Shown here: positions 1-64,000 of the stretch, one piece after another | How positions within the stretch are numbered: position 1 is the stretch's first letter | Layout of the letters: every line of letters begins with the position of its first letter | NCBI GenBank assembly: GCA_002368195.1 | Contig: AP018178.1 | Span: 5,273,286 to 5,337,285, forward strand | Direction: 5' to 3' | DNA length: 64,000 bases | From: Calothrix sp. NIES-2100 | Lineage (GTDB): Bacteria > Cyanobacteriota > Cyanobacteriia > Cyanobacteriales > Nostocaceae | Position numbers and translations under genes: made by a program | Notes under the pieces: model-generated | What the model was told of the DNA's origin: nothing | What the model saw: the letters and a program-made list of their open reading frames with translations, nothing else | The model's database searches: none

Positions 1-25
1 AGTTAACCCGTACAGTTGAACCTTT

Positions 26-577
26 ATGTTTGATCTGTTTGAAAATTGGACACTTCCCCAGGTTTTGCCCGTAGGTGCAGTTTTATTTGATTTGTTATTT
101 ATACTTATGGCTATCTCTATTGAAGCATATTGTTTCAATAGTAGATTAAATTTTGACAAAAAGACTAGCATTTTTTATGCCATTTCTATTAACCTCTTTT
201 CCAGCATAATTGGTTGGGTAGTATTTTTCCTAATCGAGCCAGTATTGCCAATACAGTTGAAGTCAGAATTAATTAATTTTGTCTTTTTCAATAGTTTGAA
301 ATTTTCTAATACGCAAACAGTAGTCATTTTGATGGCTTTTATTATTTTCTTTGGCACATTCATCGTGAAACTATTTCTTCTGAGAATATTTTCCCTCGTA
401 TTAAATGAAAATATAGGTAAAAAATCAGAAGATGACCCACCAACTACTGACCGTTATAAATGGCGAAATCTGAACCGAAATAAATTAATCAGTAATCGGT
501 TGGTGTCTACTATGTTAATTGCTAATTCTTTGAGCTATAGTGCCATAACTCTTGTGTTATTGTTCCGAAGGAAATAA
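26..577 (+). CDS. hypothetical multi-pass membrane protein
   Basis: 183-aa ATG ORF with several hydrophobic stretches; no recognisable family motif. Confidence 0.4.
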   Translation: MFDLFENWTLPQVLPVGAVLFDLLFILMAISIEAYCFNSRLNFDKKTSIFYAISINLFSSIIGWVVFFLIEPVLPIQLKSELINFVFFNSLKFSNTQTVVILMAFIIFFGTFIVKLFLLRIFSLVLNENIGKKSEDDPPTTDRYKWRNLNRNKLISNRLVSTMLIANSLSYSAITLVLLFRRK

Positions 578-646
578 CAGTATTTTCAATAATTTGCCTA
601 AAAAATGGCATAGCGATCGCTAAATGATATAGAGGTGCAAGCAAGA

Positions 647-1687
647 ATGAATACATTATTTAAAGACTTATTGGGCTTAACAGGCTTTGTTTCCGATATT
701 TATGCAGGAATTAAAAAGTTCTTTGTCCCAGATAGAGCTTATTCCTGGCAGACGTTAATCTATTTAAGCCTTTTTTCTTGGGCAATATCATCCTTTGCCA
801 CTGGTCCGATTAAAGATACAATTGCCTTTTTTGGGTGGTTATTTTTAATCGCGGGTACAGCTTGGTATACTACTGATGATCCAGCAAGAATTCCTGGGAC
901 TTATATGCCAGTAGGGGCAGTAATAACTGGATTTTTAGTTAGTGTTTTTGCCTTTGGACAACAGGCGAATGGAATTACATCGGGTACAATCGTTTTTTGG
1001 CCGACATTTTCGGCATTAATTACCGCCATACCAGAGTTCTTTGAAGGAAGTGGTACTGATTACAAAACTCAACTTCCTAAACCTGAAGATCGCCAAAAAA
1101 TTGTAGTATTAGTTGCCAGCTCTATGCTTCTGAGTTGCTGGATTCAGTTTTACTTTGTGGTAAATAATTGGATAGCAGAATATCCTAGTTTGCTGTCAGA
1201 TAATTTCCAACGTAGTACCTTTGTTATTAGAACAGAGCCACCAGTTAAGGTTTCGCCAAACGGTGCTGTAATATTGAAAGAACTGCAACCAAAATTAGAA
1301 CAAGCAATAGATAAACAGTCTTGGGCGCAAGTAGAAAGATGGCTACAAAATGCCAATGCTAATCTCGCAAACCTGAGCCAGAAAATATTGCAAGACAAAC
1401 GTCTTCGGGAAAAAGACGAGAAGAATTTATGGCGGATTGAACCGCGAATTACCAATCCTAATCCTAGGAAGAAAGACGAGTATAACCTAGATATACTAAG
1501 TATCTGGACTGGCCCGAGTTCCGACCCACGAGGGTATTATTTGAAAAAGTCTTGTCAGATTCGCCCAATTGCACAATCTCCAAACAAATCAACTGCTCAA
1601 AAGCCAGATCAAACTTCCCTGACTGCGGAAATTGAGTGTAGTCCTGTTAGTAAACCCATTATTGGTTTACCTCCCGCGCAACGCTGA
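647..1687 (+). CDS. hypothetical membrane protein (N-terminal TM region, C-terminal soluble domain)
   Basis: ORF track 635..1687 begins at GTG; internal ATG at 647 is preceded by GAGG ~10 nt upstream; hydrophobic N-half. Confidence 0.5.
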   Translation: MNTLFKDLLGLTGFVSDIYAGIKKFFVPDRAYSWQTLIYLSLFSWAISSFATGPIKDTIAFFGWLFLIAGTAWYTTDDPARIPGTYMPVGAVITGFLVSVFAFGQQANGITSGTIVFWPTFSALITAIPEFFEGSGTDYKTQLPKPEDRQKIVVLVASSMLLSCWIQFYFVVNNWIAEYPSLLSDNFQRSTFVIRTEPPVKVSPNGAVILKELQPKLEQAIDKQSWAQVERWLQNANANLANLSQKILQDKRLREKDEKNLWRIEPRITNPNPRKKDEYNLDILSIWTGPSSDPRGYYLKKSCQIRPIAQSPNKSTAQKPDQTSLTAEIECSPVSKPIIGLPPAQR

Positions 1688-1789
1688 AGATGCTTTGCTT
1701 CCCATGAATCTAACCTGCTGCTTGTCTCTCACCGAGAATTTCGGTAGAGACAAAATTTAATTCTTTATTTAAAATTTGGGCGTAGATGT

Positions 1790-1936
1790 TTTTTGCGCAA
1801 TGGTCATTTGTCATTGGTCATTTGTCCTTGTCTCCCTTGTCTCCCTTGTTTCCCTCATCCCCCTCATCTCCCTCATCTCCCTCATCCCCCTCATCCCTAG
1901 CCTCTAGCCCCTAGCCCCTAGCCCCTAGCCCCTATT
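1790..1936. repeat. STRR-type heptanucleotide tandem repeat arrays (TGGTCAT; CCCTCATC; CTAGCCC units)
   Basis: direct reading: tggtcatttgtcattggtcatt..., ccctcatctccctcatcc..., cctagcccctagcccctagcccc. Confidence 0.8.
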
Positions 1937-1937
1937 T

Positions 1938-2720
1938 ATGATGAATTTCAGCAGAATTTTGGTGATGGCAAGTAATGTATTTCAGGAAGTGATCCGCGAT
2001 CGCATTTTATATATTATCGGTTTTTATACGCTGATACTTGCCGCTGCTATACGCATACTTCCGGAAATAGCAGCCAGTAGCGAAAACAAAATATTCTTAG
2101 ACTTTGGTATAGTCTTAATGAGTGTCATCGCCTTAATAGTGGCGGTGTTTATTGGCACTGGACTAGTTAACAAAGAAATTGAAAAACGCACTATTTTGGT
2201 ATTGATTGCCAAACCCATCAGTCGCAGTGAGTTTATCACGGGTAAATACTTCGGTTTATCGGCTGTGCTAGCTGTACTCATCACCATTATGACGGTGATT
2301 TATTTAGGATTTTTACAAGTAGCACACGTTCCTCATGGGACAGCTAGTATTTTGATTGCCATCGTTTTTTTATTCCTACAGATATCCTTAATCAATGCTT
2401 TGGCTATTAGTTTTGGTTCATTTACCAGTTCCTTGTTGGCGGTAATTTTAACCTTTGCTGTCTATTTAATGGGCAATATCTCTCAAGATTTATTAAAATT
2501 TGGTCGTCTTAGCCGTAACCCAGGTATTGAACACCTGACTCAAGCTTTGTATTTAATATTGCCCGATTTATCGAGATTAGATTTGAAAAATCATGCTGTT
2601 TATGGTCTGCAAGCCCTACCTAGCCCAACAGCAATGATGGCTAACGCTGGCTATGGCTTGCTTTACAGTTCCATGCTGCTAGCGATCGCTATCTTGATAT
2701 TCTCACGCCGGGAGTTTTAA
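1938..2720 (+). CDS. ABC-2 family transporter permease
   Basis: 260 aa, ~6 predicted TM helices, overall resemblance to ABC-2/NosY-like permeases; no ATPase partner adjacent. Confidence 0.5.
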   Translation: MMNFSRILVMASNVFQEVIRDRILYIIGFYTLILAAAIRILPEIAASSENKIFLDFGIVLMSVIALIVAVFIGTGLVNKEIEKRTILVLIAKPISRSEFITGKYFGLSAVLAVLITIMTVIYLGFLQVAHVPHGTASILIAIVFLFLQISLINALAISFGSFTSSLLAVILTFAVYLMGNISQDLLKFGRLSRNPGIEHLTQALYLILPDLSRLDLKNHAVYGLQALPSPTAMMANAGYGLLYSSMLLAIAILIFSRREF

Positions 2721-2730
2721 TCACAGGTTT

Positions 2731-2758
2731 CGTAGTCAGGATTGAAGTCCTGACTACG
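2731..2758. terminator. bidirectional hairpin between convergent genes
   Basis: cgtagtcagga-ttgaag-tcctgactacg perfect 11-bp stem, lying between the 3' ends of convergent genes. Confidence 0.5.
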
Positions 2759-2774
2759 AACTGATTTACCCATA

Positions 2775-3380
2775 TTAAATAAATGCTATTTGCGGTTCCT
2801 GAATTGTACCGTCGGGCATGATTGTGTCCCGAAGCCTGGTATAAATTATTTTGCTTCCCCAAAGCTTGGCTTCAGTTAAATTAGCCGATGTTAAGTTTGC
2901 CCATGTCAGGTCTGCACCAATTAAATTAGCATCAGTTAAATTTGCTTCCAATAAAATTGCTCCACATAGCTTTGCGCCAGCAAGATTGGCTCGGACTAAT
3001 TTCGCTTCAATTAAAGACGCTTCAATTAAAGACGCTTCACTTAGGTCAGCTTCGCCCAAATCGACTCCACACAAAGAAGCATACGTAAGATTACTACCAC
3101 AAAATTGCGATCGCCATAAAACTGCTCCACATAAATTCGCTTGTGTTAAATCAGCATCGCTTAAATTCGCTTCGCATATAGCGGCTTGCGTCAGATTTGC
3201 CTCACGTAGGTTAGCACCAGTGAGGATAGAGCCAGATAAATTTGCACCCCGCAAATCTGCTCCTAAAAAGTTAACACCACTCAAATCCACTGCTCTCAGG
3301 TCGATTCCGCTCAAGTCACATCCGCTGAAATCCCCACTTTGACTTAATATCAAGTCCTGTTTGTCAGCATAATTTCTCAT
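2775..3380 (-). CDS. pentapeptide repeat protein
   Basis: 201 aa, continuous A(D/N)LxG-type pentapeptide repeats (ANLSGSILTGANLREANLTQA...). Confidence 0.85.
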   Translation of the reverse strand: MRNYADKQDLILSQSGDFSGCDLSGIDLRAVDLSGVNFLGADLRGANLSGSILTGANLREANLTQAAICEANLSDADLTQANLCGAVLWRSQFCGSNLTYASLCGVDLGEADLSEASLIEASLIEAKLVRANLAGAKLCGAILLEANLTDANLIGADLTWANLTSANLTEAKLWGSKIIYTRLRDTIMPDGTIQEPQIAFI

Positions 3381-3574
3381 GGTATTACCTCAAGGTGTAA
3401 ATTATGGCAACAGTCTATTGTGAAAGTTACTGTATATCGAGAGTACACCCCAAAAGTGATAATCCGAGTCGTAAATCAATAATAATTTCCGAAAAAATTC
3501 GTCAAAAGCGTAAAAACAGGCTTTGAAGCCCTTTTTTAAACAAAAAATGCTGACATAAGTCAGGGAAATTTGAT

Positions 3575-3595
3575 ATATAACAATTTGTTATATAA
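3575..3595. promoter_or_regulatory. near-perfect 21-bp palindrome in divergent promoter region upstream of rpsB
   Basis: atatataacaa-t-ttgttatata between divergently oriented genes. Confidence 0.3.
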
Positions 3596-3815
3596 TTTAC
3601 ATACTAAAGTGTATCATTTGTCAAGAAGGCAATAGTTATTTCTCCTGGAGCTTCCTCTGCTTCCCATGCTGCCTGAGATATTAATTACCGTTCATAGCGG
3701 CCCAAATATGCTACCCTAGTATGGCTAATTAATCTCGCACATCCAAGAATTCGGGTGTTTCCTCATGGGGAAATACGCTTGGGTGGAGGTTTAACCCGAA
3801 TCGGAGTAACTATAT

Positions 3816-4607
3816 ATGCCAGTTGTTTCATTGGCTCAGATGATGGAGTCAGGAGTTCACTTTGGTCATCAGACCAGGCGTTGGAACCCAAAAATGTCTC
3901 CATACATTTATACTTCCCGCAATGGTGTACACATTATCGACTTGGTGCAAACTGCCCAGTTGATGGAAGATGCGTATGCTTATATGCGTACACAAGCAGA
4001 ACAAGGGAAAAAATTCCTGTTTGTCGGTACTAAGCGGCAAGCAGCAGGAATTATTGCTCAAGAAGCCAGTCGTTGCGGTTCCCACTACATTAACCAGCGT
4101 TGGTTGGGTGGAATGCTGACTAACTGGACAACTATCAAAACCAGGGTAGACCGCCTCAAAGATTTGGAACGCCGGGAAGAAACCGGAGCATTGGACTTGT
4201 TGCCGAAAAAAGAAGCCTCAATGTTACGCCGGGAGATGGCGAAGCTACAAAAATATTTGGGCGGGATTAAAACCATGCGGAAAGTTCCCGATGTGGTGGT
4301 GATTGTAGACCAACGGCGGGAGTATAACGCAGTTCAAGAATGTCAAAAACTGGCAATTCCCATTGTATCGATGCTAGATACAAACTGTGACCCCGATGTA
4401 GTAGATATTCCCATCCCGGCAAATGACGACGCTATCAGGTCAATTAAACTGATCGTCGGCAAATTGGCGGATGCGATTTATGAAGGTCGTCATGGTCAGT
4501 TAGAAGCAGAAGAAGATTATGACTATGAAGATGGGGAAGAAGACTATGACTATGAAGAGACTGAGTTGTCTGGTACATATGTAAGCGACGACGAAGACGA
4601 AGAATAG
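3816..4607 (+). CDS. rpsB: 30S ribosomal protein S2
   Basis: N-terminus [27 protein letters not shown] is the S2 signature; acidic C-terminal tail; followed by tsf as in most bacteria. Confidence 0.95.
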
Positions 4608-4758
4608 GATGAAGGATGAAGTATGAAGGATGAAAACTAAAATTTCAGACTTCATACTTGACAATTCACCGTTTTTTGATCCCCAGCCCTGAGTAAGATA
4701 GAAATACTCAACACCCGTGAGCGATTACAACTCGAGGTCAAGTAGGAATTGAGGCAAC

Positions 4759-5703
4759 ATGGCGGAAATATCTGCAAAACTCGTCCAAGAGCTACGCCAA
4801 AAAACTGGTGCTGGCATGATGGACTGCAAAAAAGCACTAAAAGAAACTGATGGCGACATAGAACAAGCCGTAGACTGGTTAAGAAAAAAGAACTTAGTTT
4901 CGGCTGGTAAAAAAAGCGATCGCATTGCCGCAGAAGGTCTAGTAGACACCTATATACAGCCTGGATATCAGGTGGGTGTACTGATAGAAGTCAACTGCCA
5001 AACTGATTTTGTTGCCCGTAACGATGCTTTTAAGGCTCTAGTTAAGAACCTGGCAAAGCAAGCAGCAACTGCTGATAGTGTGGAGTCTTTGTTGGCTCAA
5101 CCTTATAGTGAAGATCAAAGCTTGACCGTAGAAGATTTCATCAAACAAGTCATTGTTACTTTGGGTGAAAATATCCAGGTGCGCCGCTTTGTCAATTTTT
5201 CACTAGCAGAAGGCAAATCAGGCATAGTAGACAGCTACATTCACACTGGCGGTCGAGTTGGTGTGTTAGTTGAGGTAGACTCTGAAACTGATGCAGTAGT
5301 TGGCAATGAAGAGTTCCAAAGCTTAGCACGGAACAGCGCCATGCAAGTAGCTGCTTGCCCTAATGTTGAGTATGTCAGTGTAGGCGAAATCCCCGCTGAA
5401 GTTGCTGCCAAAGAAACAGAAATTGAAATGGGGCGGGATGATTTAGCTAACAAGCCACAGAACATCAAAGAAAAGATTGTTCAAGGACGGATTGAAAAAC
5501 GTCTCAAGGAATTGGCTTTGCTAGATCAGCCTTTCATTCGCGATCAAAGCATTTCTGTAGAAGACTTGGTGAAACAAGTTAAGTCTAAAGTAGGGCAAGA
5601 CATCAAAATTAAACGCTTTGTGCGCTATGTCCTAGGTGAAGGCATTGAAAAGCAAGAAAGCAACTTTGCTGAGGAAGTCGCTGCACAAATGGGCGCAAAA
5701 TAA
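4759..5703 (+). CDS. tsf: translation elongation factor Ts
   Basis: [44 protein letters not shown] = EF-Ts UBA-like N-terminus; duplicated dimerisation/core domains; rpsB-tsf synteny. Confidence 0.95.
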
Positions 5704-5770
5704 TTTAGTCATTTGTCATTTGTCATTTGTCATGAGACTAAGGATAAATGACTGATGATTTGTTAAAACA

Positions 5771-5808
5771 CAGGTCAAGCAATTATGCTGACCTGTATTT
5801 TATTTTTT
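5771..5808 (+). terminator. rho-independent terminator after tsf
   Basis: caggtcaagc-aattat-gctgacctg stem followed by tattttattttttag. Confidence 0.55.
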
Positions 5809-6170
5809 AGTCCTGAGAACTTGGGCGTTAGGGACTTACAAAAAATAAATTACCCATATTCCGTAGTGCGAGCATCTTGCTCGATGAGTGAACACCACCT
5901 CGCGAGACGCTCGCACTACAAATTTATTGGGTATTTAAAAAAATACCCACGGGGGTAGGGGCACGGCATCGATAAAATATTGGTAATACCGAAAGTTGGA
6001 TAATTTATTTTTTGGAGTTCCCTTAAGCTATAAAAACTTGGGTGCTAGGCTGCTATTGCAGGGAATTTGCTATACTTTCGGAAAAATCTTAAATCCTCGG
6101 AATGTTTAATTTATCATAGATTCGTACATTTGTACTATTATTGGGTTTAGGAGGGCAATTAATAGAAGAT

Positions 6171-7043
6171 ATGGCTAGAGCAATCGAGCGAATTGATCGG
6201 GATATTGTATTGCTGAAAGAAGCGATAAAAGCGATCGCGGCAGAACTACAAAACGCTTATGCTATTTATTTCACTCTGTTAGGGCAAGCCGTTCGCCAGC
6301 AGTTGATTCTGGCAACCTATCACCTGTGTACCCAAGGTTATCCCGAAAAATTCCTGAGTTTGTCATTGAATCAACGGCAACATTTGCAACAAGCCATCCG
6401 CAAGTTGGGTAAACAGACAGCTGAACATTTGCTGACTATTATTAGTAGTGAGGAATCTCAGCATGAGGAAGATGAGGGGGATGAGGGGGATGAGGGGGAT
6501 GAGAGGGATGAGGGGGATAAGGGGGATGAGGGAGATGAGGAAGGTGAAAACAATTCTAAATCTCAAATTTCCAATTTAAAACTTACTGACTCTTCTAACC
6601 CAATGGAACTAGTAGCATGGCAACAGAGTGTAGAAAAGTTGACACAACATACACTCAAAAAACTGTCTCATGATGCTAATGCTGTGTTACAAAAAGTCAG
6701 TCTTTTACCCAAAAAGATCCCAGAACCGATTTTAGAAATAGCTGCGGCTGCATCAGAAGCATCTGCCGAAGTTATACCTGGGCCGCCTAACTTATTAAAC
6801 GTGGTCATTGAAATCGAAAATGAACAGGATGCGGAGGAACCTAGCCTGACAAAAGTTATGGCCATTAACCTCCGGCTAGGGGAAATTGAATTTGCTGATG
6901 CTAGACTCTCCTCGGCACGCAAACAGATTCGCAACACCCTACTTCAGTTAAATAAACTAGGACAAGATTATCAAAAAAAGCACCGAGAACGCTCAATTGC
7001 CGAAGCTGAAGCTGCTTGGCGTGCGATTTGGGATGATGATTAA
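6171..7043 (+). CDS. hypothetical protein with internal acidic (DEG)n repeat
   Basis: ORF track starts at TTG 6141; first ATG at 6171 (MARAIERID...); DEGDEGDEGDERDEGDKGDEGDEEGE encoded by a gatgaggggg tandem repeat. Confidence 0.5.
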   Translation: MARAIERIDRDIVLLKEAIKAIAAELQNAYAIYFTLLGQAVRQQLILATYHLCTQGYPEKFLSLSLNQRQHLQQAIRKLGKQTAEHLLTIISSEESQHEEDEGDEGDEGDERDEGDKGDEGDEEGENNSKSQISNLKLTDSSNPMELVAWQQSVEKLTQHTLKKLSHDANAVLQKVSLLPKKIPEPILEIAAAASEASAEVIPGPPNLLNVVIEIENEQDAEEPSLTKVMAINLRLGEIEFADARLSSARKQIRNTLLQLNKLGQDYQKKHRERSIAEAEAAWRAIWDDD

Positions 7044-7045
7044 CT

Positions 7046-7135
7046 AGTCATTTGTCATTTGTCATTTGTCATTTGTCATTTGTGAATAACTAGTGTCCAA
7101 TGCCCAATGCCCACTTGCCCCATGCCCAATGCCCC
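7046..7135. repeat. STRR heptamer arrays (GTCATTT then CCCAATG)
   Basis: gtcatttgtcatttgtcatttgtcatttgtg...ccaatgcccaatgcccacttgccccatgcccaatgcccc. Confidence 0.8.
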
Positions 7136-9622
7136 ATGAGTGACAAACCAGATTGGATCAGATTGCAAAAAGCCTTGGCTGTAGAGGCGGAACACGGTTT
7201 TACAGATTTGATGGGTAGACAATATCGCTTTAGTGAATTTCTCAGCCTGACTCTGGGCAAATTCCCCATTGGTTTACCCGCAACTGAACGCCGTCGCTGG
7301 CAAGAATTAGCGATGCAATTTGCTAAATATTCAGATCTAGGTTTGGAAGAGAGACAACATTTAGTCGCAGACACTCGCAGGTATCTGTATCAATTACAGC
7401 AGGATGATGGGAAACCGCCAGAAAAAAATGGCGTAGTAGCGGAACCAGAGAGAAATTATCAATCTAAAAATCAAACTCCCACAACTCCGATTGTGCCTGA
7501 AGTGAGTCGGAGACTTGCACCAAAAATTGACCAAAAACTCAGCGATTTACCAGAAATCGGCATGAGAAAAGCTGATAATTTGGCGCGTCTGGGTTTGTAT
7601 ACTGTGCGTGACTTACTTTACTACTATCCCCGCGATCATATTGACTATGCGCGTCAGGTAAATATCCGCGAGTTGCAGGCGGGTGAGACGGTGACGATAG
7701 TCGCAACGGTGAAGCGCTGTAACTGTTTTAATAGTCCGAAAAATCAGAAACTTTCAATTTTAGAACTGATACTGAAGGATAACACCGGACAAATCAAAGT
7801 TAGTCGCTTTTCGGCGGGTACAAGGTTCACTAGTCGTGCTTGGCAAGAAAGTTTAAAACGCCGCTATCCTGTGGGTGCTGTGCTTGCGGCTTGTGGGTTG
7901 GTGAAGGAAAGTAAATTTGGCTTGACGCTGGATAACCCCGAATTAGAAGTATTGGCAAATCCGGGAGATGCGATTGATTCCTTGACAATCGGTCGGATAG
8001 TGCCAATTTATGCTTTAACTGAGGGTATCGCGGCGAATATGGTGCGACAGGCGGTAATAGCTGCTTTACCTGCGGCGGCGAATCTCAAAGACCCCTTACC
8101 CAGTGGTTTGCGGGAGAAATATGGTTTGATGGAATTGAAAGATGCGATCGCTAATATTCACTTTCCCCCAGATAGCGCCTCTCTGCAAGTTGCCCGTCGT
8201 CGCCTGGTTTTTGATGAATTTTTCTATTTGCAATTAAGTTTACTGCAACGACAGTATCAAGCAAGGCAAATCCAAACTAGCGCTATTCTGGCTCCCAAAG
8301 GACAGTTATTAGAAAATTTCTACGAAATACTGCCTTTTAAACTCACTGGCGCACAGCAGCGAGTAATTAACGATATTCTCAACGACTTACAACAACCTAC
8401 ACCGATGAATCGGTTGGTGCAAGGTGATGTAGGTTCCGGTAAAACTGTTGTGGCTGTGGTGGCTATTTTAGCGGCGATTCAATCAGGCTACCAAGCAGCG
8501 TTGATGGCTCCGACGGAAGTTTTAGCAGAACAGCATTACCGCAAGTTAGTCAGTTGGTTTAACTTGCTGCATTTACCAGTAGAATTACTGACAGGTTCGA
8601 CAAAAACTGTTAAACGGCGACAAATTCACGCTCAACTGGAAACGGGAGAGTTACCCCTGTTAGTGGGCACTCACGCCTTGATTCAAGACCCCGTAAACTT
8701 TCGCCAATTGGGGTTAGCGGTAATTGACGAACAACATCGGTTTGGGGTGCAACAAAGGGCGCGGTTGCAACAAAAAGGTGAACAACCCCATGTATTAACA
8801 ATGACCGCCACTCCCATTCCCCGGACATTGGCGCTGACGATACATGGGGATATGAATGTCAGTCAAATTGATGAGTTACCGCCAGGGAGACAAAAGATAC
8901 AGACTACAATGCTTACAGGTCAGCAACGTAGCCATGCTTACGACCTGATGCGGCGAGAAATTGCCCAAGGACGACAAGTTTATGTAATTTTGCCTTTGGT
9001 GGAAGAATCAGAAAAGTTAGATTTGCGTTCTGCTGTCGAAGAACACCAAAAATTACAGGAAAGCGTTTTTCCTGACTTTCAAGTTGGGTTGCTTCATGGT
9101 CGCATGAGTTCCGCCGAGAAAGACGAAGCAATTACGCAATTCCGGGATAACAAAACGCAAATTTTAGTTTCTACTACCGTTGTTGAAGTCGGTGTAGATG
9201 TCCCTAATGCTACAGTGATGCTCATTGAACATGCAGAACGGTTTGGTTTATCACAACTGCACCAACTGCGGGGACGGGTTGGGCGTGGTGCAGCGCAGTC
9301 CTATTGTTTGTTAATGAGTAGTTCTCGAAGTCCTGACGCGCAACAACGACTAAAAGTGATGGAACAGTCTCAGGATGGCTTTTTTATATCAGAAATGGAT
9401 ATGCGTTTTCGCGGCCCTGGGGAAGTGCTGGGAACTCGTCAATCTGGTGTGCCGGATTTTACACTTGCAAGTTTGCTGGAAGATGAGGAAGTTTTGCTGT
9501 TAGCGCGACAAGCAGCAGAGAAAGTCATCGAGATAGATGCAACTTTAGAGCGTTGGTATTTGATGAAAGAAGAGTTGAAGTATCGGTATGAGCGATTGAT
9601 GGGTGGGGCGATTATGACTTGA
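7136..9622 (+). CDS. recG: ATP-dependent DNA helicase RecG
   Basis: Walker A GDVGSGKT, DEQH box (VIDEQHRFG), helicase motifs TATPIPRT / QLRGRVGRG; ORF track begins at 7100 inside the CCCAATG repeat, so in-frame ATG at 7136 (MSDKPDW) preferred. Confidence 0.9.
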   Translation: MSDKPDWIRLQKALAVEAEHGFTDLMGRQYRFSEFLSLTLGKFPIGLPATERRRWQELAMQFAKYSDLGLEERQHLVADTRRYLYQLQQDDGKPPEKNGVVAEPERNYQSKNQTPTTPIVPEVSRRLAPKIDQKLSDLPEIGMRKADNLARLGLYTVRDLLYYYPRDHIDYARQVNIRELQAGETVTIVATVKRCNCFNSPKNQKLSILELILKDNTGQIKVSRFSAGTRFTSRAWQESLKRRYPVGAVLAACGLVKESKFGLTLDNPELEVLANPGDAIDSLTIGRIVPIYALTEGIAANMVRQAVIAALPAAANLKDPLPSGLREKYGLMELKDAIANIHFPPDSASLQVARRRLVFDEFFYLQLSLLQRQYQARQIQTSAILAPKGQLLENFYEILPFKLTGAQQRVINDILNDLQQPTPMNRLVQGDVGSGKTVVAVVAILAAIQSGYQAALMAPTEVLAEQHYRKLVSWFNLLHLPVELLTGSTKTVKRRQIHAQLETGELPLLVGTHALIQDPVNFRQLGLAVIDEQHRFGVQQRARLQQKGEQPHVLTMTATPIPRTLALTIHGDMNVSQIDELPPGRQKIQTTMLTGQQRSHAYDLMRREIAQGRQVYVILPLVEESEKLDLRSAVEEHQKLQESVFPDFQVGLLHGRMSSAEKDEAITQFRDNKTQILVSTTVVEVGVDVPNATVMLIEHAERFGLSQLHQLRGRVGRGAAQSYCLLMSSSRSPDAQQRLKVMEQSQDGFFISEMDMRFRGPGEVLGTRQSGVPDFTLASLLEDEEVLLLARQAAEKVIEIDATLERWYLMKEELKYRYERLMGGAIMT

Positions 9623-9720
9623 TTGCTCAGTGCTAGAGTACCGATTCAGTATTGACAACTTTGACGAATAATTACGAATTGTTAATAGAGTCATAAGTAG
9701 TCGGACAGAATTAATTACAC

Positions 9721-9830
9721 AATTTCATTGCGAGCGTTTGCGTAGCGTCTCGTTGGCGCAGCTTCTCCTAGAGAAGAGAAGCAATCGCAAGGGCTGGGAT
9801 TGCTTCTCTCCGCTCGCAATGACTGTAATT
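9721..9830. repeat. dispersed ~100-nt structured repeat, copy 1 (nested inverted repeats)
   Basis: cattgcgagcgtttgcgtagcgtctcg...gagaagagaagcaatc...gattgcttctctccgctcgcaatg; related copies at ~36340-36440 and ~58680-58760. Confidence 0.5.
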
Positions 9831-10033
9831 ATTTTTGTCCATCTACTTACTTACTACGATCTCCTTTGATTTGTCTATATAAACCTATCGACAACTGGGA
9901 ATAATAAACTTGCTTTCCTAAAACTAGGGTTGGTGGATTTGCTGCGTTTTATACTGAGAGTCTTTACTCTAAGCGTCAGTTAAATGCATCACCTCTGAGC
10001 TTCAGTTTATTTCCAAAAGATGAGGTTTGCTCT

Positions 10034-10681
10034 ATGAGTCAGATGAGTAGAGACGATGTTCGTGAACGGCTGGGTAATATCGATCAGATCCGCGATATTA
10101 TTTTTGGAACGCAACTAAGAGAGTACGACAATCGATTCAGCAAGCTGGAGTCGGATATTTCGCTGTTGCAACAACAAATGCGATCGCATGTAGAGCAACT
10201 GAAGTTAAACTTTTCGGCTGAACTCAAGGCGGGGATTGAGGCGCTAGAAAAAAAACTGAAGTCACTCAACCAGACAACTCAAGAAGAAACTTTTGACTTA
10301 CGCCAACAGGTTGATCGTCTGAATAAAAAATTCTCTACCAGTGTTCAGTCGCTTGATGAGGCGTTAGATAGTCAAACTACTTCGATTCGCGATGAAGTTT
10401 TTCAGACTAAAGTCCAATTACAAGACGATGTGACGGCGTTACGAGATCTGATTTTGGAAGAATTAGATCGACGTTTCTCCCAGTTGACAGACACTAAAGT
10501 TTCTAAAGACGATATGGCGGAAACTTTGTTTGCTTTGGGAATGCGACTTAAGGAAACTGAATTTATTCCCAAACTGCGGGAAGCAGCCGATGAACGCGGC
10601 GATAACTATACTGCTGTCACGTTTCTAGAAACTACAAAAGTGTTAACTCACTCCAATGGTGCGACTGAATTACATTCTTAA
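10034..10681 (+). CDS. coiled-coil protein, first gene of GTPase/kinase operon
   Basis: 215 aa, heptad-like Leu/Gln/Glu-rich sequence throughout; ATG start. Confidence 0.55.
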   Translation: MSQMSRDDVRERLGNIDQIRDIIFGTQLREYDNRFSKLESDISLLQQQMRSHVEQLKLNFSAELKAGIEALEKKLKSLNQTTQEETFDLRQQVDRLNKKFSTSVQSLDEALDSQTTSIRDEVFQTKVQLQDDVTALRDLILEELDRRFSQLTDTKVSKDDMAETLFALGMRLKETEFIPKLREAADERGDNYTAVTFLETTKVLTHSNGATELHS

Positions 10682-10737
10682 TCAACAAGACAAACTTTGA
10701 CATTATACTTTGACAATCGATAGCGATACTTACTGAT

Positions 10738-12936
10738 ATGACTCAGGTGAAAAATTCGATTTCCCAATCTTTTGAGTTAAAGCCAGAAGAAACTGCACAG
10801 ATTGAAAATCTAGTAAATCTACTCGTCGATCTCAAAATTATCGAACCACCTGAGCAATCTTTTCCTGAATTAGCATCAGAAAATAATCATCAGGAGTATA
10901 TTTTAGAAGAAACTGGATTACTGCGACTCCCTCCAGTTCCATTGGAAGTATGTGAAGCTTATTTAGAATCTGCTGTTGATTCTCCTTTTTGTTTACCTAA
11001 TTCATCGCCAGTTACCGATGATAAATTAGAAGAACCTCTGGAAATTATTGCCACCTTTGAGGAAAAATTAGTTGAATCTAATTTAGATAATTCACAGGAT
11101 GCATTTCAAAAATTACAAGCGATATTAGTCGGAGGCGAATTAGCAGATTTAAACGATTTGACGGCTAAACTCGCACAAAAACTCACAAATTTAGAGCATC
11201 AAATTTACGATCCTCAAGAGCTAATCAACTTACTACTCCCGTCGATTTCTGAGCTTTTAAGGCTGAAAATTACGGAATCGAAAGAGGAAATTGCACAGGT
11301 ATTTACTCCGATTATCGATCAGGCTATCCGCAGTCGTACTGAACAAGATAAAATTAGCATGAGTGAAGCATTAGCTCCTGCTGTTCCTCTAGCTATTTCC
11401 CACCAGATCATTGTTGCGCCTGAAGAAGTTTCCGATGCGATCGCACCTTCAATGGGACGAGCAATAAAAAAGCAGATTGAAATTGAACAAAATATCGTTG
11501 TGGATGCACTCTACCCAATTATTGGTAGTACCATAGCCAAATATATGGCAGAGACAATTAGTGCTATTAACCGACAAGTTGAAGAAACCCTCAGTGTCGA
11601 AGGGATTAAACGGAAAATTCGTGCCAAATTACAAGGAGTTTCCGAAGCAGAATTAATTTTCAAAGAATCTCTGACATTTAAAATCAAAGCTATTTTTTTG
11701 ATTCATAAAGAATCTGGTTTAGTCATCTCAGATATTCAGCAATCTGATGCACAGCAACTAGAGTCAGAAATGGTAGCAGGAATGCTGACGGCGATTCGCA
11801 GTTTTGCTAATGATTGCATCAACCAATCTGGTAGCATATCAGAACTAGACGCGATTGACTATGGTACGTCGAAAATAATTTTAGAAGTTGCAGGATATTG
11901 TTATTTAGCGATTGTTGTTCAGGGAGAGCCAAGCAAAAAATTCATCCTTGCTATGCGGCAAAATCTCGGCAATATAGTGCAACAATATGGTGATTTAATT
12001 GAAAAATTTGACGGCGTTCCCGATACAATTCCGAATGAAATCCATAGTCTTTTAGAAGTACTGAAAGATTCAGATTCGCAGGAGAAAAAGAAAAAAAGTC
12101 AACCTTCACCACTATTGGTATTAAGCTTAACATTGCTCGGCATTATTTTCATTCCTTGGGGGTTTTGGCAATACCATATCGGAATAATTCGTTCGATTGA
12201 AAATAAAACTTCCCTGGCTTTAGCTTCTACTCCAGAGTTAGCTGTCTATCGTCTAACAGTGCAAGTAGAACATAACAAATTAAAATTAACTGGACAAGTA
12301 CCTAATCAACTTTTGCGTCAGAAAGCTGAACAAATAGTCAAAATAACCTCACCTAAATGGTTGATTGACAATCAAATTTTATCAGTAGAAGTCCCTGCCG
12401 ATCCTATATTAGCTGCGGCTGAAGTTAAACGAGTCACCGCAGTTTTAAATCAGATGGACGGTACAGCAATTTCTGCTCAATATATCGCTAGTAAAGTAGC
12501 TATCGAGGGTACTGTCAACCGGATTACAGATGCTCACACTATTACTCATGCATTTGAGCAAATTCCCGGTGTAAAGTTTGTATCTAGCGCCGTGCGGGTG
12601 CAACCTTTGCAGATTGAAGTTAGATTTTACTTTCAAATCGACTCAGCAAATTTGAGGATAACAGATTTAGGGTACAAGGTTCAACAAGTTAAGTTGTTCC
12701 TCAATCAGCATCCAAACAAACAGGTTAAAATCGTTGGTTATAGCTATGAGCATACTAATGTGAATCCAAGTCAACAGTTAGCCTTAAAGCGAGCAAAAGC
12801 TGTACAACAAGCACTAATTAATCAAGGCGTTAACCCATCTCGTCTACACATTATCGGAAAAACAAATTTACCGCCAGGAATTGATGCTACTCAACCCTCA
12901 TGGTTAAGCAGATGTGTCATTATAGAAGCTATTTAA
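10738..12936 (+). CDS. multidomain membrane protein: Roadblock/LC7-like domain, one TM helix, BON-like and OmpA-like C-terminal domains
   Basis: aa ~315-425 (AIFLIHKESGLVISD...MVAGMLTAIRSF...ILEVAGYCYLAIVVQGE...) fits Roadblock/MglB alpha-beta pattern; TM PLLVLSLTLLGIIFIPWGFW; C-term VKIVGYSYEHTNVNPSQQLALKRAKAVQQALINQG resembles OmpA/MotB C-domain. Confidence 0.55.
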   Translation: MTQVKNSISQSFELKPEETAQIENLVNLLVDLKIIEPPEQSFPELASENNHQEYILEETGLLRLPPVPLEVCEAYLESAVDSPFCLPNSSPVTDDKLEEPLEIIATFEEKLVESNLDNSQDAFQKLQAILVGGELADLNDLTAKLAQKLTNLEHQIYDPQELINLLLPSISELLRLKITESKEEIAQVFTPIIDQAIRSRTEQDKISMSEALAPAVPLAISHQIIVAPEEVSDAIAPSMGRAIKKQIEIEQNIVVDALYPIIGSTIAKYMAETISAINRQVEETLSVEGIKRKIRAKLQGVSEAELIFKESLTFKIKAIFLIHKESGLVISDIQQSDAQQLESEMVAGMLTAIRSFANDCINQSGSISELDAIDYGTSKIILEVAGYCYLAIVVQGEPSKKFILAMRQNLGNIVQQYGDLIEKFDGVPDTIPNEIHSLLEVLKDSDSQEKKKKSQPSPLLVLSLTLLGIIFIPWGFWQYHIGIIRSIENKTSLALASTPELAVYRLTVQVEHNKLKLTGQVPNQLLRQKAEQIVKITSPKWLIDNQILSVEVPADPILAAAEVKRVTAVLNQMDGTAISAQYIASKVAIEGTVNRITDAHTITHAFEQIPGVKFVSSAVRVQPLQIEVRFYFQIDSANLRITDLGYKVQQVKLFLNQHPNKQVKIVGYSYEHTNVNPSQQLALKRAKAVQQALINQGVNPSRLHIIGKTNLPPGIDATQPSWLSRCVIIEAI

Positions 12937-12947
12937 AGTAAAATTTC

Positions 12948-13472
12948 ATGTCTATCATCTCTAGAAAAATCTGTTTATTTGGTGATTTTGGTGTTGGCAA
13001 AACTAGCCTAATTCGCCAATTTGTAGAACGGCAATTTAATGATAAATATCTTTCAACTGTTGGAGTAAAAATTTCTAAAAAATTGGTTGAATTGTCACCA
13101 ACAGACTTACAGCAGGCACAAAAAATACAGTTTTTAATTTGGGATATTGAAGGTAGTAATAAATTTAAAGCAATTGCTCCTAATTATTTTCAAGGCGCTA
13201 AAGCTGCTGTAATAGTTGGTGATGTAACACAACCAGAAACCCTGAATCATCTCCAGGAACATATCCACAGTTTTTTAGCTGTTAATCCTCAAAGTTATAT
13301 TGCGATCGCTTTGAATAAATCGGACTTGATTGCAGCAGAATATTTAGAAAATCTCCAACGCATTTATCAATTTAGCGACCAGACTAATGTCATAGCTACC
13401 TATACAACTTCCGCGAAAACTGGTAATAATGTTGATGAAATATTTCACATATTAGCTACTCATTTAATTTAA
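12948..13472 (+). CDS. Ras-like small GTPase (MglA/Rup-like) with non-canonical switch II
   Basis: G1 GDFGVGKTS, G3 WDIEGS (canonical DxxGQ with Gln replaced by Ser), G4 LNKSD, G5 SAK; 11-nt gap after upstream gene. Confidence 0.8.
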   Translation: MSIISRKICLFGDFGVGKTSLIRQFVERQFNDKYLSTVGVKISKKLVELSPTDLQQAQKIQFLIWDIEGSNKFKAIAPNYFQGAKAAVIVGDVTQPETLNHLQEHIHSFLAVNPQSYIAIALNKSDLIAAEYLENLQRIYQFSDQTNVIATYTTSAKTGNNVDEIFHILATHLI

Positions 13473-13476
13473 TAAA

Positions 13477-15804
13477 ATGGAATCATTATTGACAAATCTG
13501 TTGTCTATATATCGGATTGAATATCTGACGATTGATGAAAACTTCCAGATTCTGGAGACTTCTCCGGGAATTAATCGTCTGAGCGATATTTATGAAGAAG
13601 TGCAGCTAGGTGAGGATATTCGGATTGTATTTCCGGAAATAGAGGGACTTGAAGATATTTTTGATGCGATTCGACAGGGTGAACAAAATAACTTTGAATT
13701 AAAAGGAATTAGGCGATCGCCAGATACAGCTTCTCCTTTATATATTAATATAAATATTACTAAAGTAGAAAATTATAGCAATAAGATCATAATTTTTGTG
13801 GAAGATGTGACAGAACGAATGGTTCTGGAGCAATCTTTATTTCAGGGTGCAAATGAAGCAAATCTTTTGCTACGTAATAACAAAGCTGCTAAACAATATA
13901 TTGACCAGATTTTGACATCAATGGCGGATGGTTTGTTGGTCACAACGCTTTCAGGAAATATTAAAAAAATCAACCCAGCCGCCAAAATTTTATTAGAATA
14001 TGACGAATCAGAACTTATCGGTCAACCTATCAGCAAAATTTTTCGAGAAGTGGATAGATGTAAGTTAGCAATCGGCGAAATCGAAAGTATCGTTACAACC
14101 CAAAATCCAGAAATTCCTCTACTGAAAGAAGTAGAAACTATTTGTCAAACCAAAAGCGGTAAAACAATTCCGATAGCTGTTTCATACTCAATAGTTCAGA
14201 CAGAAGTTGAACATTTCCAAGGTTATGTTTATATTTTGCGAGACATGACCGAACGAAAGCAAGCAGAACTGGCTAAACAAGAATTTTTAGCGATGATTAG
14301 CCATGAAGTTCGGACTCCGATCGCATCGGTAATTGGGATGGCGAGTTTGTTGCTGAATACTGGATTAACTACTGAGCAACGTGACTTTGTGGAAACCATC
14401 TACACTAGTGGAAATGCTTTACTAGAAATTATTAACGATTTCCTTGACCTCTCGAAAATAGAATCAGGTAAGCTGGAATTAGAAGAACAACCTTTTGCTT
14501 TGCGAACTTGCATTAATGAAGCGCTTTCTCTACTTGCGCCCAAAGCGAGAGAAAAAAAATTAAAACTCACATTTTTAGATACTCCAGAACTTCCAACGAC
14601 AATTGTGGGTGATATCACCAGACTGCGCCAAGTCTTGATTAATTTACTCAGTAATGCTTTAAAATTTACCGAAACTGGAAGTATAGAAGTTTCCGTCATA
14701 AATCGCCAGCTTCACGATACTACAGAGGAAATTCAGTTTACTGTTAAAGATACAGGCATTGGCATTCCCCGCGATCGCCTGGAGCGTTTATTTAAAGCTT
14801 TTATTCAAGTCAACTCCTCCATTACTCGACAGTACGGCGGTACGGGGTTAGGTCTTGCTATCTGCAAGCAACTGTGTGAGTTAATGGGTGGTAGAATTTG
14901 GGTAGAAAGTGAACCAGGTATAGGCAGTAAATTTCACTTCACAATTACTGTAACTGTGATTCCAGAAGAAGTTAGGAGTCGGGAGTCAGGAGTTAATGAT
15001 GCGCAGATTGATACTCATCTAGCCGAACAATATCCATTGAGGATACTTTTAGCTGAAGATAATGCCATTAATCAAAAGATGATTGGGTTGATGTTGCAAG
15101 GAATGGGTTATCAGCCAGATATTGCTAACAATGGTTTAGAAGTAATCTCAGCGCTACGCCGCCAACGCTACGATGTAGTATTGATGGATGTACAAATGCC
15201 AGAAATGGACGGTTTAACAGCAAGCCAGCATATCTGTCAAGAATGGACACCACAAAACCGCCCGCGACTGATCGCATTAACAGCAAGTGCAATGTGGGGC
15301 GATCGCGAAAATTGTCTAGCAGCTGGGATGGATGACTATCTTGCTAAACCAATCCGGATTGCAGAATTGATGCGAGTACTCAAAAGATGTCAGCCTCTCT
15401 CTGCGGTGGAGAAACCGATAGAGAACCAAGCAAAAGTTTCCCATCCAATTGATTCTACTGCCTTAGAAAACATCAGGGGCATGGCAGAGTTTAATACAGA
15501 GGTTGAGTTTAAAGAATTTGTGCGGGAAATTATTAATGACTACCTTGAAGATGCTCCTAAAATACTACAAAATATGCGAGTAGCATTAAGTCAAGGTAAT
15601 TTCAAAAATCTCAGGCTAGCAACGCATACCCTTTACTCTACCAGTGCTACCCTAGGCGCAATGACTCTAGCAAGCCACTGTGCAGAATTAGAAATTGTAG
15701 CCGCAGTTGAAGAACTGGAAAAAGCAACAGCAGGAATTTTAATGATCGAAACTGAATACCAAAATGTTGAAATTGCTTTACAACAAGAAAGGCAAAAACT
15801 CTGA
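13477..15804 (+). CDS. hybrid sensor histidine kinase/response regulator with C-terminal Hpt domain
   Basis: PAS region, HisKA H-box (ISHEVRTPIAS), HATPase_c N/G1/G2 boxes (NLLSNALKFT, DTGIGI, GGTGLGLAICK), REC with phospho-acceptor Asp (VLMDVQMPEMDG), Hpt-like C-terminus (ATHTLYSTSATLGA); starts 4 nt after GTPase stop. Confidence 0.9.
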   Translation: MESLLTNLLSIYRIEYLTIDENFQILETSPGINRLSDIYEEVQLGEDIRIVFPEIEGLEDIFDAIRQGEQNNFELKGIRRSPDTASPLYININITKVENYSNKIIIFVEDVTERMVLEQSLFQGANEANLLLRNNKAAKQYIDQILTSMADGLLVTTLSGNIKKINPAAKILLEYDESELIGQPISKIFREVDRCKLAIGEIESIVTTQNPEIPLLKEVETICQTKSGKTIPIAVSYSIVQTEVEHFQGYVYILRDMTERKQAELAKQEFLAMISHEVRTPIASVIGMASLLLNTGLTTEQRDFVETIYTSGNALLEIINDFLDLSKIESGKLELEEQPFALRTCINEALSLLAPKAREKKLKLTFLDTPELPTTIVGDITRLRQVLINLLSNALKFTETGSIEVSVINRQLHDTTEEIQFTVKDTGIGIPRDRLERLFKAFIQVNSSITRQYGGTGLGLAICKQLCELMGGRIWVESEPGIGSKFHFTITVTVIPEEVRSRESGVNDAQIDTHLAEQYPLRILLAEDNAINQKMIGLMLQGMGYQPDIANNGLEVISALRRQRYDVVLMDVQMPEMDGLTASQHICQEWTPQNRPRLIALTASAMWGDRENCLAAGMDDYLAKPIRIAELMRVLKRCQPLSAVEKPIENQAKVSHPIDSTALENIRGMAEFNTEVEFKEFVREIINDYLEDAPKILQNMRVALSQGNFKNLRLATHTLYSTSATLGAMTLASHCAELEIVAAVEELEKATAGILMIETEYQNVEIALQQERQKL

Positions 15805-15805
15805 T

Positions 15806-16930
15806 TTAACTTAATTGACGGCGGAATTGGTTGATGCTGATGGATAAGAGTAATGTAGCAAAGATAAAAAGTGCGATCGCATTCCACCAAAGTACTTCTA
15901 ATCCTACACCTTTGAGCAAAATTCCCCGCACAATCTCTATATAATGGCGTAGCGGGTCTAGTAGAGACAAATATTTAAAGAATTCCGGCATACTTTCAAT
16001 GGGAGAGATAGCCCCAGAAAGTTGAATCAAGGGTAAATTGATAAAAAATGATGTCAGCACAACTTGCTGTTGAGTGCGACAAACCGTAGCCAGCATAATG
16101 CCAATGCCAATACCAACAAATAAATAAAGTCCTGATAGGGTTAAAAAAAGTAAAGCATTGCCGCGAAAAGGGACACCAAATACTAATCTACCGATACTTA
16201 AAGCTAAAATCACATCACCCATTAACAGCACAAATAAAGGCACAATTTTAGCGAGTAAAATTTCCCAAGCTTCCGCTGGAGTCATTAACAATTGTTCGAG
16301 AGTTCCTGTATCTTTTTCTCTGACAACTGTTACTGAAGAAACCAAAGAACTAATCAGCGTTAAAACTAAGCCTAAAACGCCGGGGATGAAAAACCAACTA
16401 CTGCGTAATCCCGGATTATAAAGGAAAGTCGTTTGCGGATTAATTAACGGCGGGGCTTGATTAGAGGATAAGCGGCGACTAAATTGATTAATCATCTGAT
16501 TGAGGTAACCTTGAGCAATACCCGCAGTATTGGCATCGACTGCATCAATTAAAATTTGTACTTCACCAGATTTATCTTCTGATAATTTACGTTTAAAATC
16601 TGGCGGAATGATTAAACCTGCTGTGATTTTTCCTTGTCGAACTTGCTCACCTAAATCTTGATCGTTAAACAGATATTTTTCTAAGGTAAAGACTTTATTG
16701 ACCGTTAATACAGAAACTAATTCTCTACTTTCATAACTATTGGCATAATCGACAACTCCTAACTTGAGATAATGGACATCAGGATTGAGAGCAAAGCCAT
16801 AAAGCAGCATTTGCACTGTGGGAGGGATGATTAACAAGACTAAAGTCTCTCGACTGCGCAGTATTTGGCGAAATTCCTTAATTGCTAAAGTCCAGAATCG
16901 GCTATTCAACAGACTTTGAATAAATTTCAT
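15806..16930 (-). CDS. ABC-2 type transporter permease
   Basis: 374 aa; large N-terminal extracytoplasmic region followed by ~6 TM helices, typical of YhhJ/YadH-like ABC-2 permeases; convergent with kinase gene. Confidence 0.7.
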   Translation of the reverse strand: MKFIQSLLNSRFWTLAIKEFRQILRSRETLVLLIIPPTVQMLLYGFALNPDVHYLKLGVVDYANSYESRELVSVLTVNKVFTLEKYLFNDQDLGEQVRQGKITAGLIIPPDFKRKLSEDKSGEVQILIDAVDANTAGIAQGYLNQMINQFSRRLSSNQAPPLINPQTTFLYNPGLRSSWFFIPGVLGLVLTLISSLVSSVTVVREKDTGTLEQLLMTPAEAWEILLAKIVPLFVLLMGDVILALSIGRLVFGVPFRGNALLFLTLSGLYLFVGIGIGIMLATVCRTQQQVVLTSFFINLPLIQLSGAISPIESMPEFFKYLSLLDPLRHYIEIVRGILLKGVGLEVLWWNAIALFIFATLLLSISINQFRRQLS

Positions 16931-17039
16931 GGCTATTAGTTTGATAGTAAATATATCCGCACTATGCAGGGTTTAGCATTGCCCTACAGGAATTCTCTGG
17001 CTTACCCGAAATAACGCCCGCAGGCTAGAAGCCTGGGGC

Positions 17040-17105
17040 TATCGATGCAAAGCCCACCTTCGTGGGCTGAATCCTTTAGCCCACGAAGGTGGGCTTTGTT
17101 AATAT
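17040..17105. repeat. REP-like hairpin
   Basis: caaagcccaccttcgtgggctgaatcctttagcccacgaaggtgggctttg long perfect inverted repeat. Confidence 0.5.
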
Positions 17106-17204
17106 AGCCGCACCCTTCTAGGGTGACGGCGGTCTGTTGGGTAAGCGAAGGATCTTACCCCTGATTCACCAGCGGTATCCTTGATAAATGACAACTTCAA
17201 TTTG

Positions 17205-19256
17205 TCATCCCAAACCGAATAACTTAGAAATTAGCGGCAATAATTTATTTCCAGCTTCCACCAGTGAAGCCACAGCAGGTAAACCTGTAAATATTCCCTT
17301 TAACATGGTGATTGCAGTCTTTGCAGTCTTCTTACTTCCATTCTCTTGGGGATTTTTCGCGGCTTCTGCTAAAGTTTGCACCTGTTCTAAAGCCTCAGCT
17401 TTGTCCTCATCTGATAACTCTGATGATTGGGAAATTTCTTCTTGCAATTGCGTCAACAATTCTTTGATTCCGGGTTTCTCTGCTGACGGTGCATCGGGTA
17501 ACTGATTGAGCGCAACACTCACATTACCGCTAATCGTTCCCAGGTTGGCGACAGCGGCAGAACCACCGCCAGCAATACCGCTAACATTTGTACTACCTTG
17601 AATATTGATGCCGCTGATATCAGACACTTTGTTATCTCCTTGTATATAGTATTTCGACTGCTGAAGTGCAGTTGTCAGCATATTTTCTAAACTAAGAATA
17701 CGACTATCTTTTTCTATAAGTAGGGCTTGCTGACTTTGGGATAAAGCCTTGAGTTGATTATAGTCATCGAAATATTCGGCACTCAGTTGGGATTTATCAC
17801 TCCCTGGTGCGGTTTTAGCTCTAAGTAAGAATTTATCATCGCCGCGTTTCTCCATTGCCACAATTTCTAACTCGGCTTCTGGGTGATTTTCTGCCAGCTT
17901 TTTGAATGCAATTGCAATGGCGCGGGGGTCAACGTTTTGATTGTGGTAAAGGTCAAGGGTGTCAAAAATTGGCTTGATAAAGTCGGCAAAGTCGCCTTCT
18001 TGGAAGACTTCTTGTTGATTATCTGGTTTGCGGAGGGGGTCGGGGTTTTCTTTGGTGGGTAAGCGCATGAAGATATATTCACACCTCACTCCATGCAATT
18101 TAGTTTCACTGGTAATGCCCCAATCTTCAATGAATGCACCTGTGAGGGTTGCACCTGTTAAATCGGTTGCGTCTAGTTGGGTTTGCTTGAGTTTGGCTCT
18201 GGATAAATCCGCATCTTGCAAATTAGCTTCACTGAGGTCAGCGCTGATGAAGCTAGCATCGGCTAGGTTTGCTGATTGTAAGTTTATACCTCGCAGGATT
18301 TGACGGTCAAAGTTTTTGTCCTGTCCTTGTCCTGTAATTAGTAATTCGCGGATTTGTGGGTGTTGCAGGTAAGTTGAGCCAGGGCGAACGCGGTCAAGCA
18401 TTTTGGCTTGATGCCAACGGGTATTAGTCAGGATAGTTTTGTGGAAATCTGTACTTTTGAGTGTGGCTTTGGTGAAATCAGCCTGAGTTAAAGTAGTGCC
18501 ATGAAAACTTGTTCCGCCTGTGGCTGCAAAGTTGACAGCAATATTACGAACCAAGGAATATTTTTCGTCTCCTTTCATTGCTCGCCAAGCGATGTAGATA
18601 CTAAATAATGTTCCAGAAAAGGCGATGGCGAAGGCGTAGGCTCCAGCAAAGGCTCCGTTAACGGAGGCTGCGGAGGCTGCGTAGGCTCCGACGAAAGCTC
18701 CGGCAATAACTTCGGCTCCAGAGACTGCGAAAGCAACGGCGATGGCGTAGGCTCCAGCAAAGGCTCCGGCTCCGGAAACTGCGAAGGCGAAGGCAAAGAC
18801 GAAACCAAATATTCCAGTGAAGGCTCCGGAGGCTGTAAAGGCAAAGGCGAAGGCGACAGCGACAGCAACAGATCCTAAACTAGCTGCTATTCCTTGGCGA
18901 ATTGTAGTTAAGAAAAAGACAATCAATACGATTAAAGCAGTCCAGCCGACGATCCAATTCTCCGTACTATCTCCAAATATAAATGAGACTAAGTAACCGT
19001 TGATAGCCCATAAAAATACAGACACCCCTGACAATAACGAGGAAATAAGCAATAGAAAAATTGCCCAACGACGTTGCAGTCCCGCTTTAGCATGGCTAAA
19101 GTTTGCACCTGTTAAATTAGCATTGGTGAAATTTGCCCCTCGGATGTCGGCATAGCTAAAGTTTGCGCCTGCAAGGTCTTGTCCTTTGAAGTTGCGTCCT
19201 CGGAGATTTTGCCCAGAAAAGTCTAACGCCATGTTCCACTGCGCGAAGATGAGCAA
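17205..19256 (-). CDS. large pentapeptide-repeat membrane protein
   Basis: 683 aa; N-terminal and central pentapeptide repeats (NLRGRNFKGQDLAGANFSYADIRGANF...), Ala/Phe/Gly-rich low-complexity TM block (AFAFAFTASGAFTGIFGFVFAFAFAVSGAGAFAGAYA), coiled-coil C-terminal domain. Confidence 0.8.
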   Translation of the reverse strand: MLIFAQWNMALDFSGQNLRGRNFKGQDLAGANFSYADIRGANFTNANLTGANFSHAKAGLQRRWAIFLLLISSLLSGVSVFLWAINGYLVSFIFGDSTENWIVGWTALIVLIVFFLTTIRQGIAASLGSVAVAVAFAFAFTASGAFTGIFGFVFAFAFAVSGAGAFAGAYAIAVAFAVSGAEVIAGAFVGAYAASAASVNGAFAGAYAFAIAFSGTLFSIYIAWRAMKGDEKYSLVRNIAVNFAATGGTSFHGTTLTQADFTKATLKSTDFHKTILTNTRWHQAKMLDRVRPGSTYLQHPQIRELLITGQGQDKNFDRQILRGINLQSANLADASFISADLSEANLQDADLSRAKLKQTQLDATDLTGATLTGAFIEDWGITSETKLHGVRCEYIFMRLPTKENPDPLRKPDNQQEVFQEGDFADFIKPIFDTLDLYHNQNVDPRAIAIAFKKLAENHPEAELEIVAMEKRGDDKFLLRAKTAPGSDKSQLSAEYFDDYNQLKALSQSQQALLIEKDSRILSLENMLTTALQQSKYYIQGDNKVSDISGINIQGSTNVSGIAGGGSAAVANLGTISGNVSVALNQLPDAPSAEKPGIKELLTQLQEEISQSSELSDEDKAEALEQVQTLAEAAKNPQENGSKKTAKTAITMLKGIFTGLPAVASLVEAGNKLLPLISKLFGLG

Positions 19257-19326
19257 ATTTTACTACACGCTTCAGTCTGTATATTCAGCAATGGTGAGAT
19301 ATTCTTCATGATTCAGGCTCAAAGGT

Positions 19327-19592
19327 GCAGCGTTGAGGGTAAAAGCCGCAATTTCGAGGATAAAAGCCGCAACGTTGAGGATAAAAGCCGCAATTTCGAG
19401 GATAAAAGCCGCAACGTTGAGGATAAAAGCTGCAACGTTGAGGATAAAAGCCGCAATTTCGAGGATAAAAGCTGCAACGTTGAGGATAAAAGCTGCAACG
19501 TTGAGGGTAAAAGCTGCAACGTTGAGGGTAAAAGCTGCAACGTCGAGGATAAAAGCTGCAACGTTGAGGGTAAAAGCTGCAACGTTGAGATT
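19327..19592. repeat. 21-bp tandem repeat array (~12.5 copies; unit ataaaagccgcaacgttgagg with aatttcgagg variant)
   Basis: direct reading; lies immediately 5' of the minus-strand pentapeptide gene; encodes heptad repeats in both strands' ORFs. Confidence 0.9.
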
Positions 19593-19619
19593 TGAGGGAT
19601 TGCCAATTTCAAAATTACC

Positions 19620-19690
19620 CAAATTGTAGGGGCACGGCATCCAAAGACTTTCGGTAAAACAGACAATTGATCGGTGCCGTGCCCCTACCC
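19620..19690. repeat. GTAGGGGCACGGCA-family hairpin repeat
   Basis: gtaggggcacggcatcc...ggtgccgtgcccctaccc inverted repeat; related copies ~5947-6000, ~19795-19835, ~29705-29735. Confidence 0.5.
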
Positions 19691-20112
19691 GATGGATAAT
19701 TGATTTTTTGGTATTCCTTAAAGATGCAACATTGAGGTTTTAGGGACTACCAATTTCCAAAATACCCCCAAATGACAAGCGAAAATAAAGTGTGCAGGTA
19801 GGGGCATCGGCATTGCCGTGCCCTGACAATAATCGGGTACGGAAAAATATTTATATAATTGCGATCGCAAAAAGCCTAAACCCTGGCGATTGTTTCAGTT
19901 AGCCCTTGTGGGTAGTGCCCACCCTACTGAATTTGCCTAGCATATTATATCAGTAAATGTTTTGTCTGTGGCAATGTGGATATATAGCGGTTCTCGTGTG
20001 GATGCAATACACAATCGGGCACAGCAGTGCTGTGCCCCTACGAATGGTATGTATTCTATGCAATTGAGAACGCTATCGGCACAGCATAAACATTCATTTA
20101 CAGGAAAGACTA

Positions 20113-20277
20113 ATGGAACGCTCGAAAATAATTGCCATTCTTACAGGTGCAATTTCTGTACTTTTAGCGATCGCCTACCTGATCGTCGTCCAAATTCTCG
20201 ACTACCGCGATATGAAACCCGCCCCTATTAGCCAACTGAACCAACCGCCGGCAATTGTGGCTTCCGCTTGGAACTAA
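20113..20277 (+). CDS. possible small single-TM protein (54 aa) upstream of ndhF-like gene
   Basis: ATG ORF MERSKIIAILTGAISVLLAIAYLIVVQILDYRDMKPAPISQLNQPPAIVASAWN; below the ORF-track size cutoff; hydrophobic helix. Confidence 0.3.
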   Translation: MERSKIIAILTGAISVLLAIAYLIVVQILDYRDMKPAPISQLNQPPAIVASAWN

Positions 20278-20644
20278 AAATTCCCTTTTCGCATATACCT
20301 AAGGATATAAATATTTGAAGAGACGCAATCAATTGCGTCTTTTGTCGTTTATATCCATTGATAAAACAAATGATAACTATTGATTAATTGCAATGATTGT
20401 CTATAGATAGAAATTAATAGTTACGATTTGTTAATCAAATAAAGCCCTTATATAAGAATTAATTAGAGGAAGTATCGATGATTTATTTAATTAAAGTATT
20501 TCCTTTTTGTCATAGATAAAGGTAAGCTATTTTTAACAAAATTAAGCAAAAATAAAATCGAACTATTTGAGATGGCTGGGTTAGCTGCTATCAAAGCTTT
20601 TTGATGCATAACCCCAGAGTTTTGCTGCAAATTATAGAGGTAAG

Positions 20645-22507
20645 TTGATGGCTCAGTTTCTCTTAGAGACTGTTTGGCTAGTTCCGTGCTATGCCTTAAT
20701 AGGTGGGCTTTTAGCCGTTCCTTGGTCGCCAGGAGTAATTCGCCGCACTGGCCCAAGACCGGCGGGTTATGTCAATTTAGTAATGACATTTCTAGCGTTG
20801 ATGCACAGTGCGATCGCATTGTTCGCCACTTGGAATCAACCACCAGTAGAAGTATTTATACCTTGGCTTTCTACAGCTGGTTTAAATCTTACCATTGCTA
20901 TAGAAATTTCTTCCATAAGTGTGGGAGCGATAACTGTAATCACTGGCTTAAATTTCTTAGCCCAAATTTATGCCATTGGTTACATGGAAATGGATTGGGG
21001 TTGGGGACGCTTCTATTCTTTATTAGGACTGTTTGAAGCGGGATTGTGTGCCCTGGCTCTATGTAATAACCTGTTCTTTAGTTATGTAATTCTGGAAGTT
21101 CTGACTTTAGGAACCTATTTGCTAGTTGGCTTATGGTTCAGTCAGCCCTTGGTAGTTAGCGGTGCGAGAGACGCTTTCCTTACCAAACGGGTGGGTGACT
21201 TATTCCTGCTGATGGGTGTGTTGGGATTGTGGCCTTTAGCTGGTACTTGGAATTATACAGAATTAGCTGAATGGGCGACAACTGCCAATGTTGACCCCAC
21301 AGTTATCGCCCTGGTGGGTTTAGCTTTAATTGCGGGGCCAATGGGTAAATGTGCCCAATTCCCCCTGCATTTGTGGTTGGATGAAGCAATGGAAGGCCCA
21401 GTTCCCAGTACAATTTTGCGGAACTCGGTGGTAGTAGCCAGTGGTGCGTGGGTACTAATTAAACTGCAACCTGTATTAACTTTGTCTCCTTTTGTTTCCT
21501 CAGCAATTGTAGCAATTGGTGCAGTTACAGCCGTTGGTGCTTCCTTAATTGCGATCGCCCAAGTTGATATTAAACGCTGTCAATCCTATTCTGTCAGCGC
21601 TTACATGGGTTTGGTGTTTATCGCTGTGGGGACGAAACAAGACGACGCAGCACTGTTGTTAGTACTGACCCATGCTGTATCAGCGGCACTGTTGGTCATG
21701 AGTACTGGGGGAATTATCTGGAACAGCATTACCCAAAATGTTACCCAATTAGGTGGACTATGGTCACGTCGTCCAATATCTGCGATCGCCTTTATTATTG
21801 GAACTTTGGGATTAATTGGGTTTCCACCTCTAGGCGGCTTTTGGGCGCTGATGGAGTTAACGGATAGTCTTTGGGAAAATCAACCTTGGTTGGTTGGTGT
21901 GGTTGTAGCTGTCAACGTTTTAACCGCAGTCAGTTTAACCAGAGAATTTGGTCTAGTTTTTGCTGGTAAACCCAAACAGATGAGTGAGCGATCGCCTGAA
22001 GTACATTGGCCAATGGTATTGCCAATGGTGATTTTATTCGGTTTCGTCCTACATCTGCCCTTAGTGTTACAAAGTTTAGCATTATTACCAGATTGGGTAA
22101 CTTTGAATAAAGACGTTGCACTGTTGTTAATTTGGTCAACAATTTTTGGTTGTGGTATTAGTGGCGTAATTTATTTAGGTAATATTCCTAAACCAATTCG
22201 CTTACCTTGGCAACCTTTACAAGACTTGTTTGCCTACGATTTTTACACCCCAAAAATCTATCGGATGACGATTATTTTCAGCGTCGCCCAACTTTCCAAA
22301 TTGGCTGATATGGTTGACCGTTTCGTAGTAGATGGTATTGTGAATTTGGTGGGTTTATTCTCCCTATTAACTGGCGAAGGTCTGAAATATAGCACATCTG
22401 GACAAACCCAATTTTATGCTTTCACTGTGCTTTTAGGCGTTGGTGTATTGGGAATGTGGGTAACTTGGCCATTCTGGGGAGTACAGTTTTTAAATTTGAT
22501 GTTTTAG
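20645..22507 (+). CDS. ndhF4: NAD(P)H-quinone oxidoreductase subunit F homologue of CO2-uptake NDH-1 complex (NdhF3/F4 class)
   Basis: 620 aa polytopic antiporter-like subunit; length and neighbours (ndhD-like, cup gene, no cupS) fit the constitutive ndhF4-ndhD4-cupB arrangement; the 3-versus-4 assignment is an inference. Confidence 0.8.
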   Translation: MMAQFLLETVWLVPCYALIGGLLAVPWSPGVIRRTGPRPAGYVNLVMTFLALMHSAIALFATWNQPPVEVFIPWLSTAGLNLTIAIEISSISVGAITVITGLNFLAQIYAIGYMEMDWGWGRFYSLLGLFEAGLCALALCNNLFFSYVILEVLTLGTYLLVGLWFSQPLVVSGARDAFLTKRVGDLFLLMGVLGLWPLAGTWNYTELAEWATTANVDPTVIALVGLALIAGPMGKCAQFPLHLWLDEAMEGPVPSTILRNSVVVASGAWVLIKLQPVLTLSPFVSSAIVAIGAVTAVGASLIAIAQVDIKRCQSYSVSAYMGLVFIAVGTKQDDAALLLVLTHAVSAALLVMSTGGIIWNSITQNVTQLGGLWSRRPISAIAFIIGTLGLIGFPPLGGFWALMELTDSLWENQPWLVGVVVAVNVLTAVSLTREFGLVFAGKPKQMSERSPEVHWPMVLPMVILFGFVLHLPLVLQSLALLPDWVTLNKDVALLLIWSTIFGCGISGVIYLGNIPKPIRLPWQPLQDLFAYDFYTPKIYRMTIIFSVAQLSKLADMVDRFVVDGIVNLVGLFSLLTGEGLKYSTSGQTQFYAFTVLLGVGVLGMWVTWPFWGVQFLNLMF

Positions 22508-22673
22508 GGACTAGGGACTAGGGATTAGGGACTAGGGACTAGAAAACAGAGATTTTTTCGGGATTGACTGATTAAAAAATGCTGAATGTCGAATAAAAAT
22601 ACTAGCCCCTACCCCCTCCATAGACAATTTTTCAATTCCATGCATAACAATTTCCTGGTGTGAGCAAAAAACC

Positions 22674-23393
22674 ATGACAAAACAACATCGCCAAACAAAT
22701 GTTTCTCGCAGAAATTTACTCAAGCTAAGTGCAGGTGCAATTAGCGCAGGAGTATTAACAGCCGGATTAGGTTCAAATTTGGTTGCACCTGAAAAAGCCT
22801 CAGCACAAGACAAAAAAGATATCACTCCCGATGACGCACTAAAAGCATTATTGGATGGAAATGATCGGTTTGTGAAAGCCAAAAAACGCAACCCTAACCA
22901 AAGCCAATCACGTTTACGCGAAGTTGCAAAAGGTCAAAACCCCTTTGCTTCTATTCTAGGTTGTGCAGATTCACGAGTGCCTTCGGAGATAGTTTTTGAT
23001 CAGGGTTTAGGAGATTTATTTGTCTGCCGTGTAGCAGGTAATATTGCCACAAAAGAAGAAACCGGTAGCCTAGAATTTGGCAGCTTAGTATTAGGTTCTA
23101 AGCTAATTCTGGTACTAGGTCATGAAAGATGTGGGGCTGTAGATGCAACTATTAAGGGTGCATCAGTACCAGGAGAAATTGGTAGTTTATTAGAAGCAAT
23201 TAAACCTGGTGTAGAAAGATCTCAAGGACAAGCAGGCGATAAATTAGAAAATGCTTGTAAAGCTAACATTTTAGTACAAATTGAGAAATTGAAATCATCC
23301 CCAGTGCTATCTGAGTTAATCAAAGCTGATAAACTGAAAATAGTTGGTGGTTATTACGATTTGGATACTGGCAAAGTCAGCTTAGTTAGTTAG
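22674..23393 (+). CDS. beta-class carbonic anhydrase with twin-arginine signal (EcaB-like)
   Basis: RRNLLKLSAGAISAG Tat motif; beta-CA zinc ligands CADSRVP and GHERCGAV. Confidence 0.8.
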   Translation: MTKQHRQTNVSRRNLLKLSAGAISAGVLTAGLGSNLVAPEKASAQDKKDITPDDALKALLDGNDRFVKAKKRNPNQSQSRLREVAKGQNPFASILGCADSRVPSEIVFDQGLGDLFVCRVAGNIATKEETGSLEFGSLVLGSKLILVLGHERCGAVDATIKGASVPGEIGSLLEAIKPGVERSQGQAGDKLENACKANILVQIEKLKSSPVLSELIKADKLKIVGGYYDLDTGKVSLVS

Positions 23394-23553
23394 GTCATTG
23401 GTCATTGGTCATTGGTCATTGGTCATTGGTCAGAGGGAATAGCACAGAATTTTGAATTGTTTGTCTACCTTGAATTTTGACTCTTGACCTTTGACTCTTG
23501 ACCCTTGACTCCTTTGAAAATCTCTACTTTTCACTAAACTTACCCAAATTGCC

Positions 23554-25053
23554 ATGTTAAGTGTTTTGATTTGGCTCCCGATTTTAGCAGCAGCTATTAT
23601 AGCAGTAATACCTAAAAATCTGCCGACAAATACTGTACGGTTAAGTGCTTTATACTTTGCTGCGATAACTTTGCTTTGGAATATTTTTATTCTCTTCAAA
23701 TTTGATATCAGCAATCCGGGGATGCAGTTTCAAGAAAATATTCCTTGGAATGAAACTCTCGGTTTAAGTTATCAATTAGGAGTTGATGGACTTTCTATAC
23801 TCATGCTGGTGTTAAATAGCTTACTAACTTGGATTGCTATTTACAGCAGCAGTAAAGAGACTGAAAGACCTCGGCTTTTTTACTCGCTAATTTTATTAGT
23901 TAGTGGTGGGGTAGCAGGTGCGTTTCTAGCTGAGAATTTACTGCTATTCTTCTTGTTCTATGAATTAGAATTAATTCCCTTCTATCTTCTAATCTCTATT
24001 TGGGGAGGGGAAAAACGTGGTTATGCAGGTATCAAATTCCTGATTTACACAGCTGTTTCCGGGGCGCTAATTTTAGCAACTTTCTTGGGTACAGTTTGGC
24101 TGACTGGTTCTACCAGTTTCGCCTTTGATGCGATTTCTACCCAAACTCTATCCGCCGGAATGCAAATCATTCTTTTGGCAGGGATAGTATTAGGTTTTGG
24201 GATTAAAATTCCCTTGGTTCCCTTCCATACCTGGTTACCTGATGCTTATGTGGAAGCTTCTGCACCAATTGCGATTCTTTTGGGTGGTGTATTAGCAAAG
24301 CTGGGAACCTACGGACTGTTAAGATTTGGGATGGGGATGTTTCCCGAAGCGTGGAGTACCATTGCACCAACATTGGCGACTTGGGGCGCAATTAGTGCAA
24401 TTTATGGGGCAGTAGTTGCGATCGCCCAAAAAGATATCAAGCGCATGGTAGCATACAGTTCCATCGGTCACATGGGTTATATTTTGCTCGCTGGTGCTGC
24501 TAGTACTCCCCTGGCGTTGGTTGGTGCTGTCGCCCAAATGTTTAGCCACGGTTTGATTCTCGCTATCTTGTTCCATTTGGTGGGAGTCGTGGAAACCAAG
24601 GTTGGAACCCGGGAGTTAGATAAACTCAATGGTTTAATGAGTCCAATTCGGGGTTTACCTTTAATTAGCGCTTTGCTGGTATTAAGTGGAATGGCGAGTG
24701 CTGGTATTCCCGGTTTAACAGGATTCGTTGCGGAATTTATCTCTTTTCAGGGTAGTTTCTCAGCGTTTCCTATCCCGACGCTGTTGTGTGTTGTCGCTAG
24801 TGGTTTAACCGCAGTTTATTTTGTCATTCTTCTCAACCGCACCTGTTTTGGTAGACTTGATAATTTAGCCTACTATCCTAAAATTCAATGGTTTGAGAGA
24901 ACACCTGCGTTAATTTTGGCAGCTTTAATCATCTTTTTGGGAGTTCAACCGACTTGGTTAGTGCGTTGGAGTGAACCAACAACTACTAAGATGGTGGCTG
25001 CTATTCCGGCGTTGGAAAAAACCGTTAACTCTGAAGTTGCTTTGAAACCATAA
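23554..25053 (+). CDS. ndhD4: NAD(P)H-quinone oxidoreductase subunit D homologue of CO2-uptake NDH-1 complex (NdhD3/D4 class)
   Basis: 499 aa polytopic NuoM/NdhD family; the 3-versus-4 assignment inferred from context. Confidence 0.8.
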   Translation: MLSVLIWLPILAAAIIAVIPKNLPTNTVRLSALYFAAITLLWNIFILFKFDISNPGMQFQENIPWNETLGLSYQLGVDGLSILMLVLNSLLTWIAIYSSSKETERPRLFYSLILLVSGGVAGAFLAENLLLFFLFYELELIPFYLLISIWGGEKRGYAGIKFLIYTAVSGALILATFLGTVWLTGSTSFAFDAISTQTLSAGMQIILLAGIVLGFGIKIPLVPFHTWLPDAYVEASAPIAILLGGVLAKLGTYGLLRFGMGMFPEAWSTIAPTLATWGAISAIYGAVVAIAQKDIKRMVAYSSIGHMGYILLAGAASTPLALVGAVAQMFSHGLILAILFHLVGVVETKVGTRELDKLNGLMSPIRGLPLISALLVLSGMASAGIPGLTGFVAEFISFQGSFSAFPIPTLLCVVASGLTAVYFVILLNRTCFGRLDNLAYYPKIQWFERTPALILAALIIFLGVQPTWLVRWSEPTTTKMVAAIPALEKTVNSEVALKP

Positions 25054-25236
25054 ATTCTCTTACTCTCTGCGCCTCTGCGTCTCTGCGTGAGATTAATAAT
25101 TTAAACGAACAGCAAAGGCGCGTTCGGCGAAGCCGTTCCCGAAGGGTAGTACACAAAAGAAGAAAAAAATGAAGAGACTTTCTCAGATGATTTAGGATTG
25201 CTATCAGGAGTTACACAACAATAATCAGGAGGAAGG

Positions 25237-25863
25237 ATGAATTTAAAATTAATTCCCAGTGCTTTAGTACTATTTCGGTTTTTAATTTCGCCCTTCCTCC
25301 TTTGGGATGCTCTTGATGGTAAAACTAGTATTTGGTTCATTGTTGGTTTCGTCGCCGCTTTCCTCTCAGATATTTTTGATGGCATTATTGCTAGAAGACT
25401 TGGTGTGAGTACTGCCGAATTAAGACAAGCTGATAGTTGGGCTGATGTTTGCCTGTTTAGTTGCATATTTGTGAGTGCTTGGCTGGTATATCAAGATGTT
25501 TTAATTGCTTATCGAGTGCCTTTACTCACAGTAGTTTTTGCTCAGTTGATATGGTGGATAGTGAATTTAGTAAAATATGGTAAACCTGCTAGCTATCACA
25601 CCTATTCAGCTAAGTTTTGGGGCATCACTCTTTGTATTGCGATTATTTCTCTATTCGGCTTTAACTATGCTGGAATAACTTTATGGCTAACTTGTATTGC
25701 TGGTGTAGTCTACAGTATTGAAGAAATAGCCATGACAATCATTCTGCCAGTTTGGACACATGATGTTTTAAGCATTTTTCATGCCCTGAAAATTAGGGAA
25801 AATTTATTAATTCAAAATAACGTGATTGAATCACAACAATCACTAATGACAAATGACCAATGA
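25237..25863 (+). CDS. CDP-alcohol phosphatidyltransferase-like membrane protein (divergent motif)
   Basis: DALDG...DGIIARRLGVSTAELRQADSWAD approximates DG(x)2AR(x)8G(x)3D(x)3D with Gly replaced by Leu; 208 aa, multiple TM helices. Confidence 0.45.
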   Translation: MNLKLIPSALVLFRFLISPFLLWDALDGKTSIWFIVGFVAAFLSDIFDGIIARRLGVSTAELRQADSWADVCLFSCIFVSAWLVYQDVLIAYRVPLLTVVFAQLIWWIVNLVKYGKPASYHTYSAKFWGITLCIAIISLFGFNYAGITLWLTCIAGVVYSIEEIAMTIILPVWTHDVLSIFHALKIRENLLIQNNVIESQQSLMTNDQ

Positions 25864-25891
25864 CAATTGACAAATATAAAAGGATTTAAAA

Positions 25892-27211
25892 ATGACAACA
25901 ACTGTTAATACATCAACTAAATTACCCCCTTCCCGCCATGAATTTGCTGAAGTAATTCATCGCTTAGAAGCTGGCGGTTCAATGTTACCAGATACGCCAG
26001 AAAATTTAATGCAAATTATCGGCTTGTATAAAGCTTATGCAGTGCCGATGGATTTTTACTGGCGAGATTTACTTTATATTGCGGAACAGGAATTTTTAAA
26101 TCCCTTTCCCTTCTTTAAATACTTCTTACCTAAAGAATATTTAGACAGACATAATCATTATGCTGGTGATGATGCCGATTTACGCATTTGGCGGGGACAC
26201 GCAACAGCCCATCCTGAGTTATTAGCATTTATTGAAAAAGGTGAAACTGGGAAAATGCCCAGATTATTTCACCATTTATTCCACGATCGCATTAACATGG
26301 AGTTTGCTGAAGCTTGTATGCGCGCTATGCTTTGGCATCGGCAGATGTATGCGCCAGTAAACCAGTTTGACGCTTACCTCGATTCAGAAGAATATAAAGC
26401 TAACGCCGATAGGGCAATTAAAGCTTACTTCAAAGGTAACCCAGTGATGTTGACACTGCACAAGCTGTTCCCCGATATGTTTATCGAACAGTGTCGCCAG
26501 ATGTCTTACTACTCTAATTTAGGGTTATTCTGGGAAGTCATGGCACCCGTGTTCTTTGAAATGTCGGATATCTACGACGAAGGCGGGTTTAAAGGTGTCC
26601 CCGACGCGATGAATTTTATAGTGAACGGCATTTTTGCGATCGCAGGTCGTCCGATTTATCATCATGTATATATAGATGGGGAATGCTATGAAATCATCCC
26701 CAAATCTAAGGGTTTCACCTGGCTATACGAAGCCGCCTTACCTTATGTAGAAGCCGTTTTCTACCGCACCGCACCTTTTAGGGGGACAAAATCTTATAAT
26801 GCTCAAGCAGGTCAAGTACCTGATGACCAAAAAGATTTTCACTATGGTATTCTCTACGCTGATGTCTTCCCAGTTGGTACAGCCGGTATCCCCCCCACAC
26901 TGTTGATGCAAGATATGTTACACTTCTTACCCCAATATCTTGTTGATTATTACAAAAAACATTGTCGTGGCGAAGAAGATATGTTGATTCAGTTAGGAGT
27001 GAGTTTCCAACGTTCAATGTATAATGTAACTTCCGCAGTAATTCAAGCATTACGCACTGCACTTTTATATCCTTTAGATGACCAAAATCCCAAGCATTTA
27101 CAAGCAAACCGGGATTTCTTTGAAATGCAGCTAAATCGCTTTACTCGCGCTGATTACAATATGCGCGATTCAGCCCGTTTACGGAGTATTCAAAGCCAGG
27201 ATTACAGGTAG
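25892..27211 (+). CDS. cupB: CO2 hydration protein (ChpX/CupB-like)
   Basis: 439 aa; overall similarity to ChpX/ChpY family; no cupS neighbour. Confidence 0.8.
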   Translation: MTTTVNTSTKLPPSRHEFAEVIHRLEAGGSMLPDTPENLMQIIGLYKAYAVPMDFYWRDLLYIAEQEFLNPFPFFKYFLPKEYLDRHNHYAGDDADLRIWRGHATAHPELLAFIEKGETGKMPRLFHHLFHDRINMEFAEACMRAMLWHRQMYAPVNQFDAYLDSEEYKANADRAIKAYFKGNPVMLTLHKLFPDMFIEQCRQMSYYSNLGLFWEVMAPVFFEMSDIYDEGGFKGVPDAMNFIVNGIFAIAGRPIYHHVYIDGECYEIIPKSKGFTWLYEAALPYVEAVFYRTAPFRGTKSYNAQAGQVPDDQKDFHYGILYADVFPVGTAGIPPTLLMQDMLHFLPQYLVDYYKKHCRGEEDMLIQLGVSFQRSMYNVTSAVIQALRTALLYPLDDQNPKHLQANRDFFEMQLNRFTRADYNMRDSARLRSIQSQDYR

Positions 27212-27389
27212 TCAAAGAAAGCGGTACTGCTGTCATATAGGGCTAGTATTTGATTTTTGAAATATAGGTAGGTGGGCATTGCCCACCCTACACTTTACAC
27301 TCACGCTTCAGGTGTACGGGATTTGTTCAAAAATCACAACAAATATTTTTTACCGAAAATATAAAAACTTAAAATTTATAAAAATGAAA

Positions 27390-27671
27390 TTATAAATGGT
27401 TTGGACAGGAACCAAATTTCTCTAAAAGCTCAGAGATGCGCTCATTATCTGAACAACGCCAAGTAATGTTAATAGATTTTTCCTCATTAAAACCTGGTTC
27501 ACCATAACCTGAGAATGCATTAGCATCAGGGCTTATATACTCTTCATACACGCAAGTTAGTAGCCTATTTTCAGTTGGTGAAACTTGTTGAAGACCAAAA
27601 TCGTGTTTGAATGTCCCTGCAACCCATCCATTAGGTGTTAAATGCCATTCTCTCCATTCTTTGCTTGCCAT
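27390..27671 (-). CDS. hypothetical small protein
   Basis: 93-aa ORF, Trp-rich, no recognisable motif. Confidence 0.35.
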   Translation of the reverse strand: MASKEWREWHLTPNGWVAGTFKHDFGLQQVSPTENRLLTCVYEEYISPDANAFSGYGEPGFNEEKSINITWRCSDNERISELLEKFGSCPNHL

Positions 27672-27804
27672 TTTGTAGTTCCTTTGTGTAATTCAATCGA
27701 TATACTTTGCTCAAGCTGTAACAAGTATAGCATTAGTACATTTACTTATTTAACCCCAGCTTTAGTGGCATGGCAAGGCTAACGCACCTTAAATTTTCGT
27801 TAAT

Positions 27805-28285
27805 GCGGAATCAACTTCAGGGTTCTCGGAATCAACTTCAGGGTTGACGTTTCCGTGTTTCGCGTACCCGGAATCAACTTCAGGGTTCCCGGAATTAACT
27901 TCAGGGTTGACGTTTCCGTGTTTCGCGTACCCGGAATCAACTTCAGGGTTCCCAGAATCAACTTCAGGGTTGACGTTTCCGTGTTTCGCGTACCCGGAAT
28001 TAACTTCAGGGTTGACGTTTCCGTGTTTCGCGTACCCAGAATCAACTTCAGGGTTCCCGGAATCAACTTCAGGGTTGACGTTTCCGTGTTTCGCGTACCC
28101 AGAATCAACTTCAGGGTTCCCAGAATCAACTTCAGGGTTGACGTTTGCGTGTTTCGCGTACCCAGAATCAACTTCAGGGTTCCCAGAATCAACTTCAGGG
28201 TTGACGTTTGCGTGTTTCGCGTACCCAGAATCAACTTCAGGGTTCCCGGAATCAACTTCAGGGTTGACGTTTCCGTATTTCGCGC
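27805..28285. repeat. complex tandem repeat (~63-bp composite unit: 2x cggaatcaacttcagggttcc + gacgtttccgtgtttcgcgtacc), ~8 copies
   Basis: direct reading; open in three + frames and one - frame; lies between two minus-strand genes. Confidence 0.9.
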
Positions 28286-28312
28286 AAGCTGTAGCTATTT
28301 CCGCATCCCGTT

Positions 28313-29500
28313 TTAAGCAACTTCTGATAATTTCCCATCAAGACGGCGAAATAGAAATAACCAAATAGGTAGTGAACTATTAATGGCAATCAGTCTGACT
28401 AAATGACCAGTTGTGACAACTTCAACATTATGATTCAATACCAGAGACACGAGAATCATCTCTGCTGAACCTCCGGGCGCTGTCACCAATAGACAAGTTA
28501 ACCAATCCCAAGAAGTTAATTGCATAGCTAGCATAGCAGCGATCGCACCTGCAATTAAAGTCATGACTACAGATATTACCGCATAGACTACAGTACGTTT
28601 TTTAAAGCTGGGTTTTTCTCCCCAATACTCACCGATGGTAATTCCTAACAGCATTTGCCCAACTATATTGATCAGTGAGGGTGGGGTAAAGTGAAGATTA
28701 TGGACAAAAGGTAGCAAATTTAGCACAGGATTAAATCCGATACCAATTAATAAAGCCCCAAAAAAATCCCCAGCGGGGATTTTAAATAATATCGACAGGT
28801 AAACTACAAATCCTGTTATCCCCAAGGCTAACAATAGTAATCCTAATTGAGAACTATCGAAATTCAACAAACTACTTTGTATGGTGATTGTTTGTGGATT
28901 CCAAGCATTACCAACTGTGGTTCTAGCAATAAAAGGAATCAGAAAAACTACAGATGTAACGCGCAAAGCCTGAACTAATGCTACTAGGGTGACATTTCTG
29001 CCATAATCAGCCGCAATAGATGCCATAATTCCCACACCACCGGGGACTGTAGCTAGCATTGCTGTTAACAAGTTAGTTTGACTGAGGCGGGAATAAATGT
29101 AGCCAATACCACTACCACAAAGTAACAGAAAAAATGTTAATAAAACAAAAATCGGAATCCCAGAAGCGACACTAGCTAAATCACTATGGGTAGTTGAGGC
29201 TCCAACTGTTAATCCTACCAATCCCATGCCCACCTTTCTGGCAGTTCGGTTAGGTTTGGGAGAATATTGATAGAAAATTCGACATCCCTGTAAAACTATA
29301 GTACCAGCCGCAATCCCCCCAAATATCCAAGCAATTCCGCCAATGTGGAATGTTGCTAAACTTAAACCTAAAGGTAATGCCAGTAGCATTTCTAAAACTA
29401 GGACAGCTAGTTGCTTGATAAATGGGTTTTCTGGAGCAACGGTAGGATTTCCAGCAGTGGATTCCTCTACAATGGGAATAAGATTAAAACTATGATTCAT
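28313..29500 (-). CDS. polytopic membrane protein (possibly AbrB-duplication/putative transporter family)
   Basis: 395 aa, ~10 TM helices with internal duplication; family assignment weak. Confidence 0.45.
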   Translation of the reverse strand: MNHSFNLIPIVEESTAGNPTVAPENPFIKQLAVLVLEMLLALPLGLSLATFHIGGIAWIFGGIAAGTIVLQGCRIFYQYSPKPNRTARKVGMGLVGLTVGASTTHSDLASVASGIPIFVLLTFFLLLCGSGIGYIYSRLSQTNLLTAMLATVPGGVGIMASIAADYGRNVTLVALVQALRVTSVVFLIPFIARTTVGNAWNPQTITIQSSLLNFDSSQLGLLLLALGITGFVVYLSILFKIPAGDFFGALLIGIGFNPVLNLLPFVHNLHFTPPSLINIVGQMLLGITIGEYWGEKPSFKKRTVVYAVISVVMTLIAGAIAAMLAMQLTSWDWLTCLLVTAPGGSAEMILVSLVLNHNVEVVTTGHLVRLIAINSSLPIWLFLFRRLDGKLSEVA

Positions 29501-29799
29501 TGATAAAGCGCTTTTTCCATTAGTTTAACTATGCCCATAAGCTAATGCGATGTCTACGACGGGCTACGCCTACGCGCAATACCCCAAGCAGGAGATAAAT
29601 TTAATTATTCTCACTAATGATGAAGGATGTATATATACTGAATGTAGCTCTAGCACGATCACCAGCAATTTCTAAAGAATTTTTGTAGACGACAATATTA
29701 TAGTAGGGGCATAACATAAGTTGTGCCCCTACCCACAAACTGTATTTTTTTCAGAGTCTAGTTGTTGATTGTTTCAGCTATCTTGGCATCTTGAATCAA

Positions 29800-30138
29800 T
29801 TAGTCTTCATCAAGCGCCGGGAAAGCTTCTTCTAACTGCCACAACTCATCTTTGTGTTCCATGAACCAAATCCGAGTTTCTGGTGTTAATTGGCTCCAAA
29901 TGATTTCCACAGGAATATGAGGAGATGCGTATCGATACTGCTCTCCCAGTAATTTGAGATTTTCCGCCACATCAAGGGGAATACCGAACTCGCGCCAATC
30001 AACTTTTACATTTCTGCCAGAAAGTCCGGCTGCGGGGTCGAAAATTAATTGTGCAGCTCTAACTAAATCAGCAAAGTGATTTGCTTTAAGTCCGATTATT
30101 TGCTGAATTTGGGGTGATTCATTATGCTGTTGAGACAT
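29800..30138 (-). CDS. hypothetical protein
   Basis: 112-aa ORF, no motif recognised. Confidence 0.4.
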   Translation of the reverse strand: MSQQHNESPQIQQIIGLKANHFADLVRAAQLIFDPAAGLSGRNVKVDWREFGIPLDVAENLKLLGEQYRYASPHIPVEIIWSQLTPETRIWFMEHKDELWQLEEAFPALDED

Positions 30139-30253
30139 TGTCGCTGGAGTGGTGAAGATTGATGATGGGTTGAACTTACTGCCAGAGATTTTTATCCCAA
30201 TTATATTATTTTAGCCCATAGCCACTAAGATGGATACGGCAAAAGTAATAATT

Positions 30254-30694
30254 TTAAGAGCGCAATTGTGCCACCATTGCGGCTGGATTCCAGTAAGCAC
30301 GGGTAGTTTGAATCTTACCTGCTGCGTTAATCTCAAAAATTGTAATGCCTTCAAAAGTTACTGATTTACCAGTTTTACTCACTCCTCGCATTGTCCATTT
30401 CACTGCTGCTTCATTAGCAGCTACAAAAATATGCTCGGTGGTTGGTTCTAGTTTTTCAAACACTGCTTGCAATTGCCCAATAAACTCACGAAATCCCTCA
30501 TGGACTTTTGTCGGTGGTTCCCCAACGGGATCATAACTTAATGCATCATCAGCAAAATTTTCTACCCAGCCTTCAGGATTCATAGTGGCAATATTGCTAA
30601 AGTAAGCAGCAACAATTTGTTCAATGTTTAAAGTTGACATAAGATCAATTTCCTTTGATATCAATGGTGACAAATTATCTATTACAAAAAACAA
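30254..30694 (-). CDS. NTF2/SnoaL-like fold protein
   Basis: 146 aa; pattern resembles ketosteroid-isomerase-like/SnoaL family. Confidence 0.5.
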   Translation of the reverse strand: MFFVIDNLSPLISKEIDLMSTLNIEQIVAAYFSNIATMNPEGWVENFADDALSYDPVGEPPTKVHEGFREFIGQLQAVFEKLEPTTEHIFVAANEAAVKWTMRGVSKTGKSVTFEGITIFEINAAGKIQTTRAYWNPAAMVAQLRS

Positions 30695-30699
30695 GTTTA

Positions 30700-30835
30700 A
30701 ACTCGTTTATTTTGAAACCCGGAGTGCGGGACTCAAAGCCCGCTACTACAAGCAGGGAGATATTTTGAAACATGGAGTGCGGGACGAAAAGCCCGCTACT
30801 ACAAGCAGGGAGCAAGATACTCCCACTACTTTTAA
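30700..30835. repeat. two direct copies of a ~50-nt hairpin element
   Basis: ggagtgcgggac(t/g)(c/a)aaagcccgctactacaagcaggga x2; each contains the gcggga...cccgc stem. Confidence 0.6.
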
Positions 30836-30868
30836 AACTATGGTTCTCAAAATAGATGTGGTTTATAT

Positions 30869-31657
30869 CTAAATTTGGCGATGAAATATTTCGGAAATCA
30901 ACAGTTGAAAATTACCGAAATTGTCATATTTTGCTGTTAGTCGCTTAAATTGGTTTTCCGATACAAACCTACCAGCTATAATGTCAAATTCTTGACCAAT
31001 GCTTAAACTTGTAGGAGCATTGATAACTATACCATCAGGTAAGAAAAAAGTTTGATTTTGCTCTTCTAAAGGAGCTAACACCAGATTTTGAATAGTTTCA
31101 GCATTTGAAACTGTTAAATCAGGGGTTATGTACTGTTTTTTTCCTATCCATTTACCTTCAATAGTTTTTACTTTTGCACCTGGAGTTTCGGCAGGGAAAC
31201 TACCTAAATGCTCGCGAATATGAGTGATTTTTTCAACGGCGCTATTTTCTCCATAAATAACCGATACACTATTTCGCCAATCTTCATGTCTGAAGAATAA
31301 CTCCATTCCAAAGTGTTTACCTGGTTCAAATGTTTTACTCAACCAAGCTTGTACACCAGGAGCAATTGATAATGCCCTCATAGAAGGTATGGCTGTATGA
31401 ATTATGCCATCAGGTTGGTTAGAAGTTTGCTTATCAAGTTGCCAGTTTTTTTCTTCCGTACTGCCATCGGCATAAGTGTAATTATTAGTTTGGTAAATAA
31501 CTGTTTTATCTTCGTTAGCGCGAAAACTTCTGATACCTTGAAAAGACTGAATCACCTCTAAATCTGGAGAATATCTAGTCCATATTCCGTGCCAACTCAT
31601 ACCTTCAGGAGTATGATGAGCAAATAAATTTGACCAGTTTTGCTCTTGTGCATTCAT
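30869..31657 (-). CDS. hypothetical protein
   Basis: 262 aa, no motif recognised; 43 nt downstream of Rieske oxygenase gene. Confidence 0.5.
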   Translation of the reverse strand: MNAQEQNWSNLFAHHTPEGMSWHGIWTRYSPDLEVIQSFQGIRSFRANEDKTVIYQTNNYTYADGSTEEKNWQLDKQTSNQPDGIIHTAIPSMRALSIAPGVQAWLSKTFEPGKHFGMELFFRHEDWRNSVSVIYGENSAVEKITHIREHLGSFPAETPGAKVKTIEGKWIGKKQYITPDLTVSNAETIQNLVLAPLEEQNQTFFLPDGIVINAPTSLSIGQEFDIIAGRFVSENQFKRLTAKYDNFGNFQLLISEIFHRQI

Positions 31658-31700
31658 GATATTTAATGTTTAAATTTGAATTTTTTACAAACGAGTGTGA

Positions 31701-33119
31701 TTAGTGACGGGTATAAGCACGCTCAAATTTAGTTTTGAGTTGCTGTGCTACCGCAGCTAAAGCGACTACTAATAAAGAGGTGGAAACAGTAGCAATTTTT
31801 ATTCTAGAATCATCTGCAAGTATAGCCACAAATGCTAGAGCGATCGCTAACCCGATCAAAGTTTTTCTGAAACTATTCGTGACTTGATATGTGCGATTGC
31901 AAGAATTACACAGTTGTGTATGTCGCAGATATCGGTCGATTTCTACTGGATGGCGATCGCACTGCTCTATGTCTACATTTTTAGATGTAGAATAACCTTG
32001 ATAAAAAGGTAAAGCAGCACCAAATCTATCTAACCATTTGCGATATTCAATCACAAAAGCGTCGGATGTTTTCAGTGGTAAATACACATCTTGGAGATTT
32101 TTTCCCAACCGCTGAATTTCCGCTTGTTGTCCGACAACTAATGACAAATCTTCTTCTAATATTTTGCTCTGATTGAAATGTATAAGCCAACGAGGTTTAA
32201 GCTTGATTTCCCAAGTTACAAAGTTGCGGTAACTGCGGGTGAGAACTCGACACCGATTTTTACCTAGAGGAAAAGAATAAAGTGCTAGTCCAAAATTCCA
32301 ACCTTTTTGTTCAATTGTAAATTGAAAAAGCACCAAATTAGGTGCAATAAAATCCATCCTGCGCCAAGCATCATCAGGTTCTCTCGTGTTCCGAAACCTA
32401 CCGCGAAATCCTTGCACTGAACTTTCAATTACCTCCATTTCTAGAGGTTGAGCATTGTTGCGATTACCCTGGCTACCGTCATGGCTAATATTAACATGTG
32501 CTGGGTCTAAAACATTCTCAATAAAATAGCTTTGTTCGTAAGGCAAATCGGTGATTTTATCTGTATGGACAAATCCGGGCTTGTCTACATCAGCTAATGT
32601 GGGGATTAATTCTTCAATTGCTGCTTCACTTTCTCCTGCCCACATCCAAATAATACCTTGACGTTCCACCACTTTAAAAGAGGCTACGCAAGCATTACTA
32701 GGAATTTTGGCATTACTTGGTAACTGGGGAATATGCAAACACTCACCATTAATCCCAAACTGCCAACCGTGGTATAAGCACTCAATTTTACCATCGATAA
32801 TTTGCCCATCAGATAGTTTAGCGGCACGATGGGGGCAACGATCTGTTAAACAAATTAGCTGTCCCTCTTGATTTGTGAACAAAACAAAAGGTTCGTCGTA
32901 CAAAGAAAAGCTATAAGAACGGTTTTTCGGTAAATCTTGTTGAAAGCAGACAGGATACCAACATTGCTTCCAGTTAAATTCTTGTTGTGCTTCTGGTAAA
33001 TGAAAAGTATCTGTTGGTGGTGTCGCCTCTGGTGTTTTAATTTCTAATGTCATAACTGGTTTCAGGCTGATATTTAGCCTATCTATATTTCTCTGATCAT
33101 AGATGAAATTATGAGGCAA
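31701..33119 (-). CDS. Rieske [2Fe-2S] non-heme iron oxygenase, PAO/Tic55-like, C-terminal membrane anchor
   Basis: Rieske ligands CPHR...CLYHGW; mononuclear iron region ...NVLDPAHVNISHDGSQG...; C-terminal TM LIGLAIALAFVAILA. Confidence 0.8.
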   Translation of the reverse strand: MPHNFIYDQRNIDRLNISLKPVMTLEIKTPEATPPTDTFHLPEAQQEFNWKQCWYPVCFQQDLPKNRSYSFSLYDEPFVLFTNQEGQLICLTDRCPHRAAKLSDGQIIDGKIECLYHGWQFGINGECLHIPQLPSNAKIPSNACVASFKVVERQGIIWMWAGESEAAIEELIPTLADVDKPGFVHTDKITDLPYEQSYFIENVLDPAHVNISHDGSQGNRNNAQPLEMEVIESSVQGFRGRFRNTREPDDAWRRMDFIAPNLVLFQFTIEQKGWNFGLALYSFPLGKNRCRVLTRSYRNFVTWEIKLKPRWLIHFNQSKILEEDLSLVVGQQAEIQRLGKNLQDVYLPLKTSDAFVIEYRKWLDRFGAALPFYQGYSTSKNVDIEQCDRHPVEIDRYLRHTQLCNSCNRTYQVTNSFRKTLIGLAIALAFVAILADDSRIKIATVSTSLLVVALAAVAQQLKTKFERAYTRH

Positions 33120-33350
33120 AAATGCTGAGGAGATATTCAGTCTTAGGGTTGAAATCTTGTTAATACCAATTCTATGTGAGGCTGCACATTAACGCCCTCA
33201 CCCTCCAAGGGTGGGGCTACACAAACAAAGCCTGCCTACCTTTTGGGAACTGCTCCGCAGAACGCAGGCTAATTATATGCATCTTCATAAAGAATTGGTA
33301 TAAGGTAAATTTATTATTTGATTGACTAAACATTCAAATTACTGCCACAG

Positions 33351-33740
33351 TTATTCTGTTTCAATCAAAACAGTAACAGCCGCAACCGCTATCAACATTT
33401 CGTCATTTTTATCGTTGAGAGAAGGAATTGCCCGTCCTTGAACTACCATCCCCCCAGCTTCTACAGTGAGAGTTTTACGACCAAAGGGTAATACTGCTAA
33501 TACATCATCATGCTTGACTTGTTCCGGGTATGGTACTGCTACCTGGACTTCCACAATCATGTCATTGGGGTCAGTTAAACCTGCTACTTCCCAAACACCA
33601 GGTAAAGCATTATTTGCGATCGCATTTCGTACCGCCCTCGCCGCTGCTACAGTCGGTTCCTGTCCGTGCTGATCGATTCCCATCCCCATTTCGATAATCA
33701 AGCGTTTTCGCACCACTGCAACCTCCCAAAAATTTTGCAC
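33351..33740 (-). CDS. conserved hypothetical protein
   Basis: 129-aa ORF. Confidence 0.45.
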   Translation of the reverse strand: MQNFWEVAVVRKRLIIEMGMGIDQHGQEPTVAAARAVRNAIANNALPGVWEVAGLTDPNDMIVEVQVAVPYPEQVKHDDVLAVLPFGRKTLTVEAGGMVVQGRAIPSLNDKNDEMLIAVAAVTVLIETE

Positions 33741-33872
33741 ATTTAGTCAATAAAACTATGATAAATTGGTTCACGCCAAGGGCTTTTAGGCGTTGGATTC
33801 TTGGTTAGTGCGAATCAATGTATCGCTTGTGAGTTTCCCTAACTAGACATAGCAATGTCTCTCTTTGCCGTG

Positions 33873-34772
33873 CTATGAGTTCGATACTTGTCGGTTTTCG
33901 GCTATTTTGGTAAAAAACTCTAAAAGCTGTTTAGCAAAGGCTGCGGGTTGTTCTTCAGGAATGAAATGACCGCAATTCTCAATTACACCTCCATGCACAT
34001 CCGTAGCTACACTTTTCAGCATTTGCTTAACGTGTTCGCCCAAACTGCGATCGCCACCAAGTCCCAGAATCGGCGTTTTGATTTTTTTCTGAGCATAAGG
34101 TGCGGTTTGCTTCATCGTATCAAATATCGCCCGATACACACCGATTGCGCCCCTAATACCATCTGCTGTGGCAAAGGTACGCAGATATTCATTAACGGTT
34201 TCGTCATTGATTGACTGGCGATCGTAGAGATATCGATCATAAAACCAGGTGAGAAACTCCCGTTCATGACCAGCAATCAAAATTTCGGGTATTTTGGGCG
34301 CAAGGCTAAATAACCACCACCACATACTCCCTTCCTGCATCGTCTCTGGCGCAAACGTGAGGAATGGTTGAATGTGCTCTTCTAAAATGACTGGGTCTTC
34401 CAAATACGCTAAGGCTCGAACTTCATCGGGGTATTGACCGGCATAAACCAGCGCGGGGGGTGCGCCCATGTCATGCGCAACAATGAATATTTTGGCAAAA
34501 CCAAGCTGATGAATTAGCGAGCGAAAATCCTCCATCAAAGTACGAGCATCATACCCGCTTGCTGGCTTGTCTGAGTCGCCATAGCCACGCATATCGGGAG
34601 CAATTACCGTATAGTGTTTCGCCAAAATCGGCATGAGCTTATGCCAAGAGTAGCTAGTTCCCAGAAAGCCATGCCACAGCAGAATTGGATCGCCTTGACC
34701 ACCAATGACATAATGCAAGCGAATGCTGTTTACAGCAGTGGTGTGGTGAGTGAAGGTGCCATCGTTCATCAT
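33873..34772 (-). CDS. alpha/beta-fold hydrolase (epoxide hydrolase/haloalkane dehalogenase-like)
   Basis: HGFLGTSYSW oxyanion region, nucleophile elbow VAHDMGAP, 299 aa. Confidence 0.75.
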   Translation of the reverse strand: MMNDGTFTHHTTAVNSIRLHYVIGGQGDPILLWHGFLGTSYSWHKLMPILAKHYTVIAPDMRGYGDSDKPASGYDARTLMEDFRSLIHQLGFAKIFIVAHDMGAPPALVYAGQYPDEVRALAYLEDPVILEEHIQPFLTFAPETMQEGSMWWWLFSLAPKIPEILIAGHEREFLTWFYDRYLYDRQSINDETVNEYLRTFATADGIRGAIGVYRAIFDTMKQTAPYAQKKIKTPILGLGGDRSLGEHVKQMLKSVATDVHGGVIENCGHFIPEEQPAAFAKQLLEFFTKIAENRQVSNS

Positions 34773-35296
34773 TAAGCTTTACCTCAGATGTCAGAAGAAA
34801 TTGTGCGTAGACAAGGTGTCGCTTGCCTCCGGCATCCCATTCCCATTTTTTCAGATCAACTTCTTTGTTGGGAAAGTAGGTCAAAAAGTCCGCCCCTAGA
34901 GGTTAAGCAACTAAACCCACTTTTATTACTTGAGTTAAAGAAAAATTGACAATCCTGATTTTTCCAGATTTACTCTTCAAAGCGTAACATGAGAAGGGTG
35001 AACTACCACGCCGTAAGACTGACGGGGCTTCCCAATTCATCAGGAATAGCCTCCAGAACTTCGTAGTTCTATTGGTCTTACATTCCCTCCCTGGGCAGGA
35101 GTCCTGGTTCCCAAGACCCAAATCTTCTTCTTGCAACATATACCTGTTAGCTTGGTTTTCGCTTATGGCATTGATGGTCAAGATAATACTTAGTTTACAA
35201 GAATTGATGATTCGTATGACGAATCAAGAGATCACAATCCCCATCTTAGGAATACCTTGAAGATGGCGACTTCCGCAACCCGTTAAATTTGACTTC

Positions 35297-36316
35297 ATGA
35301 CCATCCAGCGCCGACAATTTCTCACTAGCTTGGGATTAACTACCTTAGCCACTCAGTTACAACCATTGACTGCCCAAGGTCAACTATCTCTGGGGACTAT
35401 CCTCAAGCCGCCTCGTTTGCAAATTGGCGATACTGTGGGATTAATTGCCCCGGCGGGTATCGTTGACAAACAAGATGTGGAAACAGCACAGCAAAACATT
35501 GCAGATTTAGGTCTCAAAGTCAAGTTAGGGAAACATATCTTAGATCGTTATGGCTATTTAGCAGGAAAAGATCGCGATCGCGCTTTTGACTTAAACGCCA
35601 TGTTTGCAGATCAATCTGTGAAAGCAATTATTGCTATGCGCGGTGGCTGGGGCTGTAATCGCATTTTACCGTTACTCAACTACCCTATCATCCGCTCCCA
35701 TGCCAAAATCTTACTGGGTTACAGCGATATTACTTCTCTATTGTTAGCGATCAACGCCAAAAGCCGCGTCATTACTTTTCACGGACCGGTTGCCACTTCC
35801 ACCTGGAATCAGTTTACGCTGGATTACGTTCAGCGGATTCTGTTTGCTGGAGAAGCTGTGACAATGCAAAATCCCACCAATAACGAAGTGCAATTCTCGC
35901 CAATTGCACCAGGGAAAGCGAAAGGTAAACTCGTAGGTGGTAATTTATCAGTACTAGCAGCAATGCTAGGTTCGCCTTACCTTCCTGCATGGAACCAAAG
36001 CATTTTATTTTTGGAAGAAATCGGCGAGGATGTCTATCGTGTAGACCGGATGCTGACCCAGTTAAAAAATGCTGGCATCCTGAATCGCATTGCGGGTTTG
36101 ATTTTTGGGCAATGCACCAATTGTAGTTTAGGCGATGAACCGAATTTTACTTTAATGCAAGTATTGCAAGACCACATACTTCCCTTAAACATTCCCGCTT
36201 GGTACGGTGCTGCGATCGGTCATATTAAAGATAAATTTACCATGCCAGTGGGTGTAAATGTTGAAATCAATGCAATTGCTGGCACAATCCAGATGTTAGA
36301 GTCAGCTGTTGATTAA
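35297..36316 (+). CDS. LD-carboxypeptidase (peptidase S66, LdcA/MccF-like) with Tat-type signal
   Basis: RRQFLTSLGLTTLA twin-arginine signal; nucleophile motif GYSDITSLL. Confidence 0.75.
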   Translation: MTIQRRQFLTSLGLTTLATQLQPLTAQGQLSLGTILKPPRLQIGDTVGLIAPAGIVDKQDVETAQQNIADLGLKVKLGKHILDRYGYLAGKDRDRAFDLNAMFADQSVKAIIAMRGGWGCNRILPLLNYPIIRSHAKILLGYSDITSLLLAINAKSRVITFHGPVATSTWNQFTLDYVQRILFAGEAVTMQNPTNNEVQFSPIAPGKAKGKLVGGNLSVLAAMLGSPYLPAWNQSILFLEEIGEDVYRVDRMLTQLKNAGILNRIAGLIFGQCTNCSLGDEPNFTLMQVLQDHILPLNIPAWYGAAIGHIKDKFTMPVGVNVEINAIAGTIQMLESAVD

Positions 36317-36339
36317 GATTAATTAAAACTTACGCACTC

Positions 36340-36440
36340 GTGACGAAAAACTCAGCTTTAGCGATTACTTCCCTTCTCTTCTCACTCGGGGAGACGCGCA
36401 AGGGACGAGACGCTAACGGGAACGCTCGTAATTATGTAAA
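36340..36440. repeat. dispersed ~100-nt structured repeat, copy 2 (inverted orientation)
   Basis: reverse complement reads acgagcgttcccgttagcgtctcgtccc...gagaagagaagg, closely matching 9727-9790. Confidence 0.45.
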
Positions 36441-36589
36441 ATCCCAGTCCTTGCGTCAGTCCTGTCAATAACTAATCATCAGGAAATTTAAAATTTAATT
36501 ATACAAATGAAAGATAAATTCATCAAAAATTTATATTAACGATGAGAATTAGTGCTTTTCAATGTTTTTATCTAATTATGAAAAAAACT

Positions 36590-36602
36590 AGCCAAAATGG
36601 CT
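36590..36602. promoter_or_regulatory. single AGCCAAAATGGCT palindromic motif ~320 nt upstream of RTX-like gene
   Basis: actagccaaaatggctaaattg. Confidence 0.35.
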
Positions 36603-36924
36603 AAATTGTCGTTTAATATGAATTATCCTGTTTATAGGCAAGCATTAACTATAGCTAGCTAATTAATAATTGTAAAGAACAATTATCTATCAAAATTAAA
36701 TCAGACGTACTTCTATCGCCAGTTATTTACTGGGAAAAATCTTATTTTTATGTGATGGGTAAAGCCCAGAGTCAGATTATAAAAAAGGGTGCAGGATAAA
36801 AGTTTATGCACTTATTTATTAATAAATAGGTGAAAAATTAACTGCACATAAATACTTAAGATAGATGGTTCAATAACCATAACTTAAGAATGATGCAGTG
36901 AATAAAGATGAAAAGGACGGTTTC

Positions 36925-38259
36925 ATGACAGCCTTAAACTTAAGCGAAGTCAGATTTAGCAATTACTCTGATGTAGTCAATCCAGGTAGGGCAATATACA
37001 ATAGCCAATACTCATCTGTAGATACATTAGGAGGAGACGATCAAATTATCGGTACTTCCAATGTAAGTGGTGATTTCGCTTTGGTAGCCTATTCCGGAGC
37101 TGCTACCCAATACGGCAAAGCGATCGCCTCTAGCCACTTGAAAGATAAGGCTACTGTTGCTACCTATGGGATTAAAAACGAAGGAACTATCAATACAAAC
37201 TATGGCAACGATATAGTCAGAGGAAAGGCGACAGCTAACATCAGCGCCACTGCTGTGACAGTATCTGAGGCTATAGCTAATGCTCAGAAATCAGATGCTA
37301 TTGCGATCGCCAATGCTTTTGCATCCATTAACGTCAAAGCTACCGCGGACGGCATTGATAACTCCTGGGGTAAGCTTTATACTGGTGATGGAAGTGACTC
37401 TGTAACTGGTAATACTGACGGTTCTGTGAGTGCGGTAGCTGTAGCGATTTTAGATGCCTCAGCCATCGTTGAGGCTATCTGCAAAGCCCCAATGTCTCAA
37501 GGTTTGACAGCTTTCGCCCAAGCAATGGCTACAAGTTTAGCCAAAGGAAGCATCACTGCTACTGGCTTGAAGAATAACAACGGAGTTATTACCACTGGGA
37601 AGGGTGACGATACACTCAGTGCTAGTGCCACTTCGAGTGCTGGTACCTTTGCAAGTAGTGTGAGTTCTACTTTAGCGAGTGCGACTCCCGGTAATCAAGC
37701 TTTAGCGCAAAGTGTCGCATTAGCTAGTGCTCAAGCTTCTGATACCGCGATCGCCATCGACAACTCGCGAGGCTTGATTGATACCGGAATTGGATACGAT
37801 ACTATAGATGCTAATGCTAAGGCGAGTGACAAAGCGATCGCCATTAACAACAGTGGCGGCAAGATTAGTACCGGGGATGGAAACGATACAATTACTGCCA
37901 AAGCTAGTGGCGCTGAAAGTTACGGTATTTTTGGCGGCAATATTGACACAGGTTATGGAAACGATCGCGTCATCGCCTCTAGTTTCGGCGGTGGGGTCAA
38001 CATAGACCTGGGATTAGGTAACGACTTTGTTCAAGGTTTTGGTGACGCTAAATTGGATGGTAGTCTAGGTTGGGATACACTCGACCTGAGCTCTTACAAT
38101 AAAGACAATTTTAAAATCAGTTTTGGTGGTTTGTTTGGCTTTAGCTTGAACAATAGTGTGAGTTTTCAACTAGATGGCGTTACCATGACCACCACTGGTT
38201 TTGACCAATTCAACTTTGCTAATGGCAGTTACAACTTTGCTCAATTAAGGTGGGCTTAG
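36925..38259 (+). CDS. secreted repeat protein with degenerate RTX-like GxGNDxI beta-roll repeats, paralogue 1
   Basis: start moved to ATG after conserved ggacggtttc (MTALNLSEVRF...); Ala/Thr/Ser/Gly-rich; C-terminal GNDTITAKASG...GYGNDRVIAS...GLGNDFVQGFGDAKLDG. Confidence 0.6.
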   Translation: MTALNLSEVRFSNYSDVVNPGRAIYNSQYSSVDTLGGDDQIIGTSNVSGDFALVAYSGAATQYGKAIASSHLKDKATVATYGIKNEGTINTNYGNDIVRGKATANISATAVTVSEAIANAQKSDAIAIANAFASINVKATADGIDNSWGKLYTGDGSDSVTGNTDGSVSAVAVAILDASAIVEAICKAPMSQGLTAFAQAMATSLAKGSITATGLKNNNGVITTGKGDDTLSASATSSAGTFASSVSSTLASATPGNQALAQSVALASAQASDTAIAIDNSRGLIDTGIGYDTIDANAKASDKAIAINNSGGKISTGDGNDTITAKASGAESYGIFGGNIDTGYGNDRVIASSFGGGVNIDLGLGNDFVQGFGDAKLDGSLGWDTLDLSSYNKDNFKISFGGLFGFSLNNSVSFQLDGVTMTTTGFDQFNFANGSYNFAQLRWA

Positions 38260-38407
38260 TGAGTCACACCTAACACTATAATCAGGGACTTCCAACTAAA
38301 AAAATATTCTCTCGCTGTGTGGTCTGATGGCGACAGAGTCAGCAGAGTTTCTCTCAATAATTCGATAATCTAATTTCTCGAATTCCCTAAATTATCCCAC
38401 TTAAATT

Positions 38408-38470
38408 TGTAATTGTTGGCGGTTAATTATGAACAGTCAACTGCCAACAATTACAATGAGATGTTTTTGA
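38408..38470 (+). terminator. rho-independent terminator after paralogue 1
   Basis: tgtaattgttggcgg...ctgccaacaattaca 15-bp stem then atgagatgtttttgatt. Confidence 0.5.
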
Positions 38471-38691
38471 TTGTGAAATCCCTCAAGAAAGCATATGACT
38501 AATTATTTGGTGCATCTGTGCAAAAAGCTTTTCCGCCTCCTAATTCTGTAATGGGTATTAACGCGGTGGGATAGGCGACGGTGTCAAGTTAATCGTGTCA
38601 TTGGGTTGCATGTAGTTAATGATTGTTGATGATGATTATTTCACCATCATTTAAGACTGATGCAGTGAATATATATAGGATGGATGGTTTT

Positions 38692-40011
38692 ATGGCAGCC
38701 TTAAACTTAAGCAAAGTCAGATTTACCCACAAATCTGATGTGGTAAATCCAGGTAAGGAAATATACAATTCCCGATTTTCCTATGTAGATACATCAAAAG
38801 GTGATGATCAAATCATCGGTACTTCCAATGTAACTGGTGATTTCGCTTTAGGAGCTTATGTCAAAGCCGCAGGCAAAAACAGAAATGCGATCGCTTCTGC
38901 TGACTTGAATGGAGAAGCTAGTATTGCTACCTATGGGATTAAAAACGAAGGAGTTATCAATACAAACGATGGCAGCGATATAGTCAGAGGAAGGGCAACA
39001 GCTAACATCACCGCCACCGCAGAAACAGTATCTGTTGCCATAGCCACTGCTCAGAGAACAGATGCGACTGCTTTTGCCAGTGCTTTTGCTGACCTTAACG
39101 TCAAAGCTACTGCTGACGGCATTGATAACTCCTGGGGTGTGCTTTACACTGGTAAAGGCAGTGACAGCGTAAGTGGTGATACTGAAGGTTCTATCAGTGC
39201 GGTAGCCGTAGCGACTTTAGATGCCTCAGCCATCGTCGAGGCTATCTGCAAAGCTCCGGAGTCTGAAGGTCTGACAGCTTTTGCACAAGCAATGGCTATA
39301 AGTTTAGCAGAGGGAACCATTACTGCCACCGGCATTAAGAATTTTGGCGGTATAATTGCTACAGGTAAGGGTGACGATACTCTCACAGCTAGTGCCACTT
39401 CTAGTGCTGGTACATTTTCAGGTATTAATTTTTCGGCTTTCGCCAGTGCGACTCCCAATAATCAAGCGTTAGCTGAGGCTGTCGCCAATGCTAGTGCTAA
39501 GGCTACTGACAAAGCGATCGCCATCGACAACTCTAGAGGCTGGATTGATACCGGGACTGGAGATGATACCATAGAAGCGACTGCTAAGGCTATTGACAAA
39601 GCGATCGCTATTGAAAACTCTAGAGGCTGGATTAGTACTGGGTTTGGAAACGATAGCATTATTGCCAAGGCTACAGGCGCGGACACTTACGGTATTTATG
39701 GCGGTAATATTGATACAGGTAAGGGAAGCGATCGGATCGTTGCCTCGAGTTTCGGAGGTGGGATCAACATAAATTTGGGAGAAGATAACGACTTTATTCA
39801 AGGTTTCGGTAACGCTAGAGTTGATGGTGGTCAAGGTTGGGATACAATCAGCTTTGGCTCCTACAATCAAGACGACTTTCAGATCAGTTTAGGTGCTAAT
39901 AACAATCGTGTGAGTTTTCAGCTAGATGGAATTAGCATGACCACCACTGGATTTGAGCAATTCAACTTTGCTAATGGCAGTTACAGCTTCGATCAATTAA
40001 AGCCGGCTTAA
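38692..40011 (+). CDS. secreted RTX-like repeat protein, paralogue 2
   Basis: MAALNLSKVRFTHKSDVVNPGKEIYNS... collinear with paralogue 1 over the full length; 5' leader (tgatgcagtgaata...gg(a/t)ggttt(c/t)atg) also duplicated. Confidence 0.6.
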   Translation: MAALNLSKVRFTHKSDVVNPGKEIYNSRFSYVDTSKGDDQIIGTSNVTGDFALGAYVKAAGKNRNAIASADLNGEASIATYGIKNEGVINTNDGSDIVRGRATANITATAETVSVAIATAQRTDATAFASAFADLNVKATADGIDNSWGVLYTGKGSDSVSGDTEGSISAVAVATLDASAIVEAICKAPESEGLTAFAQAMAISLAEGTITATGIKNFGGIIATGKGDDTLTASATSSAGTFSGINFSAFASATPNNQALAEAVANASAKATDKAIAIDNSRGWIDTGTGDDTIEATAKAIDKAIAIENSRGWISTGFGNDSIIAKATGADTYGIYGGNIDTGKGSDRIVASSFGGGININLGEDNDFIQGFGNARVDGGQGWDTISFGSYNQDDFQISLGANNNRVSFQLDGISMTTTGFEQFNFANGSYSFDQLKPA

Positions 40012-40051
40012 TGTGTTACACCTATTTTGTACATAAAAAAGTTGGCGATTT

Positions 40052-41383
40052 TTAGTTACATAGCTCATGACGAATTACAAATTCTGTCATGAGTTTTAAC
40101 AAATCATGTGCTAATAATCTATCAGCAGCATTTTTAATCACATCAAATGTAATACCTGACTTTTGGGCAATATCCAACAAAGTATGTTGACCATCGGAGA
40201 AATTCAAAACCCACAACATTGCCATTTCATGTAATCTTTTATCTTTGACTTCGTTATTGCCTTCATAAAGACCTCTTTTTCCCAACTGTGGCTCACATTT
40301 GGGATTTTGATTTAAGAAAACTTGATTATTATCAAGGATATGCAATATGGAAAGACATTGAGCAAATGATTCTGCTAGATATTGGGGGTGAATAAAATTT
40401 AAATCATCTGCTGATGTGTGATATTCGGGAAAACTACCATGAGGCGATCGCATTAAGCAACCTACAGCTAAATTAAATCCAGGTGAGCAATACTGGCGTT
40501 CATCATAGCCATAGGGAAAGAAATCGATAATTTCATATTCCTGAGGAGAATTTTTCAAAACATAAGCCGCAACTCGATCAATTTCCGTATTACCTCTACG
40601 GCTTTTTTTATAGGTAAATTTTCCCCCATCTCCTAAACAGGTGAGGACTAGCCCATGCTTAATATTGCTCACTTGAGCTTCATTTACAGCCAACCATGTA
40701 ATTGAGCCGATAGTTCCCGGAATCCAGATAAATCGATAGGAGTATCTTGGGTTACTTTGACTTAAGTATTTAGCTATAAAAGTAGCGATCGCAATTCCCG
40801 AAAGATTATCATTGCACAGTGAAGGATGACAAGCATGGCAAGAAATTAAGACTTCATCTGTGCTTTCTCCAGGGATAAAATATTCACCATAGGTCAGATG
40901 ACCCGGTTCTAATGAAGAATTAATATATACTTCATATTCTTCATCTTTTAGTTGTAAATACTGGTTATGGCTGAGGCAAAAGCCCCAAGCTTCTTTATAA
41001 TATGAAGTGCGATAGGGAATCCAATCAGGATAATCTGGAAGCGTAAACAGATGTGATTTTAATTCTGCAAGAGACAGCTTTTGATGTACAGGTATACTGT
41101 AGTTCAGAACGTGCAGATTTGAATTAGCAAAATCTACAATTTTTTCACCTTGGGAGTTTTTAATATAAGCATCTTTAATATTCCATTCATTAGGAACTGT
41201 CCAATCAAAGACTTCAGTTCCCGTGGGTACTTCATGAATTGATAAAGGAATATATTGCTGAATAATTTTCAGGGTTTCTCGAAAGCCATTACCAGTAATA
41301 CTACGACAGATCGGATATAGCTCAGCGATTAGCTGATAAATTTCCTGAGCAATGTCAGATGATGCGATATTATCAAGGATCAT
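40052..41383 (-). CDS. DUF4910/aminopeptidase-like domain protein (last gene of sugar operon)
   Basis: 443 aa; resemblance to DUF4910 proteins found in polysaccharide/glycan clusters; assignment from memory of family. Confidence 0.5.
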   Translation of the reverse strand: MILDNIASSDIAQEIYQLIAELYPICRSITGNGFRETLKIIQQYIPLSIHEVPTGTEVFDWTVPNEWNIKDAYIKNSQGEKIVDFANSNLHVLNYSIPVHQKLSLAELKSHLFTLPDYPDWIPYRTSYYKEAWGFCLSHNQYLQLKDEEYEVYINSSLEPGHLTYGEYFIPGESTDEVLISCHACHPSLCNDNLSGIAIATFIAKYLSQSNPRYSYRFIWIPGTIGSITWLAVNEAQVSNIKHGLVLTCLGDGGKFTYKKSRRGNTEIDRVAAYVLKNSPQEYEIIDFFPYGYDERQYCSPGFNLAVGCLMRSPHGSFPEYHTSADDLNFIHPQYLAESFAQCLSILHILDNNQVFLNQNPKCEPQLGKRGLYEGNNEVKDKRLHEMAMLWVLNFSDGQHTLLDIAQKSGITFDVIKNAADRLLAHDLLKLMTEFVIRHELCN

Positions 41384-41407
41384 ATCTTTGTTGCCAGATC
41401 AATGGAA

Positions 41408-42154
41408 TTATAAGGGTTTTGCGAACGGTCTAATGTTAATATCAGTCACTTCAGCAGTACGAGGTAAGCTAAGAGCGTTAATCACTACATCAGCCACATC
41501 ATCTGGTTGCATGAGACGTTCTGGGTGATAAGGTTTACCCTCTATTTCGTGAATTCTGGCTTGTAGAGGAGTAGCAGTCCGGCCAGGAAACACGTTAATA
41601 ACCCGTATTTGCTCAACATTCACTTCTTCGCGGAGACTATCAGCGATCGCCTTGAGGGCGTGTTGGGTAGCAGCATATTGTCCCAAATTCGCCCTAGGAC
41701 TGTTAATTACACTGGAGTTGATAAACAAAATTTGTCCGCTACTAGATAAAAGCATCGGGAGTAAAGTTTGTGTCAACAGATAAGGTGCACGAACATTAAC
41801 CCGATAAAGCAAGTCTAACTCTTGAACAGAACTCGTTTGCAATGTCCCCATTGAGAACATACCTGCACTTTGGATAAGCAAGTCAATCTGCTCAAAATCT
41901 CGCTCCAGATTTGTTTTTAGTTTGCGGATATCTTCATCGATCGTCAAGTCGATTGCATAGCAAACAACTTTAGGGGAAGTTTCAAGAGCGATCGCGGCTA
42001 CTGTTTGCAGGGTTTCCAAGTTGCGTCCTAGCAAACAAAGTTTTACACCTTGCGCAGCCAAACCTAAAGCGATCGCTCTCCCGATTCCACTACTAGCCCC
42101 TGTGAGAACTGCAACCTGACCGATTAAAGTTTCCATTTTGAGAGTACTATTCAA
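41408..42154 (-). CDS. short-chain dehydrogenase/reductase (candidate sugar ketoreductase)
   Basis: TGASSGIGRA Rossmann motif; SDR catalytic region with YAATQHALK-type YxxxK; 248 aa. Confidence 0.8.
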   Translation of the reverse strand: MNSTLKMETLIGQVAVLTGASSGIGRAIALGLAAQGVKLCLLGRNLETLQTVAAIALETSPKVVCYAIDLTIDEDIRKLKTNLERDFEQIDLLIQSAGMFSMGTLQTSSVQELDLLYRVNVRAPYLLTQTLLPMLLSSSGQILFINSSVINSPRANLGQYAATQHALKAIADSLREEVNVEQIRVINVFPGRTATPLQARIHEIEGKPYHPERLMQPDDVADVVINALSLPRTAEVTDINIRPFAKPL

Positions 42155-42229
42155 TTCAGTATTGAAGTTGTATTGCTAATGAAATCCTTTGACACTAACC
42201 CATCAAGCTATGCTGTGCTTTTCCCAGCT

Positions 42230-42787
42230 TTACGTTACCCTAGGTGTGACAATTTTTGTCCGCTCAAATAAACTCCAAGTTTTATCTTTTTCCGATATTT
42301 CACTCACTCTTAGAGGCCATTCAATATCAAAAGCTGGGTCATCATAACGATATCCATCGGCATATTCTGGAGCATAGAAATCACCCATTTGATACATCAC
42401 CTCTGTGTCATCGCTAAGAGTTTGAAAACCATGAGCAAATCTATCCGGGATATAAAGCGCCCGCCGATTGTCAGCAGTTAACTCTACACCAATGTGAGAT
42501 AAATAAGTCGGAGATTCTGGGCGTAAATCAATAATCACATCATAAATTGCACCCTGGATGCAACGCACTAACTTTGTTTCCTGGGAAGGAGGCTTTTGAT
42601 AATGCATCCCCCGCAATGTTCCTTTTTTATTATTAAAAGATAAATTGCATTGAGCGATTGTAGATTTTAATCCATAAGCTGCAAATTCATTGATGCAAAA
42701 AGTCCGAGCGAAAAAACCCCGTTCATCCTGGCGCAACTCTAAATCAATAATAAATGCCCCTTTTAGCTTAGTTTCAGTGAATAACAT
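42230..42787 (-). CDS. NDP-4-keto-6-deoxyhexose 3,5-epimerase (RmlC-like cupin)
   Basis: 185 aa; conserved GxLRGMHYQ region (KGTLRGMHYQ) and overall RmlC pattern. Confidence 0.8.
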   Translation of the reverse strand: MLFTETKLKGAFIIDLELRQDERGFFARTFCINEFAAYGLKSTIAQCNLSFNNKKGTLRGMHYQKPPSQETKLVRCIQGAIYDVIIDLRPESPTYLSHIGVELTADNRRALYIPDRFAHGFQTLSDDTEVMYQMGDFYAPEYADGYRYDDPAFDIEWPLRVSEISEKDKTWSLFERTKIVTPRVT

Positions 42788-42803
42788 AAATTTCTAAATT
42801 CGA

Positions 42804-43457
42804 TTAAAAAAACATTTTTCGGCAGTAAAAGGCTTCAGCGTAATTATTAGGTGAATTAGATTCTATTCCCCGAATTCTCAGGATTGAACGAAAAGTATCT
42901 TCTGTAAACCATTGCTTATGATTCTGGGTGAGAAATGAATCTAGAATATAGTTGATTTTTTGCCGACAAATTGTGTCATCTAAATGCACAAAGAAATTAG
43001 GAATCCCCAAGTCACCATCGTACTTGGGGATTTCATATTCCAGAATTAAATGATTTCTAAATGTGTTCCAAGTCAAATTGGAAATTAAACGATGATCTTG
43101 ATGGCGATCGTCTCGGTGATGAGTCAAAATAATATCTGGGTCAAATTCCTGCTTCAACTCCTCAAAGCATTCTTTTACCTCTATTCCGTGGAAAGGTAAA
43201 AAGCCATCTCGAAAATTTTTAATGATGACTTTCTTTGTGTTTACCTCTTTTAAAAAAAGATTGGCGCTTGCAATTGCTTCCTGCTTTCTCTCCTCGTTGG
43301 AACTAAATACTACCCAATATACAATGACATTTTTGTAATTTTCAATCAGTTTTAAGACTGTCCCTCCACAGCCGATTTCAATATCATCGCAATGAGCGCC
43401 TAGACAGAGAATCTTATATTGCGATTCATCTGTCTTATTCAAGCTAAGCTTGATCAT
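42804..43457 (-). CDS. PIG-L/LmbE family deacetylase
   Basis: N-terminal AHCDDIEIGCGG metal-binding motif; 217 aa; 4-nt overlap with upstream gene. Confidence 0.75.
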   Translation of the reverse strand: MIKLSLNKTDESQYKILCLGAHCDDIEIGCGGTVLKLIENYKNVIVYWVVFSSNEERKQEAIASANLFLKEVNTKKVIIKNFRDGFLPFHGIEVKECFEELKQEFDPDIILTHHRDDRHQDHRLISNLTWNTFRNHLILEYEIPKYDGDLGIPNFFVHLDDTICRQKINYILDSFLTQNHKQWFTEDTFRSILRIRGIESNSPNNYAEAFYCRKMFF

Positions 43458-44251
43458 ACATGAGATGCCTCTAGATTTTTATCTCTCCATACTTCCCAAG
43501 GTCTTACACCCTGAGCATACATATCATCCAACTGTTGCTTTTCTTTAAAGGTATCCATAACCCCAAAAAAGCCAGTATATTTATAAGCAATCAGTTCCTG
43601 TTGATTAATCAGTCTTTGAAAAGGTTCTAGAACAAGTTCTTCCCCATAATTAATATACTTGAAAATATCTTTTTTGAAGATAAAATATCCCCCATTAATC
43701 CAGATATCACGCTGCTTCACATCCTGGAGGTCTTGCACCAAACCATTATCATCTATATCTACTAAATGAAAACTTTGGCTTGGTCTCACACACAGAAAAC
43801 TACCTATTTTATCACGCCGATAAAAATTATCAATGTATGTAGGTAAATGCAAATTTGTCAAGCCGTCACTGTAATTAGCGAGAAATACTTCTTCGCCATC
43901 AAGATATTCTTCAATTGCCTTAAACCTTTGTCCAATATTAGCAGTTAAACCAGTATCCACAAAAGTGATATTCCAATCTTGGATATCATGGTTAAACAGT
44001 TGAATTTTGCTGCCACTAGAAAGAGTAAAGTTATTAGAAAGCCATTCATTATAATTTAAGAAATAGCTTTTTATTAGATCAGCTTTATAACCCAAACACA
44101 AGATAAAATCCTTATGTCCATAATGGGCATAGTATTTCATCACATGCCATAAAATCGGTCTATATCCGATATTAACCATCGGCTTAGGAATGGATTCGGA
44201 ATAATCTCTCATCCGCGTACCTAAACCACCACAAAATAGTACTACTTTCAT
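43454..44251 (-). CDS. rfbF: glucose-1-phosphate cytidylyltransferase
   Basis: MKVVLFCGGLGTRMRDYSESIPKPMVNIGYRPILWHVMKYYAHYGHKDFILCLGYK matches the RfbF N-terminus closely. Confidence 0.85.
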   Translation of the reverse strand: MKVVLFCGGLGTRMRDYSESIPKPMVNIGYRPILWHVMKYYAHYGHKDFILCLGYKADLIKSYFLNYNEWLSNNFTLSSGSKIQLFNHDIQDWNITFVDTGLTANIGQRFKAIEEYLDGEEVFLANYSDGLTNLHLPTYIDNFYRRDKIGSFLCVRPSQSFHLVDIDDNGLVQDLQDVKQRDIWINGGYFIFKKDIFKYINYGEELVLEPFQRLINQQELIAYKYTGFFGVMDTFKEKQQLDDMYAQGVRPWEVWRDKNLEASHV

Positions 44252-44261
44252 TTTGCACCTC

Positions 44262-44346
44262 AGTTAATAGTCAATAGTCAATAGTCATTTGTTATTATCT
44301 CCCTCATCTCCCTTATCCCCCACATCCCTAGCCCCTATCCCCTATC
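44262..44346. repeat. STRR heptamer arrays inside sugar operon intergenic gap
   Basis: tcaatagtcaatagtcaatagtca...ccctcatctccc...cctagcccctatcccctatcccc. Confidence 0.8.
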
Positions 44347-44348
44347 CC

Positions 44349-45593
44349 CTAGTAAACATTAACTTCCGGAATAGGGACAACAAACTTACCGCCCCAATCG
44401 CGAATGTAAGAAATTTGTGTCATAATTTCATCCTTAAGATTCCAGGGTAAAATCAGCACATAATCAGGTTTAGTTTCTTGAATTTTGTCAGGATGAAAAA
44501 TGGGAATGTGAGTCCCTGGTAAAAATTGACATTGTTTGTAGGGACTACGATCTACTGTATAGTCAATAAAATCTGTACGAATACCGCAGTAGTTTAACAA
44601 AGTATTTCCCTTACCAGGAGCGCCATAACCAACAATTGTTTTACCTTCACGCTTAACTTTGATCAAAAAATCTAATAACTTGCGTTTGGTTTCTTTAACT
44701 TTCTCACCAAAATCAAAATAATATTCTAATTTCGTAAAACCAGCGGCTTCTTCTCTAGCTTTCAGTTCTAAAACCTGCTGACTAATAGGTTTAGAATCGT
44801 CTTCTGTGTGACGGGCATAAATTCTTAAAGAACCGCCATGAGTAGATAATTCTTCGACATCAAATATAGTCAAACCGTGAGCAGCAAAAATTTTCTCTAC
44901 CGTAGTGAAGGAAAAATAAGAGAAATGCTCGTGGTAAATAGTATCAAATTGATTTTCTTCTATTAACCTCATGAGATGAGGGAATTCCATCGTAATCACA
45001 CCGTGCTGTTTCAGGATAATTTTCATCCCTTTAACGAAATCATTGAGGTACGGTGTATGAGCAAGGACATTATTTCCCAGTAATAAATCCGCCTGTTTTC
45101 CCTTAGCAACTTGTTCTTGGGCTGTCTCCTGTCCAAAAAATTTGACAACGGTGGGAATCCCTTTTTTAATCGCTACTTCAGCAACATTTGCAGCTGGTTC
45201 GATTCCCAAAGCCGGAATATCTTTGGCAACAAAGTATTGCAGTAAGTAACCATCATTACTCGCAATTTCTATGACTTGGCTTTCCTGATTTAGTTGGAAA
45301 CGCTCAACTGCCATATCAACATATTTTTTGGCGTGTTGCAACCAGCTATCGGAGTAGGAAGAAAAATAAGCGTAGTCGCTAAAGATATTTTCCGGACTTA
45401 TGTATTCTTGGAGTTGAACTAAAAAACAATTGTCGCAAACATAAACATGCAATGGATAAAAAGGCTCCATTTCATTTAGCTGTTTAATGTTGCGATAGCT
45501 TTCGCAAGGAGGAGACATACCTAAATCTACGAAGGTATGCTGTAATCCGTTCCCACAAAATAGACAATTACCAGTTGTGTGTTGAATATTCAT
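44349..45593 (-). CDS. NDP-hexose C-methyltransferase (TylC3/EryBIII-like)
   Basis: N-terminal Cys4 zinc ribbon (CLFCGNG...CESY...CDNCFLVQ), class I SAM MTase core, C-methyltransferase C-terminal domain; 414 aa. Confidence 0.75.
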   Translation of the reverse strand: MNIQHTTGNCLFCGNGLQHTFVDLGMSPPCESYRNIKQLNEMEPFYPLHVYVCDNCFLVQLQEYISPENIFSDYAYFSSYSDSWLQHAKKYVDMAVERFQLNQESQVIEIASNDGYLLQYFVAKDIPALGIEPAANVAEVAIKKGIPTVVKFFGQETAQEQVAKGKQADLLLGNNVLAHTPYLNDFVKGMKIILKQHGVITMEFPHLMRLIEENQFDTIYHEHFSYFSFTTVEKIFAAHGLTIFDVEELSTHGGSLRIYARHTEDDSKPISQQVLELKAREEAAGFTKLEYYFDFGEKVKETKRKLLDFLIKVKREGKTIVGYGAPGKGNTLLNYCGIRTDFIDYTVDRSPYKQCQFLPGTHIPIFHPDKIQETKPDYVLILPWNLKDEIMTQISYIRDWGGKFVVPIPEVNVY

Positions 45594-45629
45594 GATTTAA
45601 ATTTATTTTTTAAATACCGAATTTTAAAC

Positions 45630-46658
45630 TTAAAGAGTACGCCAGAAGAAGCTTTGATCAATTTGCTGAGTGCGAATGAGATACTCAAGTTGTTTCAAGC
45701 GAGTAAAGGCTCTAAACTCAAATGTTTCTTTACTCATATCAATTTGCTTAAAGACATTATAAAGTTGTTGCGCACCCCGTTGAGCATTCCATTCACATTT
45801 GAATCCTGGCAAAGTTTGGTTAATTTTATCGAAAGAAACCCGATAGCTACGGTTATCAGGATCATGTTTGCCAAAGCTTAATTGACAACCTGTAAAAACA
45901 TCTGCAACTATTTGGGCAATTTCTTTAACTTGATAGTTGCTATTTGTATCACCGACATTAAAAATTTGGTTGTGAATTACATCACGCGGAGCTTCTAAGG
46001 TACAGATAATTGCTTTACAAATATCCAGCAGATGTACTAAAGGCCGCCAAGGTGTACCATCACTGTTCATCTTAATTTCTTTAATTGTCCATGCCCAACC
46101 TGCGAGATTGTTTAAGACAATATCAAAGCGCATCCTGGGGGAGGCTCCATAAGCTGTCGCATTGCGCAAAAAGGTAGGAGAAAAGCTATCATCAGCTAAG
46201 AGTTTTACATCCTGTTCTACCAATGCTTTGCATTTAGCATAAGCTGTTTGGGGATTGATGTTAGACTCTTCGTTGACATAATCTTCAGTAGCAAAGCCAT
46301 AAACACTGCATGAGGATGTGTAGACAAAGCGTCGTACTCCTGCTTCCTTAGCCAGTTTTGCTAAATGTACTGAGCCTTTATGATTAATATCGTAGGTAAT
46401 ATTGGGCGCTAATTGTCCTAGTGGATCGTTGGAGAGTTCTGCCATGTGAACTACTGCTTCTATTCCTTCGAGATCAGCAGCTTGTAGATTGCGAATGTCT
46501 TTGTTTAAAGTTTTGGCAGTTAGCTCTGTGCCGTTGTACAACCAGCCTACTTTATAAAAGCCCGTATCCACAGCAAGAACTTCATAACCTTGTTGCAGTA
46601 ACAGGGGGGCTAATAATGAGCCGATATAACCTTCAGTTCCAGTGACAAGTACTTTCAT
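45630..46658 (-). CDS. NAD-dependent sugar epimerase/dehydratase (candidate CDP-hexose 4,6-dehydratase)
   Basis: VLVTGTEGYIGSLL Rossmann motif, catalytic YAKCK; 342 aa. Confidence 0.8.
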   Translation of the reverse strand: MKVLVTGTEGYIGSLLAPLLLQQGYEVLAVDTGFYKVGWLYNGTELTAKTLNKDIRNLQAADLEGIEAVVHMAELSNDPLGQLAPNITYDINHKGSVHLAKLAKEAGVRRFVYTSSCSVYGFATEDYVNEESNINPQTAYAKCKALVEQDVKLLADDSFSPTFLRNATAYGASPRMRFDIVLNNLAGWAWTIKEIKMNSDGTPWRPLVHLLDICKAIICTLEAPRDVIHNQIFNVGDTNSNYQVKEIAQIVADVFTGCQLSFGKHDPDNRSYRVSFDKINQTLPGFKCEWNAQRGAQQLYNVFKQIDMSKETFEFRAFTRLKQLEYLIRTQQIDQSFFWRTL

Positions 46659-46669
46659 ATACGCAAATC

Positions 46670-48541
46670 CTAGGCTGTAATTGCAGGTTGTAGATGCTTT
46701 GGTTCAGTAGCAATAGTTAATGGCTGAATTTCTTGATGATTTACCAGCAATACTTTGGAGACAATTTCATCTCGCAAAGGGGCTGCTTCGTCTTGGGTTA
46801 ACCAAAAGAAGAGCTTTGCTAATGATTGTGGAGAACGATCAATTTTGAGGATTTCTTGGAGCATCAGCAAAGCTCCAGCTAAATTACCCGCCTTGAGAGG
46901 AATTGCTGCATTTGCCAGACAATAATTAAAGTTATAGCTACGAGCTTGACGTGTAATCTCTGAACACAGGTCAGTAGGAAGATAACTCTCAGTAATTTCT
47001 ATATTTTGGCGAATGTAAGCGGCAAGTTTCCCAGATACTAATTGACCATCTGTCATGTTGTTAGTATGCAAGCGGTAACATGCCAAACTTCCTGGCTCGT
47101 ACAACCAATCATAAACAACAGCAATGCGCTTGTATAGTTCCCATTCAGGGGCGCAAACTAATTCAGGATGATAACCTCCTCTGTGTTCATAAGTTACCCG
47201 ACGAATTACAACCGCAGGTACCTGCAACGGAAGTGTGATACCAATTATTTGCAGAAAATTCTGAAGTATGCCTTTGTGTTCTCCAAACAAGGAAACTGGT
47301 TCTCCTGGGTTAACTACTGTTCCTGTCTCATTGATGTATTCAAAACCTGTGAAAGCTGCTCCCACAGAATCTGGACAATCTTCGAGACTATGCTGGAGAC
47401 GGGCGTAAAAATTTGGAAAAACACAATCGTCATCATGTAAAATATGAATCCATTCACCCCGACTAACGCTAACACCCACATTATGATTTGGTAGTGCGCC
47501 AACATTTTGCTGATTGCGGTAGTAGCGAATTACTCCTCCCCCCAAACTATTCACTAGATCAAATAAAGGTTTGGTACTGGCATTGTCCATCACCAGTATT
47601 TCCATTTGCTCTGCCCCAGGCCATTGCACCAGAACGCTAGCTAGACATTCGAGTAGATAATCAGTACGGTTATATACCGGAATCACGACAGACCAAAACG
47701 GTCGAGGTTGCTCAGGGTTGGTGACAGGTGGTATCCCTGGAAACTGATAAGCGCCTACAGTAACTTCGCAGTGGGGTATGGGTGGAGTAACAAGGATATC
47801 CTGAGGGCTGCCAGCTTCTTGATAAGCGGCTACTGCTTGGGCATAGTGAGGATTGAGTAACTTTAATCCTTGGCGATAAGCCGCGATCGCACCCGGAAAA
47901 TCCTTCTGTTGTTGATAAACCCTGCCTAATTTGAGGTACAGTTCGCCATTATCAGGATTGAGTTCCACAGCTTTTTGATAATAAGCGGCAGCAATTTGCC
48001 AATCTCCGGCTGTTTCCCGTTCCATTGCCAATTGCTGATTCAATTGCTCGTAGTAGCTTTTTTGTTCTGCTAAAAGCTTCCCTTGGCTATGCAGTATGTT
48101 GCCTAAATTTACCTCGGCTTCTGTACAGTTAGGCTGAATTTCTAAGGCTTTTTGGTAGCAGCTAACTGCCTCATCTAGCTGCCCTTGTTGTTGGAAGGTG
48201 TAACCCAGGTTGTTGTAAATTGGAGCAGCATCTGGCTTGAGGGCGATCGCTTGTTGGTAAGCTACCACTGCTGCTGCTAATTTACCTTGAGCTTGCTGCA
48301 AATTCCCTAAACTAAACCAGGCGGGAAATAATTGCGGTTGCGCCGCCAATGCTGCATTGAGTAACTCCTCTGCTTGGAGTAGATTACCACGCTGTTGTGC
48401 TATTGTACCTAATCTATATAATGCCTCTGGATGATCGGGCTGTGTTTCCAAAACCTGATGGTATATCATCTCAGCCTGCTCTAAACGATTAGCTCGATGA
48501 TTTTCAATAGCAAGTTGAAGGAGTTCAGAAGCGTTTACCAT
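46670..48541 (-). CDS. TPR-repeat protein fused to family-2 glycosyltransferase domain
   Basis: N-terminal ~250 aa TPR repeats; C-terminal GT-A domain (FWSVVIPVYNRTDYLLECLASVLVQ...VMDNAS...HDDD). Confidence 0.8.
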   Translation of the reverse strand: MVNASELLQLAIENHRANRLEQAEMIYHQVLETQPDHPEALYRLGTIAQQRGNLLQAEELLNAALAAQPQLFPAWFSLGNLQQAQGKLAAAVVAYQQAIALKPDAAPIYNNLGYTFQQQGQLDEAVSCYQKALEIQPNCTEAEVNLGNILHSQGKLLAEQKSYYEQLNQQLAMERETAGDWQIAAAYYQKAVELNPDNGELYLKLGRVYQQQKDFPGAIAAYRQGLKLLNPHYAQAVAAYQEAGSPQDILVTPPIPHCEVTVGAYQFPGIPPVTNPEQPRPFWSVVIPVYNRTDYLLECLASVLVQWPGAEQMEILVMDNASTKPLFDLVNSLGGGVIRYYRNQQNVGALPNHNVGVSVSRGEWIHILHDDDCVFPNFYARLQHSLEDCPDSVGAAFTGFEYINETGTVVNPGEPVSLFGEHKGILQNFLQIIGITLPLQVPAVVIRRVTYEHRGGYHPELVCAPEWELYKRIAVVYDWLYEPGSLACYRLHTNNMTDGQLVSGKLAAYIRQNIEITESYLPTDLCSEITRQARSYNFNYCLANAAIPLKAGNLAGALLMLQEILKIDRSPQSLAKLFFWLTQDEAAPLRDEIVSKVLLVNHQEIQPLTIATEPKHLQPAITA

Positions 48542-48582
48542 ATTTAATTATCTGATTAATTAAGCAATTTTTTAACTAACTT

Positions 48583-50502
48583 TCAGTTGTTATCAAAATC
48601 AATTGGCAGTGAGATTAATTTATGAGCGATCGCATCCCTGAGGGGAGCCGCTTCATCACAGGTTAACCAAATAAATGACTGTGCCACTGCTTCAGGCGAG
48701 GAATCTACAATCAAGGCTTCTTGGAGTTTTACAGCAGCAGCATTAACATTGCCAATTTTTAGTAAATGTGTGGCTTGTGCTAGGAAATTTTGCCAGTAAA
48801 AACTTCGTGATTTAGCAGTAATATTTGCAGCATCTTCTACAGGCAGATAGCTTTCGGAGATTTCAATTGCCCGACTGATATCTTTTCCTTGATTTCCTGC
48901 TAATGAAAGTTCGGTAGTGGCATTTTGAGAATGCTCGCGGTAGCGTGCTAAAACTTCCGGCTCACACCACCAATCATCAGTAGCCGCAATGCGTTTGTAG
49001 AGTTCCCAGTCAGGAGTATATTTCAACTCAGGATGATAAACACCAAGCCTTTCATGGGTGGCGCGCCGAATAACCACCGCAGGCATATTTAATGGGTTAC
49101 CTATCCCAATCCCCTCTATCCAATTTGGCGCTATGCCTCTATACTCTCCATATAGTTTTTGAGTGAAAATTACTTGACCGCGATCGTTAATATTTTCGTA
49201 ACCTGTAAAAGCTGCACCCACCGAGTCTGGACAATTTTCTAAACTCTGCTGTAATCGTTCATAAAATCCAGGCAGAATCAAATCATCATCGTGAAGCAAG
49301 TGAATCCACTGTCCCCGACTCAAAGCAACTCCAGCATTCCAATTACCTGGTAAGCCAAGATTTTGCTGGTTGTGGTAGTAGCGTACTATTCCACCCCCAA
49401 TTGAATTGACTAACTCAGCCAGAGATGAGGAACTAGAATCATCCATGACGATGATTTCCATGTTCTCTGCCCCCTGCCATTGTCGCAGTACACTGGCAAG
49501 ACATTCAAGCAGATAGCTTTTACGGTTATATACAGTAACTACAACAGTCCAAAACGGTCGATTTTCTGCACTGGCTAACACTGGTGAAATTGCGGGAAAT
49601 CGATTTTTGCCAACAATCACTTCTTCAAAGGTAATCGGCGGGGTAGCTTGTTCTAACTGGGTGTAAGTACTATCATCAACCGCCACTGCTTTTGCATAGT
49701 GGGGATTAACTAAGCTTAACCCTTGCCGATATGCACCCACCGCCTTTGGGAATTGGTTTTGCTTTTGATAAATGCTACCTAGGTTAAAGTAAACTTCTCC
49801 ATAGTTGGGGTTGATTTGTTGGACTCTTTCGTAACAAGCGATCGCCTCTTCTAATGTCCCTTGTTCTTGCAGCACTACTCCCAAGTTATAATGAGCTTCT
49901 AGTAAATCGGGTTGTAGTGCGATCGCTTGTCTGTAGTAGGTAACAGCATTCTGCAAATCTCCGGCTTTTTTATGAGCAACACCCAACTTGTTATTTAATT
50001 TTGCATAGTGAAGTTTTTGCTCGCTAGAAAGCTTACCTTGGGCGTGCAGTGTATTCCCCAAATTCGCTTCGGCTTCGCTAAAATCTGGTTTTAATTCGAG
50101 AGCTTTTTGATAGTAGTTAATTGCTTCGTCAAATAGTCCTTGTTGTTGCAGCGCATAGCCCAAGTTGTTGCAAATTGGTATTGAATCCCGTCGGAGAGCT
50201 AAAGCTTGATGGTATGCTGTTACTGCTTGTGAAAACTGCTGTTGAGCTAAACGCAAATTACCTAAACTGAACCAAGCCTTAACAAAGTCAGGCTGCACCT
50301 GCACAACAGTATTCCAGAACTTTTCTGCCGACTCTAACTCACCTTTTTGCTGTGCTAGTACACCTAATCTGTATAATGCTTCTGGATGGTTTGGTTCTTC
50401 TACTAACACCTGATGGTAACTTTGTTCAGCTTCGATTAATTGATTAGCTTGATGATACTTAATAGCAACTTGAAGAGTTGAGGAAGAAGAAATCGTCACC
50501 AT
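48583..50502 (-). CDS. TPR-repeat protein fused to family-2 glycosyltransferase domain (paralogue, first gene of operon)
   Basis: collinear with 46670..48541 (FWTVVVTVYNRKSYLLECLASVLRQ...VMDDSS...HDDD). Confidence 0.8.
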   Translation of the reverse strand: MVTISSSSTLQVAIKYHQANQLIEAEQSYHQVLVEEPNHPEALYRLGVLAQQKGELESAEKFWNTVVQVQPDFVKAWFSLGNLRLAQQQFSQAVTAYHQALALRRDSIPICNNLGYALQQQGLFDEAINYYQKALELKPDFSEAEANLGNTLHAQGKLSSEQKLHYAKLNNKLGVAHKKAGDLQNAVTYYRQAIALQPDLLEAHYNLGVVLQEQGTLEEAIACYERVQQINPNYGEVYFNLGSIYQKQNQFPKAVGAYRQGLSLVNPHYAKAVAVDDSTYTQLEQATPPITFEEVIVGKNRFPAISPVLASAENRPFWTVVVTVYNRKSYLLECLASVLRQWQGAENMEIIVMDDSSSSSLAELVNSIGGGIVRYYHNQQNLGLPGNWNAGVALSRGQWIHLLHDDDLILPGFYERLQQSLENCPDSVGAAFTGYENINDRGQVIFTQKLYGEYRGIAPNWIEGIGIGNPLNMPAVVIRRATHERLGVYHPELKYTPDWELYKRIAATDDWWCEPEVLARYREHSQNATTELSLAGNQGKDISRAIEISESYLPVEDAANITAKSRSFYWQNFLAQATHLLKIGNVNAAAVKLQEALIVDSSPEAVAQSFIWLTCDEAAPLRDAIAHKLISLPIDFDNN

Positions 50503-50700
50503 ATAAATTTCTCTAATAATTTGTAATAGCTAAACCCATAAAAAGCCAGGGCTGTCTTCAAATCAGCTGCTTATTTTGGAGTCACACCCAACTTTTTATT
50601 TATTGATGCATAACTAATATAGTTACTTTGTAAATTTTTTTACCTTCGGTTTTTTATAAATATCTACTACTACTATTAGCTAAATAAATTCCATTTGTAT

Positions 50701-50743
50701 AGTCAAATTGGCTAGAAATCAAAATTTTCTAGCCAATTTGGCT
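50701..50743. promoter_or_regulatory. paired AG(T/C)CAAATTGGCT palindromic motifs, 30-nt centre-to-centre, ~200 nt upstream of sugar/GT operon
   Basis: agtcaaattggctagaaatcaaaattttctagccaatttggct; also forms a 15-nt-arm inverted repeat. Confidence 0.45.
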
Positions 50744-50879
50744 GAGATTTTAATTGCTGCACTCAGTCTGAATTATAAATTATAAAATCTTAGTAAATCT
50801 TAAAAATTGCCGCCAAGTCGATGTAGAGTATGAGAATTACCTGATGTGGACAGAGTGGTATCCAAATTTACTTGATATT

Positions 50880-50950
50880 TAAAGCAGTTGGGATAAATTT
50901 CCCAAGGTTTTTGACAACAAGCGATCGCCTCTTCTAACTAGCTTTGTTCT
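50880..50950 (-). pseudogene. decayed fragment of a TPR-GT paralogue
   Basis: ...acaagcgatcgcctcttctaa...ttgttctgggagtacaacacc closely matches 49845-49900 inside the intact gene, but has no ORF. Confidence 0.4.
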
Positions 50951-50967
50951 GGGAGTACAACACCCTG

Positions 50968-51160
50968 TTAAAATAATTCGTAATTCGTAATTCGTAATTT
51001 TTAATGTAGGGGCACCTTCACCGATATCCTTGTTGAGTACCGACGATCCAAATAAACCCGCCCCTATAGACAGGCGTATCGCCTGACTCAAACAAATTCA
51101 CGTATAGAGTCAGGGGAATTAAACCCAAAAATTACGAATTAGTAATTCGTTAAAATTGAC
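50968..51160. mobile_element. MITE-like element with ~20-bp terminal inverted repeats built on AATTCGT units
   Basis: left aattcgtaattcgtaattcgtaattttt; right aaaaattacgaattagtaattcgtt (reverse complement); ~130-bp core; no ORF. Confidence 0.35.
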
Positions 51161-52177
51161 TACTCTTCAACTAGCCCATTCACCGATCAACAGTAGCTGT
51201 TGATATCGATGGAGCGGTGTTTTTTCGTCGTCTAAATCAGCATTTAGGGCGATCGCTTCGCTGCGATCGGCAACAAAAGTCTGTCAATCACCTATTGCCA
51301 ACAAAACAGTGATGATTGCCTGTCGCTCAAATTTCTTCTATTGAAATCGAACTAAAACCGGATTGTGAACAACTACTAGAAGTAGAGCTTGAGTAACTAA
51401 TCGAACTTGAATTTACGTAAATACTTGCATTTCCCTCAGAGGAAATACTGACAGAAATGCTCTGACTGACCTCACTTTGATCGTCGCCAGATGCCTTGAC
51501 AAAACTTTTAACCTCGGCTATAGTCTTTCCATCAGGTGAGACTATCCGTTTATTTACAACTCGATAGCGATTCACGATCGTCCTACCTACTTGTTGTTTA
51601 TTTGGATAAGATAAGCAAATCAGAGGAAGGATAAGTCAGGGGATAATGCGCGTTACAATTATCACCTGAATTGATCTGGCTCTGATGGCTCGCAACAACA
51701 AAATAAAAGTTTTTTCTGAGATTTGTTAACTTTGGGCAATTAATTTTTTAATTGCCCATGTTCATTATATAGCATAATTGGTGATTAACGATCATATTTT
51801 TGACTGTGTAATTCATAAAAATATCTCATCTATTGATAGATAGTAATTTGATTTTTTATGGTTTTAAATAGATAAATGCCAAAGTTATGGCTAATAACTA
51901 GCAAATTTTCTTGTCCAGATTTAAGCGATGGTTTTTTAGTTTTTGAAGCGATACAAAATCTGTCTTTGCCTTGGAAACTTTCCCATTAGTAAAGTAACCT
52001 GAATTCAAAGATTTATGTATTAACCTGACCCCCAATCCCCAGTATTAAAAATTCTTCCGGATCTTCCCCTCAACCCCGCCACTGCAAATGAGGGGTAGTG
52101 AAAATCGTAATTTTTCTGATTCTTCCCTCTCCTTGTAGGAGAGGGGGATTAGGTGGGTGAGGTTTTTGTAATACAAG

Positions 52178-54652
52178 TTAAAGTATTGCGCCTGCTTTTG
52201 TTTCCTCTAACTTCTGCTGACTTTCATCAATATCTTCTAAAATCCTGTGAACTTCCCTATGGTTGGGATTCAGTTCTAGCGCTTGTTGAAAATAAACTTT
52301 GGCAGTTTGTAAATCACCTGCCTTTTTTCGACTAAGACCTAATTTATAATTTAATTCTGCATAATGAGCTTGTTGGTCTTGTGAGAGTTTACCTTGGGTA
52401 TAAAGCGCATTACCTAAATTTACATCCGCTTCAACGCAGTTGGGCTGTATTTGTAAAGCTTTTTCATAGCAATTTATCGCTTCTTCCCATTTGCCTTGTT
52501 GTTGCAAAGCATAACCCAGGTTGTTGTAAATTGAAACCGCATCTGGTCGCAGAGCAATGGCTTTTCTGTAAGCGTGTTCAGCTTTTGGTAACTGTCCCTG
52601 TAGTTGACACAGATTTCCTAAAGTAAACCAAATTTTGACAGAATCAGGTTGAACTTGTGAAGCTGTACTGAGGAATTTCTCAGCTGCTTGCAATTCTCCC
52701 CTTTGCTGTGCAATTACACCTAGACCATATAAAGCATCAGGATGGTCTGGCTGGATTGACAAAACCTGACGGTAAGCTTGTTCGGCTGGTTCTAAGTGAT
52801 TTTCTCGATGTTCTTGGATTGCTAGTCGCAGGGTTTCCGCAACGCTATTTATAGCAGATATCCTGGGTTTGCCGACAGCATTCAGCAAAAATTCCTCTAA
52901 GGCTCGAATTGGCTCCAAGTCGCCATATAATTTATGCTTGTTCTGGGAAATTAACTCGGATATGTAGTGACGATATTCAGAATCTCTCCCTAGACGGATG
53001 GCAAATTGTACATATTCCTCCTTGCTAGAAGCAATTGTTTCCTCGATACCCATCATCTTCAAGATTGCCAGAGTATGTCGTCCCCTCATCAATTCCCCTG
53101 GTAGAGTGATAACGGGAACGTTATAGGCAATACATTCCAAGGTAGAATTACATCCAGACCAACCGATGCTATCCAGAAAGACATCTGCTATGGCAGCTGT
53201 GCCAGCAAACCTTCTGCTACTCATGCCCGGTAAAAATATACAGTAGTCTTGATAATTCAGCCCAAATTCCTGAAAAATTTGCTGTAAACGCTGACGAAAT
53301 ACTTCAGTAATATATTCACTCTCATCATGTTGGATAAATACAAACTTACAATTGCTTAACTCTTTAGCAATTTTGGGAAAAACGTCATCATGTTGAGGTA
53401 AATATTTAAATAAGGATTGGCAACACCATAACATAATTTCATTATCGGCAATGCCAATATCTTTTTTGCTCACAGCCTCATATTCAGTTGCTAGAGGCGT
53501 GTAATGAATAGATAGATTTGGTAATCTGACTAATTTTTCTGTATAGTGTTCTTGAGCATTTTCTGGTTCCATTAATTCACTGCTCAAGTAATAATCAATG
53601 GTTGGTAAACCACTGGTTTGAGGATGTCCCCAAGAAGTGATTTGAATAGGAGCTAGCTTTAAACAACCTAGTCTTACTGTCATATGATCCATCCCAAATT
53701 CCGGGAAAATCAGGATGTGTAAATTGTCTTTGTAAATTAGCTCAGCCCATTCTTCAAATGACAGTGACCCTTGAGTAAATTTGTCAAATTCTTTTGCGGC
53801 TCTTGTAGTGTTATGATCTCGCTTGGAGTTAGTGTGATATGCAAATAATTCAAATTCACTCCTATCCAAGTTTTCGATCCAACCCTTGATGGGAATTTTC
53901 CAATTAGAATGACTGTAAAAAAATTTGGAAACTAAACCAATACGAACTTTTTGATTTGGCTTTAAATCTGGCAGAGGAATAGCTTGACTCCATTGGGGAT
54001 AACAATTCGACGTAATATGAACAAGCATTTCCCCATAAGTTTTCTGCAAAGTCCGGTCATTTAAGCATTGATAAGCCAGATAAAAAGGCTGTAGTGAACC
54101 TACTGTATCTACAGATTTTTCTAACTCTTGTTTGTCAGCTATTTGATAATTTTGAGCTAATTCTTCTAGGTAATTTTGATAGTTATTTCGCTGAGTATTT
54201 ATTTCTGTATAACTGGAGTAAATAATTGGCAATTGAGCAATGAGAAGTCCAAATTTTGCTCTAGATAAATCAGGTTGAAACTTTAAGGCTTGCTGATATG
54301 CTTCTATAGCAGCCTCTAGGTCACCTAAGTCATAATATGTATTTCCTAAGTTCCAATAAGCATATACAAAATCAGGCATAATTTTTAATGCCTGTTGGAA
54401 GCATTTTTTAGCTGACTCTAAGTCGCGTTGACCCGTCAATGCACAGCCCAAGTTATGATGAGCCTCAGCATAGTCAGGTCTGATTTTTAATGACTGTTGG
54501 AAAGATGCTGCTGCTGCTTCTAGCTTACCTTCTTTTAGAAATATATTCCCTAAATTGAAATGTTCTTCAGCATTCAAATTGGTGTCTGTTACAGGAGAAT
54601 TCGATTGCAAAGATAGAGCCTCTGATGACATAACAACCTCATAAATCTGCAC
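52178..54652 (-). CDS. TPR-repeat protein with central O-GlcNAc-transferase-like (GT41/SPY-like) glycosyltransferase domain
   Basis: N- and C-terminal TPR blocks; central region (RIGLVSKFFYSHSNWKIP...APIQITSWGHPQTSGLPTIDYYLSS...) resembles GT41; C-terminal TPR block near-identical to N-termini of the two TPR-GT2 proteins. Confidence 0.8.
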   Translation of the reverse strand: MQIYEVVMSSEALSLQSNSPVTDTNLNAEEHFNLGNIFLKEGKLEAAAASFQQSLKIRPDYAEAHHNLGCALTGQRDLESAKKCFQQALKIMPDFVYAYWNLGNTYYDLGDLEAAIEAYQQALKFQPDLSRAKFGLLIAQLPIIYSSYTEINTQRNNYQNYLEELAQNYQIADKQELEKSVDTVGSLQPFYLAYQCLNDRTLQKTYGEMLVHITSNCYPQWSQAIPLPDLKPNQKVRIGLVSKFFYSHSNWKIPIKGWIENLDRSEFELFAYHTNSKRDHNTTRAAKEFDKFTQGSLSFEEWAELIYKDNLHILIFPEFGMDHMTVRLGCLKLAPIQITSWGHPQTSGLPTIDYYLSSELMEPENAQEHYTEKLVRLPNLSIHYTPLATEYEAVSKKDIGIADNEIMLWCCQSLFKYLPQHDDVFPKIAKELSNCKFVFIQHDESEYITEVFRQRLQQIFQEFGLNYQDYCIFLPGMSSRRFAGTAAIADVFLDSIGWSGCNSTLECIAYNVPVITLPGELMRGRHTLAILKMMGIEETIASSKEEYVQFAIRLGRDSEYRHYISELISQNKHKLYGDLEPIRALEEFLLNAVGKPRISAINSVAETLRLAIQEHRENHLEPAEQAYRQVLSIQPDHPDALYGLGVIAQQRGELQAAEKFLSTASQVQPDSVKIWFTLGNLCQLQGQLPKAEHAYRKAIALRPDAVSIYNNLGYALQQQGKWEEAINCYEKALQIQPNCVEADVNLGNALYTQGKLSQDQQAHYAELNYKLGLSRKKAGDLQTAKVYFQQALELNPNHREVHRILEDIDESQQKLEETKAGAIL

Positions 54653-54928
54653 TAGATTTAATCCACTCGAACACTATTAAGTGGATTAGTAAGGACACAG
54701 TTTAGAGATGTTAATAAACAAACACAAACTTTGAATAATTTCGTGTCCTTACAAGGACTTCATTTAATTCACATTATTAAATCTTCTTTAGGCGATCGCG
54801 GTCAATACGGTTCAGTTATGACTAAAACTCTTTGTCGAAGTTAATTTTTTAACTTTGACGCTACCCGAAGCTGCTGCTCAAAGGGTAGCGCAGAGGCGCA
54901 GAGTCCATAAGAGAAAAGGAAGAAATCC

Positions 54929-55747
54929 TTAAGTGATGATTTGTATCGAGAGTTGATTAGGAGCGACTCCCTGCACAAACCCAATTAAGTCTAAACCACC
55001 AGCCGCAGTAGGCGATGCAGCAGAAATAAACGTATCAGCACCATTATAACCAAATGAATACGTCGCCGCGCCACTTAACTGGATAATATCCTTACCAACC
55101 TCGTAGTCAAAAATAAACGCATAGTCTGCGTCCTCCCCACCTAGATAAAACGTCCCACCAGCATTACCCAGAACGAATGTATCGGCAGCGTTATCGGGGG
55201 ACAAGCCTACTATATTACCATCGTTGAGAACACCACTACCAACCAAGATATCAAACCCACCCGTCGGAGCAGCAGCGGAAGCTCCCACTATGGTGTCACT
55301 CCCCGCTCCTCCAAATAACTGGTCATCACCATCACCGCCAGTAAGGCTGTCATTGCCGCTATCCCCATAGAGGACGTCATTACCTACAGTGGCATCGAGT
55401 AGATCATTGCCTGCACCCCCATCCAAGTAATCATCGCCTAGACCGCCAAAAAGTTTGTCATCGCCGTTATCCCCAAAGAGTCTATCATCCCCAAAACCCC
55501 CTACCATGAAGTCATTACCATCGCCCCCACGGAGGGTATCATTACCGAAATCTCCGGTGAGGTTGTCATTGCCTTTACCCCCAGAGATGCTGTCATTGCC
55601 GTCACCCCCTAAAATGTTATCATTACCACCTCCACCTATGATGGTGTCATTTCCACTAAGACCTAAGATACTATAGTTAACAGTAATACTGTCTCCCCCT
55701 GGTACAGTGATTTTATCGTTGCCATTGGTTCCTAATTTAGAAGGCAT
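54929..55747 (-). CDS. hemolysin-type calcium-binding (RTX) repeat protein
   Basis: tandem GGxGNDxLxG nonapeptides ([42 protein letters not shown]...). Confidence 0.85.
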
Positions 55748-56085
55748 ATTTTTTGTCTCCTATAGTCTTAAAATTACAATTTTTTTGACACTGGTTATAT
55801 TTGTGTGAAAACCGCTATATTTCGTTTACACAAGCATTTCCACCCAGCCTAATTACATTGGCTTTCAAGTAATGCCTGTTGAAGATTTTTTCACATTGCA
55901 AAAATGTCACTCATCTATAGTTTTATGTGTTCAGAACTATAGAAAAGTGACTTATGTTTTTACCAACTTTTTGTTTACCTAAATTATCTATTGCTGAAAG
56001 ATTCTTAAAAAGCTCCCAGCAATTTTTATCAAATTTTGAAAAGTTGGCGATTAAGTTTCTATTTCGACCATGTCGAACTAGAAAC

Positions 56086-56385
56086 TTACTTTCCGCTGTA
56101 AGCAGTAGAGTTAACTAAAGCGTTAGCAGCACCAGCTGTGGTTTGAGTAACAAATACGATTTGAGCAATGTTCTTTTGTCCACCAGAAGCATCAGCAGAA
56201 CCAGATACTTCAGCCAAGTTACCAGCTAAACCACCGGTGTTCACAGCAAAGCTCTTGTAGGTGGTTTCGACAATGGTTTGCTTAACGTTTTTGTTGAGGT
56301 TAAAGGCTACGTTGGTAGCGAATCCGTCGCCACCAATTACTTCTTCAGATGCATCTTCAAAGTAGTTTAGGTCGTTGATAATCAT
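56086..56385 (-). CDS. small secreted peptide precursor with double-glycine-type leader (bacteriocin-like), copy A
   Basis: start set at MIINDLNYFEDASEEVIGG (strong AGGAGA RBS 9 nt upstream; ORF track begins further upstream); 99 aa; Gly/Ala/Thr/Asn-rich core. Confidence 0.6.
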   Translation of the reverse strand: MIINDLNYFEDASEEVIGGDGFATNVAFNLNKNVKQTIVETTYKSFAVNTGGLAGNLAEVSGSADASGGQKNIAQIVFVTQTTAGAANALVNSTAYSGK

Positions 56386-56465
56386 TGCTTTTCTCCTGAG
56401 ATTTGTTTGTATCAACTCTGTTTGAGTTGTTGATATCAATATAGCTAAGTCAATTCTGCTTGTAT

Positions 56466-56508
56466 AGCCAAATTGGCTGGATTTTAGAATTTCCTAGCCA
56501 ATTTGGCT
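56466..56508. promoter_or_regulatory. paired AGCCAA(A/T)TTGGCT motifs, 30-nt spacing, ~80-120 nt upstream of copy A
   Basis: tagccaaattggctggattttagaatttcctagccaatttggctga. Confidence 0.45.
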
Positions 56509-56700
56509 GATTAATTCAGTTAGAGTCAAAAACCGAAAATTGTTCAGGGGTGATTGAGCAACAAAACCCAACATTTTCGGGACTTTGTTGGGGTTCACTA
56601 CGTCCAAATACCACCTTGGTCAAGTCGAGAAACTTGCTCATGGAAGTGGCTCTCTAACCTACAATGATCCTTAACACCAAGCGTATTGGGTAATAATCGG

Positions 56701-56740
56701 AAATAAAAACACACCCAGTTTTATGTTTTCAACTGGGTGT
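56701..56740 (-). terminator. minus-strand rho-independent terminator between duplicated units
   Basis: minus strand reads acacccagttgaaaacataaaactgggtgt followed by gtttttattt. Confidence 0.55.
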
Positions 56741-56983
56741 TATTTCTTAAAAGCGTTATATCAATTGTATGTATATTGACAGAATAAAAGCAGAGGGCAG
56801 GAGGCAGGTATACTGCTATCTATGAATTAGGCTATAAAAAAGTTACTTACATGTTATTACCAACCTTTCTTTAACTAAATAATTAATTGGTGAAAGCTTT
56901 TAAAAGCTTTCACCAATTTTTATCAAATTTTGAAAAGTTGGCGATTTAAGTTCCAATTTCGACCATGTCGAACTACCGGAAAC

Positions 56984-57283
56984 TTACTTTCCGCTGTAAG
57001 AAGTAGAGTTAACTAAAGCGTTAGCTGAATTGGCTGTGGTTTGAGTAACAAATACGATTTGAGCGATGTTCTTTTGTCCGCCAGAAGCATCAGCAGAACC
57101 AGATACTTCAGCCAAGTTACCAGCTAAACCGCCTGTGTTCACAGCAAAGCTCTTGTAGGTGGTTTCGACAATGGTTTGCTTAACGTTTTTGTTGAGGTTA
57201 AAGGCTACGTTGGTAGCGAATCCGTCGCCACCAATTACTTCTTCAGATGCATCTTCAAAGTAGTTTAGGTCGTTAATAATCAT
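56984..57283 (-). CDS. small secreted peptide precursor with double-glycine-type leader, copy B
   Basis: 99 aa; differs from copy A at a few core positions (TTANSANALVNSTSYSGK versus TTAGAANALVNSTAYSGK). Confidence 0.6.
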   Translation of the reverse strand: MIINDLNYFEDASEEVIGGDGFATNVAFNLNKNVKQTIVETTYKSFAVNTGGLAGNLAEVSGSADASGGQKNIAQIVFVTQTTANSANALVNSTSYSGK

Positions 57284-57362
57284 TGCTTTTCTCCTGGTTT
57301 TGTTTGTATCAACTCTGTTTGAGTTGTTCATATAAATATAGCTAAGTAAATTCTGCTTGTAT

Positions 57363-57405
57363 AGCCAATTTGGCTGGATTTTAGAATTTTCTAGCCAATT
57401 TGGCT
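57363..57405. promoter_or_regulatory. paired AGCCAATTTGGCT motifs, 30-nt spacing, upstream of copy B
   Basis: atagccaatttggctggattttagaattttctagccaatttggctg. Confidence 0.45.
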
Positions 57406-57544
57406 GCTTAATTCATTTAGAGTCAAAAACTGGAAATTGTGCAAGAGGGATTAATGATTGAAACCCTACATTTTCGGGACTTTGTTGAGTTTTTACACGC
57501 TGAAACCAACATACAGTTATCCTAATCATATTGGGTAATAATTT

Positions 57545-57588
57545 GAAATGAAAACACACCCAGTTTTATGTTTTCAACTAGGTGTTGT
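57545..57588 (-). terminator. minus-strand terminator upstream of copy B promoter
   Basis: minus strand reads aacacctagttgaaaacataaaactgggtgtgttttcattt. Confidence 0.45.
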
Positions 57589-57893
57589 TTTTCCCTGGCG
57601 TTATATCAATAATATGTATATAGCAATCCTCAATAATTTGCGAACAACACAAACCCCGACTTCTTAAAGAAATCGGATATCTGAGGTTCTCAGTACTGCT
57701 ATATGTATGTATATTGACGCTTAATAAGGCGTGGATAATTAAAACAAATATCTGAGTTTTAATTCGTAATTACAAATTCCCCGCAACAGTATCAGTTTTC
57801 TAGGCTTAAATATTAAGCGTGTAGCTATCAACAAACTCTAAAAATTACTAAATGTAATCGGGAGAATTTGCTTTAATTCGTGGCTGGATAATT

Positions 57894-58160
57894 TTATTTA
57901 GATGCATAAGCAAGCGCTTGCGAAGAAGCAACAGCTATATAAGGAACTTTTTTTAAAGGTGATGTTATCACTTGCGATCCAGCTCGTGCATAAGTGGTTT
58001 TACCTTCGGCTGAGGCAAAACCACTACCATTTGAAAAGGCACTGAATCGCGATGCTTCACTTAAACTCGAAGATGATGAGACTGCTGAAACACCACCGCT
58101 TAAGATGATGCTGTTTTCCGCAGTTATAGAGGCTAAATATTCTAAATCAGCAATTTTCAT
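57894..58160 (-). CDS. small secreted peptide precursor with GG-type leader (divergent, Ser/Ala-rich core)
   Basis: start set at MKIADLEYLASITAENSIILSGG (ttggagaatttaaaagcATG RBS); 88 aa. Confidence 0.5.
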   Translation of the reverse strand: MKIADLEYLASITAENSIILSGGVSAVSSSSSLSEASRFSAFSNGSGFASAEGKTTYARAGSQVITSPLKKVPYIAVASSQALAYASK

Positions 58161-58413
58161 GCTTTTAAATTCTCCAATTAATGGTTGTAACAATATTAGA
58201 CAATTGTAAATTTTAATAATTTTATTTAGAATATAAATTTATCTATCCTAAATAAAAAGCATCTATCTTTTGATAGATTTTTACCCGGGAAAGGAAAAAT
58301 GATTATGCAGAATGTAAATTATCAAGATTTAATTAAAAAAATCTTTAGAAACCTGTGTTTTTTCTTTTGAATTAAACCCGAGAAAATTTTAACTAATTTC
58401 ATTAGAGATGAGG

Positions 58414-58426
58414 AGCCAATTTGGCT
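58414..58426. promoter_or_regulatory. single AGCCAATTTGGCT motif upstream of 57894..58160
   Basis: gaggagccaatttggcttc. Confidence 0.35.
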
Positions 58427-58679
58427 TCATTTTTATAGATAAATATCTCAGTCCTCAGCAAAATGCCCACAGTAAAGGCGAATGGTGAATTGTAAAGAGT
58501 TGGTAAAGTTAATTACAACCACAAATAGGGGTAGCATCAGCCGTAAACATCCCTTTCTGGAAAAGTTTTCATCCAAGTACAGTGGGCGCGTCAATAAACC
58601 ACCCATTAACAATTTCTGAAACAACAAGCGAAAATTTAACAGGACTTACGCACAACACAACGAAAGTAGCGTTTATAAG

Positions 58680-58760
58680 TAGGTAGACACAATTATTTAG
58701 AAGACGCATTTCGACTTCTCCCAAGGGGAGACGCTACGCGAACGCTCAATGCTCGATAGC
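58680..58760. repeat. partial copy 3 of dispersed structured repeat
   Basis: gggagacgctacgcgaacgctc matches cores of copies at 9727 and 36395. Confidence 0.35.
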
Positions 58761-59055
58761 TTGACAAGAAGAGGGTTGAGAGGAGTCGAAACCCGGTAAT
58801 GCGTTCGTTAGGTTTAATTTAGTCCCCTTAGGGAAGGCGAAGCCCAAGGGGAATAGGAACCTCTTCAAGGGAAAGAGTTTTGCTACCCAGATATAAGGGC
58901 TTCGCCCAACGCAGTACGCATATACATGAATGAAAGCTACGCAAAAATCAGGTTTTTGGTCACATTTTGCGTAAGTTCTACCTAATTAGGAATTACGTAG
59001 ATGCAGGTATAGCCTGAGCAGCTTCTTTTAGGCTAGTGCGGAGGCTGACAGGGTA

Positions 59056-59391
59056 TTAAGAATTACCTACTCCTCGCAAAGGTATTAGTACCTTGGGTTT
59101 TAATATTGATGATGCAACTGCGAGAAGTTTACTAATACCTTTAACCGCAGATGGAGTAACTAACGGTATCGCCTTAGCCCAATTTAAACGCCAATTCCCG
59201 ATCGCTGTACCAATTCCTGGGCTGGAGCTAGCAGTCTTGCCTGTATTATAGTTACTCAAACTCATAGCACTTACAGAAATACTACGGTTCTGGTTCAGAC
59301 TAGCAGTGACATTGAGATCGCCACCCCCGATAACAGTGTCATCGTCAGAAATAGGCTCTAAATGGTCTAAATCGTAAATCTTCATGCTCAT
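59056..59391 (-). CDS. small secreted peptide precursor with GG-type leader (divergent)
   Basis: MSMKIYDLDHLEPISDDDTVIGGG leader; aattggagaattta 5' leader shared with 57894 gene; exact start (59391 versus 59385) uncertain. Confidence 0.5.
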   Translation of the reverse strand: MSMKIYDLDHLEPISDDDTVIGGGDLNVTASLNQNRSISVSAMSLSNYNTGKTASSSPGIGTAIGNWRLNWAKAIPLVTPSAVKGISKLLAVASSILKPKVLIPLRGVGNS

Positions 59392-59778
59392 TAAATTCTC
59401 CAATTTATGCATTGTTGAGCATCTATATGAATTCTGACTTTAATATTTATAAATTCAGGAACTACCTAGTTGGTTCAAAAAATGATGGTAGAGGCACCAA
59501 ACTATCGCTGCAAGGTAATTAAAAAATTAGACAATATTCAGCTAACTGGATGTTTATTTTTTTCCGGCTCTTATGCAGCAAGCTTGATGACAAACTTGCT
59601 AGTTAAAAAAGCAGATTCAAGCCTACTTATTTTTCTTTTTAAGTAAAAAATTTACGCCATATTTAAGGAAAATTTCCAGTTTTAAATTTTGATATGGTTT
59701 GTCAACATTTCGCGATTTTACTTTTATCTAAGTTCATCAAACCTTTAAGAGTCTACCTAATTTAATCGAAAAATTAAA

Positions 59779-59791
59779 GCCATTTTGGCTA
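59779..59791. promoter_or_regulatory. single AGCCATTTTGGCT motif upstream of 59056 gene
   Basis: aaagccattttggctaa. Confidence 0.3.
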
Positions 59792-60635
59792 ATTTTTGGA
59801 AAAAATAGCAGGTGCATCAATCAAGCGCTAATTAACCGCTTATTTACAATATCTGATAATATATGTGACAATATAAGAATTAAGAATTAAGAATTATACG
59901 TTAGCGTTAATATTACATAGCAGTGGAAATCAAGCTACTAGCTAAAATTGGTAAAAAACTCCGATTTGTGGGTGGAGTTTTTGTCAGCGATCGCGGTAAA
60001 GCACTATGCTAAACCCCGAAAACACAGACGCGCAGCGCAGTGCAGTAAAACGTGTGTACCATAAGTATTCTTTCTCTTGACTTTTGCCTTATTGCACTAA
60101 TAGTCCATCACATTAATTATTATGGATACGTAGTTCGCAGGGGAGGGTGCTGAAAATAAGCACTCAAGTCCTGACTACAAAATTATTTACTTAAGTGTTC
60201 TGATTTGCGATCGCCTACTAGCGATCGCCCCACTAAGCTACTTTTTTATACTGTATACCAACTTGGATTACGGTCTACTTTGTCTTAATAAACACTACTT
60301 ATGATGAGTAGATTGTAACTAGTGTCAGTTGATAAAGTGTCACTCACCACATTCCTGAAATTGTTCTAGAAGATATATCCTTAGTTAGTGCAAGGAGTGA
60401 TACCACTTCACGACATGTTTGTTACAAGTAATTCTCGTAATGCTCCTCCTACAAGGATTGTTGCGGATTTCAGATGTTGCATCAAACAAGTGGATTGGTA
60501 TAAAGTTATACGGAGGAGCGCTTGGGTGAGCAAAACTCTCAAGCGCTTTTTCGTGTATAAATAAAAAAATTTTCCTCTTAGTGGTAATGAGTAAGTTTTT
60601 AAAAGCACATAGCTGGGAAGGGTCTAATTGTAGAC

Positions 60636-60760
60636 TGGGTACTAGGGACTAGGGGGATGAGGGGGACAAGGGAGACAAGGAGGACAAGGGAGACAAGGGA
60701 GACAAATATTCAATACCCGATGCCCAATGCCCAATGCCCAATGCCCAATGCCCATTTTAT
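60636..60760. repeat. STRR heptamer arrays (CTAGGGA, GACAAGG, CCCAATG)
   Basis: gggactagggggatgagggggacaagggagacaagg...cccaatgcccaatgcccaatgcccaatgccc. Confidence 0.8.
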
Positions 60761-62913
60761 GATTTCATTTCGCCGAACTTAGGACTCCACCAGCCTTTTT
60801 GGGTATGAAAGTAAGCTACATCTTTGTGTTTCTTATCTTGACGAGACTGGGGATTGGAACACCGCAGCATGGTTTTACGCTGTCCATCTTTGGTGTAGCT
60901 GTATTCTTCCAAAAACTTTTTACACACCGGACAGGGGTATGAGGTGATTTTCGCTGTCGATTTTTCATCCTTGGTGTCTTTGGTGCGAGGTGCTTCCCAA
61001 GCTTTGTGAAATTCGTTCCAAAATAGGACAATGTTTTCACAGCCACTATGACATTTAAGGAAGTACTTCTTTTTAACTTTAGTGCTAGGAATTTTGGCGA
61101 GAAAATTATTGCACTGCGGACAACGAGTTCTGGAAGTTTCAAATTTGCGATCAGCGACAGCAGCAGTTTTCACCCCATTGCTTGAATTCACAGCTACAGT
61201 TTTGGCTTTAGCTAAGGCTGGTGCAAAGTAATTTTGATTCCAACTTGTGAGGTATTGCTGCCAAGGTTGTTTTCCGGAGGCGATCGCATCTAAAGCATCT
61301 TCCATTTTGGCGGTAAATTCTGCCTCTAGTAAATCTGGTAAGGCTTTTTGTAAAAAAACGTCAACTTCTAACCCTAGAGTTGTCGGCTGGATACTTTCTT
61401 TTGTTAACTGGATGTAACCCCGTTTTTTCAAAGTAGCAATGGTGGGAGAATAGGTACTAGGACGACCAATGCCTTTACGCTCCATCAGTTGCACTAATTT
61501 TGGTTCGCTGTAACGCGGTGGTGGCTGGGTTTGTTTTTTCTCGTGACCTGCATCTGCTAAAGTTAGCATTTGTCCTTGTTGCAAGGCAGGTAACATAGTA
61601 TCTTTGCCAAGATTAGGCCAGTAGCGCGCATAACCTAAAAATTCGACTACTTGTCCTCTAGCTTGCCAGATGATTTCACCAGATTGAGTGATAACCTTCG
61701 TTTTCCGGAGTTGGGCTGGGCGACATTGAGAAGCGATCGCTCTTTTCCAAATTAAAACATACAAGTTAAATTCATCGTTCGGCAATTCCACTCGTAACTG
61801 CGCCGAAGGACGAAACACATCTGTAGGACGAATCGCTTCATGGGCTTCTTGCGCAGTTTTATGGCTGCGATGTCTAGTTGTACGTTGGGGTACGTTCTGC
61901 GGATCGTTTGCTTCTAACCACTTACGCGCACTTTCACAAAACTCAGGACTTAGCATCACTGAGTCTGTCCGCATATATGTAATTAACCCCGCTTCATAAA
62001 GCTTTTGGGCTACCTGCATGGTTTTCTCAGGGGGAAATCGTAACCGAGAACCAGCCGCTTGTTGGAGAGTGGAGGTGATAAAAGGTGGCGGTGGTTGGCG
62101 GTTGCTGACTTTTCCTTCATATTGCACAACTTGGTGGGGATGGCGTTTCGCTTCTTCCACTAGGCGTGTGGCTTCGGCTTCGGAAAGCACCCGCGTCGAT
62201 TCTGGTGCTGTTTGATTATTAATTGTCGTATCATCATGTACCTCGGTTTCCTGCTTCGCCGCTTCCTGAGTTGCATTCGCCATCCCGTGATAAAAAGCCC
62301 GGAATCCCTCAGCATAGTCTACCCAGACACTCCAGTAATCTTGGGGGACAAAGGTTTGAATTTCGCGTTCTCTCTGACAAATTAGGTGTAATGTGGCACT
62401 CTGGACTCTGCCGACACTCTTAGCACCATTATTTAAAGCCCATACTAAAGGACTGCCCTTATAGCCTACCAGCTTGTCTAAGCAATCTCGACACAAACCT
62501 GCACCGACTAAATTCAGGTCAAGTTTTCGCGGATGAGCGATCGCACTGCGCACAGCTGATGCGGTAATTTCTGTATAGACTACTCGCTTGACTTCCCTTA
62601 AACCTAGCACTTCTTGGAGATGCCAAGCGATCGTTTCCCCCTCTCTATCTGGATCGGTGGCTAAGACAACTTCAGTTACCTGTTTAGCTACAGTCTTCAA
62701 TTGCTGGATAGTTTCTTTTGACCGTTCGTCACGGGGGACATAATTGCAGCGCACTTTACCATCATCCATACTAAATCCCAGCGCATCTTCTCCTTGATCG
62801 CTGAGTTCGCGAATGTGACCGCAACTCGCACGCACAATCCACTCTGTACCCAGAATTTCACTGAGTTTTTTGACTTTTCCCGGCGATTCAACTACTAGAA
62901 GGCGTTTAGGCAT
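60757..62913 (-). CDS. topA: DNA topoisomerase I
   Basis: N-terminal Toprim MPKRLLVVESPGKVKKL...; 718 aa; C-terminal Cys-rich zinc-ribbon repeats (CPQCNN..., CPVCKK...). Confidence 0.9.
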   Translation of the reverse strand: MPKRLLVVESPGKVKKLSEILGTEWIVRASCGHIRELSDQGEDALGFSMDDGKVRCNYVPRDERSKETIQQLKTVAKQVTEVVLATDPDREGETIAWHLQEVLGLREVKRVVYTEITASAVRSAIAHPRKLDLNLVGAGLCRDCLDKLVGYKGSPLVWALNNGAKSVGRVQSATLHLICQREREIQTFVPQDYWSVWVDYAEGFRAFYHGMANATQEAAKQETEVHDDTTINNQTAPESTRVLSEAEATRLVEEAKRHPHQVVQYEGKVSNRQPPPPFITSTLQQAAGSRLRFPPEKTMQVAQKLYEAGLITYMRTDSVMLSPEFCESARKWLEANDPQNVPQRTTRHRSHKTAQEAHEAIRPTDVFRPSAQLRVELPNDEFNLYVLIWKRAIASQCRPAQLRKTKVITQSGEIIWQARGQVVEFLGYARYWPNLGKDTMLPALQQGQMLTLADAGHEKKQTQPPPRYSEPKLVQLMERKGIGRPSTYSPTIATLKKRGYIQLTKESIQPTTLGLEVDVFLQKALPDLLEAEFTAKMEDALDAIASGKQPWQQYLTSWNQNYFAPALAKAKTVAVNSSNGVKTAAVADRKFETSRTRCPQCNNFLAKIPSTKVKKKYFLKCHSGCENIVLFWNEFHKAWEAPRTKDTKDEKSTAKITSYPCPVCKKFLEEYSYTKDGQRKTMLRCSNPQSRQDKKHKDVAYFHTQKGWWSPKFGEMKS

Positions 62914-63360
62914 AGCACCTGCTGTTTAGATGCTGTAACAGATACAACTTTTTATCATATCTTGAGTATAAATGTACTATATAAAGAATGCGACAGTACG
63001 AATAATTTCTTGGTATTTCCCATCAATGGCTGAGAAGTCGGAGAGCTAAATTCAGCTGATTTCTCAAAAATTCGCCCCTAAATATGCAATATTTTTTAAT
63101 TTTTCCTTCCCTCAGACTGTCGATATTTAATGCGCGGTATAGAGCGATCGCCCAACTGCAAAACCATCCTTTCATAGTCTTGCCAGTCTCCCAACAGTTT
63201 CAACACAGCCCCAGGTGGCAACTCAATTTTTTCTGATGTAATTACAGTGTCCATAGTTAAGTCAACAATAGCTATCTAAATTATGGGCACAAGGCAGACA
63301 AGAGAGACAAGGAGACACGAGAAAGAGGAGAAATAACTAATGACTAATGACTAATGACTA

Positions 63361-64000
63361 TCAACACAATGAAGCGTAGTTGTTATTTAAAAATGTCTTG
63401 AGTAACAATGCTTCAATTTGGTGAACAGCTAGAGGTGGAGAAAACAAGTAGCCTTGACCAAATTCACATCCAAGTTCCTGTAACCATTGCAGCTGTTGTT
63501 GTGTTTCAATACCTTCTGCCAGAACTGCTAAACCAAGTTGATTGCTGAGTGTGATGATAGTTTTTACCAGTTGATAATTTCGACTCCCTTCTTGCATTTG
63601 ATTAATAAAAGAACGGTCTATTTTCAAAGTGTCAGCGGGTAAGCGATGCAGATAATTGAGTGACGAATAGCCAGTACCAAAATCATCAATACTAATTTGA
63701 ATTCCTAATTTTTTTAACTGCTCTAATACAATGAGCATCTCAGTAATATTATCAATTAGCATACTCTCGGTAATTTCTAAAGTTAGATATTGACCATCTA
63801 AACCTGTATCAGTGAGAATGCGTTCTACGTCTTTCACTAAAGTAGGTTTATGAAGGTCTTGAACTGATAGATTAACACTAACCTTGAGTGGGAATTGAGC
63901 GCCAAAATGAGTTTGCCAGGTTGCCATCTGCTGACAGGCAGTGTGGAGTATCCAGTTATCTAGAGGAATAATTAGTCCTGTTTCTTCCGCTATGGGAATA
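63361..64000 (-). CDS. EAL-domain (c-di-GMP phosphodiesterase) protein, partial; N-terminus beyond window end
   Basis: LEITES, DDFGTGYSSL, QGYLFS motifs; reading frame stays open upstream of the track's first Met (…FIPIAEETGLIIPLDNWILHTACQQMATW…) to the window edge. Confidence 0.8.
   Translation of the reverse strand, partial: IPIAEETGLIIPLDNWILHTACQQMATWQTHFGAQFPLKVSVNLSVQDLHKPTLVKDVERILTDTGLDGQYLTLEITESMLIDNITEMLIVLEQLKKLGIQISIDDFGTGYSSLNYLHRLPADTLKIDRSFINQMQEGSRNYQLVKTIITLSNQLGLAVLAEGIETQQQLQWLQELGCEFGQGYLFSPPLAVHQIEALLLKTFLNNNYASLC

Follow-up and report, generated by a model that had tools for sequence, protein, structure and literature searches.

The locus examined here raises the question of what kind of signalling unit arises when the gene for a Ras-like GTPase without the catalytic Gln lies between genes for a BON/OmpA-type membrane protein and a hybrid histidine kinase. 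It is located in a 64,000-nt stretch of DNA from Calothrix sp. NIES-2100 (AP018178.1, GCA_002368195.1), referred to below as the window. According to the original prediction, the four genes constitute an MglA/MglB-type polarity or motility switch joined to two-component signalling. The four ORFs (10034-15804) all lie on the + strand and, as that prediction had it, are tightly spaced, with intergenic gaps of 56, 11 and 4 nt. Their coordinates and those of the encoded domains are listed in Table 1.

Table 1. Positions in the window of the four genes, the regions of their products and the upstream leader.
Feature	Positions	Strand	Description	Basis
Conserved leader	9891..10033	+	adjoins the DUFY start; probably promoter and 5' UTR	blastn, alignment
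DUFY	10034..10681	+	cassette gene 1; 215 aa, coiled-coil, soluble	ORF
DUFX:BON:OmpA	10738..12936	+	732 aa; single-pass membrane protein, N terminus cytoplasmic (predicted)	ORF, TM helix, Pfam
Five tandem 23-residue proline-punctuated repeats	11230..11574	+	aa 165-279, cytoplasmic	
Longin-like alpha-beta sandwich (predicted)	11680..12084	+	aa ~315-449	AF2 model
Transmembrane helix	12106..12171	+	aa ~457-478	Kyte-Doolittle
Periplasmic BON region	12214..12567	+	two matched stretches	Pfam
Periplasmic OmpA-like domain	12628..12867	+	predicted peptidoglycan-binding	Pfam
Rup-type (Rab-like) small GTPase	12948..13472	+	174 aa	ORF, Pfam Ras, motifs
Hybrid histidine kinase with Hpt	13477..15804	+	775 aa	ORF, Pfam
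System-specific N-terminal module	13477..13881	+	divergent PAS core, aa ~1-110, ending 'DVTER', then helix	
Second, canonical PAS	13900..14253	+	residues 151-259	Pfam PAS_9, E 1.1e-17
HisKA + HATPase_c core	14272..14949	+	H276; 77% conserved	Pfam
Receiver	15043..15381	+	D571	Pfam Response_reg, E 6.1e-24
Hpt	15526..15732	+	H717	Pfam Hpt, E 4.4e-11

The leader shows 70-78% nucleotide identity across ~138 nt in many Nostocales loci (blastn). In the alignment, an invariant GGGAATAATA block lies ~125 nt 5' of the DUFY ATG, and the leader also carries GAGG, a Shine-Dalgarno-like motif. RNAalifold folded the ~140-nt leader at -6.8 kcal/mol with a covariation term of -0.5, which is weak support for a conserved fold, and an Rfam scan of 9500-16100 returned zero matches. 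In a promoter and terminator scan of the locus, no signal rose above chance, and no terminator-like site was found on the + strand inside the cluster. From its sequence, the leader is probably a promoter and 5' UTR. The four genes are predicted to be co-transcribed, with a soluble hybrid histidine kinase carrying an Hpt domain as the output.

The cassette is very probably a cyanobacterial copy of the 'Group 1 Rup' system, an assignment made by component-for-component match to the published description. Wuichet and Søgaard-Andersen (Genome Biol Evol 2015; PMC4316618) defined Group 1 Rup by comparative genomics as a coiled-coil DUFY protein, a DUFX-TM-OmpA protein, a Rup GTPase without the G3 Gln and an output enzyme whose N-terminal region is conserved. 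Their Table S2 gives the arrangement 'DUFY>DUFX:OmpA>Rup>' for Anabaena variabilis, Nostoc punctiforme, Cyanothece and Acaryochloris (PMC4316618). All four components occur in the window in the same order: the GTPase has eukaryote-like G1-G5 motifs and no Gln after DxxG, its neighbours are DUFY and DUFX:OmpA, and the output is a hybrid kinase with a conserved Gln in its N-terminal region. An invariant Gln was noted in this region of Group 1 Rup outputs in 2015 (PMC4316618), and Q119 or Q123 of the present kinase are candidates for it.

Several features differ from the published description. 'Calothrix' is absent from the table of PMC4316618, and the GTPase has 174 aa, as opposed to 165-166 aa in the listed Nostoc and Anabaena proteins, so the window GTPase may be a paralogous copy. 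The outputs named in 2015 were GGDEF/EAL or kinase (PMC4316618), whereas we also found class III nucleotide cyclases and tandem output genes. Finally, DUFX was given no fold and Rup GTPases were not predicted to work with MglB-like proteins (PMC4316618), whereas DUFX is here modelled with a longin/Roadblock-type domain. The architecture is thus not new, having been published in 2015, and what is added here is a predicted longin-like fold in the membrane protein. The suggestion that the architecture was uncharacterised in cyanobacteria was therefore wrong as to its description (PMC4316618) but stood as to function: the literature searched contained no experimental work on the Group 1 Rup cassette, and a locus-tag search for the N. 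punctiforme and A. variabilis copies found no paper.

The cassette is well conserved. The order DUFY, DUFX:OmpA, GTPase, output was found in 62 of 62 cyanobacterial genome loci, of Nostocales and Oscillatoriales type, which bears out the synteny that the original prediction had proposed to check. None of the 62 loci retained the flanking recG and ABC-2 genes. Because the order is kept while the flanks are not, this conservation is more than chance, and the data support the four genes being a conserved functional unit. The proposed link to motility or polarity found no backing in these 62 loci, whose neighbouring genes are not conserved. Within the unit, DUFY corresponds to the 'coiled-coil cytoplasmic protein' of Group 1 Rup (PMC4316618). 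Its Pfam, NCBIfam and PADLOC matches were weak, coiled-coil-type and under the cut-offs, and a Kyte-Doolittle scan detected no hydrophobic helix. It lies upstream of the membrane protein gene in all 62 loci and has the highest mean identity to the window copy (82%) of the four cassette proteins. An anti-phage defence reading was rejected, as the cassette proteins gave nothing but weak matches to the PADLOC defence-system models (E 1e-4 to 1e-3), for example of a coiled-coil stretch to ZorA.

The GTPase matched Pfam Ras with an E value of 1.5e-28 and contains all five G motifs: G1 GDFGVGKT (12-19), G2 T37, G3 WDIEGS (65-70), G4 NKSD (123-126) and G5 SAK (155-157). Its best PDB matches were Rabs (E 3e-25), the closest solved relatives being Rab22, Rab14 and Rab5. 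In alignments with Rab22A and Rab14, WDIEGS lies opposite WDTAGQ, with Ser70 at the position of the catalytic Gln, confirming the claim that G1, G4 and G5 are intact and that DIEGS replaces DxxGQ. Phe14 and Glu68 occupy the positions of Ras Gly12 and Ala59, respectively. The protein has no C-terminal Cys and a lipid anchor is therefore not expected.

These departures from Ras are a property of the family. Ser occupies the Gln position in 57 of the 62 cyanobacterial genome copies and His in the other 5; in ~55 metagenome copies the residue is Ser in 27, His in 25, Asn in 2 and Gln in 1, so the loss of the catalytic Gln is confirmed. His or Ser is kept within clades. An aromatic residue at the Gly12 position and Glu at the Ala59 position recur in nearly all copies, and conservation of the five G motifs is strict, extending to the Thr of switch I and to Asp and Gly of G3. 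The family signature is GD[FY]GVGKT together with WDxEG[SH].

In Ras, changes at Gln61-, Gly12- and Ala59-type sites cripple hydrolysis. With no Gln in cis and an aromatic residue at the Gly12 position, GTP hydrolysis probably needs partner-supplied residues; this dependence on a GAP is inferred from what is known of Ras Gln61 and Gly12 and of Rap and RapGAP. By analogy, Rap/RapGAP and Rab/TBC-GAP pairs likewise involve a GTPase without a usable cis Gln, implying that catalytic residues may be supplied in trans, but Pfam detected no RapGAP or TBC domain in the four proteins. The same substitutions would also suit an adaptor that binds nucleotide but hydrolyses it slowly or not at all, serving as a stable GTP-bound scaffold or a nucleotide sensor and needing no GAP. 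We regard such an adaptor as quite unlikely: the strict retention of the G motifs is what is expected of a conformation responsive to the gamma-phosphate, and individual clades also conserve the Ser or His that replaces the Gln.

The 732-aa membrane protein has more than 900 relatives at E<=0.001. The predicted transmembrane helix, BON and OmpA regions were all confirmed. According to Kyte-Doolittle analysis, the helix is the sole segment above 1.6 in all four proteins, and it is preceded by KKKK. Pfam BON matched two stretches (E 2.8e-10, best 493-546), NCBIfam ArfA_OmpATb_N matched weakly at 506-608, and Pfam OmpA matched residues 631-710 (E 1.1e-10), Pal and OmpA being among the PDB matches. 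On the cytoplasmic side, the five repeats, when set in register, have Pro at position 4 in 5 of 5; this region is 78% conserved and gave weak Apolipoprotein-type Pfam matches in the window protein and one relative.

Between the repeats and the membrane, the AF2 model of aa ~315-449 has the topology beta-beta-alpha-beta-beta-beta-alpha-alpha, in agreement with the longin fold. It is a single model of moderate confidence (pLDDT 75), for which the alignment was shallow and made up of close relatives. Its structural matches to longins were better and longer than those to Roadblock domains. In the domain, which ends ~8 residues before the KKKK-TM segment, helix 1 bears the hallmark motif GMLTAIRSF and one of the strands a second, EVAGYCY. 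At 75% conservation it is among the best-kept parts of the protein, and the cytoplasmic half formed by the repeats and this domain equals the periplasmic half in conservation. In a representative-library search, the segment alone yielded 2,952 clusters at 50% identity, the matches listed being close relatives of at least 46% identity.

In sequence and profile searches, the domain showed no significant link to either class. Robl_LC7 (PF03259) had no Pfam match in any of the four proteins, even at E<=1, and none in the scanned relatives at E<=0.01 or stricter; an NCBIfam scan of the 732-aa protein found no Roadblock, and longin families had no Pfam match to it. A 31-sequence profile of the domain searched against PDB sequences returned no Roadblock and nothing significant, its top matches being TolR (E 0.086) and TRAPP Bet5 (E 0.56-1.1). 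The original assignment of a Roadblock/LC7 segment was thus not confirmed in that form: the model gives a Roadblock/longin-type sandwich that longins match better, and the sequence searches found no Roadblock. From the model, the 732-aa protein would contain a domain whose fold class includes regulators of small GTPases.

These results bear on the original reading of the cassette as an MglA/MglB-type polarity or motility switch fused to two-component signalling, under which the Roadblock domain would be an MglB-like GAP that repositions residues of the GTPase. In Myxococcus and Thermus, the genes of a small Ras-superfamily GTPase and a Roadblock/longin-class domain are similarly adjacent. MglA, however, has TVPGQ (Group 1) or GTPGQ (Groups 2-5) at G3, and Group 1 has an Arg beside the G2 Thr (PMC4316618). 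The Rup-type GTPase has WDIEGS, and its G2 region reads YLSTVG, the residue before T37 being Ser rather than Arg. MglB acts by positioning MglA's own Gln and Arg, and the window GTPase has neither. Moreover, Rabs are the solved structures nearest to this GTPase, the protein encoded next to it sits in the membrane, gives no match to the Robl_LC7 HMM and resembles longins more closely, and no conserved motility genes lie nearby. An MglA/MglB-type switch is thus highly improbable. The actinobacterial conservon (CvnA-D/Mfp), an analogy already drawn by the 2015 authors (PMC4316618), also differs. Its GTPase belongs to the MglA family (GTPGQ), CvnB matches Robl_LC7, CvnC is a DUF742 protein and the kinase is membrane-bound as the input. 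Here, by contrast, the kinase is soluble and downstream, DUF742 is not matched, and it is the longin-like protein that sits in the membrane.

Metagenome loci were collected using the longin segment alone, and 50 of them had enough downstream sequence to be evaluated. The GTPase gene lies directly 3' of the longin-like gene in 42 of these. The other 8 encode a paralogue (1,170-1,200 aa) that shares the longin-TM-BON-OmpA end and is situated between pdxA and birA, with neither a GTPase nor DUFY nearby; the longin-like domain can thus exist without an adjacent GTPase. This paralogue, alone with the same C-terminal architecture, is what would be expected if the BON/OmpA protein were an envelope structural protein merely co-expressed with an unrelated GTPase-kinase pair that it does not contact. 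We nevertheless consider that very unlikely: its gene stays next to the GTPase gene (62 of 62 genome loci, 42 of 50 metagenome loci) with several types of output and although the flanks are not conserved, the cytoplasmic half is conserved to the same degree as the periplasmic one, and the predicted fold is known to bind small GTPases.

The PAS, HisKA, HATPase_c, Response_reg and Hpt domains of the kinase all scored above the Pfam thresholds, the phospho-sites H276, D571 and H717 are all present, and Kyte-Doolittle analysis identified no TM helix. The predicted hybrid architecture is confirmed, and the sequence supports the kinase tying the four-gene unit to a phosphorelay. REC-Hpt is kept in the scanned Nostocales orthologues and missing from Oscillatoriales-type versions. 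The constant element of the output is instead its N-terminal module, common to hybrid kinase, kinase, class III cyclase and GGDEF proteins. This ~135-aa PAS-like module stands at the start of the gene 3' of the GTPase in 43 of 44 metagenome loci, whatever the output type, and in some loci two output genes occur in tandem. A homologue search with the module of the kinase returned 8 short fragments.

Among 105 unique copies of the module, D47, FPE52-54, G57, R80, Y89, Q119, Q123 and E127 are near-invariant, with Gln at position 119 in 101 and at position 123 in 103. Q119, Q123 and E127, spaced i, i+4, i+8, line one face of a helix. TBC GAPs and RapGAP are precedents for a Gln or Asn provided in trans. 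These observations, together with the invariant Gln noted in 2015, are consistent with the proposal of Wuichet and Søgaard-Andersen that the output N-terminal region is a GAP giving Gln in trans, the membrane protein being only an anchor, GEF or sensor. However, Q119 and Q123 sit in the long helix after 'DVTER', which in PAS sensors usually serves as a coiled-coil linker that passes on the signal; they may thus be conserved for that purpose and not for catalysis. The AF2 model of the module, from an alignment of 9 sequences, has a low-confidence pLDDT of 65. We view this proposal as unlikely, though it deserves serious consideration.

A Group 1 Rup cassette in which the longin-like domain governs the GTPase is, overall, the explanation that we moderately favour; the mechanism as drawn here is offered tentatively. 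Longin and Roadblock platforms recruit Rab, Rag, Arf-like and MglA GTPases and/or set their nucleotide state. In the cassette, the periplasmic BON/OmpA part would report on envelope state or anchor the protein to the envelope, the envelope signal being a guess from domain names. The membrane-proximal longin-like domain would recruit the soluble, lipid-free GTPase, set its nucleotide state, or both. The GTP-bound GTPase would then engage the PAS-like N-terminal module of the output enzyme, switching its activity, and GTP hydrolysis would probably depend on partner-supplied residues. Phosphotransfer may proceed from His276 to Asp571 to His717 and on to a response regulator encoded outside the cassette. 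Other lineages would couple this front end to a plain kinase, a nucleotide cyclase of class III or a diguanylate cyclase of GGDEF type.

It is possible, if somewhat doubtful, that DUFX is a genuine longin-type platform of bacteria, binding a Rab-like GTPase directly at the cytoplasmic membrane and regulating it, with one dedicated PAS adaptor converting an envelope signal to the output of each lineage, be it phosphorelay, cAMP/cGMP or c-di-GMP. We compared it with the eukaryotic and Asgard longin platforms Sec22b, TRAPP, Mon1-Ccz1, AP sigma, FLCN/NPRL2 and SR-alpha SRX with SR-beta. It differs from these in that sequence homology was undetectable by profile search and in being a bacterial single-pass protein with periplasmic BON/OmpA domains. 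If DUFX were such a platform, it would be a prokaryotic counterpart of SR-alpha/SR-beta, TRAPP and Mon1-Ccz1, and the view stated in 2015, that Rup GTPases have no partners of the Roadblock class, would be overturned. It would also provide a bacterial model for how longin platforms gained control of Rab-like switches.

As a new architecture the cassette carries little weight, because it has already been published. Rup GTPases are nevertheless prokaryotic relatives of the eukaryotic Ras and Rab proteins, and we found none characterised since the 2015 definition in the literature searched. The cassette is widespread and its parts are now sharper: a predicted longin platform, a PAS adaptor with four kinds of output and a GTPase signature. 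These reduce the question of a bacterial Rab-like GTPase to a few direct experiments in tractable Nostoc and Anabaena.

The cassette comprises four genes encoding, in order, DUFY (ORF1), a DUFX:BON:OmpA membrane protein (ORF2), a small GTPase (ORF3) and a hybrid histidine kinase (ORF4). The membrane protein and the GTPase each match a Calothrix sp. NIES-2100 database entry at 100% identity. The genes are separated by 56, 11 and 4 nt, respectively, and a terminator scan detected no plus-strand terminator-like site inside the cluster. The recG gene lies upstream. Downstream, an ABC-2 permease gene is convergent, its stop codon one base from that of the kinase (window 15804-15806), leaving no space between them for a terminator. 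According to the ORFs and Pfam, the original prediction described the four genes, their gaps, the GTPase motifs, the TM helix with its BON and OmpA domains, and the kinase domains correctly.

Features of the cassette and its surroundings (window positions)
Feature	Position	Strand	Basis or description
Gene for 300-aa protein	6141-7043		acidic low-complexity stretch
156-nt repeat	9694-9849		nested inverted repeat, recG-to-DUFY intergenic
Leader	9891-10033		last ~140 nt 5' of DUFY start codon
ORF1, DUFY, 215 aa	10034-10681	+	ORF; soluble coiled-coil protein
ORF2, membrane protein, 732 aa	10738-12936	+	ORF
ORF3, GTPase, 174 aa	12948-13472	+	ORF
ORF4, hybrid kinase, 775 aa	13477-15804	+	ORF
ABC-2 permease gene	15806-16930	-	convergent with ORF4
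Gene for 683-aa protein	17205-19256	-	pentapeptide-repeat membrane protein

The intergenic region upstream of DUFY contains a nested inverted repeat that folds as a single long hairpin (-77.3 kcal/mol; z = -10.8 versus shuffles). It looks like a dispersed MITE-like repeat and not a part of the operon, since fragments of it are scattered over unrelated sites in further Nostoc loci (L032, L038, L053 and L005). The leader that follows is 70-78% identical over many Nostocales loci, with an invariant GGGAATAATA block ~125 nt upstream of the DUFY ATG, and probably comprises a conserved promoter with the 5' UTR. Nothing convincing was found in the leader by way of conserved RNA structure, and Rfam gave no match. 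Further out, the genes for the 300-aa protein, whose acidic stretch is EDEGDEGDEGDE, and for the pentapeptide-repeat protein are not kept beside the cassette in related loci.

ORF3, which Pfam Ras matches at E 1.5e-28, is a GTPase of the Ras/Rab type; the solved structures closest to it are those of Rab22A, Rab14 and Rab5. Its WDIEGS aligns opposite the Rab WDTAGQ, which puts Ser70 in place of the catalytic Gln. The loss of this Gln noted earlier is borne out, and the pattern is family-wide: the position is occupied by Ser (57) or His (5) in the 62 genome copies and by Ser (27), His (25), Asn (2) or Gln (1) in the metagenome copies, with Ser or His according to clade. ORF3 also has Phe14 where Ras has Gly12, and Glu68 where Ras has Ala59; an aromatic residue at the former site (GD[FY]GVGKT) and Glu at the latter (WDxEG) are near-invariant in the family. 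One alternative to be weighed beside the missing cis Gln is that the GTPase is a non-cycling adaptor.

Prokaryotic small GTPases comprise the MglA and Rup families (Wuichet & Søgaard-Andersen 2015, PMC4316618). Members of the MglA family are coupled to Robl_LC7 genes and have TVPGQ or GTPGQ as G3 motif; in Group 1 Rup GTPases the G3 Gln is missing, and three more genes make up a conserved neighbourhood (PMC4316618). These encode a cytoplasmic coiled-coil protein, a protein with a conserved domain of unknown kind, in most cases ahead of an inner-membrane helix and OmpA, and an output protein (GGDEF/EAL or histidine kinase) with an invariant Gln in its N-terminal region (PMC4316618). The window cassette matches every one of these items. 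By contrast, with WDIEGS as G3 and Ser before the G2 Thr, its GTPase lies outside the MglA definition, which argues against the MglA/MglB-type switch first proposed for this module. Nor is the architecture new: 'DUFY>DUFX:OmpA>Rup>' is listed for Anabaena variabilis, Nostoc punctiforme, Cyanothece and Acaryochloris (PMC4316618, Table S2). The architecture is thus known, cyanobacteria included, and the system uncharacterised. According to the 2015 paper itself, no Rup member had been characterised (PMC4316618), and we found no experiment on a Group 1 Rup system in the literature searched.

A genome scan with the GTPase, using one genome per species, yielded 62 cyanobacterial loci and one Asgard outlier (32% identity). 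The expected conservation of the GTPase's neighbourhood was found: the order DUFY, DUFX:OmpA, GTPase, output gene is kept in 62/62 cyanobacterial loci, one contig ending before the output gene, and recG and the ABC-2 gene accompany the cassette in none of the 62. DUFY, for which all matches were sub-threshold, is the most conserved of the four proteins (82%). A metagenome scan was seeded with the longin-like segment of ORF2 alone and returned 80 loci, of which 50 extend 2.5 kb or more downstream. The GTPase gene lies directly downstream of the longin-like gene in 42 of these 50. The other eight (L110, L119, L122, L125, L126, L128, L130 and L134) carry an orphan paralogue of the membrane protein, new to this study, of 1,170-1,200 aa, in which a long N-terminal extension precedes the same longin-like, TM, BON and OmpA end as in the 732-aa protein. 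No GTPase or DUFY gene was found near it at the eight metagenome loci, and in the two whose flanks were examined it is bordered by housekeeping genes (birA in L119 and L128, pdxA in L119). The orphan paralogue is a caveat to any claim of obligate coupling with the GTPase.

Two further loci were anomalous. One, L024 (CAZZZY010000410.1), is a contig of 5.9 kb assigned by binning to 'uncultured Acetobacteraceae'. Its cassette is of the Nostoc type, and its GTPase shares 74% identity with that of the window; mis-binning of lichen-metagenome sequence is the probable cause. In a Cyanomargarita calcarea MAG, the kinase gene (L041 8530-10989) contains three in-frame stop codons over a region aligning full-length with the window kinase, which makes it a pseudogene or else a product of misassembly.

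ORF2 has one hydrophobic helix, at about residues 457-478, with KKKK ahead of it and BON (two stretches) and OmpA domains C-terminal to it (Pfam). This arrangement places residues 1-455 in the cytoplasm and BON/OmpA in the periplasm. Residues 165-279 (window 11230-11574) form five tandem 23-residue repeats, each with Pro at position 4 and regular hydrophobic spacing. The repeats resemble the proline-punctuated amphipathic helices of apolipoproteins, and weak Pfam Apolipoprotein matches fall on them and on one relative. The repeats might run along the membrane's inner surface.

The original prediction had also assigned a Roadblock/LC7 segment to this protein. PF03259 gave no match in it at E ≤ 1 and none in its relatives (Pfam scans, E ≤ 0.01 or stricter). 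A 31-sequence profile of the longin-like segment found no Roadblock protein among PDB sequences; its best relevant match was TRAPP Bet5, which was not significant (E 0.56). The AlphaFold2 model of residues 290-450, built from an alignment of 33 sequences (pLDDT 75, pTM 0.70), has the order beta-beta-alpha-beta-beta-beta-alpha-alpha after an N-terminal helix of low confidence. The segment's GMLTAIRSF motif includes a near-invariant Arg, residue 354 of the protein. Foldseek matched this model to a mixture of longin and Roadblock proteins in the PDB (E about 1e-4 to 1e-3). The topology and these matches together suggest that the segment is a Roadblock/longin-class sandwich with longin topology, a predicted structure that does not imply homology. 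The fold class of the earlier assignment thus appears right, as judged from the predicted structure, but the specific family fails on PF03259 and the profile. No earlier report of a longin-type prediction for DUFX was found in the literature searched, and the prediction fits poorly with what the 2015 paper states, namely that Rup GTPases lack Roadblock-class partners (PMC4316618). That ORF2 and ORF3 are a genuine bacterial pair of longin regulator and Rab-like GTPase is conceivable, if somewhat doubtful.

ORF4, a soluble hybrid kinase, combines PAS, HisKA, HATPase, REC and Hpt domains, and its phosphorelay residues (H276, D571 and H717) are intact. Its first ~110 residues, not set apart previously, are a divergent PAS domain, which Pfam PAS_10 matches weakly and whose AF2 model is of low confidence (pLDDT 65); it ends in the canonical PAS 'DVTER' motif, followed by a long helix. 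This N-module of ~135 residues is a hallmark of the system and stands at the start of the gene after the GTPase in 43 of the 44 metagenome loci with enough sequence. The output behind it is a REC-containing hybrid kinase (13 loci), a class III nucleotide cyclase (10 loci), a plain kinase (9 loci), a GGDEF diguanylate cyclase (3 loci confirmed) or, once, a multi-PAS kinase of 2,160 aa. Some loci have tandem double outputs, such as kinase then cyclase in L057. Pfam confirmed Hpt in the window kinase and five genome-locus orthologues. The Oscillatoriales-type and metagenome versions (L057 8554-12213; L061 8915-10903; L084, L135 and L142) variously have a plain kinase, a GGDEF protein or a class III adenylate/guanylate cyclase of PAS-GAF type as output, and every one of these opens with the N-module of the window kinase. 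Class III cyclase outputs are absent from the 2015 description of the Group 1 Rup system.

Over 105 unique N-modules, conservation is 95% or higher at D47, F52-P53-E54, G57, E59, F73, R80, Y89, T112, Q119, Q123 and E127; Q119, Q123 and E127 lie on one face of the post-PAS helix. The 2015 authors proposed the conserved output-protein Gln as a catalytic residue supplied in trans (PMC4316618), by which the N-module would act as a trans-Gln GAP. From the sequences, this role for Q119/Q123 is conceivable but, given their place in the linker helix, not favoured. Our preferred reading is that the N-module is the probable route by which the GTPase unit signals to the output enzyme, and the sharing and conservation of the module are the strongest new evidence for it. 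A rival reading is mere co-expression of the cassette genes.

We propose that the periplasmic BON/OmpA part would sense or anchor to the envelope, and that the membrane-proximal longin-like domain would recruit the lipid-free GTPase or set its nucleotide state, as longin/Roadblock platforms do elsewhere. The GTP-bound GTPase would act on the PAS module and so switch the kinase, which may relay phosphate, by way of D571 and then H717, to a response regulator unlinked to the cassette. The N-module defined here is new as a putative PAS adaptor used by four output classes, class III cyclases included. While they stay predictions, the longin-type fold, the PAS adaptor and the orphan paralogue make the Group 1 Rup system more testable.

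Follow-up and report, generated by a model that had tools for sequence, protein, structure and literature searches.

A 21-bp tandem repeat array upstream of a pentapeptide-repeat gene of Calothrix sp. NIES-2100 belongs to a dispersed Nostocaceae family and probably acts, if at all, as DNA

The locus lies within a 64-kb stretch of Calothrix sp. NIES-2100 DNA, which was analysed as a whole and is referred to below as the window. A gene for a pentapeptide-repeat membrane protein is followed, on its upstream side, by a conserved non-coding block, a tandem array of 21-bp units, an inserted segment and one solitary unit. Beyond the array stand a conserved 54-aa membrane ORF and then a CO2-uptake cluster made up of an ndhF3-like gene, a beta-carbonic anhydrase gene, an ndhD3-like gene and ChpY/CupA. 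The features at the locus, in window coordinates, are as follows.

17205-19232, minus strand: pentapeptide-repeat membrane protein gene, 675 aa from the conserved ATG
19233-19320, no strand: conserved non-coding block between array and ATG, delimited by alignments of 10 syntenic loci
19321-19593, no strand: tandem array of 13 units of 21 bp, with degenerate first and last units and three units of the ATTTCG variant
19594-19719, no strand: inserted or duplicated segment, lineage-specific, which repeats the distal junction and carries a hairpin
19720-19740, no strand: solo 14th unit, AAAGATGCAACATTGAGGTTT, scoring 21.1 bits, the sole weight-matrix hit outside the array in the 64 kb

The start of the pentapeptide gene determines how far away the array lies. 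The first-pass annotation had taken the 683-aa ORF at 17205-19256 (minus strand) as the gene and had placed the array 70 nt from its start codon. This ORF is 100% identical to an NCBI protein of Calothrix sp. NIES-2100 that is annotated with 675 aa. The longer form starts at a TTG at 19256, and its N-terminal extension is not conserved. Given that the extension contains an in-frame stop in C. brevissima NIES-22 and that every pentapeptide orthologue starts M[AG]LDFSGQ, i.e. M[AG]LDFSGQNLRGRNF, the ATG at 19232 is the real start, and the array is 88 nt upstream of it. The stop codons and the conserved ATG also exclude the suggestion that the array encodes an N-terminal extension of the pentapeptide protein.

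The block between the array and the ATG (19233-19320) is well conserved among the syntenic loci, with an identity to the window of 0.68-0.94 in the relatives. It contains GTGAGCAAATTTTACTA, identical at 10/10 syntenic loci, which is followed by a variable stretch of ~9-12 nt and then by a GTA[T/A]ATT...AAT.GT.AG block. In every pair with measured 4-fold sites, the identity of this flank exceeded the 4-fold-site identity of the adjacent gene: 0.73 vs 0.49 (L037), 0.89 vs 0.65 (L002) and 0.94 vs 0.78-0.80 (L033 and L035). Two candidate -10 boxes were recognised by inspection, TAAAAT on the minus strand (19262..19257) and TATATT on the plus strand (19280-19285). A consensus promoter and terminator scan gave no match in the conserved flank, and NtcA-, CRP-, HLR1- and SigF-type motifs, sought by eye in the flank and the unit, gave no convincing match. 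The conservation and the candidate -10 boxes suggest that 19233-19320 is probably the core promoter region. If the minus-strand -10 box is used, the array would lie at roughly -70 to -340, outside the mRNA.

The 21-bp tandem array reported in the first-pass annotation was confirmed by Tandem Repeats Finder, a unit pattern, shuffled sequences and a weight matrix. The array consists of 13 units arranged head to tail in exact 21-bp register (19321-19593). Tandem Repeats Finder delimited it at 19321-19589, with a period of 21, 12.8 copies, 87% matches and a score of 391, among the four top-scoring of the 69 rows returned for the 64-kb window. Many of the other rows are 7-mers. All 13 matches of the degenerate unit AAAGCYGCAACGTTGAGGRTA in the window fell within 19321-19593, and 100 dinucleotide-preserving shuffles yielded no match (chance expectation, 0). 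With a weight matrix trained without the window, on related arrays from other organisms only, 13/13 window units scored 22.6-33 bits (maximum, 35.7) and the shuffles gave no hits. The AATTTCGAGG (ATTTCG) variant, which had been described as alternating with the main unit, is confined to three units (19342, 19384 and 19447) and does not strictly alternate.

The array is a member of a dispersed 21-bp Nostocaceae repeat family, defined herein, with the consensus AAAGGnGCAACkTyGAGGnTA. Scans of genome and metagenome collections recovered arrays of the family unit at 12 further loci. A two-unit pattern applied to species-representative genomes yielded those of Nostoc sp. DedQUE12a, Nostoc sp. T09 and Calothrix brevissima NIES-22, and a degenerate pattern applied to metagenome contigs yielded nine more. 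Arrays of the family were found at the following other locations.

L001: downstream of a different pentapeptide gene and upstream of an HTH gene
L012 and L022: between a convergent COR-TIR gene and a Uma2 gene, with L017 as a related site
L006 and L013: upstream of an LRR protein gene
L016: between two ODP-type (flavodiiron-like) genes
L026: between nrtC-like and nrtD-like ABC nitrate transporter genes of one operon
L032: array in Desmonostoc muscorum

The non-syntenic arrays occupy divergent, co-directional, convergent and intra-operon settings, with no orientation rule. Since arrays occur at unrelated loci, they represent a dispersed family rather than a device particular to the pentapeptide gene. 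Those at L012 and L017 (convergent) and at L026 (operon) cannot be promoter elements, and the family overall may therefore have no host function. A plasmid BLAST search and a pattern scan of viral contigs returned no match to the repeat. The literature searched by topic and by unit sequence contained no description of it, which is weak evidence for novelty because the coverage was partial.

The unit itself shows a clear division into fixed and free positions. Among 74 distinct units from 12 loci, positions 1-4 (AAAG), 8-10 (CAA), 13 (T), 15-18 (GAGG) and 20 (T) were 89-100% invariant, and positions 6, 12, 14 and 19 were split nearly evenly. The units are mosaic in make-up and go back to a handful of ancestral types, GCAACGTTG, GCAAyTTCG and CTCATCGTTG. 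Because the invariant/free pattern partly reflects the shuffling of these few types, it can be taken only as suggestive of constraint.

Family-unit arrays also stand upstream of the orthologous pentapeptide gene in at least nine other Nostocaceae, with about 6-17 units each. Six syntenic arrays were added from the DNA around pentapeptide orthologues, namely those of N. carneum NIES-2107, Tolypothrix PCC 7910, Calothrix NIES-2098, one Nostoc, C. membranacea FACHB-236 and a metagenomic relative. The arrays at the syntenic locus are listed below.

Window, Calothrix sp. NIES-2100: 13 units, plus one displaced at 19720-19740
L040, metagenomic relative: 11 units
L002, Nostoc sp. T09: 10 units
L003, C. 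brevissima NIES-22: 12-14 units
L033, N. carneum NIES-2107: 12-13 units
L035, Tolypothrix PCC 7910: 13-15 units
L037, Nostoc, 8.3-Mb contig: 13 units, with a diverged unit, AAAGACTCGTTAACGGAGTTC
L034, Calothrix NIES-2098: 7 x 42 bp, diverged yet 21-phased
L038, C. membranacea FACHB-236: 6-7 units
L011, metagenome contig: at least 9 units

At least 10 syntenic loci, across Calothrix, Nostoc and Tolypothrix, keep the array. It remains linked to the pentapeptide gene despite different far-side neighbours at L034, L037 and L011, it is absent only in Anabaenopsis circularis NIES-21, whose upstream neighbour differs, and none of the syntenic loci with a conserved flank has lost it. The order of the proximal units is kept between species; in five genomes, AAAGCCGCAATTTCGAGGATA occupies the first or second place. 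Homogenisation has taken different courses in the distal halves, which are rich in GCAACGTTG in the window and L040 and rich in CTCATCGTTG in NIES-22 and PCC 7910. Most relatives differ at only 19-35% of 4-fold sites (L037 has an identity of 0.49), and this modest divergence means that common ancestry accounts for part of the cross-species similarity.

The solo unit at 19720-19740 originally closed the array on its distal side and has since been shifted by 147 bp (7 x 21), as judged from the alignment of its junction with the distal junctions of NIES-2107 and L040. The displacement was by a 147-bp duplication or insertion carrying the GTAGGGGCACGGCA hairpin, whose arms within 19594-19719 are GTAGGGGCACGGCA (19626-19639) and TGCCGTGCCCCTAC (19675-19688). 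The hairpin-bearing insertion at 19594-19719 is not present in the relatives aligned. It supplies the ATG of a 122-aa minus-strand ORF, one of the three reading frames through the array that are listed here.

19272-19640, minus strand: 122-aa ORF with NVAAFIL heptads, which become NDEPFIL in relatives; judged a by-product of the repeat
19308-19595, plus strand: 95-aa ATG-initiated ORF beginning MIQAQ, with KSRNVED heptads; judged not conserved
19333-19629, plus strand: 98-aa TTG-initiated ORF with RIKAATL heptads; judged a by-product

Five of the six frames of the array are stop-free. On the plus strand, the +0 frame (RIKAATL, from unit position 1) and the +2 frame (SCNVEDK, from unit position 3) are open and the position-2 frame is closed; on the minus strand, 3/3 frames are open, one of them stopping 1 nt before the array end. 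The count is accordingly two open frames on the plus strand and three on the minus strand, not two on each as stated earlier. The RIKAATL (plus) and NVAAFIL (minus) frames are open in essentially every array. A simulation based on position-specific nucleotide frequencies predicted 2.0 (RIKAATL) and 1.1 (NVAAFIL) stops per 127 units, and one was observed in each frame. Given that the observed stops are close to the expectation from composition, the nucleotide pattern accounts for their number without further selection against stops. The mean information by codon position was 1.40, 1.44 and 1.31 bits, indicating neither codon periodicity nor third-position relaxation, and the would-be third positions 3, 9 and 18 of the RIKAATL frame are among the most invariant. 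In L006 and L013, the RIKAATL frame has no start codon.

The MIQAQ ORF is intact in five syntenic arrays and dead in five (L002, L011, L033, L034 and L040). Its lesions are a stop at codon 5 (T09 and L040), ACG or ATC in place of ATG (NIES-2107 and L040), absence of a start together with a stop (L011) and deletion of the flank (NIES-2098, L034). The heptad character of this frame varies between genomes (KSRNVED, RLIVEVQ and RLVNGVQ), and in L012 and L017 TAA stops arise from a T at unit position 21. For array ORFs, gene callers pick different frames, and even different strands, across genomes; the MIQAQ frame is annotated as a gene in L035 (PCC 7910), L037 (Nostoc) and L038 (FACHB-236). Because callers annotate heptad ORFs of 60-120 aa in differing frames, such calls should be treated as spurious. 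A collection of 15 billion proteins contained none of four window ORFs. The homologue search with the RIKAATL frame returned one weak hit only, itself an array ORF in Desmonostoc, and that with the MIQAQ-type ORF of PCC 7910 returned none. Pfam gave sub-threshold coiled-coil noise for the array ORFs and nothing above the curated cut-off.

On this evidence, coding was rejected: the array is read as non-coding, and its open frames as side-effects of the repeat. A heptad-repeat (coiled-coil) protein gene was discarded for want of a conserved ORF, a codon pattern or homologues. The 122-aa minus-strand ORF of the first-pass annotation does exist at 19272-19640, but its status as a gene does not hold and it is judged a by-product of the repeat. 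The proposed upstream small protein fares no better, with frames that are open by composition, an ORF that is dead in half of the relatives, inconsistent gene calls, and neither homologues nor a Pfam match.

The shape of the DNA was considered next to its sequence. The summed dinucleotide twist is 720 degrees per window unit. Since 21 bp correspond to two helical turns, the (T)AAAA tract of each unit lies on the same face, and the A-tracts of the array are in phase. Curvature was calculated with the Bolshoy-Trifonov wedge model, with wedge parameters entered by hand, in 273-bp windows over the 64 kb. In this model, the array has an end-to-end/contour ratio of 0.15 (an arc of ~300 degrees) vs a median of 0.90 for all 273-bp windows, and it overlaps each of the five with the strongest curvature. 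A model with AA wedges only gave 0.14-0.45 across 10.3-10.7 bp per turn vs 0.91 for shuffles. By these models, no other DNA in the 64 kb comes close to the array in curvature. The predicted curvature extends to all other arrays, the sequence-diverged L034 (NIES-2098) and L037 included; for six further syntenic arrays, the predicted ratios were 0.18-0.44 vs locus medians of 0.92-0.96. Arrays of permuted units averaged 0.65-0.84, and the real unit fell in the lowest 0-6.5% for 8/10 arrays, with L013 and L016 outside the extreme tail; given that permuted-unit arrays are also somewhat curved, part of the curvature signal is inherent to the 21-bp period. The window unit is predicted by the model to be close to the most curving arrangement of its own bases. 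In Microcystis K-81, curved DNA upstream of the rpoD1 and psbA2 promoters stimulates transcription (PMC2758279).

The reading that we favour, with a probability of roughly 0.55, is that the array is a non-coding, locus-stable, helically phased member of a dispersed Nostocaceae family, which acts, if at all, as DNA. In this reading, the position of the promoter and any effect on transcription are what we infer, and the curvature is that of the model. The array would sit beyond the ~88-bp conserved block that most likely holds the core promoter or promoters. Each unit would set its A-tract and the conserved GAGG, AAAG and CAA blocks on one face of the helix. Some 270 bp adjoining the promoter would thereby be strongly curved or, equivalently, would offer a phased platform on which proteins could bind cooperatively. 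Whole units would be gained or lost by replication slippage or unequal exchange, changing the length of the arc but not the phase or the frame.

Several other readings were weighed against this one. It is exceedingly unlikely that the locus encodes a small heptad-repeat protein, either through the MIQAQ ORF at 19308-19595 (plus strand), with GGTGAG before it, or through the 122-aa minus-strand ORF. The ATG and the upstream GGTGAG are kept in five syntenic arrays, the MIQAQ frame carries a gene call in PCC 7910, FACHB-236 and one Nostoc, and the L037 frame reads, by eye, as a canonical a/d coiled coil with a hydrophobic tail; however, the ORF is dead at 5/10 syntenic loci, the residue character is not conserved, TAA stops occur in L012 and L017, codon periodicity is absent, and the searches returned no homologues, no entry in the 15-billion-protein collection and no Pfam match above the cut-off. 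We also regard a repetitive non-coding RNA as unlikely. Such an RNA would start near 19292 from a plus-strand promoter in the flank (TTTTAC, 16 nt, TATATT), extend over ~300-400 nt and 13 units, and sequester a protein, a small RNA or 30S subunits in the manner of a sponge or decoy. The two best-conserved blocks of the flank are indeed spaced like a plus-strand -35/-10 pair, with TATATT/TAAATT at 10/10 loci, no parts of the unit are more invariant than GAGG and AAAG, and the GAGG and AAAGG of each unit would provide Shine-Dalgarno-like purine motifs, 26 across the transcript. RNA folding compared with shuffles gave z = -4.4 for the plus strand and an unremarkable z = -1.9 for the minus strand. 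The plus-strand signal, however, has two sources: the CAACGTTG palindrome, which the units most frequent at other loci (CAACTTCG and CATCGTTG) do not contain, and the inserted hairpin, which is absent from the aligned relatives. Furthermore, the consensus promoter scan found no match in the flank, and the non-syntenic arrays have no common upstream promoter and lie in both orientations to their flanking genes. Rfam gave no gathering-score hit in the 64 kb and, at E <= 10, chance-level matches only in 19100-20700 (E >= 0.6); with no covariance-model match, a known structured RNA family (Rfam, cyanobacterial small RNAs) was set aside.

It is very unlikely that the array is a phase-variable contingency element, one that would turn the pentapeptide gene on and off, or tune its expression, between cells or strains as units are gained or lost. 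The array is promoter-proximal, unit numbers at the syntenic locus differ between species, and two assemblies with an identical protein, L038 (FACHB-236, 6-7 units) and L039 (a Logan assembly, 2-3 units), differ by 84 bp, i.e. four units. However, two sister contigs of the same project end inside the array after units matching the longer version, so that the short L039 version most likely arose by collapse of the de Bruijn graph; at the array, assemblies from short reads are interrupted or collapsed, which makes comparison of copy number between assemblies unreliable. The array is outside the pentapeptide ORF, distal to both candidate -10 boxes and 88 bp from the ATG; a contingency locus was rejected because the array is neither within that ORF nor between -35 and -10. 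A change by whole units keeps both the reading frame and the helical phase, since 21 bp are seven codons and two turns, and related arrays sit where promoters do not exist. What stands of the earlier proposal of a copy-number-variable promoter or 5'-UTR element is its weakened form, an array linked to the upstream control region with a unit number that varies between species; the phase variation that it invoked is unsupported. The main rival to the best reading, that of architectural DNA, is a neutral or selfish minisatellite, generated by slippage and unequal exchange, retained through linkage and functionless at the locus, in a family that spreads or re-arises without host benefit. We consider it a real possibility, though one that falls well short of even odds. 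It would agree with the occurrence of arrays in every intergenic context without an orientation rule, with a genome full of other tandem repeats (69 Tandem Repeats Finder rows, many of them 7-mers), with unit numbers that range from about 6 to 15 at the syntenic locus and with the modest neutral divergence to most relatives, and a mosaic of few ancestral unit types could explain the conserved and variable positions without selection. Against it stand the retention of the array at 10 or more syntenic loci in three genera, including L037 with its 4-fold identity of 0.49, the near-invariant core common to arrays at unrelated loci, and the lack of any flank-conserving syntenic locus without the array.

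The preferred reading, a phased non-coding array acting as DNA, could be carried further, in a form that we hold to be speculative and rather improbable. The arrays would then constitute a hitherto undescribed, sequence-specific class of architectural DNA in heterocystous cyanobacteria, with a ~270-bp arc near a full turn, and a putative DNA-binding or nucleoid protein would recognise the invariant GAGGnTnAAAG/CAA blocks. If this were true, the arrays would set local topology, activate or insulate neighbouring promoters and, elsewhere, separate transcription units; the promoters affected here would be that of the pentapeptide gene and possibly that of the divergent CO2-uptake ndhF3 cluster.

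To our knowledge, Nostocales genomes are crowded with tandem repeats whose roles have remained unknown since their first description. The present array gives a testable handle on this old question about cyanobacterial repeats, and its conserved position on the promoter side together with the clear invariant/free pattern of its unit makes functional testing straightforward; a specialist would find little surprise in it.

Among known systems, the contingency loci of Haemophilus and Neisseria are, like the array, tandem repeats close to the start of a gene in which slippage can alter the number of copies, but they have units of 1-7 nt, located in ORFs or between promoter elements, and act by shifting frame or spacing. 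Tandem direct repeats likewise make up the NsiR1 array, which occupies the intergenic stretch ahead of hetF in Nostocales. A single NsiR1 repeat greatly exceeds 21 bp and forms an entire small-RNA gene, promoter and terminator included; an array of this type was rejected, as the present unit is too short and had no Rfam match. Iterons and parC-type centromere repeats are also phased direct repeats (10-22 bp, binding protein cooperatively), located on plasmids beside rep or par genes. The present array is chromosomal, with no rep or par neighbour, its relatives are dispersed and the repeat has no plasmid or viral match, and this assignment was dismissed. A CRISPR or LTRR array was excluded on the basis that the units abut at exact 21-bp spacing, without spacers.

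The CIT/RIB elements of K-81 psbA2 and the curvature at rpoD1 P2 share with the array helically phased A-tracts upstream of a promoter (PMC2758279). The K-81 elements are short, non-repetitive clusters with about one A-tract per turn, whereas the array is a 13-unit repeat with one A-tract per two turns, its curvature is modelled, and its family also occurs away from promoters. The closest known kind is that of the STRR heptamer arrays of heterocystous cyanobacteria, which are likewise intergenic, head-to-tail and dispersed in Nostocales, and the unit length of 21 equals 3 x 7. Similarity among the three heptamers of the unit is weak, with at most 3/7 bases in common, and a triplicated heptamer is an improbable origin of the 21-mer. 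Unlike STRR arrays, the array has a 21-bp unit, for which Tandem Repeats Finder gives a period of 21 only and no 7-bp period, it has defined invariant and free positions, and it is kept at one orthologous locus across genera.

The tandem repetition at the orthologous position, upstream of the gene for the pentapeptide-repeat membrane protein, is found in diverged form in two relatives. In Calothrix sp. NIES-2098 (L034, 2548-2841), the array consists of seven copies of a 42-bp unit with 92% matches, and in the 8.3-Mb Nostoc contig (L037, 2646-2919) it comprises 13 units in which AAAGACTCGTTAACGGAGTTC alternates with AAAGGCTCGTTCACGAGTATA. Both the 21-bp phase and the curvature predicted by the wedge model are retained in these two arrays. 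Copy numbers of the 21-bp repeat taken from assemblies are unreliable, since the short-read contigs of the Logan assemblies SRR31831159-63 (L039/L042, L043 and L044) either stop within the array or, most likely, collapse approximately seven units to approximately three.

An array of the same family was also found inside an operon. A nitrate-transporter-like operon in the metagenome contig JAESFM010000102.1 contains two co-directional ABC ATPase genes, one nrtC-like with an NMT1 domain and the other nrtD-like, and 9-11 near-identical units (AAAGGCTCATCGTTGAGGATA) fill the space between them (L026, 5732-5962 in oriented coordinates). At this locus the repeat must be transcribed as part of the operon.

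The following features of the window surround the array at 19321-19593:

19626-19639 and 19675-19688, arms of a hairpin with a 14-bp stem, GTAGGGGCACGGCA...TGCCGTGCCCCTAC
20113-20277, +, 54-aa single-pass membrane ORF, MERSKIIAILTGAISVLLAIAYLIVVQILDYRDMKPAPISQLNQPP...
20645-27211, CO2-uptake NDH-1 cluster, including a beta-carbonic anhydrase gene
22674-23393, beta-carbonic anhydrase gene (Pro_CA)
25892-27211, +, ChpY/CupA gene
28313-29500, -, AbrB-family membrane protein gene

The distal end of the array carries a lineage-specific duplication or insertion of 147 bp (7 x 21; window 19594-19719), which is absent from the equivalent place in N. carneum NIES-2107 and in the metagenomic relative L040. 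The 14-mer of its hairpin recurs, identically or nearly so, at 5955, 19814 and 20028, which suggests that the hairpin belongs to a small dispersed element.

The 54-aa ORF, for which no Pfam match was found, is conserved in Nostoc T09 and C. brevissima, where it precedes the ndhF3-like gene. In NIES-2107, PCC 7910 and FACHB-236, gene calls at the corresponding site give an ORF of 61-91 aa. The cluster runs from the ndhF3-like gene through the inserted beta-carbonic anhydrase gene, whose product has a twin-arginine-like N-terminus (SRRNLLKLSAGA), to the ndhD3-like gene and then ChpY/CupA.

Another tandem array in 21-bp phase (27806-28288; 23 units, 483 bp) lies between the convergent ChpY/CupA and AbrB-family genes. 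Its units are of two kinds, C[GA]GAATCAACTTCAGGGTT.. and CGTTTCCGTGTTTCGCGTACC, which follow the order AAB or AB, and the motif CAACTTC..GG is common to it and to some units of the dispersed family, such as those between two flavodiiron-like genes in L016. No curvature is predicted for this array.

At the borders of several non-syntenic family arrays (L012, 5620-6040; L017, 1521-1900; L013, 3872-3934; oriented coordinates), a hairpin-like element of ~60 nt, GTCGAGCGATGTCTACGACGGGCTACGCCTACGCTCTTTTAGCTCGAC, recurs. It likewise holds the 21-bp register, with a period of 84 in L012, and may be a companion repeat of the 21-bp arrays. The window also contains many tandem arrays of 7-mers and 9-mers of the short tandemly repeated repetitive (STRR) type, for example at 7047-7083, 23393-23432, 6463-6540 and 1831-1934, with the units GTCATTT, GGTCATT, ATGAGGGGG, TCTCCCTCA and CCCTAGC; such arrays are typical of heterocystous cyanobacteria.

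Follow-up and report, generated by a model that had tools for sequence, protein, structure and literature searches.

The window, a stretch of 64,000 nucleotides from Calothrix sp. NIES-2100 (contig AP018178.1), harbors a cluster of five genes preceded by a small ORF, all on the plus strand and all confirmed at the coordinates listed here. ORF calls and profile scores bear out the gene order (ndhF3, a beta-class carbonic anhydrase (CA), ndhD3, a gene for a 208-aa protein here called X, and cupA) and the family of each gene as read in a first-pass annotation of the same DNA.

20113..20277, plus strand: small conserved gene, 54 aa, one transmembrane helix, motif LDYRDMKPAP (orthologues, codon-position differences)
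20318..20343, plus strand: terminator-like hairpin directly 3' of the small gene (11-bp stem, then a T-run)
20397..20566, unstranded: conserved AT-rich non-coding block upstream of ndhF3 (20-locus alignment)
20648..22507, plus strand: ndhF3, antiporter-like, CO2-channel subunit of NDH-1MS (TIGR01960, 6tjv_F)
22505..22542, unstranded: heptamer tandem repeat TAGGGAC, 5.4 copies, in the ndhF3-CA spacer (TRF)
22674..23393, plus strand: beta-class carbonic anhydrase, predicted Tat-exported, 239 aa, between ndhF3 and ndhD3 (Pro_CA, TIGR01409)
23393..23511, unstranded: heptamer tandem repeats GGTCATT (5.7 copies) and CTTGACT (6 copies) in the CA-ndhD3 spacer (TRF)
23554..25053, plus strand: ndhD3, proton-pumping antiporter-like subunit of NDH-1MS, 499 aa (6tjv_D, NF005611)
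25237..25863, plus strand: X, small CDP-alcohol phosphotransferase with a PgsA-like predicted fold, uncharacterised subfamily, 208 aa (PF01066)
25892..27211, plus strand: cupA (chpY), CO2-hydration subunit of NDH-1MS, 439 aa (ChpXY, TIGR01964, 6tjv_P)
27270..27288, minus strand: terminator-like hairpin where cupA converges with a 93-aa minus-strand ORF (8-bp stem, 6 G-C pairs)

The three core genes are orthologues of subunits in structure 6TJV, the NDH-1MS complex induced by low CO2, as determined by sequence comparison. The NdhF ORF as called (20645-22507, 620 aa) opens on a TTG, whereas the conserved start is the ATG at 20648, which has a GAGG ribosome-binding site upstream. Its product matches NdhF3 (6tjv_F) at 726 bits versus 261 for NdhF1, and NdhD matches NdhD3 (6tjv_D) at 611 bits versus 306 for NdhD1. 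NdhD also passes NF005611 (908 bits) and fails NF005060 (736 bits), a preference that T. elongatus NdhD3 shares (744 versus 648). Over its whole length (residues 7-438), the Cup protein aligns with T. elongatus CupA (Tlr0906, 6tjv_P; 717 bits, 71% identity), and its His/Arg/Glu triad (H128/R133/E137) follows the register of CupA (130/135/139) rather than that of CupB (88/93/97). The residues of the CupA-NdhF3 ligand site are intact, with NdhF R38/Y42/E115 corresponding to R37/Y41/E114 of NdhF3. NdhF also matches TIGR01960 (ndhF3_CO2; 1020 bits, cutoff 589), and the Cup protein TIGR01964 (758 bits) and ChpXY (547 bits); TIGR01960 and ChpXY span type 3 and type 4 paralogues alike. The call between the two types is based on CupA identity, residue register and NdhD model preference rather than on a full tree, and the comparison was made without named NdhF4, NdhD4 or CupB sequences. 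By these criteria the locus is almost certainly an ndhF3-ndhD3-cupA operon of the NDH-1MS type, for inducible high-affinity CO2 uptake. CupA and CupB modules form no chimeras, according to a preprint.

As first noted, no cupS adjoins the cluster: the next downstream gene lies on the opposite strand, and the genes that follow are unrelated. A comparison of the window's mid-sized ORFs with the PDB gave no CupS match, which is a weak negative. This absence is nevertheless no evidence for type 4, because in both Nostoc PCC 7120 (alr1320) and T. vestitus (tll0220, with cupA at tlr0906) cupS lies apart from cupA. It is thus very improbable that the locus is, as the first-pass annotation had it, of the constitutive cupB type, that is a low-affinity NDH-1MS' cluster (ndhF4-ndhD4-cupB) with an embedded EcaB-type CA: the lack of an adjoining cupS and the breadth of TIGR01960 and ChpXY would accommodate it, but the full-length identity to CupA, a triad 42 residues off the CupB register, the NdhD equivalog match and the unlinked cupS of Nostoc 7120 and T. 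vestitus all speak against it. NDH-1MS' is a paralogous constitutive system with a homologous CO2-hydration module; its His/Arg/Glu and Arg/Tyr/Glu residues at the site are conserved in the window's proteins, but it has not been reported with a lipid-synthase gene.

The core genes and their order are those of the known ndhF3-ndhD3-cupA(-cupS) operon (Synechocystis sll1732-1735; T. elongatus 6TJV). The window differs by the addition of the Tat beta-CA between ndhF3 and ndhD3 and of the CDP-alcohol phosphotransferase between ndhD3 and cupA, and by the lack of a downstream cupS or cupAR. Nostoc/Anabaena PCC 7120, likewise a member of the Nostocales, has ndhF3-ndhD3-cupA as alr4156-alr4157-alr4158, which are induced on CO2 step-down, and its cupS is also unlinked; the locus numbers are consecutive, with nothing between, so the operon there has the fully reduced form. 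Where close relatives carry a plain F-D-Cup locus, its proteins are 85-90% identical to those of the window, and the small ORF likewise lies upstream. The five-gene locus is therefore an extended form of a known CO2-uptake operon, apparently undescribed; no earlier description of it was found in the literature.

We compared about 110 related loci, 77 of which were complete orthologous operons and could be counted for architecture. Both extra genes are present in 12 of these, the CA only in 39, X only in 8, and neither in 18. Overall, 51 of the 77 carry the CA between ndhF3 and ndhD3, and the presence of one gene is statistically independent of that of the other (p=0.42). A synteny check of the first reading shows that each gene keeps exactly its position in relatives from different cyanobacterial orders: in Nostocales, in Oscillatoriales, and also in distant metagenomic lineages whose NdhF shares only 64-70% identity. 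The full five-gene order is also found in N. punctiforme, in Microcoleus and in two of the metagenomic lineages (L093, L107). Moreover, near-identical sister genomes differ in operon architecture, and decayed X pseudogenes persist in five loci (L008, L015, L049, L071, L072). These two observations indicate that the five-gene form is ancestral and has been eroded repeatedly, both extra genes having been lost independently many times. The NIES-2100 locus thus keeps an ancestral form that is absent from model cyanobacteria. The 18 operons with neither gene show that both are dispensable, which weakens the dedicated functional coupling of the CA to NDH-1 that had been proposed from its placement, plausible though that coupling is.

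The same mosaic could be read as the trace of passengers, inserted into a permissive, repeat-rich operon and being purged from it, with no tie to CO2 uptake. The independent occurrence of the CA and X, the frequency of X pseudogenes, the spacers full of heptamer repeats, the existence of standalone X homologues, and the insertion at the same sites of a TnpB element (L069) and a methyltransferase (L114) all agree with such an origin. It is nonetheless improbable, since the positions are constant from Nostocales and Oscillatoriales to the metagenomic lineages, purifying selection acts strongly on intact copies of both genes, NDH-linked X genes all fall in a single clade, which points to long vertical co-inheritance with the operon, and carbonic anhydrase chemistry bears directly on a CO2 pump. 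The intra-operon spacers (160-183 nt) are filled with tandem repeats and leave room for internal promoters, so that co-transcription of the five genes is putative. The TAGGGAC heptamer repeat is of the STRR type familiar from heterocystous cyanobacteria.

X matches CDP-OH_P_transf (PF01066) at 62.7 bits (cutoff 22), and its predicted fold is nearest to that of the PG-phosphate synthase PgsA. The active-site motif had been described as degenerate, and the protein as possibly a structural or auxiliary subunit rather than an enzyme. The alignment does not bear out a degenerate motif: D45, D48, G49, A52, R53, D66 and D70, including all four catalytic Asp, do not vary, and the one departure is the second Gly, where Leu stands just as invariantly. 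Since this Leu is conserved throughout the wider X family, it is a subfamily trait and not a sign of decay. Two further invariant blocks, KPASYHTYSAK and LPxWxHD, are specific to X. With dN/dS of about 0.1 (0.085-0.13), intact X is under constraint as strong as that on NdhF and NdhD (0.06-0.09). The essentially intact motif argues for an enzyme over a purely structural subunit, and X is likely to be one, as far as sequence can tell. Relative to PgsA (S. aureus 7DRJ/7DRK; CDP-diacylglycerol:glycerol-3-phosphate 3-phosphatidyltransferase), X is only about 19% identical, falls far under the pgsA equivalog cutoffs, and differs by the Leu and by its own two blocks; its dispensability rules out a role as housekeeping PG synthase.

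The sole recurrent genomic context of the X family is ndhD-X-cupA, in which X is packed tightly against cupA and is often, by prediction, translationally coupled to it. In other contexts within cyanobacteria, X homologues stand alone (49-73% identity), so the function of X cannot depend strictly on NDH-1MS. A different role has a precedent in CupAR (Synechocystis sll1736), another small membrane protein that an ndhF3 operon encodes as an extra and that associates with NdhD3 and NdhF3, although CupAR has 127 aa, two transmembrane helices and no CDP-alcohol transferase domain, and lies downstream of cupS. X could similarly be a non-catalytic subunit or assembly factor of NDH-1MS, its fold taken over as a binding scaffold for NdhD3, NdhF3 or CupA. 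The replaced Gly, the tight spacing to cupA and the failure of X to pass any named NCBIfam equivalog, pgsA included, fit this possibility. It is made unlikely by the catalytic Asp, G49, A52 and R53, which stay invariant within the NDH-linked clade and also in standalone relatives without an NDH partner (the wider family, at 27-54% identity), and by the family-wide conservation of the Leu.

The CA matches Pro_CA at 135 bits; among relatives of solved structure, M. tuberculosis Rv3588c scores best (124 bits). None of the zinc and catalytic residues is missing (C97, D99, R101, H150, C153). The RR signal noted in the first reading is supported by the TAT signal model TIGR01409 (18.0 bits, cutoff 16.7), and the leader includes SRRNLLK as its motif, with ASA-Q as a cleavage-type site. 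Catalytic residues and Tat motif are conserved among orthologues, and dN/dS is 0.13-0.17. The enzyme is very probably active and exported, judging from these features. A functional parallel is EcaB (Synechocystis slr0051), a beta-class CA of thylakoid and periplasm with an export leader, reported to interact with CupA and CupB and proposed to be linked to NDH-1 CO2 uptake. However, EcaB, compared here by description only, has been described with a lipoprotein attachment site, whereas the window's CA has no lipobox and no Cys within its first 60 residues, and its orthologues likewise lack a leader Cys. Furthermore, ecaB is scattered outside the ndhF3 operon in the genomes studied, and the window's CA lies inside it.

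Taken together, the CA would be an active enzyme exported by Tat to the periplasm or the thylakoid lumen and co-expressed with the pump, where it would hold the CO2/bicarbonate equilibrium on the far side of the membrane and so replenish CO2 while NDH-1MS traps it as cytoplasmic bicarbonate. X would be a catalytically competent CDP-alcohol phosphotransferase, most likely using CDP-diacylglycerol to make an anionic phospholipid, either PG-phosphate or something closely related, at the place in the thylakoid membrane where assembly of the NdhD3/NdhF3/CupA module occurs. Both additions would improve the module while not being required, which would explain their patchy retention. We regard this explanation as reasonably probable as a whole, apart from the step that ties the lipid made by X to NDH-1MS. 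In that step, the product would support a lipid-dependent CupA-NdhF3 interface. CupA in NDH-1MS contacts several lipids, and a 2026 structure (preprint) resolves phosphatidylglycerol at the CupB-NdhF4 interface of the sister complex, which its authors allow may be a purification artefact; by analogy this suggests, without proof, a dedicated lipid role for X. That X serves NDH-1MS through PG-type lipid synthesis is a tentative proposal and rather unlikely.

The destination of the CA also bears on its role. The Tat pathway of cyanobacteria serves both periplasm and lumen. Export to the lumen would have the enzyme dehydrate bicarbonate at acid pH, the CO2 then entering the non-polar NdhF3 tunnel towards the CupA site. 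The literature contains a proposal for a CO2 tunnel that leads from the lumenal face of NdhF3 to the CupA-NdhF3 site, a review counts CO2 supplied from the lumen among two live hypotheses, and EcaB is reported to be mostly thylakoid-associated. Yet no sequence feature separates lumenal from periplasmic targeting, there is no known route for bicarbonate into the lumen, the cycle would have to be coupled to something else in order not to be futile, and a third of the orthologous operons have no CA. This lumenal variant is a possible but minority reading.

Finally, the region upstream of ndhF3 is conserved as well. The possible 54-aa single-TM ORF of the first reading is a real gene, as shown by orthologues in 53 loci, placed 290-600 nt upstream of ndhF and present also where the operon lacks the extra genes, and by pairwise differences at the three codon positions of 7242/520/17215; its dN/dS is 0.10-0.20. 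The protein is 100% identical to NIES2100_42780 of Calothrix sp. NIES-2100 and has 364 homologues, all from Nostocales, annotated as hypothetical protein and belonging to no Pfam family; it is an orphan restricted to this order. The hairpin that follows it suggests that the small gene would be its own transcription unit. The 330 nt upstream of ndhF contain long runs of columns at least 80% identical in the 20-locus Nostocales alignment. The block at 20397..20566 probably comprises the promoter/operator and 5' UTR of the operon; no exact NdhR, RbcR or NtcA consensus and no Rfam match were found in it. At the other end, the hairpin at 27270..27288 marks the end of the cluster.

The first-pass annotation had placed six open reading frames on the forward strand around a CO2-uptake NDH-1 cluster; all six lie on that strand at the same coordinates, and family profiles bear out the proposed gene content. 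The first encodes a protein of 54 aa and is followed by five larger genes:

20645-22507 (+), NdhF of the CO2-uptake family (TIGR01960, 1020 bits, cutoff 589)
22674-23393 (+), beta-class carbonic anhydrase (CA) with a twin-arginine N-terminus (Pro_CA, 135 bits, cutoff 25.7; TIGR01409, 18.0 bits, cutoff 16.7)
23554-25053 (+), NdhD (NF005611, 908 bits, cutoff 764)
25237-25863 (+), 208-aa protein with a CDP-alcohol phosphatidyltransferase domain, hereafter X (PF01066, 62.7 bits, cutoff 22)
25892-27211 (+), ChpXY/Cup protein (profile match)

The start of ndhF chosen by the ORF finder is TTG 20645, but ATG 20648 is conserved across relatives and has a GAGG ribosome-binding site ending 8 nt before it, and the alignment with NdhF3 of T. 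elongatus starts one residue in relative to the TTG start. The neighbours are a pentapeptide-repeat membrane protein, an ABC-2 permease and a hybrid histidine kinase upstream, and an AbrB-duplication membrane protein, a SnoaL protein and a PaO-type Rieske oxygenase downstream. None of these is related to carbon uptake, so the cluster is a self-contained unit.

By sequence comparison, in which named NdhF4, NdhD4 and CupB sequences had no part and which therefore stops short of a full phylogenetic placement, the cluster is of the NDH-1MS type (type 3, ndhF3-ndhD3-cupA). The Cup protein aligns with CupA of T. elongatus (Tlr0906, chain 6tjv_P) over residues 7-438 with 717 bits and 71% identity, the two being 439 and 437 aa long, and the source paper of structure 6TJV describes it as the low-CO2-induced complex. 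A 2026 preprint on the constitutive complex NDH-1MS' locates a conserved His/Arg/Glu triad at 130/135/139 in CupA and at 88/93/97 in CupB; that of the window is H128/R133/E137, in the register of CupA and not of CupB. NdhF scores 726 bits against NdhF3 (6tjv_F) and 261 bits against NdhF1, which places it in the CO2-uptake (F3/F4) family, and NdhD scores 611 bits against NdhD3 (6tjv_D) and 306 bits against NdhD1; the earlier view that neither is a respiratory type thus holds. Of the two NCBIfam equivalog models for CO2-uptake NdhD, NF005611 (cutoff 764) and NF005060 (cutoff 747), the window protein passes the former at 908 bits and fails the latter at 736 bits, and the structurally defined NdhD3 of T. 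elongatus ranks the models in the same order (744 and 648 bits). The ligand site between CupA and NdhF3 is also kept, since R38, Y42 and E115 of the window NdhF correspond to Arg37, Tyr41 and Glu114 of NdhF3, which complete the CupA site. The assignment of NdhF to F3 rather than F4 draws on the adjoining cupA and on the non-interchangeability of type 3 and type 4 modules reported in the 2026 preprint.

These matches contradict the initial call of a constitutive, cupB-like type 4 cluster, which had given weight to a missing cupS. No cupS was found in the window, where the gene after cupA lies on the opposite strand and the mid-sized reading frames had no match in the PDB, a weak test given that the list was swamped by Rab-GTPase matches. 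The low-CO2-induced ndhF3, ndhD3 and cupA of Nostoc PCC 7120 are alr4156-4158 and its cupS orthologue is alr1320, while in T. vestitus cupS is tll0220 and cupA tlr0906. Since cupS is unlinked from cupA in both of these type 3 systems, its absence does not discriminate between the types. The ndhF3-ndhD3-cupA operon itself is already textbook matter; as for the additional genes, the searchable literature, comparative papers on the CO2-concentrating mechanism (CCM) included, yielded no account of either insertion, a CA separating ndhF3 from ndhD3 or a CDP-alcohol phosphotransferase separating ndhD3 from cupA. Surveys that compare CCM genes take account of the three core genes alone and call ecaB scattered.

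The five-gene order is also present in Nostoc punctiforme PCC 73102, in Microcoleus sp. FACHB-672 (Oscillatoriales) and in two metagenomic lineages (L093 and L107) whose NdhF is only 64-70% identical to that of the window, so that the CA and the 208-aa gene hold their positions in relatives, as had been anticipated. Searching reference genomes with a CupA alignment gave 80 Nostocales loci, which were mapped by tblastn with the window proteins; these are close relatives only (CupA 87-96% identical), and the distribution outside Nostocales rests on loci L001, L084 and L085 together with the metagenomic loci. Core proteins of the mapped orthologous operons are 75-96% identical to those of the window. 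Four forms of the operon occur, counted here over complete loci:

ndhF3-CA-ndhD3-X-cupA, 12 loci, the window included
ndhF3-CA-ndhD3-cupA, 39 loci
ndhF3-ndhD3-X-cupA, 8 loci
ndhF3-ndhD3-cupA, 18 loci

Whether a locus has the CA is statistically independent of whether it has X (Fisher p=0.42). In a tree of concatenated core proteins the four forms are intermixed, and sister loci that are nearly identical differ in form (L007/L008, L012/L009, L044/L046, L022/L014 and L016/L026). Moreover, remnants of X lie between ndhD3 and cupA in five loci:

L015, 8477-8856
L071, 8682-8984
L049, 8814-8942
L072, 8836-8983
L008, 8863-8943

They show internal deletions, frameshifts and N- or C-terminal stubs, and fainter traces are present in L009 and L068. 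Such decayed fragments in genomes that have no intact copy point to recent, independent pseudogenisation of X; no pseudogene remnant of the CA was seen in the operons lacking it. Because the outgroup harbors all five genes, the simplest history suggested by these comparisons is an ancestral five-gene operon that repeatedly and independently lost genes. The space between ndhD3 and cupA also hosts other genes. In Halotia wernerae (L069) an IS605/TnpB-type gene with a Cas12f1-like TNB domain (7511-8680, minus strand) occupies the usual place of X. In a single metagenomic lineage (L114/L116, 6674-7318) a 214-aa class I SAM-methyltransferase lies on the same strand between X and cupA; phospholipid N-methyltransferase PmtA is its top NCBIfam match, but the score, 69 bits where the cutoff is 390, and the occurrence in one lineage make this too weak a basis for naming it.

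Related copies of X also occur away from NDH-1 genes. In the metagenome scan NDH-linked copies are 52-86% and standalone copies 49-73% identical to X of the window, so that the two groups are not cleanly split at about 65% identity, standalone copies reaching 73% and linked ones going down to 52%. In the tree of X all NDH-linked copies fall in one clade together with a few standalone members (L096, L104 and L110); its sister clade is wholly standalone with cyanobacterial-looking neighbours, and remoter relatives are standalone in unrelated contexts. No common neighbourhood was detected among the standalone copies, which share promiscuous families only. As judged from this tree and these neighbourhoods, ndhD3-X-cupA is the only recurrent context of the family and has long been passed on vertically, but the activity of the enzyme is evidently useful outside it too. 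One cyanobacterial contig (JAESGO010000024.1) carries two standalone paralogues, L120 and L129, about 65 kb apart and 58-59% identical to X of the window, each preceded by a similar 100-113-aa reading frame.

X meets the PF01066 cutoff and has the predicted six-transmembrane fold of that family. Its signature, D45-x2-D48-G49-x2-A52-R53-x8-L62-x3-D66-x3-D70, is invariant in 27 of 27 homologues with 65-92% identity, and in 30 distant homologues (27-54% identity) the same residues, Leu62 included, are either invariant or conserved to 90% or more. The active-site motif had been described as degenerate; in fact all four Asp as well as G49, A52 and R53 are invariant, and the only departure from the canonical motif, found in the whole subfamily, is that Leu62 replaces the second Gly, four residues before the third Asp. 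The 30 distant representatives also share His121, Lys126 and an LPxWxHD block, which are specific to the family. The dN/dS of X (0.085-0.13) is near that of NdhF3 and NdhD3 (0.06-0.09), and its gene has its own AGGAGG ribosome-binding site; in most loci the distance from the end of this gene to the cupA start is between -2 and about 75 nt. On the strength of the motif, the dN/dS, the ribosome-binding site and the closeness to cupA, we favour an active enzyme rather than a structural relic.

The identity of this enzyme is less easily assigned. X is not CupAR (sll1736), a protein of 127 aa with two transmembrane helices and no PF01066 domain. Nor can it be the housekeeping phosphatidylglycerol (PG) synthase, as many genomes that need to make PG lack it. 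Neither pgsA model (TIGR00560, NF008090) matches X at E<=0.01, distant members of its family matching weakly and below cutoff, and X passes no named NCBIfam equivalog.

The CA has intact zinc ligands and catalytic dyad (C97, D99, R101, H150 and C153), its closest solved relative being Rv3588c of M. tuberculosis, and its dN/dS is 0.13-0.17. Its leader comprises the twin-arginine motif SRRNLLK, a hydrophobic stretch and an Ala-x-Ala-type cleavage site (ASA-Q); the orthologues retain an SRRxLxK motif, and the catalytic and leader features hold across them. The protein is therefore predicted to be exported by the Tat pathway, to the periplasm or to the thylakoid lumen, two destinations that sequence alone cannot tell apart. 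EcaB of Synechocystis, invoked in the first-pass annotation, is described as carrying a lipoprotein attachment site, being mostly thylakoid-associated and interacting with CupA and CupB. In contrast, the first 60 residues of the window CA contain no Cys, and only one of 52 orthologues has one there, so that it is not a lipoprotein; the comparison with EcaB covers this described feature. An exported CA encoded with a CO2 pump would fit a replenishment of CO2 from bicarbonate outside the cytoplasm.

How CupA and CupB hydrate CO2 is unsettled, both as to whether Zn or a lipid lies at the interface and as to whether CO2 comes from the cytoplasm or the lumen. The operon variant described here is relevant to both points, since a lipid-synthase-type enzyme and a predicted exported CA are co-inherited with the pump across cyanobacterial orders. 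The 2026 preprint on NDH-1MS' reports a well-defined PG with a resolved head group at the CupB-NdhF4 interface, hydrogen-bonded by a conserved His, Trp and Arg of CupB and by Arg37 and Trp454 of NdhF4, in the pocket that had earlier been assigned to Zn in CupA; its authors note that this PG could be a purification artefact. The NDH-1MS paper describes contacts of CupA with several lipids. Together, these observations make X, a PgsA-fold protein whose gene directly precedes cupA and is frequently coupled to it in translation, a candidate for supplying the Cup-NdhF interface locally with a PG-type lipid, a role that we nevertheless regard as improbable. No paper linking pgsA or PG to cyanobacterial NDH-1 was found in the searchable literature. 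A joint reading of the five genes as a complete ancestral CO2-hydration unit, in which X would be the dedicated lipid-cofactor synthase of a complex-I-type machine and the CA its far-side CO2 supply, is in our estimate quite improbable. In such a unit X would make the PG-type lipid filling the Cup-NdhF pocket, whose occupant (Zn or PG) is disputed, at the place where the module assembles, and the putatively Tat-exported CA would be the source of CO2 on the opposite side of the membrane. Model strains, with their three-gene operons, would then have reduced versions relying on bulk lipid and on uncatalysed equilibration of CO2 and bicarbonate. Sister genomes with or without each gene (the first four of the locus pairs listed) offer natural near-isogenic comparisons, and N. 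punctiforme PCC 73102 is a genetically tractable strain with the full five-gene form. Even if the extra genes were dispensable helpers, their presence would be a useful correction to the comparative CCM surveys.

The small reading frame upstream of ndhF3, whose transmembrane helix had been noted at first pass, is a genuine gene, conserved and strongly constrained in relatives. The first 40 residues of its product (the transmembrane helix and LDYRDMKPAP) are conserved and the tail is variable; it is found in Nostocales only and has no family assignment. Its match to a protein of Calothrix sp. NIES-2100 is 100% identical, in keeping with an origin of the window in that genome or a near-identical strain. 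It precedes ndhF3 in plain and extended operons alike and is thus not tied to the CA or to X; that it is a small subunit associated with NDH-1MS is a guess. A terminator-like hairpin lies 3' of the gene, and it is followed by a non-coding block:

20397-20566, AT-rich, upstream of ndhF3, strongly conserved over 20 Nostocales loci

This block, which contains the palindrome-like CTATAGATAG and TTAAT-N12-TTAAT elements, is probably the promoter and operator of the operon. The NdhR consensus of Synechocystis (ATAG-N8-CTAT) is absent upstream and not enriched, no exact RbcR or NtcA site (Synechocystis consensus sequences) is present in 19600-20700, and Rfam gave no match in 19000-28500.

Three tandem arrays of 7-bp units fill the spacers around the CA gene, where they begin at or beside stop codons:

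22505-22542, TAGGGAC, 5-6 copies, ndhF3-CA spacer
23393-23432, GGTCATT, 5-6 copies, CA-ndhD3 spacer
23469-23511, CTTGACT, 5-6 copies, CA-ndhD3 spacer

They resemble the STRR repeats known in heterocystous cyanobacteria, and the long (160-166 nt) intra-operon spacers may be due to them. Bigger tandem arrays flank the cluster, a 21-mer repeated 12.8 times upstream (19321-19589) and 42/63-mer arrays downstream (27806-28284), and create long spurious reading frames in several frames. A 93-aa reading frame convergent with cupA (27390-27671, minus strand) belongs to no Pfam or NCBIfam family, and gene calling places it beside cupA in an independent assembly (L170) as well.

Some features elsewhere in the window may be mentioned. 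A 174-aa Ras/Rab-like small GTPase (12948-13472, plus strand), with best PDB matches to Rab22, Rab14 and Rab5 (E about 1e-23), ends 4 nt before a hybrid PAS-histidine kinase-receiver-Hpt gene (13477-15804, plus strand), and the pair is possibly a GTPase-coupled two-component unit. On the minus strand, a 129-aa reading frame (33351-33740) matches PDB 3C8L, an "FtsZ-like protein of unknown function", with 217 bits. Finally, two reading frames of about 115 aa on the same strand (56086-56439 and 56984-57331) are near-identical neighbouring paralogues with the common sequence RRKAMIINDLNYFEDASEEVIGGDGFATNVAFNLNK...
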